Source: Gemmataceae bacterium
GTDB lineage: Bacteria > Planctomycetota > Planctomycetia > Gemmatales > Gemmataceae
Reading direction: 5' to 3'
DNA length: 24,542 nt
Assembly (NCBI GenBank): GCA_036557565.1
Contig: DATBHJ010000238.1
Span: forward strand, 1 to 24,542
The position numbers and the translations under genes were made by a program. How positions within the stretch are numbered: position 1 is the stretch's first letter; each line of letters starts with the position of its first letter. Shown in pieces: positions 1 through 24,542 of this stretch. The notes under the pieces are model-generated. The model worked only from the letters and a program-made list of their open reading frames with translations, searched no databases and was not told where the DNA came from.

Positions 1-52
1 CAGCGCAGCGGAGTAAGCGGCAGTGCAGACAATCGCTTACTCCGCTGCGCTG
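1..52. repeat. GC-rich palindrome with 19-bp arms (1-19 / 34-52) and a 14-nt loop; it may continue off the left edge
   Basis: cagcgcagcggagtaagcg and cgcttactccgctgcgctg are exact reverse complements. The element lies downstream of the kinase stop. Confidence 0.8.
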
Positions 53-94
53 CGTGCGCGGCTCGGAAAGAATGCGCTGCGTGCGCAGCTCGGA
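47..94. repeat. Two direct copies of a 21-bp unit, gcgctgcgtgcgcRgctcgga (47-67 and 74-94)
   Basis: Read directly. The copies differ at one position (g/a) and start 27 bp apart. The first copy overlaps the right arm of the 1-52 palindrome. Confidence 0.75.
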
Positions 95-139
95 GCGTCG
101 AGTGGCCTTGGATTCGAGCCACAACTCGGGTTCGTGAAG

Positions 140-1567
140 TCAGCGTGACTGCGTCGTTTTGGGTGCTTGCATCGTCACGCGCTGCCAGAGTTGCTGAAGC
201 TGATTGCCAATGTCGGGCAGATAGATGACGCAGCCGATGCCGATGGCGGCGAAAATGATGAAGAGGATGAACGTGCGCAGCAGCACCTGGAAGTGCATCA
301 TCCACACGCTCGGCGGCATCGCCGGTTCCTGGTGGGCAGATCGCGAGATCATCGACGTCGCCGACGAGGTCGCCGACATCGCAGCGGAATTGGGCGGAAC
401 CGCCGCAGAGCCCCTGCCGCTGTCCGGCGACACGATGAGCGACGTAGCACTGGAGACGCCAGACGACGACTGAGGGACAGGAACAGGGGTGACGACCGGG
501 GCGGAGCCGGCAGCTGGATTGGCAGCAACCAAACGCGCCCACGGCAGCAAAGCGTTCGCTATGGCACCCGGCGTCTGGAAGCGATCATCAGGCTTTTTGG
601 CCAACATGCGATGCACCACAGCGGACATCTCCGGCGGCAGATTCGGATTGTAGCGGGCGACCGGATCGGGCAATTGATTGAGATGCATGACGGCCATCTC
701 GAATGAGCTGGCGGCTTTGAAGGGAGGTCGGCCGGCCAGCATCATGTACAGCGTGCAGCCCAGCGAATAAATGTCGCTGCGTATGTCCACCACACGGCTA
801 TCGCGGGCTTGCTCGGGCGCCATGTATTCCGGCGTGCCCACAATGCAGCCCTCGCGCGTCAAGGTCTCGCCTGTTCCCGCGCCCGCATTCTCCGACACAC
901 TCAGTCGAGCCAGGCCAAAGTCGAGGATCTTCACCAGCGGCGCCTCCGGCCAACCCTGGACGCTGCTGTCGCCCGATCGCGGCCGAGCGCTCGTCACCAT
1001 GAGATTGGCCGGCTTGATATCGCGGTGGACCATGCCGTGCTCGTGGGCGTACTGCAATCCCAGGGCAGCCTGCCGAATGATCTCACACGCCATCGCCACC
1101 GATGGCCGGCCGTAGCGCGAGAGCAGCTGCGCGATATCGCGGCCCTCGATGTACTCCATGACCAGAAACCACAGGCCATCCACCTCGGCGGCATCGTGAG
1201 CGACAACGATGTTGGGATGAATCAGCCGGGCGGCATGGCGCACTTCGCGCTGGAAACGCGCGCGAGCCGAGGATTCCTGCATCAGTTTCGGTGAAATGAT
1301 TTTCAGGGCGACGGTGCGTTCCATGACGGGATGCACCGCCTTGTAGACCTGGCCCATACCGCCGGCCCCGAGGCGTTCGAGGATGCGATAATGCCCAAGC
1401 ATTCGCCCCGGGGCGAGCATCTCGAAAGATTCCTGGCTGCTCGACAGCGGCACATCGGGAGCCGTGGCGGACGACTCACCCGGCCTGCCCTCAAAGGCTT
1501 CGGTCGGCTTCGTCGGTGGAATTGAATCTTGGAGGAGATCTTTCTGTTTCTGCTCGCTCGATGCCAT
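140..1567 (-). CDS. Membrane-anchored Hanks-type Ser/Thr protein kinase
   Basis: Kinase motifs are VALK, HRDIKPANLM, DFGLAR and GTPEYMAPE. A Ser/Pro-rich linker is followed by one C-terminal TM helix (FILFIIFAAIGIGCVIYL). I prefer the ATG at 1567, which has GGAG 7 nt upstream; the ORF-track start at 1609 is a GTG. Confidence 0.9.
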   Translation of the reverse strand: MASSEQKQKDLLQDSIPPTKPTEAFEGRPGESSATAPDVPLSSSQESFEMLAPGRMLGHYRILERLGAGGMGQVYKAVHPVMERTVALKIISPKLMQESSARARFQREVRHAARLIHPNIVVAHDAAEVDGLWFLVMEYIEGRDIAQLLSRYGRPSVAMACEIIRQAALGLQYAHEHGMVHRDIKPANLMVTSARPRSGDSSVQGWPEAPLVKILDFGLARLSVSENAGAGTGETLTREGCIVGTPEYMAPEQARDSRVVDIRSDIYSLGCTLYMMLAGRPPFKAASSFEMAVMHLNQLPDPVARYNPNLPPEMSAVVHRMLAKKPDDRFQTPGAIANALLPWARLVAANPAAGSAPVVTPVPVPQSSSGVSSATSLIVSPDSGRGSAAVPPNSAAMSATSSATSMISRSAHQEPAMPPSVWMMHFQVLLRTFILFIIFAAIGIGCVIYLPDIGNQLQQLWQRVTMQAPKTTQSR

Positions 1568-1742
1568 CTCGTAACTCCACGTCCTTCGACCCGGCGCAAC
1601 GCTCCTCACCTCTGAAGGCGTCCGCCCCGTCTACGTAGTATACGCGAACCGGAGCGTCAATGCTCGCTCAATTCGTCTCATTTCGGGTAATATTAGAGAT
1701 AGAGAAAAGTCGAGGGCGCGGCCGGTCGGCGCGCAAACATAC

Positions 1743-1896
1743 AAGAGAGTTACGATGAATCACACGAATAAACACGAATAAAAATCAGAGCCTGAAGCGT
1801 AAGCGAAGGAATGGCAACCCTAGCTCACGCTGCAGGTTCTGTATTCTTTTTTGGTCTTTTATTCGTGTTATTCGTGTGATTCGTGGTGACTCTCTT
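1743..1896. repeat. CACGAAT-heptamer palindromic element, gene-less copy A (about 154 bp hairpin)
   Basis: The outer ends aagagagt (1743-1750) and actctctt (1889-1896) are complementary. The left arm carries GATGAAT/CACGAAT/CACGAAT at 1754, 1763 and 1773. The right arm carries ATTCGTG at 1861, 1870 and 1879 (9-bp period). A nested imperfect inner hairpin pairs cctgaagcgtaagc with gctcacgctgcagg. The right end overlaps the stop codon (1895-1897) of the oxidoreductase gene. Confidence 0.85.
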
Positions 1897-2971
1897 ACTC
1901 TTCCTCGCTCAAGGGGAGCGTAACCGCAATGCCGGTGCGAGCGCTGCGGGCGACCGCCTCGGTGAACTCCATGTACGCCACGCCCGTGTCAAAGCTGGTC
2001 AGCTGCACAGGCGTTCCCAGGCGGATCGAGTCCACGAAATCCGCCTCGACCTGCCAGCCGCGCGCCTTCTCCTTGGGAATGGGGATTTCCCGCAGCGATT
2101 CGGCGGGCGCTGGTGCGGCGCCGTACGTACGGCTGACACCGAGAATGCGATCGTCGAGCAAGTCATAATAAAGGACTCCCTCGGTGCCATATAACTGGAT
2201 GGCGGCTCCCTGGCCGAATGGCGTCACCCCGCTGAAGTGGTAACTGGTACGAGCGCCATTGGTCAATACGCTAAGCACCTGCACGCTGTCCGGCGTGCCC
2301 ACCGGCCGGCGCACGCCGCTCTCCGGATCGATGCGTTCGAGAGTGAAAGCGTGCGCCTGGGCCAACACCCGCAATGGTGGCGGCACCCAGCGCAACAGCG
2401 TCTCATGAACTATGCCCAGAGTCAGCATGTTGACGCCCGACAAGGCCGCGTCTTGCCGCCACGATAACGGAGAGACCGGGTCCGCCAGGGCGCCATTGCG
2501 ACTGTAAACATGGACTTCGCGCAGCTCGCCGATGAAGCCTTCCCGAATCAGCTCGCGCATGACTGTGTCGCCTTTGAGTCCGTAGGGACTGGGCACAATT
2601 TGGCAGACCAGGCGAGGATGACGCCGCGCCGCGGCAAGCATCTCATGCGCCTCCGCCGCATCCATGCTCATGCGCGCCTCGGTCAAGACGTGCTTGCCGG
2701 CATGCAGGGCGGCCAGGGTGATAGGACAGTGCAGATACGGCCAGGTGCCGATGACCACGGCGTTAATGTCCGGGTCGGCGATCAGGTCTTCCCAGCGTTC
2801 GTAGGTATGTGGGATGTTGAACTCGCGGGCCACGGCAACCGTCGAGGCTTGCCGGCGATTGCACACGGCCGCGATTTCCACGTCGCTCAGCGCTTGCAGG
2901 CCCGGCAGGTGACGCAAACGAGTGTTGGCGCCGGCACCGATCAGACCGACGCGCAGGATGCGATGTGCCAT
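1895..2971 (-). CDS. Gfo/Idh/MocA family NAD(P)-dependent oxidoreductase
   Basis: The N-terminal Rossmann motif is RVGLIGAGANTRLRHLPGL. The length of 358 aa and overall layout are typical of the family. The start is an ATG at 2971. Confidence 0.8.
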   Translation of the reverse strand: MAHRILRVGLIGAGANTRLRHLPGLQALSDVEIAAVCNRRQASTVAVAREFNIPHTYERWEDLIADPDINAVVIGTWPYLHCPITLAALHAGKHVLTEARMSMDAAEAHEMLAAARRHPRLVCQIVPSPYGLKGDTVMRELIREGFIGELREVHVYSRNGALADPVSPLSWRQDAALSGVNMLTLGIVHETLLRWVPPPLRVLAQAHAFTLERIDPESGVRRPVGTPDSVQVLSVLTNGARTSYHFSGVTPFGQGAAIQLYGTEGVLYYDLLDDRILGVSRTYGAAPAPAESLREIPIPKEKARGWQVEADFVDSIRLGTPVQLTSFDTGVAYMEFTEAVARSARTGIAVTLPLSEEE

Positions 2972-3039
2972 GCTGTCCCCCTTTCGCCCGTAGTCGTCGG
3001 GTGGCCTCGCTCTGCTCGACCCACCCTACAATCTATGAA

Positions 3040-3900
3040 TTACGGACGAAAGGAAATCAGCTTGAACAGCTTGTCGGTGGCGCTGGGTTTTTTGGCCAGC
3101 GCCTCCTGGCCGGACTTGTGCAAGAACTCGCTCCACGCCTCGGCATTGGCCGGCAGTTCCTGTCCCGTGATTTCGCGCAGCGATTCCGTCGCCCGATTGC
3201 GCAGAGCTATGTCCTGTTCGGTGCGCAACACCGAGACCAGCGCGTCAGCAGCCTGGTACTGCCGGAAATGCGCCAGGGCACGGGCGGCGTAGATGCGTTG
3301 ATTGAGGTCGTTCTGCTTGTCTCCCGACGGCCCCGTCCCCGGCGGCGCCTTGAGGATGCGCACCAGCAGATCGACGGCGGCCGGATTGCCGTTAACGCCG
3401 AGCGCTTGCAACGACTGCTCCTGAATGGTTTCCATCGCATCCGGCCGATCCCGCTGGAAATAGGAAGCGCGCTCGTAAGAGTCCATCAGCGCCTGGGCGG
3501 CGCGCGGATCCTTGAAGTGCTGCAGCGACGAGATAGCGGCCAACCGGCACAACGGCTGCGGATCGCTGGTAGCGCTCTGGACCAGCAGCTTGACGATCAC
3601 GTCTTGCTGTTGTTGGTTGCCGCCGTGTTGCAGCGGCTCGGTCAGCGAACCTAACGCTTTGCTTTTCTTGTCGCCGTCAGTGCTGTTGCGAATGACCCAC
3701 AGCGGATCGGGCGCGGGCTTGAACATATCCTTGAACTTGAAATCGCGGCTGGTGACTTCGTCCCAGAACCCCGCGCAGCCGCTGAGAGCGCAGACAGCCA
3801 ATACGGAATGCAAGACACCAGCCCGCAGCGTCCGCAAGGGCGCCCCTTGCGGACGCTGCGGGCTGGTGTTCTGATTTCCGCATTGTTGACGCAGCTGCAC
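3040..3900 (-). CDS. HEAT-repeat lipoprotein
   Basis: A lipobox (LAVCALSGC) follows an Arg-rich n-region. HEAT/PBS-lyase-like repeats include AAISSLQHFKDPRAAQALM, SLQALGVNGNPAAVDLLV and AARALAHFRQYQAADALV. I chose the GTG at 3900 because GGGAGGG lies 6 nt upstream. The ORF-track start at 4128 would add about 75 residues with no signal-peptide logic. Confidence 0.6.
   Translation of the reverse strand: MQLRQQCGNQNTSPQRPQGAPLRTLRAGVLHSVLAVCALSGCAGFWDEVTSRDFKFKDMFKPAPDPLWVIRNSTDGDKKSKALGSLTEPLQHGGNQQQQDVIVKLLVQSATSDPQPLCRLAAISSLQHFKDPRAAQALMDSYERASYFQRDRPDAMETIQEQSLQALGVNGNPAAVDLLVRILKAPPGTGPSGDKQNDLNQRIYAARALAHFRQYQAADALVSVLRTEQDIALRNRATESLREITGQELPANAEAWSEFLHKSGQEALAKKPSATDKLFKLISFRP
3815..3869. 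repeat. Perfect palindrome with 26-bp arms (3815-3840 / 3844-3869) and a 3-nt centre (cgc)
   Basis: acaccagcccgcagcgtccgcaaggg cgc cccttgcggacgctgcgggctggtgt; the arms are exact reverse complements. It lies inside the proposed 5' coding end of the HEAT lipoprotein gene. Confidence 0.9.
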
Positions 3901-4104
3901 AGATTCCCTCCCTTTCCCCCTCTCGCTCCGCGGCGTCGTCCGCTTCGGCGCAGCGCGAAACACTACGGCGAAGACATCGCGCAGTCCCAGCCAGGGAAGC
4001 AGGAGGCAGGGATATAACGCTTGGACACCAACGCTACAAGAGCAAATGCACCCGAGGACTGTGAGCGCTATAGAATGAAGGAGACGATTACAAGGAGACC
4101 TACT

Positions 4105-4356
4105 ATGCAAACGATTCGCTTGCTCCAAAAAACGGACAAGGACGGCACATTGTCCCTGCGAATTCCGTTATCTCAGCCGGACAGCGAGTTCGAGGTGGTC
4201 GTCGTCATACAGCCAAAGTTGCCCGCTAATGGCACGACGCCGCCTACCTCTGTCGATCCCTGGGAGCGGGCCGATACTATTCGCCAGCGCCTCGCTGCTA
4301 CGGGACGCGATTTCAGCGATAGCGCTCAGCTGATCCGCGAGGACCGCGACCGATGA
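4105..4356 (+). CDS. Type II antitoxin, the VapB-like partner of the downstream PIN toxin
   Basis: This is an 83-aa ORF with AAGGAG 7 nt upstream of the ATG at 4105. Its stop overlaps the toxin start (ATGA at 4353-4356). The ORF-track start at 4021 is an in-frame extension. Confidence 0.6.
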   Translation: MQTIRLLQKTDKDGTLSLRIPLSQPDSEFEVVVVIQPKLPANGTTPPTSVDPWERADTIRQRLAATGRDFSDSAQLIREDRDR

Positions 4357-4778
4357 CGGTTTACGTGGTCGATTCCAGCGTGGCCATCAAGTGGTACGTC
4401 CCAGAAGTGCGTCAAGCCGAAGCGATTCGACTCCGCGCCAGTGGCGCCGCTCTACACGCTCCGGACTTTCTCAACGTTGAAGTGGCGGCCATCCTCTGGA
4501 AGAAACTTCGCAAAGCCGAGCTGACGCGGTCGGATGCCGATGACATCCTGAACGATCTTATTAGTCTCGCAACAGTTACCCGGCATCCATCTAGCCCGCT
4601 CGTTCCATCCGCGTTCGATCTTGCTAACCGCAGCGGACGAACCGTCTACGATTGCTTGTACCTCGCTCTGGCGGTTCAGCTTAGTGGCCAGATGGTCACG
4701 GAGGACGAAAAACTCGTGAATTCGCTTGTGGGCTCCTCGTGGTCCGCGCATATCATCAAGCTCCAGGACGTACCGTGA
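4353..4778 (+). CDS. vapC: PIN-domain ribonuclease toxin (VapC family)
   Basis: The conserved acidic positions of a PIN fold are present: VVDSSV (N-terminal Asp), NVEVAA, YDCLYLALA and VTEDEKL. The 141-aa length and 4-nt overlap with the upstream small gene also fit. Confidence 0.8.
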   Translation: MTVYVVDSSVAIKWYVPEVRQAEAIRLRASGAALHAPDFLNVEVAAILWKKLRKAELTRSDADDILNDLISLATVTRHPSSPLVPSAFDLANRSGRTVYDCLYLALAVQLSGQMVTEDEKLVNSLVGSSWSAHIIKLQDVP

Positions 4779-4805
4779 ATCCGGCACGTTTTCTCACCCC
4801 TGACT

Positions 4806-5030
4806 TCAGCCCTTGGTTCGGCGACCCTTGGGTCTCTTAGCCTTGATGTCGGAAACGATCTGGTCTAAGGATAAATCATCGAGCCATTGACTGCGTTCCT
4901 TGGTGTAATCTCCAGAGCCGGCACGGAATTGGCTGAGGAACCGGAGTGCATCCACAACTCCCATTTCACGAATCAAAATGGCCGTAGCCTGTTCGGTAAT
5001 CTCAGCTAAGGGGCGCATGGGTGCGGTCAT
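4806..5030 (-). CDS. Small conserved hypothetical protein (74 aa, basic C-terminal tail)
   Basis: This is an ATG-initiated ORF with GGAGGAG 5 nt upstream. It lies 54 nt downstream of the DUF4261-like gene on the same strand. I recognise no motif. Confidence 0.5.
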   Translation of the reverse strand: MTAPMRPLAEITEQATAILIREMGVVDALRFLSQFRAGSGDYTKERSQWLDDLSLDQIVSDIKAKRPKGRRTKG

Positions 5031-5084
5031 GGCATCTCCTCCGATTATCCTGACTTTCTTTTTCCTTTCCCGGTGCCAACCAAT

Positions 5085-5900
5085 TCACGGCACGAGACGA
5101 ATGACCTTTCCAGAGTGCCCGAAGTTCGACGGGCAGTGCTGGATACGAATCTGCTGCTCGGCTGTCATTCCGATGGTTTGCCCGTGTTTGAGCACAGGGC
5201 CATTTTCCAGCAGATAGTACATGATGTTGAGGAGCCATTCGCGCAGCTCGCCAGGCTCCATATCGATGCTCAGAATCTCGATCTCCATGTGGCCGAGGGC
5301 CGACAGACCGGTCGTAAACAAGCCGGTCGTCCCATTGCGGTTGCGGAAAGCTCGGAGATCGACCCAGAGGTACAGCGGCGGCGCCTCGGGCGAGTCGATT
5401 TGCTCGGCCATGCTGACGAACACCGGCGGATAGTGGACTAACGTGGCTCCTGGCCAGTAGACCGCCATCACACCAGGTTGCTTGGCGGCGAGGGCAGTGA
5501 CGGCCGTGAGTATTAGCCGGCGCCGGACCGGGTCAGCGGCGCCGCCCGTCATCGTGACGAGCAGATGCGAGCGATGCCGCTTGACGTTTTCAATGGGCGG
5601 CTGCGGCGGCCACATCCACGAAGTGGCAATAGGCCCTTCGAGGTCTTTTGCCGGGTACGGGGCCGGCATCAAGGCCAACGCAAGAAGCTCATCGCCGACG
5701 TCAAAGCTGAACACGCCTCTGTCACTACGTTTGATCCCTGATGCGCGTTTGCCCGCGATCCGCGTCTTGGCAACTTCCTTCAGGAATGCATCGACAGGGA
5801 ATGACTCTCCTTCCAGCAACAGGGCGCTGATGACCGGCCCACCGGCTTCCAGCTTATCCTCGGATGAATTGGCCTGCATTTTCTTGAAGAAACCGAACAT
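5085..5900 (-). CDS. DUF4261-like protein
   Basis: The C-terminal segment TTGLSALGHMEIEILSIDMEPGELREWLLNIMYYLLENGPVLKHGQTIG resembles my recollection of the DUF4261 domain; this has not been checked against an HMM. I prefer the start at MFGFFKK (5900), with 5921 as an alternative. Confidence 0.45.
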   Translation of the reverse strand: MFGFFKKMQANSSEDKLEAGGPVISALLLEGESFPVDAFLKEVAKTRIAGKRASGIKRSDRGVFSFDVGDELLALALMPAPYPAKDLEGPIATSWMWPPQPPIENVKRHRSHLLVTMTGGAADPVRRRLILTAVTALAAKQPGVMAVYWPGATLVHYPPVFVSMAEQIDSPEAPPLYLWVDLRAFRNRNGTTGLFTTGLSALGHMEIEILSIDMEPGELREWLLNIMYYLLENGPVLKHGQTIGMTAEQQIRIQHCPSNFGHSGKVIRLVP

Positions 5901-6061
5901 CTCACATCTCACAGACCCCATCCACGAGGGTGTTTGCGGCCGAATGACCCAGCTCAGCAGCAGAGGTCGCGCTGTGAGCCAATCAGCTACAAGGGCCGAT
6001 TATAGCGCGCACCGGTCAGGCAGCAAACGTATAAAGGGAGAAAATGCAGAGGGGGCAGAAG

Positions 6062-8794
6062 TTACTCACCCTTGCTGGCGCTGCGCGCCGGGGTCCCAGC
6101 GAGTTCTTGCCGCCATTCATCGATCAGCGACGCCACCAGCGCCGTCCATCCCGTCTGATGGCTCGCCCCCAGGCCGGCCCCGTTGTCGGCGTGGAAGTAT
6201 TCGTAAAACAAGAGCAAGTCGCGCCAGTGCGGGTCTTGCTGGAAAGGGGCTTCCCCGCCATACACGGGTCGGCGGCCCTCCTCGTCGCGCGTGAAGATGC
6301 GGATGAGGCGATCGGCGATCTCGCGGGCCATTTGCTGGAACGTGAGCGGCTTGCCGTTCGAGGCCGGCGTGGCCACAGCGAAGGAGGGGCCGAACGCCGT
6401 ACCTAGCTTGCGCAAAGACTCGATCAGCAAAAATGTCGTCGGAAACCAGATCGGCCCACGCCAGTTCGAGTTGCCGCCCTTGATCTTCGACACGCTCTCG
6501 GCCGGCTCGTAACCCACGGTGGTGCCGTCGAAGACGAACGGCTCCTCCAGGTGTGCCCGCGACAGGCTGCGGACGCCATAGGGCGATAAGAACTCGTTTT
6601 CGTCGAAAAGGCGTTCCATGATACGGCGCAGCTGCTTGTCGTCGAGGATGGTGAGGACGTAGGTTTTGTTCTCTCCTTCGCCAACCTCGTGAACAACCTC
6701 ACGCACCAAGTCAGGGCGGTTGCGCAAAAACCAGTGGAAGGCGCCGCGGAACTCCTGGAACGGTTTGATCCAGCCGGTTTCCAGGCGCTCGATGGCGAAC
6801 AGCGGGATGAGTCCGACCAGCGAGCGCAGGCGAAACTTGCGGAAACCTCCGTCGGGATAACGCAACACGTCGTAGAAAAAGCCGTCTTCCTCGTCCCATA
6901 GTTGAAAGGGGCGGTTGCCCATGTGTTTCATGGCAGCGGCGACATAGGCGTAATGCTCGAAGAATTTGATGGCCATTGACTCGTAGATGGGATTCTCCTT
7001 GGCCAACTCCAGGGAGATGCGCATAAGGTTCAGACAAAACATGCCCACGTAGCCGGTAGCGTCGGACTGCTCAAGCACGGCGCCGTCGCCGCAGCTCATG
7101 CTGCGATCGACCACGGTGATGTTATCCATGCCCAGGAAGCCGCCCTCGAAGATGTTATTGCCCTCGCGGTCAACCTTGTTGACCCACCAGGCGAAATTAA
7201 TGAGCAACTTGTGAAAGCAGCGTTCCAGAAAGGGCCGATCAGCCCGGCCGCTGCGAATGCGATCCATGTTGTAGACACGCCAGACGGCCCAGGCATGAAC
7301 CGGAGGATTCAGGTCGGAAAACTCCCATTCATAAGCCGGGATTTGCCCATTGGGATGCTGGAACTGCTCGAACAACAACCAATACAACTGGTCCTTGGCG
7401 AACTGCGGATCGATCACGGCAAGAGGGATGCACTGAAACGCGAGATCCCAGGCGGCAAACCAGGGATACTCCCATTTGTCTGGCATAATGAGCACGCGCA
7501 AGGAATTCAGGTGCCGCCAGTGCTGATTGCGGATGTGCAGGCGCGACGGCGGCGGCGCCGGCAGACCCGGATCGCCATTGAGCCAGAGATTCACGTCGAA
7601 GATATAGTTCTGTTTGTTCCACAACAGGCCGGCGAAGGCGCGGCGCTGAACCTCCCGTTCCTCGGCGGTGGCGCGCGGCGGATGAAGGGCAGCGTAGAAC
7701 TCGTCGGCTTCCGCCTTGCGGCGGGCGATCACAGCATCCACTTCTTCCAACGGCGACGACAACCCCGAGTCATCGCTCAGACGCAGACGTAGCACGACAG
7801 AGCCAGCGGGAGGAACAGCGGGAAAACGATAATGCAGAGCGGCCTTGGTGCCTTCTCGCTGGGGATTGAGGCAATCTTCACCATGGATGATGTGGCGATG
7901 GAAGGCGTCCTTGACGTAAGGCCGGCGACTCTTGTTGCCCGGACCATAGACACGAGGGCCATTCGTCTCGTTGAAGGTGAACAGCACGCGTCCACCCGGG
8001 GGCGCATACAAGATGCGCTGTCCCAAACGATAAGACACGGGAATATGTGTCATCGTTTCGACGGCGGAATCATCGGTGACGAGACTGACGAAACCAGGCC
8101 CGCTGAGGCCAGGACGAATGCTCGGCTCCGGCGTCAGGTGCAACGTCCAGGCGTTGGGGCCGCGCGCCCAGATGTTGCGAAACCACAAGTGCGGCAGCAG
8201 GTGCAGCGGCGCCGCCGCGGGGCCGCGATTAAACGCCTCGATGCGAATGCAATAATCTTCCGGCGTCGCCTTGGCATATTCGATGACGATGTCGAAATAG
8301 CGATTGTCGTTGAAGATGCCGGTGTCGAGCAGCTCAAACTCGAATCCCTGGCCCTTGCGACGGTGGTTCTCGGCGATCAGCCAGTCATAGGGGAACTCGC
8401 TCTGCGGATACTTGTAGAGATACCTCATGTACGAATGCGTCGGCGTATTATCGACGTGAAAATAATACTCCTTCACGTCCTCGCCGTGATTGCCCTCGTC
8501 CGGGGTCAGGCCGAACAGCCTTTCCTTCAATATGGGATCGCGTTCGTTCCAGAAAGCGGGAGCAAAACAAAGAAGCTGATAGCGATCGCAAATGCCGGCA
8601 ATGGCATCCTCGCCCCAGCGATAGGCTTTGCTGCGAGACAGGTCGTGGGTCAGATAGTTCCACACGTCGCCGTCCGCGCTGTAATCTTCGCGGACAGTGC
8701 CCCAGGAGCGCTCGCTGACATACGGTCCCCAGCGGCGCCAGCCGCTGTTATCGTCGTGTATTTCCTGCAGGCGCTCGTGTTCGCGTGTGTTCAT
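6062..8794 (-). CDS. GH63-like (MGH1-like / glucosidase family) glycoside hydrolase
   Basis: The N-terminus [24 protein letters not shown]...[14 protein letters not shown]...[24 protein letters not shown] is typical of the roughly 900-aa bacterial glucosidase family. The C-terminal (alpha/alpha)6-type region contains [16 protein letters not shown] take the start as the ATG at 8794 (MNTREHE); the 21 upstream codons of the ORF track translate the repeat arm. Confidence 0.8.
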
Positions 8795-8799
8795 TCTCA

Positions 8800-9280
8800 A
8801 AAATTCCATCACGAAAACACGAAAGGAGGAAGACACGAATAAGACAGAATAAGACAAAAATCTCAGAGGACGACACGCTTGATGGCAAGCGTGGGAGCAT
8901 TGAAGTTCAACAGCAGGCCGATATGGAGGCCCGTAGCTTTCAAGTAAGATTTCAATTGAGCATAATGAACGTCCTCAAACGCCTTGATCGCCTGGAGTTC
9001 CAGAATGATGGTTTGCTCGATGACCAAATCGAGGCGATGAACGCCCACATCCACTCCTTCAAAGAATACATGAATCTCTTTTTGCCTCTCGAAGGCGATC
9101 TGCCGATGCTCCAAGGCGACTTCCATAGCACGTTGATAAATGGCCTCCAGAAAGCCCGGCCCCAGCGTCTTGTGTACCTCCACCGCTGCCGCCAGAACGC
9201 GCCCCGAAAGCTCCTCAAAGTTGTGTCCCACCTTTTTTTCCTTTCGTGTCTTCTTCCTTTCGTGTTTTCGTGATTCGTTT
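8800..9280 (-). mobile_element. Inverted-repeat-bracketed single-gene cassette: CACGAAW-heptamer arms enclosing a GxxExxY nuclease gene
   Basis: The arm 8808-8839 (atcacgaaaacacgaaaggaggaagacacgaa) is the reverse complement of 9243-9274 with one mismatch. A perfect 10-bp tandem gaataagaca x2 lies at 8837-8856. The unit fills the rpe stop (9281) to GH63 start (8794) interval. Mobility is inferred, not shown. Confidence 0.45.
8863..9231 (-). CDS. GxxExxY protein (PD-(D/E)XK nuclease superfamily, PDDEXK_3-like)
   Basis: The signature GPGFLEAIY (G-x-x-E-x-x-Y) is followed by a core with a PD-(D/E)XK-like layout ([22 protein letters not shown]); I have not assigned catalytic residues. The most plausible start is the GTG at 9231, preceded by aaaggaaaaaaag. 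The ORF-track ATG at 9387 lies inside rpe. Confidence 0.8.
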
Positions 9281-9964
9281 TTAGGAAGGAGCAATGGGCA
9301 ATATTGCGGTGCGCAAGCGCTGCATGGCGGCGGCCACACCTTCTGGCGCTCCGAAGATCGCCGAGCCGGCCACCAGCACGCGCGCACCCGCCTCCACTAC
9401 TCGCGTCGTCGTCGCTGCGTCGATGCCGCCGTCCACTTCCAGCTCGATGTCCGCTTTTGTTTCATCGATCATTTGCCGCAGCATGCGTATTTTGCCGAGC
9501 GTGTTGGCAATGAACTGCTGGCCACCGAAACCGGGATTGACCGTCATCACCAATACCAGATCGACATCGGGCAAAATTTCGGCGATGGCAATGGGCGACG
9601 TCGCGGGATTGAGCACGACGCCGGCTTTCTTGCCCAGCGCCGTGATGTGCTGCACGGTGCTGTGTAGGTTGACCGCATTCTCGACATGCACCAGCATGGA
9701 ATCGCCGCCGGCCTTGGCGAACGCGTCGAGGTAGCGGATCGGCTGTTCGATCATCAAGTGAACTTCCAGCGGCAATTTCGTGATGGGCCGCAGTGCCTTG
9801 ACAACTACCGGTCCCATGGTGATGTTGGGCACGAAATGGCCGTCCATGACATCGACGTGAATGCGATCGGCCCCGGCCTGCTCGGCCTCGCGTACTTGTT
9901 CGCCCAACCGCGCGAAGTCAGCTGCGAGGATGGACGGGGCCAACTTGACGACAAGTGGACTCAT
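9281..9964 (-). CDS. rpe: Ribulose-phosphate 3-epimerase
   Basis: Diagnostic segments are LAPSILAADFARLGEQV, IHVDVMDGHFVPNIT, VNPGFGGQ and VDGG. I chose the ATG at 9964 (MSPLVVK), which has AAGGA 8 nt upstream and sits 4 nt after the pgl stop. Confidence 0.9.
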   Translation of the reverse strand: MSPLVVKLAPSILAADFARLGEQVREAEQAGADRIHVDVMDGHFVPNITMGPVVVKALRPITKLPLEVHLMIEQPIRYLDAFAKAGGDSMLVHVENAVNLHSTVQHITALGKKAGVVLNPATSPIAIAEILPDVDLVLVMTVNPGFGGQQFIANTLGKIRMLRQMIDETKADIELEVDGGIDAATTTRVVEAGARVLVAGSAIFGAPEGVAAAMQRLRTAILPIAPS

Positions 9965-9968
9965 ATTG

Positions 9969-10742
9969 TTATCCTTGCACATTTTCACGGGCGAGGGAGG
10001 ACGGTAAACGCGCCGCAGCGGCTGCCTCGACGAACCAGATCAGCTGCCCCTCCGGTTGAATCAATTGCGACGGCAAGCGTTTCGGATCGGGGGGACCAGC
10101 CAGTACCTCGGCCAACCGCTCCGCCTTGTCGGCGCCGGCCACGAGAAACAGCACTACCCGGCCGCGATTGAGGATCGGCCTGGTCATCGTCATGCGATCG
10201 GTATTCAACTGCGGGACATGATTGGGCACGACCCAACGACTGTTATCGTCGAGCGCCTGCGTGTATGGGAACAGCGAAGCCGTATGGCCGCATGGCCCCA
10301 TGCCCATGAGCACCAGATCGATGGCCGGCGGCTCTGTGCCGCTGCTCACGCCGAAGACGCGGGCCAGGACCGCTTCATAATCTCGCGCCGCCGCATCGCG
10401 GTCGGTGCGCTCGGCCTCCATGCGATGAATGTGTTCCGCCGAGATGGGCAGATGCGCCAGCATCGCCTCGCGGGCCATGCGGTAGTTGGAATCCTTGTCG
10501 TCCGGGGGCACACAGCGCTCATCGCCCCAAAAGAACTCGACGCGGCCCCAATCGATCTGCGACCGATACGGCTCGGATGCCAGTAGTTGATAGAGTTTCT
10601 TCGGCGTCGAGCCGCCAGACAGTGCGACAGTAAAGCGACCGCGCGCAGCGATGGCCTCGCCGGCACAGCGAACGAATTCGTCAGCAGCCGCTTTGCTGAG
10701 CGTTTCTACATTAGGAAAAATGCGGACGATGCGAGCAGGCAT
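9969..10742 (-). CDS. pgl: 6-phosphogluconolactonase
   Basis: Family segments are FTVALSGGSTPKKLYQLL, FWGDERCVPPDDKDSNY and DLVLMGMGPCGHTASLFP. The start is the ATG at 10742 (MPARIV). The gene is adjacent to rpe. Confidence 0.85.
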   Translation of the reverse strand: MPARIVRIFPNVETLSKAAADEFVRCAGEAIAARGRFTVALSGGSTPKKLYQLLASEPYRSQIDWGRVEFFWGDERCVPPDDKDSNYRMAREAMLAHLPISAEHIHRMEAERTDRDAAARDYEAVLARVFGVSSGTEPPAIDLVLMGMGPCGHTASLFPYTQALDDNSRWVVPNHVPQLNTDRMTMTRPILNRGRVVLFLVAGADKAERLAEVLAGPPDPKRLPSQLIQPEGQLIWFVEAAAAARLPSSLARENVQG

Positions 10743-10872
10743 GGTGTGGATCTCCGAGAGTACACACGCGATCTCTCCAGGGCATCCTGCCATCCTTGTA
10801 GATTAACTTATCCTGCTACATTGTTCACGGCGACGGGCGAACGACTAGCGGAGTCCTAGTGGAAGCTATACA

Positions 10873-11361
10873 GTGAACAAGATAGTCAATTTCGATGAGG
10901 GCGTCATGAACGAAGCTAATGATCGACTCTCCAACGATCTGATTGGCGTGGCGGGGGTTCACTTCGTGGCCTTCAAACTATCGCTGCGAGGATTGATAGT
11001 CCTTCCTACCATCCGGAACACTGCCGGAATCGATCTGTTAGTGAATGATCCCCGAACCGGAGCACAGGCTGCTCTTCAAGTTAAAACTTCAATGAAGAGG
11101 AATGTTAAGTTCTGGCCGACCTCCAAGCCGGAGAAGTGCATTCATGGTCCTCTGCACTACTACGTCTTCCTGCGCTTCGACCAAGAGGTAGACTGTTTCG
11201 AGGCATTTTTGGAGACCGGGGCTAAAGTAGCGGCGCAAGTGAAGGCTAACGCTCAAGCCTATCTGGACAGCGGTCGGAAAGAGTTCTCTTACTGGGAGTT
11301 GCCGCAGTCCGAGGAAGAAGTCCAAATGCTACGAAATTCGTGGCGCGACTGGAAGCCGTGA
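10873..11361 (+). CDS. PD-(D/E)XK-fold nuclease-like protein (DUF4365-like), function uncertain
   Basis: The segment GVAGVHFVAFKLSLRG...AGIDLLVNDPRTGAQAALQVKTS has the helix / D / (E/Q)xK spacing of restriction-endonuclease-like folds. The gene is visibly less GC-rich than its neighbours. The start is either the GTG at 10873 or the ATG at 10906 (GAGGG 6 nt upstream). Confidence 0.45.
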   Translation: MNKIVNFDEGVMNEANDRLSNDLIGVAGVHFVAFKLSLRGLIVLPTIRNTAGIDLLVNDPRTGAQAALQVKTSMKRNVKFWPTSKPEKCIHGPLHYYVFLRFDQEVDCFEAFLETGAKVAAQVKANAQAYLDSGRKEFSYWELPQSEEEVQMLRNSWRDWKP

Positions 11362-11421
11362 ATAAAGAGGGGTAAAAGGGTCGCCACTCTAAGCGCCCTA
11401 GGTAATGTCACACTCACTCAC

Positions 11422-11832
11422 TTACGAAGGACTCGGCGGGAAAACGCCTTCGTCGATGAGAGACTGCCGCAGAATCACAGCTTGCGGATTATTGATGGAG
11501 AGCACCTGGATCGTTGCCCGGCCAATCGGCGTTCGACCGACCAGTACCGGCCCGGCCCACTGAAAACACCGTTTCCAATGGTGTCTCCGGGGATTGAACA
11601 GTTGCACGAGCTTGCCCGTTTGCGGATCAAGGCTTGCGATATTTGGCCCCTTGAAACTATTACAGTAAAAGCACGCCAGACACAGGTTCTCGGGGACCGT
11701 CTCGCCGCGGTGCTTCTTGGAGATGATGTGGTCAATCTCAAAGGTGAGCAAGGATTGCGTCTGTGCCAATTGACAGTATTCGCATCGCCCCCGTGTCCGC
11801 TGCCAGACAAGTTCAACGAGCGCCTGTTCCAT
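11422..11832 (-). CDS. HNH endonuclease (small, stand-alone)
   Basis: The HNH core is CEYCQ...EIDHIISKKHRGETVPENLCLACFYCNSFKG. It is followed by the LFNPRRHHW...GRTPIGRATIQVLSINN tail seen in small HNH proteins. Confidence 0.85.
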   Translation of the reverse strand: MEQALVELVWQRTRGRCEYCQLAQTQSLLTFEIDHIISKKHRGETVPENLCLACFYCNSFKGPNIASLDPQTGKLVQLFNPRRHHWKRCFQWAGPVLVGRTPIGRATIQVLSINNPQAVILRQSLIDEGVFPPSPS

Positions 11833-11839
11833 CCGACCC

Positions 11840-12118
11840 TCAACGTCCGTGCTTTGTTAGGCTGATGCGCGCCTTCGATCTTATTAGATCCACGAAGTAA
11901 CCAATGCGGAGGTAGCTGTTCAGTTCTTCTTCCTCCGCTCTGGTCAAGTGGCCCTCCCCGTTCTTGACGGCCAGTTCGTGCATCCGGTCGCGATCCGACT
12001 GGTCGAAATCGAGCTTGAGGATCGCCTCGGCCACTTCGGGGGAGAAATCGGCCCGGTTCGGCTTGACCAGGCGTGTCAGGATGGCTGCTTCCGCTTCGGC
12101 GCCGTTGGTTGTTTGCAT
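11840..12118 (-). CDS. Small acidic/helical protein translationally coupled to the HNH gene
   Basis: Its stop at 11840-11842 lies 7 nt from the HNH ATG at 11832. I prefer the ATG at 12118 because the sequence atGGAGGGatgccccATG places an SD 8 nt upstream; the ORF-track start is 12133. The region ILKLDFDQSDRDRMHELAVKNGEGHLTRAEEEELNSYLRIG is helical and charged. Confidence 0.6.
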   Translation of the reverse strand: MQTTNGAEAEAAILTRLVKPNRADFSPEVAEAILKLDFDQSDRDRMHELAVKNGEGHLTRAEEEELNSYLRIGYFVDLIRSKARISLTKHGR

Positions 12119-12164
12119 GGGGCATCCCTCCATTAAAATTTCTCAGCGTTTCACCAGATGTGCT

Positions 12165-13466
12165 TCACTCTTGCAGCCGGAATAGCTTCCGCAAAGCATC
12201 GAGCAGCGTATGTCCACCGCTGCCGCTGTGCGTTTCTTCCGTCAGCGCTGTGATGGGACCGTGCAATATGCGGTTCATCAGCAGGCGAAACGCTCCCTCA
12301 ATGCGACGGCGGTCCTCGTCGGTCAGCCGGCCGTTGAGCTTGCCCAAAAGCTCGCTTACGATCTCACGGCGCTTGGAATCGAGATCCTGCGTCAGTCGGG
12401 CGATCACGGGGCCATGACGCCGGCGCGCCCAGTCCTTGAGGAATGCTTTCGTTTCCTGTTGCACGATCGCCTCGGCCGGCTCGACGTGCTTGAGACGGTC
12501 GGCCAACGTCGCTTCGCGGATTCTTTTCAGATCGTCAATGTTGAATAAGCAGGTGCGGTCGCCGTCGTGGATGGCCGGATCGAAGTCGCGCGGCACCGCG
12601 ATGTCAAGAACGACCAGCGGGCCGCCCGTGCGGCGAGCGGCGATCTGCTCGTAACGCTGACGTGTCACGATCGGTTCAGAAGCGCCCGTCGTGCTCAACA
12701 CAATGTCGGTGCGCGCGAGCAGATCGTCGAGTCTTTGCCAGGGCATCGGCTCGCCGCCACAGCCTTTGGCCACAGACTCGGCCTTTTCGGGACTGCGGTT
12801 GGTGACCCAGATGTGCCGCGGATTTAGCTGCTGTAGGTGCTTGAGTGTCAGCTCGCCCATCTTGCCGGCGCCAATGACGAGGATCGTCTTGTCGTCGAAA
12901 TGATCGAACACTTGTTTGACGTAATCGACGGCGGCGCTGGAGACGGAGACGTGGCCGTGCGCGATGCCGGTCTCCGTACGGACACGTCGAGCGACCTGGC
13001 GGGCGTAACGAAACAGCGCGTGCAACAGCGGACCGACGCTGTCGTCGTGAACGGCCTGTTCGTAGGCTTTTTTCACCTGGCCGGCGATTTGGCCCTCACC
13101 GACGATCATACTGTCGAGGCTGGCGGCGACGCGGAACAGGTGACGCACGGCCTCGGCCTGACGATGGATGTACAGGTGCGGGCGCACGGTGGAGACGGGG
13201 AGATTGTGAAAGTCGGCGAAGAATTCGGCGATGCACTCGGCATCCAGGCGAGCCACCGGGTTTATCCCGGCGGCATCCGGACCGTCGAGGACGCAGCCGG
13301 CGTACAGCTCGACGCGGTTGCAGGTGCTGAGGATGACGGCCTCGCAATCGAAGCCGGTGCATAGCTCGGTGTGAGCGCGGCTGAGCTGTTCGTCCTTGAA
13401 AGCGAGGCGTTCGCGGACCTCGACAGGCGTGGTCTTGTAGCTGCATCCGATGGCCAGAAGAATCAT
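12165..13466 (-). CDS. hemA: Glutamyl-tRNA reductase
   Basis: Family segments are MILLAIGCSYKTTPVEVRERLAF, LSTCNRVELY and the NAD-binding VIGAGKMGELT. The true start is the ATG at 13466. The 143 upstream in-frame codons of the ORF track overlap the preceding gene. Confidence 0.9.
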   Translation of the reverse strand: MILLAIGCSYKTTPVEVRERLAFKDEQLSRAHTELCTGFDCEAVILSTCNRVELYAGCVLDGPDAAGINPVARLDAECIAEFFADFHNLPVSTVRPHLYIHRQAEAVRHLFRVAASLDSMIVGEGQIAGQVKKAYEQAVHDDSVGPLLHALFRYARQVARRVRTETGIAHGHVSVSSAAVDYVKQVFDHFDDKTILVIGAGKMGELTLKHLQQLNPRHIWVTNRSPEKAESVAKGCGGEPMPWQRLDDLLARTDIVLSTTGASEPIVTRQRYEQIAARRTGGPLVVLDIAVPRDFDPAIHDGDRTCLFNIDDLKRIREATLADRLKHVEPAEAIVQQETKAFLKDWARRRHGPVIARLTQDLDSKRREIVSELLGKLNGRLTDEDRRRIEGAFRLLMNRILHGPITALTEETHSGSGGHTLLDALRKLFRLQE

Positions 13467-14269
13467 CGCCCGCCTCCTTGCCCCCAATGGGGCAGAGCGA
13501 TGCAGCCGACCAGCAGCACAAATGTCAGGATCGTTAGCAAGGCGACCGGCCGGCCGCGTAGATGATAACCGAAGCGTAGGTACAAAAGCACGGCGAACGT
13601 CAGCCACAATACGGCGGAAGCCAGGACACGCGGATCGGTCCAGCCAGATAGGTGCGCCTGAAACATGAGGATCAATCCAACGAGCATCCCCGCGGTCAAG
13701 AGCGGGAAAGCGAGGACGATGGCCCGGCGGTTCATGGCCTCGATGCGTTCCAGGCTCCACAGGCGCAGACCGTGGCCGGGCAGCGTCTTGGCGCGCAGAC
13801 GATGAGCCTGCACGAGATACATCAGACTGGCGAGAAAGCCGACGCACAGACCGACTGCGGCCAAGAGCAGCAGCCAACCGTGGATGATTCCCCACGCGGT
13901 CGGAATGGATAGCACATTTCCAGAGGGCGAAAGGGCGCTATCGCCTGGTCGGCCGAATGCCGCACCCAGTCCGACCAGGCCGAGCACCAGGGGCAGCACA
14001 AACAAGCCCCACGATAAACGCTGATGATGCACGGAGCCGACGAGATAGAAGATGGACAGGATCCAGGCGAGGAACAACATCCAGCCATATTGCCAGATAA
14101 GAGGCGGCTGTTGCACCGCCAGGAAGATCGTCTGCGCAAGCAGGCCCGCCGCCCCGAAGGTCAGCGCCAGCCAGCGGACCACAGGCAGCGGCCGAATTTG
14201 ATAGAGCAGCTCCAGGGCCAGGGCGGCGGCGTAGGAAGCGAGAAAGCAGACGATGGTGACGCGATCCAT
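13463..14269 (-). CDS. CcsA/HemX-like cytochrome c assembly family membrane protein
   Basis: The protein is polytopic (about 8 hydrophobic helices). It sits immediately upstream of hemA with an ATGA overlap at 13463-13466, the same arrangement as Bacillus hemA-hemX-type operons. Confidence 0.65.
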   Translation of the reverse strand: MDRVTIVCFLASYAAALALELLYQIRPLPVVRWLALTFGAAGLLAQTIFLAVQQPPLIWQYGWMLFLAWILSIFYLVGSVHHQRLSWGLFVLPLVLGLVGLGAAFGRPGDSALSPSGNVLSIPTAWGIIHGWLLLLAAVGLCVGFLASLMYLVQAHRLRAKTLPGHGLRLWSLERIEAMNRRAIVLAFPLLTAGMLVGLILMFQAHLSGWTDPRVLASAVLWLTFAVLLYLRFGYHLRGRPVALLTILTFVLLVGCIALPHWGQGGGR

Positions 14270-14441
14270 AAAGATATTTCGCCGTGGTCAGATGCCGAAT
14301 CCATCTATCTTACGGCCAATAATGGCAGCCAACAACGCCAGCTCACCACCGAATATCCGTCGAGGTCGATACGTCCTACAATCAAGGAAGGCTGGCGCGC
14401 GGGAGCCGGTCTTTGGCGAGGCTAACTTTGGAGATCTTCGC

Positions 14442-15809
14442 ATGCAAGCGACTCTTCGCTTACGATTCAGGCTCTGTCTGCTTCCGGCTCTCCTCTTGAT
14501 CCTTACTGCTTCCGTGTACGCCGACGATTGGCCGCAGTGGCTCGGTCCGCAGCGCGACGCCATCTGGCGCGAGAGCGGCATTCTCGACAGGTTTCCCGCA
14601 GGCGGTCCCAAGGTCCGCTGGCGGACGCCGATCGGCGCCGGCTACTCTGGTCCCGCCGTTGCCAACGGCCGCGTCTACGTCACTGACCGCGTTCTCGATC
14701 AGGGTGTGAAAAACCCCAGAAATGCCTTCGATTCCAAGTCGCGCATTCCCGGTAAGGAACGCGTTCTGTGCCTGGACGAGAAGAACGGCGGGGTGCTGTG
14801 GAAACACGAATACGATTGCACGTACCAGATTTCCTACGCCGATGGACCGCGGGCCACGCCGCTGATCCACGAGGGACGAGTCTACACCCTCGGCGCGATG
14901 GGCAACTTATTCTGCCTCGATGCCGACAAGGGCAAGGTGATTTGGTCGAAGAACTTTGTGTCCGACTACAAGGCGCCGGTGCCTTTGTGGGGCTTCGCTG
15001 CCCATCCGCTGCTCGACGGCGACAAGCTCATCTGCCTGGTCGGCGGCAACGACCACATCGTCGTTGCCCTGGATAAGAACACCGGCGCGGAAAAGTGGCA
15101 TGCCCTCTCGTTCAAGAAACGAGAGACACAGATCGGTTACTGTCCGCCCATGATCTACACCATCGGCGGCAAACGGCAGCTCATCATCTGGCATCCGGAG
15201 TCCGTCAACGGACTCGATCCCCAGAGCGGCGAACTGTTCTGGTCGCAGCCGTTTTCCGTAAGGGCGAACTTGACCATTCCGACGCCGCGCCAGGACGGTG
15301 ATTTGCTCTTTCTGACCTCATTCTACAACGGCGCCATGATGCTCCAGTTCCAGGGCGACAAGCCGAGCGTACTTTGGCGCAGCGAGGTCACGAGCGAAGA
15401 TCCCAGAAGAACCGACACGCTCAACAGCATCATGCCCACACCGTTTCTCAAGGACGGCTACGTCTACGGCATGTGCAGTTACGGCGAGATGCGCTGCCTC
15501 CGCGCTCCAGATGGCAAACGAGTGTGGATGAGCCTCAAGGCCGCGGAGGTCCCCGATGAGAGCGTGCGCTGGGCCAACGTTTTTTTGATTGCCCAGGGCG
15601 ATCGCTTCTTCTTGCCCAACGAAAAGGGCGATCTCGTCATCGCCCGGATGACGCCGAAATGCTACGAAGAGATCGATCGCGCTCACATCCTGGATCCGAC
15701 CGATCCCTCACCGGGCCGGCTGGTGGTTTGGTCGCACCCGGCCTTCGCCAACAAGTCGATGTACGCCCGCAACGATAAAGAGATCGTCTGCGTTTCGTTG
15801 GCCAAGTAG
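14442..15809 (+). CDS. Secreted PQQ-like beta-propeller repeat protein (BamB/PQQ-enzyme-repeat family)
   Basis: A signal peptide (MQATLRLRFRLCLLPALLLILTASVYA) is followed by DDWPQWLGPQRD. Recurrent propeller blades include NGRVYV, EGRVYTLG, GDKLICL and DGYVYG. The ATG at 14442 replaces the ORF-track start at 14253. Confidence 0.8.
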   Translation: MQATLRLRFRLCLLPALLLILTASVYADDWPQWLGPQRDAIWRESGILDRFPAGGPKVRWRTPIGAGYSGPAVANGRVYVTDRVLDQGVKNPRNAFDSKSRIPGKERVLCLDEKNGGVLWKHEYDCTYQISYADGPRATPLIHEGRVYTLGAMGNLFCLDADKGKVIWSKNFVSDYKAPVPLWGFAAHPLLDGDKLICLVGGNDHIVVALDKNTGAEKWHALSFKKRETQIGYCPPMIYTIGGKRQLIIWHPESVNGLDPQSGELFWSQPFSVRANLTIPTPRQDGDLLFLTSFYNGAMMLQFQGDKPSVLWRSEVTSEDPRRTDTLNSIMPTPFLKDGYVYGMCSYGEMRCLRAPDGKRVWMSLKAAEVPDESVRWANVFLIAQGDRFFLPNEKGDLVIARMTPKCYEEIDRAHILDPTDPSPGRLVVWSHPAFANKSMYARNDKEIVCVSLAK

Positions 15810-15873
15810 CCGGTTAGCCGCGACGCGCAGCGGAGCGCGAACGCGCTCCCCTTCGGGTCGCGGCTAACCGGCT
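15808..15873. terminator. Bidirectional hairpin between convergent genes (17-bp outer arms plus a nested 8-bp hairpin)
   Basis: agccggttagccgcgac (15808-15824) is the exact reverse complement of gtcgcggctaaccggct (15857-15873). The inner hairpin is ggagcgcg aa cgcgctcc (15832-15849). The arms overlap both stop codons (15807-15809 and 15872-15874). Confidence 0.6.
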
Positions 15874-18800
15874 ATCTCAATCCCAGACGTTTGAGCCGGC
15901 TGAGGAAAGTGGTGCGGGCCATGCCCAGAGCGCGGGCGGCCTCGGCCTTGTTGCCTCCGGCGGCAGCAAGAGCGCGAACCAATCGGTCACGCTCGCGCCG
16001 TTCGCGTTCCGCTCGTTCGTTCTGGATTGCCGACATCAAGGCCGGCGGCGCCACGATGCCCGAAGGCGTCGGGGTGTAATTCGAGAGCGGCGACCAGTGC
16101 TCCGCTGCTTCGCGGACGTCGTCGTCCAAAGGACTGTGCTCGTCCTTGAAAAAAGAGGGAACGGCGCGCAGCTCGGCCGGCAGCTCATCGATCGTCACCA
16201 GCGGTTTCTCGGCGATGACGACGGCGTGTTGGATAGCATTCTCCAACTGGCGGATGTTGCCCGGCCACGGGTAAGCCTTGAGACAGGCCAGGGCGTCGTC
16301 ATCGATGTTGGCAACTTGTTTGTTCATGCGCGCGCTGTAGAGGCGTAGAAAGTGCTGGGCCAGCTCCGGAATGTCCTCGGCCCGTTCGCGCAGAGGCGGC
16401 AGGTGAATCCGCAGGACGTTGAGGCGATAGAACAAGTCCTCGCGGAAACGATTCTGGCGCATGAGCATTTCCAGGTCCTGGTGCGTGGCTGCGAGGATGC
16501 GCACGTCCACCTTGACTGGCTCGCTGGAGCCGACGCGCTCAAACGTCATTTCTTGCAGTACGCGCAGCAGCTTGATCTGCACCTCGACGCTAATGTCGCC
16601 GATCTCGTCGAGAAAGAGCGTGCCGCCGTCGGCCGCCTCGAAACGGCCCACCTTGTCGCGGATGGCGCCGGTGAATGCCCCCTTGACGTGTCCGAAAAGT
16701 TCACTTTCCAACAAGCCGGGCGACAACGCCGAACAATGGACGGCGATGAACGGCTTGGTGGCGCGGGGGCTGTTTTCGTGGATGGCTCGTGCCAGCAGTT
16801 CCTTGCCGGTGCCGCTTTCGCCGCGGAGCAGGACGACGGAGTCGGTGGCGGCGACCTTGCGCACGTGTTGCATCAGGTTCCGAACCTGCAGACTGGAGCC
16901 AATCATGCCGTTGTCCGCGGTTCGCGGTTCGCCGTTGGTTGTCTGGGGTTCGCCGTCGGCGAGCGGTGGAGCGAGGGCCGGCGGTGGTTGGCGGACGGCG
17001 GAGAGCTGGTTTTGCAAGGACATGATGCGGCGATTTTGCTCGCCAATCTTCTCGACCTTGGTTTGCAGCTCGCGGTTGAGCACCTCGATTTTGCGATGGC
17101 CCTCGGCGCTTAAGAGTGCCAGCACCGTCATCTGAGCGAAGGCCGTCAACAGGTGAAGATCTTCGGCCGTGTAGCCTCCGGTAGTGTCGGCTGCGGAGCC
17201 GCGCGGCTCCGCCGGGGGACCGAGGACGAGAATGCCGAGCAATTGTCCTTCGTGCAGCAGTCCCTGGGCGACCGTGCCGCCCAGGAAATGAAGCTGCCGG
17301 GGACCAGGTGCGGTTGGAACCAGCCCGTCGCTGACGCTTCGGGCGGGTCCAGACAGGGCCAGCGTGCCTTGGGACACCAATACCTCGACCAGCGGACAGC
17401 CGAAGGACAGCTCCGCCAGCGCGGGAGCGGGACCGAGCGGTTCGGTCAGCTGATACAGCGGTGGATCGCCCTGACGCAAGTAGACGGCGCCGCGGGAGGC
17501 GCCGAACAATTCCGCCGAGGTGTGCAGTAAGTGATGGGCCAGCGTCGGCGGATCGACCAGCTGTTCGATGGCCCGGCTCATGCGTTGCAGGGTGTGGTCG
17601 AGCTGGCTTTTCTCCCGTCGAAAATGGCGATAGCGGCGCAGCAGGAGCCGGCCGCGCAGACGATCGAGTCCGAACAGAACCAGCAACACCGTGCCGCTGA
17701 CCATCAGCATCTGAGCGAACGAATGCGCTTTGAGGGAAAGGCTATCCAGGAGCGACATGCCGGCGAAAACAACCAAGATGCCATAGTAGACGATGCCGAC
17801 AAGGAAGCTGATGAGGAGGTACACCACGCCGGAGTTGATAAGCTGATCCAGCTGCAAAAGTCGATAGCGCGTGATGCTGATGGCGAAGGCGACGGTGACG
17901 CATAGCGAGGCGAAGAACATCGGCCAGGTCGCCGCTCCACCGCCGAACCGCTGCCGTTCGGCCAGGGCCAGGTACAGCGAGTACCCGATCGGCGCCAGCG
18001 AGGCCAGGGTGCCGAACAAGATCCACTTGACCTGGTTGCGTTCGGTGACGTTTGAAGCCCTGCGGTAGCTATGCAAGAGGCAGACGACGCTGGTCAAGTA
18101 CCATAGTGCGGCCACACAGAAATAGCAGTAAATCTCAAAGAGTATCTCCCCGAGCAGGCCGGCAACATCCGTGGAGGTGTTCTGGAACAGCCAGCGAATG
18201 CGCAAGTAACCGGAGATCAACAAGAGCAGAAAGAACACCGGCGGCCCATACAGCGCCAACAAGACGCGCCGGGGCGCCGCATCGAGAATCGTCTTGGGCC
18301 GGGGGAAGACAAGATAAAAGTGCAAACTGACGGCTGGCAACAAGACGCTGCAAATCATGAAGACGAGGATCAACAACGGCTGAGTGACGATGCGGTGCCA
18401 GTGATAGCCACCCATGTACGCACCGAACGACACCAGGCAGAAAAGAAAAAACAACGTGGCCGAACGATCTTCCGGCCGCTTCCAGAAGACGATGGCGCCG
18501 ACGGCAAAGAGAATGATTTTCAGCGAGAACCACAACAGCGACGGCACCAGCGTCTCATACGGCGGCCGACCGACGTGCAGCCAGACCTCGTGTGTTTGGC
18601 CGTCAGCAGAAGACTTGTAGCCGACGCGGACGATCTCTTGCCCATCGATGATCAGGTGCGTCTTGCTCGAATCGGACCGGAGATCCTCCCGCGTGCCGGA
18701 TTCGACTACGTTGCTCCTCAAAACGTTCAATTCATGGAGAATCTCTACCCAGTTGGATACCTCCTGTCCGCCAATGGAAACGATCTCATCATCGCCGGAC

Positions 18801-19030
18801 GGCGGCTTTGCATTCGGAGATGCAGGAGCAAAGAAAAAGTCTTTATTGAAGTGATTGACAACCGGCGTGAAAGCGCAGCGCACGCCGATGTCCGGCATCA
18901 TCATGACATAACTGAGCACGCCGCCGGCATAGGCGAACACAAGCACCGTCGCCACCACAATCGCCAGCCGTCGCCGCGCGCTCTTGCGCTCCAATAGCAA
19001 CCAGATCAGAGACAGAACGCTTTGTGTCAA
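15872..19030 (-). CDS. Membrane-integrated sigma-54-dependent transcriptional activator (polytopic sensor region, GAF-like domain, AAA+ domain, Fis-type HTH)
   Basis: The AAA+ sigma-54 interaction domain shows GESGTGKE, ESELFGHVKGAFTGA and TLFLDEIGD. The C-terminal HTH is GGNKAEAARALGMARTTFLSRLKRLG. The N-terminal ~450 aa contain about 10 hydrophobic helices and a PDZ-like loop (GDDEIVSIGGQEVSNW). The ORF-track start at 19030 is a TTG with no SD, so the start is uncertain. Confidence 0.85.
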   Translation of the reverse strand: MTQSVLSLIWLLLERKSARRRLAIVVATVLVFAYAGGVLSYVMMMPDIGVRCAFTPVVNHFNKDFFFAPASPNAKPPSGDDEIVSIGGQEVSNWVEILHELNVLRSNVVESGTREDLRSDSSKTHLIIDGQEIVRVGYKSSADGQTHEVWLHVGRPPYETLVPSLLWFSLKIILFAVGAIVFWKRPEDRSATLFFLFCLVSFGAYMGGYHWHRIVTQPLLILVFMICSVLLPAVSLHFYLVFPRPKTILDAAPRRVLLALYGPPVFFLLLLISGYLRIRWLFQNTSTDVAGLLGEILFEIYCYFCVAALWYLTSVVCLLHSYRRASNVTERNQVKWILFGTLASLAPIGYSLYLALAERQRFGGGAATWPMFFASLCVTVAFAISITRYRLLQLDQLINSGVVYLLISFLVGIVYYGILVVFAGMSLLDSLSLKAHSFAQMLMVSGTVLLVLFGLDRLRGRLLLRRYRHFRREKSQLDHTLQRMSRAIEQLVDPPTLAHHLLHTSAELFGASRGAVYLRQGDPPLYQLTEPLGPAPALAELSFGCPLVEVLVSQGTLALSGPARSVSDGLVPTAPGPRQLHFLGGTVAQGLLHEGQLLGILVLGPPAEPRGSAADTTGGYTAEDLHLLTAFAQMTVLALLSAEGHRKIEVLNRELQTKVEKIGEQNRRIMSLQNQLSAVRQPPPALAPPLADGEPQTTNGEPRTADNGMIGSSLQVRNLMQHVRKVAATDSVVLLRGESGTGKELLARAIHENSPRATKPFIAVHCSALSPGLLESELFGHVKGAFTGAIRDKVGRFEAADGGTLFLDEIGDISVEVQIKLLRVLQEMTFERVGSSEPVKVDVRILAATHQDLEMLMRQNRFREDLFYRLNVLRIHLPPLRERAEDIPELAQHFLRLYSARMNKQVANIDDDALACLKAYPWPGNIRQLENAIQHAVVIAEKPLVTIDELPAELRAVPSFFKDEHSPLDDDVREAAEHWSPLSNYTPTPSGIVAPPALMSAIQNERAERERRERDRLVRALAAAGGNKAEAARALGMARTTFLSRLKRLGLR

Positions 19031-19139
19031 GCTAAACTCTCGGGAGGCGCTGGCAAACTGGTTGTGTCACAAAGATTACAACAGATTTTCCATCTTTTCC
19101 ACAATACCAAGTTGGTGTCGAAAAGTCATCCTGAGGCGC

Positions 19140-19171
19140 CGAAAAGCGTCGAAAGGCGACGAAACTTCGTC
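19140..19171. promoter_or_regulatory. Helically phased CGAAA repeats with overlapping short palindromes; candidate activator-binding (UAS) region
   Basis: CGAAA occurs at 19140, 19150 and 19160 (exact 10-bp phase), and also at 19119 and 19177. Palindromes are cgtcg-aaagg-cgacg (19147-19161) and gacgaa-ac-ttcgtc (19158-19171). The region lies about 130-150 bp upstream of the candidate -24/-12 element. Confidence 0.3.
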
Positions 19172-19287
19172 AGCAGCGAAATCGCACACTTTTCATCAGG
19201 TCTCAATCATTTGTCTAAGTAATTGCGAATAATCAACTTCCGCCGTTCCTACACAGGAGGGATTGGAGTGGCTTATGAAATGATGAT

Positions 19288-19304
19288 TTGGTACACGACA
19301 TGCT
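19288..19304 (+). promoter_or_regulatory. Candidate sigma-54 (-24/-12) promoter for the alpha/beta hydrolase gene
   Basis: ttGGtacacgacatGCt matches YTGGCACGrNNNTTGCW. The GG and GC dinucleotides have the correct 10-nt spacing, and 10 of 14 specified positions match. It is 73 nt upstream of the GTG at 19377 and divergent from the sigma-54 activator gene. Confidence 0.4.
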
Positions 19305-19376
19305 GATGAAAGGACGTTCCATGGATTAGAGTCCGTCCCATCGAAACTCCGGAACTCTGAATGGAGGAGAAGAAGC

Positions 19377-20219
19377 GTGCAGGCATCGCTTGATTGGCTG
19401 GCTGGCAGTGGCGCCGAGTTCAGTCCGGGCGTTGGACGCTCCGGTCTTGCGCATCTGACCCATTATACAGCCCGTTATTGTGTCTGGGGCGATGGACCGC
19501 CTCTTGTGCTCGTTCCTGGATTGGCGGGGGGTTTCGAGCTATTGGGACCGCTGGCCCGTCTGTTGGCCCACGACTTTCAGGTCATCAGTTACCAGCTGCG
19601 AGGCGAGGACGATTGTTTCGCGCTGCGCCGCCGCTTCGATCTTCCCGATTTGGTTGCCGACTTGCGCGAGTTTCTGGACTGGTTCGGTCTGGAGCGGCCG
19701 CCGGTCCTGGGCGTCTCCTTCGGAGGCGTCCTGGCCCTGGAGCTGGCGATGCGCTGGCCACATCGCTTGCAAGCGCTCATCACCCAGGGAGTCGGAGCGC
19801 GCTTCGAGCGCGGCTTGATGCAGCAAGTGGCCGGCTGGGTGCTGTCGCGCTATCCGCTCCCCTCGGACAGCCCCTTCGTGAACCAATTTTTCAACCTGCT
19901 CTTCGGCGCCCGCCAGGAACCGGGGCGTTTGTTCGAGTTTGTGACCCGGCAGTGCTGGCAGACGGATCAGAGCGTGATGACGCATCGCTTTCATCTGGTC
20001 GAATCGTTCGATCCGGGGCCGCGCCTGGGCAAAGTCCGTGTACCGACGCTGCTCATGGCCGGCGACCGCGATTTGCTGGCGTCGCCGCAGAGTCTGCGCA
20101 ACCTGGCCCACGGCATTCCCAATACACGCCGCATCGAGCTGCCCGGTTGCGGCCACCTGGCTTTCGTGACCCAACCCGAAAGCGTCGCCGACGAAGTCAA
20201 ACGCTTCCTTCAGGATTGA
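19377..20219 (+). CDS. Alpha/beta-fold hydrolase
   Basis: The oxyanion-region segment is LVLVPGLAGG, the nucleophile elbow is GVSFGG (GxSxG), and the late acid and His are AGDRD and GCGHLAF. The start is a GTG at 19377 with GGAGGAG upstream. Confidence 0.8.
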   Translation: MQASLDWLAGSGAEFSPGVGRSGLAHLTHYTARYCVWGDGPPLVLVPGLAGGFELLGPLARLLAHDFQVISYQLRGEDDCFALRRRFDLPDLVADLREFLDWFGLERPPVLGVSFGGVLALELAMRWPHRLQALITQGVGARFERGLMQQVAGWVLSRYPLPSDSPFVNQFFNLLFGARQEPGRLFEFVTRQCWQTDQSVMTHRFHLVESFDPGPRLGKVRVPTLLMAGDRDLLASPQSLRNLAHGIPNTRRIELPGCGHLAFVTQPESVADEVKRFLQD

Positions 20220-20223
20220 GGGA

Positions 20224-20381
20224 GAAAAACAGCAAACCACGAATCACACGAATAACACGAAAAAAGACAGAACAGACGAGAAGAGGGGCGAACCGTCGCA
20301 CAACCCATTCGCCCGTCTTTTCTGTCTTTTTGCTTTTGTCTTTTATGCGTGTTATTCGTGTGATTCGTGGTTTGTTTTTTC
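20224..20381. repeat. CACGAAT-heptamer palindromic element, gene-less copy C (about 158 bp hairpin)
   Basis: A perfect 25-bp core, aaccacgaatcacacgaataacacg (20235-20259), pairs with cgtgttattcgtgtgattcgtggtt (20348-20372). Heptamers lie at 20238, 20247 and 20256, mirrored at 20345, 20354 and 20363 (9-bp period). The inner stem is gggcgaa/ttcgccc. The element fills the gap between the convergent stops at 20217-20219 and 20380-20382. Confidence 0.85.
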
Positions 20382-20970
20382 AGTCGCCGGCGGCGGTGCG
20401 GCGTTCGTGGCCGTAGCGCAGCTCGAAGCTGCCGTCGCGGTCAAAAACGCTTTCTTCGTCCCAATCGAAGGCGGTCCTGCTGGCGCGGTGCATCAGGGCC
20501 AGCCAGACGTGATCTGCGGGTAAGATACGGCGGTTAATTTTCCCAGACGAATCCACCTTGCGCGGCTCCAGTTGCAAGAAATGCTCATTGGCCGGCAGCG
20601 TCTGGGCCACGCACGTCAGAAATCCTGCGACCAGGTATCCCGCCAGGGCACCAAACAGCACCGCTCCACCCTGTTGCAGAATGGGGTTGTACAAAATAAG
20701 CGTGTGGATCAGCTCATTGGACGCCCAGCGCAGAAAGAGAAGCGTGGCGCTGAACAGCACGACGAGACTGAAACTATCCTCGTAGCCTTGCATGAAGGTA
20801 TCGTTTACCATCGACTCGAGCTGTCCGGCCAGCGGCTCGAAGAAATTGAACGCGACCAGTCCTGCCAACAGGATGTTGACGGTCATGGCAAAGGCCGGCA
20901 ACACGCCCTGTCGCCAAAAAGCGTAGGCCCCGGCCACCATGATGATAAACGTCATAAAACCCAGCAGCAT
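20380..20970 (-). CDS. CvpA-family (colicin V production-like) membrane protein
   Basis: Four hydrophobic helices occupy the N-terminal 130 aa (MLLGFMTFIIMVAGAYAFW..., VNILLAGLVAFNFFEPLAG, ...), followed by a soluble tail. The assignment rests on layout resemblance to CvpA proteins. Confidence 0.55.
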   Translation of the reverse strand: MLLGFMTFIIMVAGAYAFWRQGVLPAFAMTVNILLAGLVAFNFFEPLAGQLESMVNDTFMQGYEDSFSLVVLFSATLLFLRWASNELIHTLILYNPILQQGGAVLFGALAGYLVAGFLTCVAQTLPANEHFLQLEPRKVDSSGKINRRILPADHVWLALMHRASRTAFDWDEESVFDRDGSFELRYGHERRTAAGD

Positions 20971-20987
20971 ATCTTACCTCGACTACT

Positions 20988-21052
20988 GGCGAACGGCCGG
21001 CGTTAGCCGGCTGGTGGGGGGTCCACCAGCCGGCTAACGCCGGCCGTTCGCC
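20988..21052. repeat. Perfect 30-bp-arm palindrome (loop ggggt) between the GspE-like and CvpA-like genes
   Basis: ggcgaacggccggcgttagccggctggtgg (20988-21017) is the exact reverse complement of ccaccagccggctaacgccggccgttcgcc (21023-21052). It contains the CGTTAGCCGG core. Confidence 0.9.
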
Positions 21053-21054
21053 TT

Positions 21055-22911
21055 TCATTTACACACGCGCAGCAGTTCCTGGACGGAAGTACGTCCCTCG
21101 ATCACCAGGCGCAGGCCGTCCTCCTGCAAGTGTTTCATGCCTTGCTTGACCGCTTCATTGCGGATGGCGACGAAGTTGGGGTTCTCGCGGATCATCTCGC
21201 GGATGGAATCGCCGATTTCCAGCATCTCGAATACACCGGTTCGGCCGCGGTAGCCGGTCCCCATGCAGACAGGGCACATATGGTCGTCGTCCGGCTTCTG
21301 CTCCGGAGGGCGATAGAAGTACTTGATTTTGTCCGCCGGCAGATTGGCTTTACGCAAGAGATCGGCGTTGGGTTTGTAGCGCTGCTTGCAGTTGGGGCAG
21401 AGCACGCGCACCAGGCGTTGCCCGAGCACGGCGCTGAGGGCGTTGGCGACCATGAATGGCTGCACGCCCAGGTCAACGAGGCGGGCCACGGCGGTGACGG
21501 TATCGTTGGCGTGCAGCGTCGTGAAGACCATGTGGCCGGTCTGGGCCGCCTGACAGGCGATCTCCGCCGTTTCCTGATCGCGGATTTCGCCGATGTAAAT
21601 GACATCCGGGTCCTGACGGAGAATGCTGCGCAGCTCCGTGGCGAAGGTCTTGCCGGCCTTGGGATTGATCTCGATCTGCGTGACGTTGTCGATGTGATAC
21701 TCGACCGGGTTTTCGATGGTGATGACGTTCTTCTGAAAGCGATCGATTTCACCCAGGCAGGCGTAGAGAGTGGTGCTTTTGCCGGCGCCGGTAGGACCGC
21801 AGACGATGAACAGGCCGTGCGGCTGCGTGACCGTGGCGCGGATCAGCTTACGCAGGCTATCGCGCATGCCGACGCGCTCCAGGCTGACCACCTGGCGCGC
21901 GGGATCGAGGATACGCAAGACGAGTTTTTCGCCCACGACGCTGCCGGCCGTGGCCACACGGAAATCGACCTGACGCCTTTGATATTCCGGCTCTTTCATC
22001 GGCTCATCTTCTTCGCCGTTTCCGTCCTTGCTGGCTTTTTTCTTCGGTTTGCTCGACTCGCTTGGCTCGACGGGTGAATTCACTTCGGCGGCAAAGCTGC
22101 CGTCTTGCGGCTTGCGTTTCTCGGTGATGTCGAGATCGGCGAGCACCTTGAAGATGTTGATGACGGCATCGCCGGTCGGCCGGGCGAACGGATTGCTCGC
22201 TTCCAAAATGCCGTCGATGCGGAAGCGCACGATCATCTCTTCCTTGGTCGGTTCCAGGTGGATGTCGGTGGCGCGCTTTTCGATGGCGTCGGCGATCAAT
22301 TCCAGTGCGGCGCGATAGCCCTTGGAATCTTGCAGCCGGGCGACGCGGCGCGCTTCGTCCGGGCTTTCCTGAGTGCTCTTGCCGATGAAGCGCACGGGTA
22401 TGGGCCGCAATCTCGGCTCGTTCGGTTCACCCAGGTCCAGGCGCAGCCAGGTGCGCAACAGTTTGCGTATGTGTTGCGGCGTCAGCACTTTCTGGTCCTG
22501 CGTCGCTTTTTCATTACGCAGGCTGACGTAGGACAAAGTCGGCGCCAGGTAGAGAACCAGAAAAACGAGGAAACCCAGTGCAAAGATGGGGAACAGCCAG
22601 ACCGCCACCAGCCCGACCACGCCGCAGAGCAAAAGGATGGGGTTCCACGTGTCGGACTCCATCTTCATGAGGTGGCAATCGCTGCTGACCCAACGGCACG
22701 TCCGCAGCCAGGCGAAGTACAGGAGCACCAGAAAAATGAGCTTGGCCGGATGGAAATAAAGTCCCGGCCCGCGCGTAAACGACTCCTCCGCCGCAAAAAG
22801 GGGCGAAACCGCCAAGACGCCCAGAACGCCAAGAGAAGACAGAAAGTGGAAATGTCCTGCGCGCATGGGTGGGTTCCTTCTTCTCTTTTTCTTCTCTGGG
22901 CGCTGGGCCAT
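21055..22911 (-). CDS. GspE/PilB-family secretion ATPase with an N-terminal multi-TM anchor
   Basis: ATPase features are Walker A GPTGAGKST, ITIENPVEY, the Asp box/Walker B DPDVIYIGEIRD, the His box TGHMVFTTLHAN and the tetracysteine CPNC...CPVC. The N-terminal ~140 aa contain about 4 hydrophobic helices (GVLGVLAVSPLFA, LIFLVLLYFAWL, ILLLCGVVGLVAVWLFPIFALGFLVFLVLYLA). An alternative start is the ATG at 22866. Confidence 0.85.
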   Translation of the reverse strand: MAQRPEKKKRRRNPPMRAGHFHFLSSLGVLGVLAVSPLFAAEESFTRGPGLYFHPAKLIFLVLLYFAWLRTCRWVSSDCHLMKMESDTWNPILLLCGVVGLVAVWLFPIFALGFLVFLVLYLAPTLSYVSLRNEKATQDQKVLTPQHIRKLLRTWLRLDLGEPNEPRLRPIPVRFIGKSTQESPDEARRVARLQDSKGYRAALELIADAIEKRATDIHLEPTKEEMIVRFRIDGILEASNPFARPTGDAVINIFKVLADLDITEKRKPQDGSFAAEVNSPVEPSESSKPKKKASKDGNGEEDEPMKEPEYQRRQVDFRVATAGSVVGEKLVLRILDPARQVVSLERVGMRDSLRKLIRATVTQPHGLFIVCGPTGAGKSTTLYACLGEIDRFQKNVITIENPVEYHIDNVTQIEINPKAGKTFATELRSILRQDPDVIYIGEIRDQETAEIACQAAQTGHMVFTTLHANDTVTAVARLVDLGVQPFMVANALSAVLGQRLVRVLCPNCKQRYKPNADLLRKANLPADKIKYFYRPPEQKPDDDHMCPVCMGTGYRGRTGVFEMLEIGDSIREMIRENPNFVAIRNEAVKQGMKHLQEDGLRLVIEGRTSVQELLRVCK

Positions 22912-22926
22912 CGTCCCAAATTAACT

Positions 22927-22992
22927 CCGGTTAGCGGCGCTTCGTAGAAGCGTCGTACCTTTCAGACGCTTCTGCGAAGCGTTGCTAACCGG
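22927..22992. repeat. Imperfect 28-bp-arm palindrome between the PilT and GspE-like genes
   Basis: ccggttagcggcgcttcgtagaagcgtc (22927-22954) pairs with gacgcttctgcgaagcgttgctaaccgg (22965-22992). There are 3 transition mismatches and a 10-nt loop. It shares the ccggttagc terminus with the 15808-15873 hairpin. Confidence 0.85.
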
Positions 22993-23002
22993 GAACTTGG
23001 TT

Positions 23003-24154
23003 TTAGAGAATACCCGGTGTCGAGACCTTGATGCCCTTGAAGGCCATCTTGAGTTTCTCCGGATCGGGAGCGAACTCAAGGGCGGTCGCCTTATCGACTT
23101 CGCCGCGCTCGACGAGCTGGCGCAGGTTCTCGGTGAAATCGACCATGCCTTCGTTGTAGAACATCTTGATGGCATCGTGCAATTTCAGATCTTCACCCTC
23201 GGCGATCAATTTCTTGATGGTCGGGTTGACGATCATAATTTCATTCGTTGGATGGCGCGGTTTCTTGAGTCCCTTGAGCAATTTTTGGGCGATGATGGCT
23301 CGCAGGTTGTTGGCCAGGCCTTTGCGGACGGCGTTGTGCTTGCCGACGGGGAACAAGTCGAGGATACGGTTGATGGTCGAAGGAGAGGTCGAGGCGTGGA
23401 TGGTGCCGAACACCAGGTGGCCGGTCTCGGCGGCGTTGATGGCGGCCTCGAAGGTTTCCACGTCGCGCAACTCGCCGACCAGGATGACATCGGGATCTTC
23501 ACGCACCGCATCCTTGAGCGCCTTGTGCCAGTCGATCACGTCCAGGCCGATCTCGCGCTGGTTGAAGTATGACTTTTTATCGGTGAAGGTGAACTCGATG
23601 GGGTCCTCAACGGTGAGGATGTGCAACGGCTCGCGTTCGCCGATGTAGTCGAGCATGGCGGCGATGGAGGTGCTTTTGCCGGAGCCGGTGACGCCGGCGA
23701 AAATAATCATGCCGTCGGGGAAGTGGCACAGCGATTCGATGCTGTCGGGCAGGCCCAGGTCCTTGAAGCTGGGGATGAAGGAGTTGACCAGACGCGACAC
23801 CAGGCTTAGCTTGCCGCGCTGCTTGAAGAGGCTGACGCGGAAGCGGGCCTCGTCGTTGCCGACCACGTAGGAAAAGTCCACGCCGCCCTCGGTTTCGAGG
23901 ATCTCGCGGTGTTTGGGCTTGAGCAGAGGGAGCAGCAATCGTTCCATATCTTCGCCGGACAGCGCCGGCGCGTTCGCTCGGACGATGTCGCCGCGCAAAC
24001 GCATCATGGGTGGCTGACCCGCCTTGAGGTGCAAGTCGCTGGCCTTGTGTTTCATGACCATGCGAAACAGCTTGTTCACTTCCGGCTCGCGCTTGGCGAC
24101 GGCGGGTGTCGTAGCAGCAGACATCGTGGTGTCTTTAACGTCGGCAGTAGCCAT
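23003..24154 (-). CDS. pilT: Type IV pilus retraction ATPase PilT
   Basis: Family segments are [20 protein letters not shown], Walker [32 protein letters not shown] and [13 protein letters not shown] prefer the ATG at 24154 (GGAGG 7 nt upstream), with 24124 as an alternative. The ORF-track start at 24253 lies inside hisF. Confidence 0.85.
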
Positions 24155-24542
24155 CGAGACCTCCGGTAAGACGGATCGGCACCCCGCGTTCGGCGAGGTA
24201 CGCCTTGGTCGCGGGAATGCCATATTCATTGTAATGGAAAATACTGGCAGCAAGGGCGGCGTCGGCGTGGCCCTCGGTAAGCACCTGGAGCAGATGTTCC
24301 GGCGAGCCGGCGCCGCCGCTGGCGACGACGGGGATGCGCACCGCGTCGGCCACGGCTCGCGTCATAGGTAAATCATATCCGGCCTTGGTTCCGTCGGCGT
24401 CCATCGAGGTCAGCACAATCTCGCCGGCGCCCAGCTCCTCGACGCGCCGCGCCCAGGCGACGGCCTCCAGCCCCGTCGGCACCCGGCCGCCGTTGATGTG
24501 GACTTCCCACCACTCTTCCTCCCTCTCCCCCAAGGGGAGAGT
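24135..24542 (-). CDS. hisF: Imidazole glycerol phosphate synthase cyclase subunit HisF; C-terminal part only, the 5' end is beyond the window
   Basis: [46 protein letters not shown]...[15 protein letters not shown]...[12 protein letters not shown] is the conserved HisF C-terminal half. The reading frame is open to the window edge. Confidence 0.85.

Follow-up and report, generated by a model that had tools for sequence, protein, structure and literature searches.

The locus between rpe and a GH63-like gene in a Gemmataceae genome raises the question of why a small orphan gene interrupts a pentose-phosphate/glycosidase operon. The insertion of a cassette explains it. In the window, the whole 24,542-nucleotide stretch of DNA that was analysed, the gene and two flanking arms form a unit of 467 bp at 8808-9274, which fills the entire spacer, since rpe (TIGR01163 match, 1.5e-86) ends at 9281 and the ATG of the MGH1-like/GH63 gene, the same start as in its orthologues, is at 8794. 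The arms, 8808-8839 and 9243-9274, are each 32 nt long and complementary at 31 of 32 positions (97%); across 60 resamplings of the window under a first-order Markov model, comparable inverted repeats are at their longest 13-19 nt. The heptamer of which they are built, CACGAAW, occurs 24 times in the window against 7.7 +/- 2.8 expected, a number reached in 0 of 100 shuffles, and its copies are grouped at 1763-1885, 8810-8840, 9242-9272 and 20238-20369. The sole ORF within the arms lies on the minus strand at 8863-9231 (coding part 8866-9231, stop codon 8863-8865) and encodes 122 residues from a GTG start. Its GC content is 53.0%, compared with 60.0% for rpe and 59.7% for the GH63 gene, and its GC3 is 64% compared with 74-76% for these neighbours. 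A preliminary description of the locus had reported arms with one mismatch, made of CACGAAW, that enclose a single GxxExxY ORF of about 122 codons, less GC-rich than its neighbours, in a unit occupying the whole interval, and all of this is borne out.

The elements of the unit are closely packed. In the sense of the ORF, the 5' arm (9243-9274, minus strand) starts 6 nt past the rpe stop codon and consists of tandem 8-nt (N)CACGAAA units, AUCACGAAAACACGAAAGGAAGAAGACACGAA; its core, ATCACGAAARCACGAAAG, is present in at least 118 genome stretches. A purine-rich, Shine-Dalgarno-like spacer (9232-9242, minus strand; AGGAAAAAAAG) leads from the inner edge of the stem to the GTG start, and at this position the orthologues have AAGGAAAAA(C/GAAAT)ATG. 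The stop codon is separated from the 3' arm by two tandem 10-nt units (8837-8856, minus strand), which read GAATAAGACA on the plus strand and are similar to the inner arms of two ORF-less hairpins in the window. The 3' arm (8808-8839, minus strand) ends 13 nt before the GH63 ATG and is the 5' arm in reverse complement except at one position, where the sense RNA has an A.C mismatch. In the predicted minimum free energy fold of the minus-strand RNA, a check that the preliminary description had proposed, the arms do pair (-193.8 kcal/mol, z -5.1). The stem is 32 bp long, AT-rich and encloses 403 nt around the ORF, unlike the short GC-rich stem and U tract of a terminator. A consensus scan for promoters and terminators finds none at the cassette and no terminator-like site in 8500-9600, and no rRNA is detected in the window.

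The encoded protein belongs to the GxxExxY family (TIGR04256, 6.9e-39, 132.8 bits, cut-off 35), which is also described as PDDEXK_3 (PF13366, 3.8e-38, 130.9 bits, cut-off 22); the S23p/four-helix-bundle family PF05635 is not the cargo here. The GxxExxY motif is G26-F-L-E29-A-I-Y32 and the PD-(D/E)XK motif is D68...E78-L-Q80, in which D68 and E78 are kept. Residue 80 is a Lys in 120 of 122 close homologues and a Gln in the window copy and the near-identical copy at locus L002. This K80Q substitution suggests that the window copy may be catalytically impaired. ExQ variants can be active in some restriction enzymes, for example BglII. An AF2 model (pLDDT 84) has a predicted PD-(D/E)XK fold, whose nearest PDB neighbours, Cas4 and lambda-exonuclease-like proteins, are generic PD-(D/E)XK matches with a TM of about 0.5; a sequence search of the PDB gives no match. 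This 122-residue protein is the sole product of the unit, in which no recognised transposase (DDE, HUH, serine or tyrosine) is present. Its database entry (P0001) begins with Met, despite the GTG start. Between orthologues dN/dS is 0.06-0.13 at a dS of 0.4-0.5 and, by this comparison of coding sequences, the ORF is under purifying selection with dN/dS about 0.1. Since PADLOC gives just one match, at 0.023, and PHROGs none, a known defence or phage role is unsupported. The GxxExxY/PDDEXK_3 family has 15,487 clusters at 50% identity, and its function was given as unknown in a 2012 superfamily survey (PMC3424549). No later functional assignment is found in the searchable literature, in agreement with the preliminary description.

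The window also holds the two gene-less hairpins of like build that had been noticed before, both of a CACGAAT sub-type. The hairpin at 1743-1896 (-71.9 kcal/mol, z -12.7) is flanked by two co-directional genes and adjoins the stop codon of a GFO/IDH/MocA-like gene (1895-2971, minus strand). The hairpin at 20227-20380 (-83.7 kcal/mol, z -13.6) occupies the gap between the convergent genes 19377-20219 (plus strand) and 20380-20970 (minus strand), with an A-run and a T-run at its two sides. Their loops contain no ORF remnants; all that they have in common with the loaded copy is the inner-arm units. ORF-less CACGAAA hairpins are found in at least 118 stretches of species-representative genomes from about seven phyla. 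Among 83 CACGAAA hairpins analysed, about 4% are loaded; ORF-less hairpins are about 20 times commoner among the matches listed. In these 83, arms of the same element agree at 25.3 of 34 positions and arms of different elements at 24.6 of 34 (observed value reached in 2 of 2000 permutations). Because this difference is slight, element-specific covariation is weak. The conserved feature of the CACGAAA hairpins is mainly their consensus sequence, which fits recognition at the DNA or protein level at least as well as RNA pairing. Some sub-lineages have one indel common to both arms, and loci L008-L015 contain tandem pile-ups of hairpins with copy-number variation. Loaded and ORF-less copies occur on one contig in the window, L008, L137 and L142. 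None of the Rfam families covers the CACGAA hairpins at E <= 1; the only matches are spurious ones of miRNA type to other GC-rich palindromes.

Units of arms and ORF are found at unrelated loci in Planctomycetota and Desulfobacterota. A cassette at L016, between VWA_CoxE and HisF, has arms of 38 nt that are 92% complementary; further loaded examples are L140, L141 and L142 and, in Desulfobacterota, L057 and L053. Other GxxExxY genes are enclosed by arms of other heptamers, CACAGAG at L035, CACGAAG at L038, CGCAGAG at L084 and CACGGAT at L143, with other types again at L145 and L147 (CATGTAGG), and other-heptamer cassettes are also present in Bacteroides, Bernardetia, Gemmatirosa and Sphingomonas. 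The heptamer type tracks the GxxExxY protein clade across phyla, between which the arms are 88-100% identical and the proteins down to about 56%. In 23 loaded cassettes, 730 of 783 arm positions (93%) are paired. Their mismatches are G.U or A.C in a ratio of 20:14, and this excess of G.U, which selection on the sense RNA would produce, is not significant (p = 0.39). At L158 and L155 the flanking repeats are direct, not inverted. The same heptamer-arm architecture surrounds PF05635 four-helix-bundle genes at L019 and L119 and on plasmids of Nostoc, Planktothrix, Treponema and Chlorohelix, and four-helix-bundle cassettes also sit within defence operons (drmD/pglX, cas2/cas1).

Cassettes start 35-130 nt past the upstream stop codon and are nearly always co-directional between host genes; nine of the ten gene-called or annotated cases are co-directional with both neighbours. 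Their insertion contexts are functionally unrelated and include conserved gene pairs (PSD1-DUF1501, fabD-fabG and rpe-GH63). No target-site duplication is found outside the arms at the window cassette, where the preliminary description had suggested looking, nor at L016, L035, L140-142 or the occupied/empty pair L160/L162, a search whose power is weakened by the divergence of the empty sites; no conserved target sequence is seen at the insertion sites.

Each cassette is one small ORF in inverted arms of 25-45 nt made of tandem 7-8-nt units, and arms and ORF are inherited jointly, as one unit. The unit at 8808-9274 is a member of a widespread superfamily of such minimal cassettes, which has many ORF-less derivatives and whose cargo is a PD-(D/E)XK-fold GxxExxY protein in one type and a four-helix-bundle '23S rRNA IVS protein' in its sister type. 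The earlier view of the unit as the loaded member of a palindromic element family is upheld by its recurrence at unrelated loci, by the commoner ORF-less copies and by the clades with other heptamers; GxxExxY paralogues do carry comparable inverted repeats. In the literature on the arm sequence, GxxExxY, PDDEXK_3 and TIGR04256/TIGR02436, no description of this hairpin-cassette architecture was found.

The rpe/GH63 site is polymorphic, because the cassette is present in relatives with GH63 identities of 93, 89, 88 and 85% and absent at 83% and 76%. At 83% (L153) an ORF-less CGCAGAG hairpin is located at the site and at 76% (L154) GC-rich palindromes; both keep the order pgl-rpe-GH63 without the cassette gene, and the locus is not invariant. 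The cassette entered the pgl-rpe-GH63 operon in the ancestor of the Gemmataceae lineages with at least 85% GH63 identity. Since its entry it has been vertically inherited. The protein has evolved under purifying selection and the arms have hardly changed: orthologous arms have only two or so differing positions, and the changes are concerted in both arms.

On balance, the unit is probably a promoterless, evolutionarily mobile, IVS-like cassette whose arms, once base-paired in the transcript of the operon, would be a substrate for RNase III. With no promoter of its own, it would be transcribed by read-through from pgl-rpe, and in the read-through transcript the arms would pair around the ORF over about 32 bp, and over up to 41 bp in orthologues. 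RNase III would cleave the paired arms in the way known from 23S rRNA intervening sequences, freeing the ORF RNA and splitting the rpe message from the GH63 message. Since the two messages would be separated by the cut, insertion into the operon would be tolerable. Because the conservation of the arms exceeds what pairing needs, the tandem units are probably recognised sequence-specifically, and the recogniser would most plausibly be the cognate cargo protein. Arms that are near-identical across phyla need horizontal movement, and we infer that spread to new sites on an evolutionary time scale is real. Points against the reading are the non-significant G.U excess, the weak covariation of the arms within elements, the negative search for target-site duplications and a conserved target, and the direct repeats at L158 and L155. 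In addition, a vertically inherited copy that has long been kept by purifying selection would be unusual if the gene were purely selfish, and may mean that it serves the host.

The same observations can be read in other ways. That the inverted repeat arose by chance, or that the arms are just a local terminator flanking an otherwise ordinary small gene, is refuted by the resampling, in which repeats reach 13-19 nt and not 32 nt, and by recurrence of the same arms at many loci in several phyla; the position after the rpe stop codon is all that speaks for it, with no terminator-like site in 8500-9600, and its probability is negligible. A DNA transposon or homing element deserves more attention, though we regard it as doubtful. 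The GxxExxY nuclease would recognise the arms, whether in the form of terminal inverted repeats or folded into a cruciform, and either the unit would be cut and pasted or ORF-less hairpins would be cut and the ORF copied in by repair through arm homology; hairpins with no ORF would then represent landing pads or MITE-like derivatives, and RNA pairing would be incidental. The predicted nuclease fold, with D...ExK in 120 of 122 close homologues, is consistent with such an element, as are an arm sequence conserved across phyla beyond the needs of pairing, the co-variation of heptamer type with protein clade, loaded and ORF-less copies on shared contigs, tandem pile-ups of variable copy number and the interruption of conserved gene pairs. 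However, neither target-site duplication nor conserved target is found, and four-helix-bundle cargo has no nuclease fold yet is housed in an identical architecture. The strong co-directional bias is unexpected for a DNA transposon, unless expression needs host promoters, and the window copy carries K80Q yet is under purifying selection. The alternative occupant of the rpe/GH63 site is also a hairpin of another heptamer, not an 'empty' CACGAAA landing pad.

A host-beneficial module is unlikely, and clearly less probable than a transposon or homing element. Here the hairpins would be intercistronic or 3'-end RNA elements recruited by the host as processing sites, stabilisers or terminators, and the small protein would have a cellular job, for example cutting or binding nucleic acids in defence or in RNA metabolism, with its expression gated by the stem. 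All three elements of the window adjoin stop codons and fill intergenic gaps, one of them between convergent genes with A- and T-runs beside it; the vertically inherited copy has a dN/dS of about 0.1 at a dS of 0.4-0.5, four-helix-bundle cassettes occur in defence operons, and heptamer-repeat sites of Xanthomonas hold their position between species (PMC4692102). Against this, close relatives have unrelated hairpin families or none at the rpe/GH63 site, insertion contexts have no functional relation, the terminator scan at the cassette is negative, and PADLOC and PHROGs offer no supporting match; arms near-identical across phyla again need horizontal movement.

A wider and more speculative reading can be offered, to which we give limited credence: 23S IVSs, the intergenic heptamer repeats (STRR, GGGAATC pairs and others) and two orphan protein families of high copy number, GxxExxY and four-helix-bundle/S23p, would be one superfamily of hairpin-bounded micro-cassettes spread via the sense transcript. 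Each protein clade would recognise its own tandem heptamer, and the hairpin element could live inside essential transcripts, rRNA or operons, because RNase III would excise it. Spread would require the sense transcript and might proceed by way of an RNA intermediate; the cargo of the four-helix-bundle type is a homologue of Avd, which partners the reverse transcriptase of diversity-generating retroelements, and PF05635 has been linked to these retroelements (PMC10053308). If this is true, what GxxExxY proteins do, where 23S IVSs come from and what role the abundant intergenic heptamer repeats play, the last two being questions of about 30 years' standing, become addressable jointly in a tractable host. 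Annotation could then mark such units as insertions, not operon members, and small proteins that read a code of tandem heptamers would constitute a new system of nucleic-acid recognition.

Several known systems share features with the cassette, and each has its own differences. Like homing endonuclease genes, it has a small nuclease-fold ORF in a structured RNA element that the host transcript would lose, is present in some lineages and absent from others (L153, L154) at a conserved site and shows possible catalytic decay (K80Q). PD-(D/E)XK homing enzymes exist, for example I-Ssp6803I. Homing genes are carried by a self-splicing intron or intein, whereas the cassette has neither, and its excision would fragment the transcript, not religate it. 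A homing endonuclease cleaves the 'empty' allele, into which its gene is then copied by repair. MITEs with their TIR transposons, and REP/BIME elements with RAYT, resemble the cassettes in having few ORF-bearing and many short ORF-less palindromic copies with common termini, intergenic and at times piled in tandem, and the cassette shares terminal inverted repeats and many dispersed copies with TIR transposons and MITEs. TIR transposons and RAYT have a DDE or HUH transposase, in contrast to the cassette, which has neither and no target-site duplication that could be found. Its arms are tandem heptamers or octamers in place of unique terminal inverted repeats or GTAG-type REPs and, unlike MITEs and REPs, the cassettes have a strong co-directional bias with host genes.

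The cyanobacterial STRR/GGGGAYT, the GGGAATC and the TAACTGA repeats resemble the arms in being tandem 7-nt, intergenic and often in paired inverted blocks able to form stem-loops, and their patchy cross-phylum distribution suggests horizontal spread. The Planktothrix four-helix-bundle cassette has AATCCCC/AATCGTA arms, which we take to be a permutation of STRR1, whose consensus, as Mazel et al. are said to have described it in 1990, is CCCCAAT. GGGAATC repeats form 70-75 convergent pairs per Xanthomonas genome (PMC4692102), and TAACTGA repeats occur in Beggiatoaceae, Cyanobacteria and Bacteroidetes (PMC4679880), mostly as direct repeats upstream of start codons, unlike the inverted arms of the cassette. 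The searchable text of these papers interprets the heptamers as simple sequence repeats, as sequences that form G-quadruplexes or as translational signals, and that text does not tie them to enclosed S23p/GxxExxY genes or to IVSs (PMC4692102, PMC4679880).

The 23S rRNA intervening sequences differ from the cassette in their location, where they take the place of a helix tip in a 23S (or 16S) rRNA gene, in 23S rRNA that of helix 25 or 45, as opposed to between the protein-coding genes rpe and GH63, and in their cargo, a four-helix bundle as opposed to a PD-(D/E)XK-fold protein; excision by RNase III has been demonstrated for them and is assigned to the cassette by analogy. In other respects they are alike. 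Both are about 430-470 nt long, with a terminal-repeat stem of some 28-32 bp, tandem heptamers just inside the stem and one ORF of about 120 codons, which has the same sense as the host transcript and no promoter of its own. ORF-less small versions exist in both, the small IVSs of Salmonella and Photorhabdus being 83-112 nt long (PMC2672173). IVSs with S23p/four-helix-bundle ORFs are known from Leptospira, Coxiella, Brucella and Xanthomonas, and that of Coxiella has a 28-bp terminal stem within which RNase III cuts, tandem heptamers and an ORF in host-transcript sense (PMC4990558). Inside its stem are GACAGAT/GACAGAA heptamers, and the window cassette has GACAGAA-like units at 8840-8860 (PMC4990558). 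The preliminary description had seen a likeness to S23 IVS proteins, and this comparison sustains it, the four-helix-bundle genes outside rRNA sharing the heptamer-arm architecture of the cassette.

The window, a Gemmataceae MAG contig in its full length of 24,542 bp, carries a hairpin cassette between the 6-phosphogluconolactonase and rpe genes upstream and an MGH1-like/GH63 glycosidase gene downstream, all of them on the minus strand. The inverted arms, at 8808-8839 and 9243-9274, are 32 nt long and 97% complementary; when the window was resampled 60 times under a Markov model, the longest inverted repeats of this kind measured 13-19 nt. The arms are built of CACGAAW heptamers, of which the window has 24 copies against 7.7 expected, clustered at three places. 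The sole ORF between the arms (8866-9231, minus strand, GTG start) encodes a GxxExxY protein of 122 aa (TIGR04256, 6.9e-39; PF13366, 3.8e-38), and its GC content is 53%, as against 60% in the neighbours. The unit takes up all of the spacer between the rpe stop (9281) and the GH63 ATG (8794), and GACAGAA-like units lie directly inside its 3′ arm. Two gene-less hairpins of the same build are located at 1743-1896 (fold z-score -12.7) and 20227-20380 (-13.6), and all three elements adjoin stop codons and fill intergenic gaps. The observation made in the preliminary description, which comprised the arms, their heptamers, the single ORF of lower GC, its occupancy of the spacer and the two hairpins, is real, and every element was verified. 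Intergenic gaps of the window are also filled by near-perfect palindromes of another, GC-rich family (3799-3885, 15807-15874, 20988-21052 and 1-52), which have arms of 30-42 nt and loops of 2-14 nt; their matches to the Rfam miRNAs mir-5985 and mir-449 are spurious.

Relatives with GH63 identities of 93% (L136), 89% (L003), 88% (L137) and 85% (L001) retain the pgl-rpe-cassette-GH63 order, and the cassette protein diverges in parallel (96-87% identity). In L153, a 9.3-Mb contig with a GH63 83% identical, the gene order is the same without the GxxExxY gene, and the spacer is occupied by an ORF-less hairpin, 120 nt long, of the CGCAGAG family. In L154 (GH63 76% identical) the spacer has two GC-rich palindromes, similar in style to those of the window, and a loaded cassette is present at another locus of the assembly (L016). 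Since four relatives have the cassette and these two do not, the site, compared among relatives for invariance, is polymorphic; the simplest history is a single acquisition followed by vertical descent. Orthologue comparisons give a dS of 0.4-0.5 and a dN/dS of 0.06-0.13, while orthologue arms differ at about two positions, with changes matched between both arms. Between phyla, arm identity is about 88-100% and protein identity about 56%, thus the arm sequence is under greater constraint than the protein. In L001, a long-read MAG, the GH63 orthologue beside the cassette (10437-13126) occupies two frames, one covering residues 1-214 and the other 210-896, and is thus a pseudogene with a frameshift unless the assembly is at fault.

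Close homologues of the window protein (72-79% identity) are found in unrelated gene contexts: between VWA_CoxE and HisF (L016), between PSD1 and DUF1501 (L008), and between a protein kinase and an nSTAND protein. The 38-nt arms of L016 have the AATCACGAAAACACGAAAG core in common with the window arms, and five metagenome loci (L136, L137, L140, L141 and L142) have the same arms. When one genome per GTDB species was scanned with the 18-nt arm core, at least 118 stretches matched, and those listed come from Desulfobacterales, Thermodesulfobacteriota, several Planctomycetota families, Bacteroidota, Acidobacteriota, Armatimonadota, Actinomycetota and others. That the cassette is the loaded member of a family of palindromic elements, as had been proposed, is right, and the family, spread across phyla, is much broader than what the window shows. 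The majority of the matches listed are 60-130-nt hairpins without an ORF; among them only L053, L057 and L023 have a GxxExxY gene, whose protein belongs to the same clade as that of the window (at least 56% identity), and the ratio of ORF-less to loaded elements is therefore roughly 20:1.

Some loci depart from the simple arrangement. The L008 gene has a degenerate 5′ arm and is followed downstream by at least five CACGAAA hairpins piled up in tandem over 500 nt (4370-4880); the number of hairpin units varies between the metagenome contigs L008 and L009-L015, which encode an identical protein. L138/L139 has a cassette with a 5′ arm only (about 2300-2990 in L138), where a truncated SNF2/DEAH-type helicase ORF terminates at the TGA of the arm and an apparent IS transposase gene takes the place of the 3′ side. 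In L057, a frameshifted RAYT/IS200-like ORF between perfect 29-nt REP-like inverted repeats (GTGGGAGCGGCTTTCCAGCCGCGATTAAA; 6702-7266) lies 2.5 kb from the loaded CACGAAA cassette; a Pfam search with an 82-aa fragment of it gave no match.

In other clades, GxxExxY genes lie between inverted arms composed of different tandem heptamers, and protein relatedness tracks the heptamer type: CACAGAG (L035, Bacteroides finegoldii and Bernardetia), CACGAAG (L038), CGCAGAG (L084 and Gemmatirosa), CACGGAT (L143 and Treponema), CGCAGAT (L145), CATGTAGG (L147) and CGCGAAG (Sphingomonas, between fabD and fabG). In L035 (5202-5697) the inverted repeat reaches 13 nt past the heptamers (GAAGAAGAACTAA), and thus the element provides the final codons and TAA stop of both convergent neighbour ORFs. 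L148 has cassettes in tandem, back to back. Exceptions to the inverted-arm rule are L158, a Fusobacteria plasmid, and L155, from Persicobacter, in which direct repeats flank the gene; the 25-nt duplication in L158 includes the stretch that precedes the RBS of the following gene.

The same heptamer-arm design encloses PF05635 genes ('23S rRNA intervening sequence protein'), which encode a four-helix bundle unrelated to GxxExxY, at L019 and L119 and on plasmids of Nostoc, Planktothrix, Anabaena, Treponema and Chlorohelix; one such cassette has a perfect inverted (AATTCAA)x4. Four-helix-bundle cassettes also lie within defence loci (L164, L165 and L167): between DISARM drmD and BREX pglX in Planktothrix, between cas2 and cas1 in opposite orientation in Anabaena cylindrica, and between a DUF1156 gene and a Swt1-HEPN gene in Chlorohelix.

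The GxxExxY family comprises 15,487 clusters at 50% identity (E ≤ 1e-3), and many library matches of 250-295 aa are two-domain proteins with two matched stretches each. The AF2 model of the window protein is a confident alpha-beta PD-(D/E)XK fold (pLDDT 84). Its closest solved structures, Cas4 SSO0001, lambda-type exonucleases and the R2 endonuclease domain, each have a TM score of about 0.5, so the fold assignment is generic. D68, E78 and K80 are kept in 120 of 122 close homologues. The window copy and that of L002, a near-identical JGI contig, have Gln at position 80, where the orthologues of L001 and L003 have Lys; the change may represent early catalytic decay or an ExQ variant. That this protein is the cassette's own mobility nuclease, as had been proposed, is unproven: the search for target duplications was negative, cargo of the four-helix-bundle type has no nuclease activity to offer, and the window copy has the K80Q change.

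Cassettes are co-directional with both neighbours in nine of ten gene-called or annotated cases. They start 35-130 nt past the upstream stop codon, and a consensus scan gave no promoter-like site at the cassette. Both findings point to dependence on host transcription. In the predicted fold of the minus-strand transcript the window arms are paired, and a perfect duplex of 32-41 bp is a canonical RNase III substrate. Cutting of such a stem by RNase III is established for IVSs of 23S rRNA (PMC4990558). Together, these points favour an IVS-like model, in which RNase III would excise the ORF RNA from the arm duplex in the operon transcript; excision would uncouple the flanking cistrons and could make insertion into operons or rRNA tolerable. 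G·U and A·C arm mismatches number 20 and 14, an asymmetry that is not significant, and element-specific covariation between the arms is weak. This weak covariation and the conserved arm sequence point to sequence-specific recognition of the tandem units, with the cognate cargo protein as the obvious candidate recogniser.

Two papers (PMC4692102, PMC4679880) call intergenic heptamer repeats unexplained, among them the 70-75 convergent pairs of each Xanthomonas genome; their searchable text makes no mention of enclosed genes, and in the literature searched no paper links heptamer repeats or arms with enclosed GxxExxY or four-helix-bundle genes. The cassette type may tie together three old puzzles, namely GxxExxY function, the origin of 23S IVSs and these repeats. 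The analogy with IVSs drawn in the preliminary description is well founded, since PF05635 genes and the Coxiella 23S IVS have the same design: the latter has a 28-bp terminal stem that is cut internally by RNase III, GACAGAT heptamers in tandem and an S23p ORF that reads in the transcript sense (PMC4990558). Its heptamers resemble the GACAGAA-like units of the window cassette, which is a hairpin cassette of the IVS type that lies outside rRNA and has a PD-(D/E)XK protein as its cargo.
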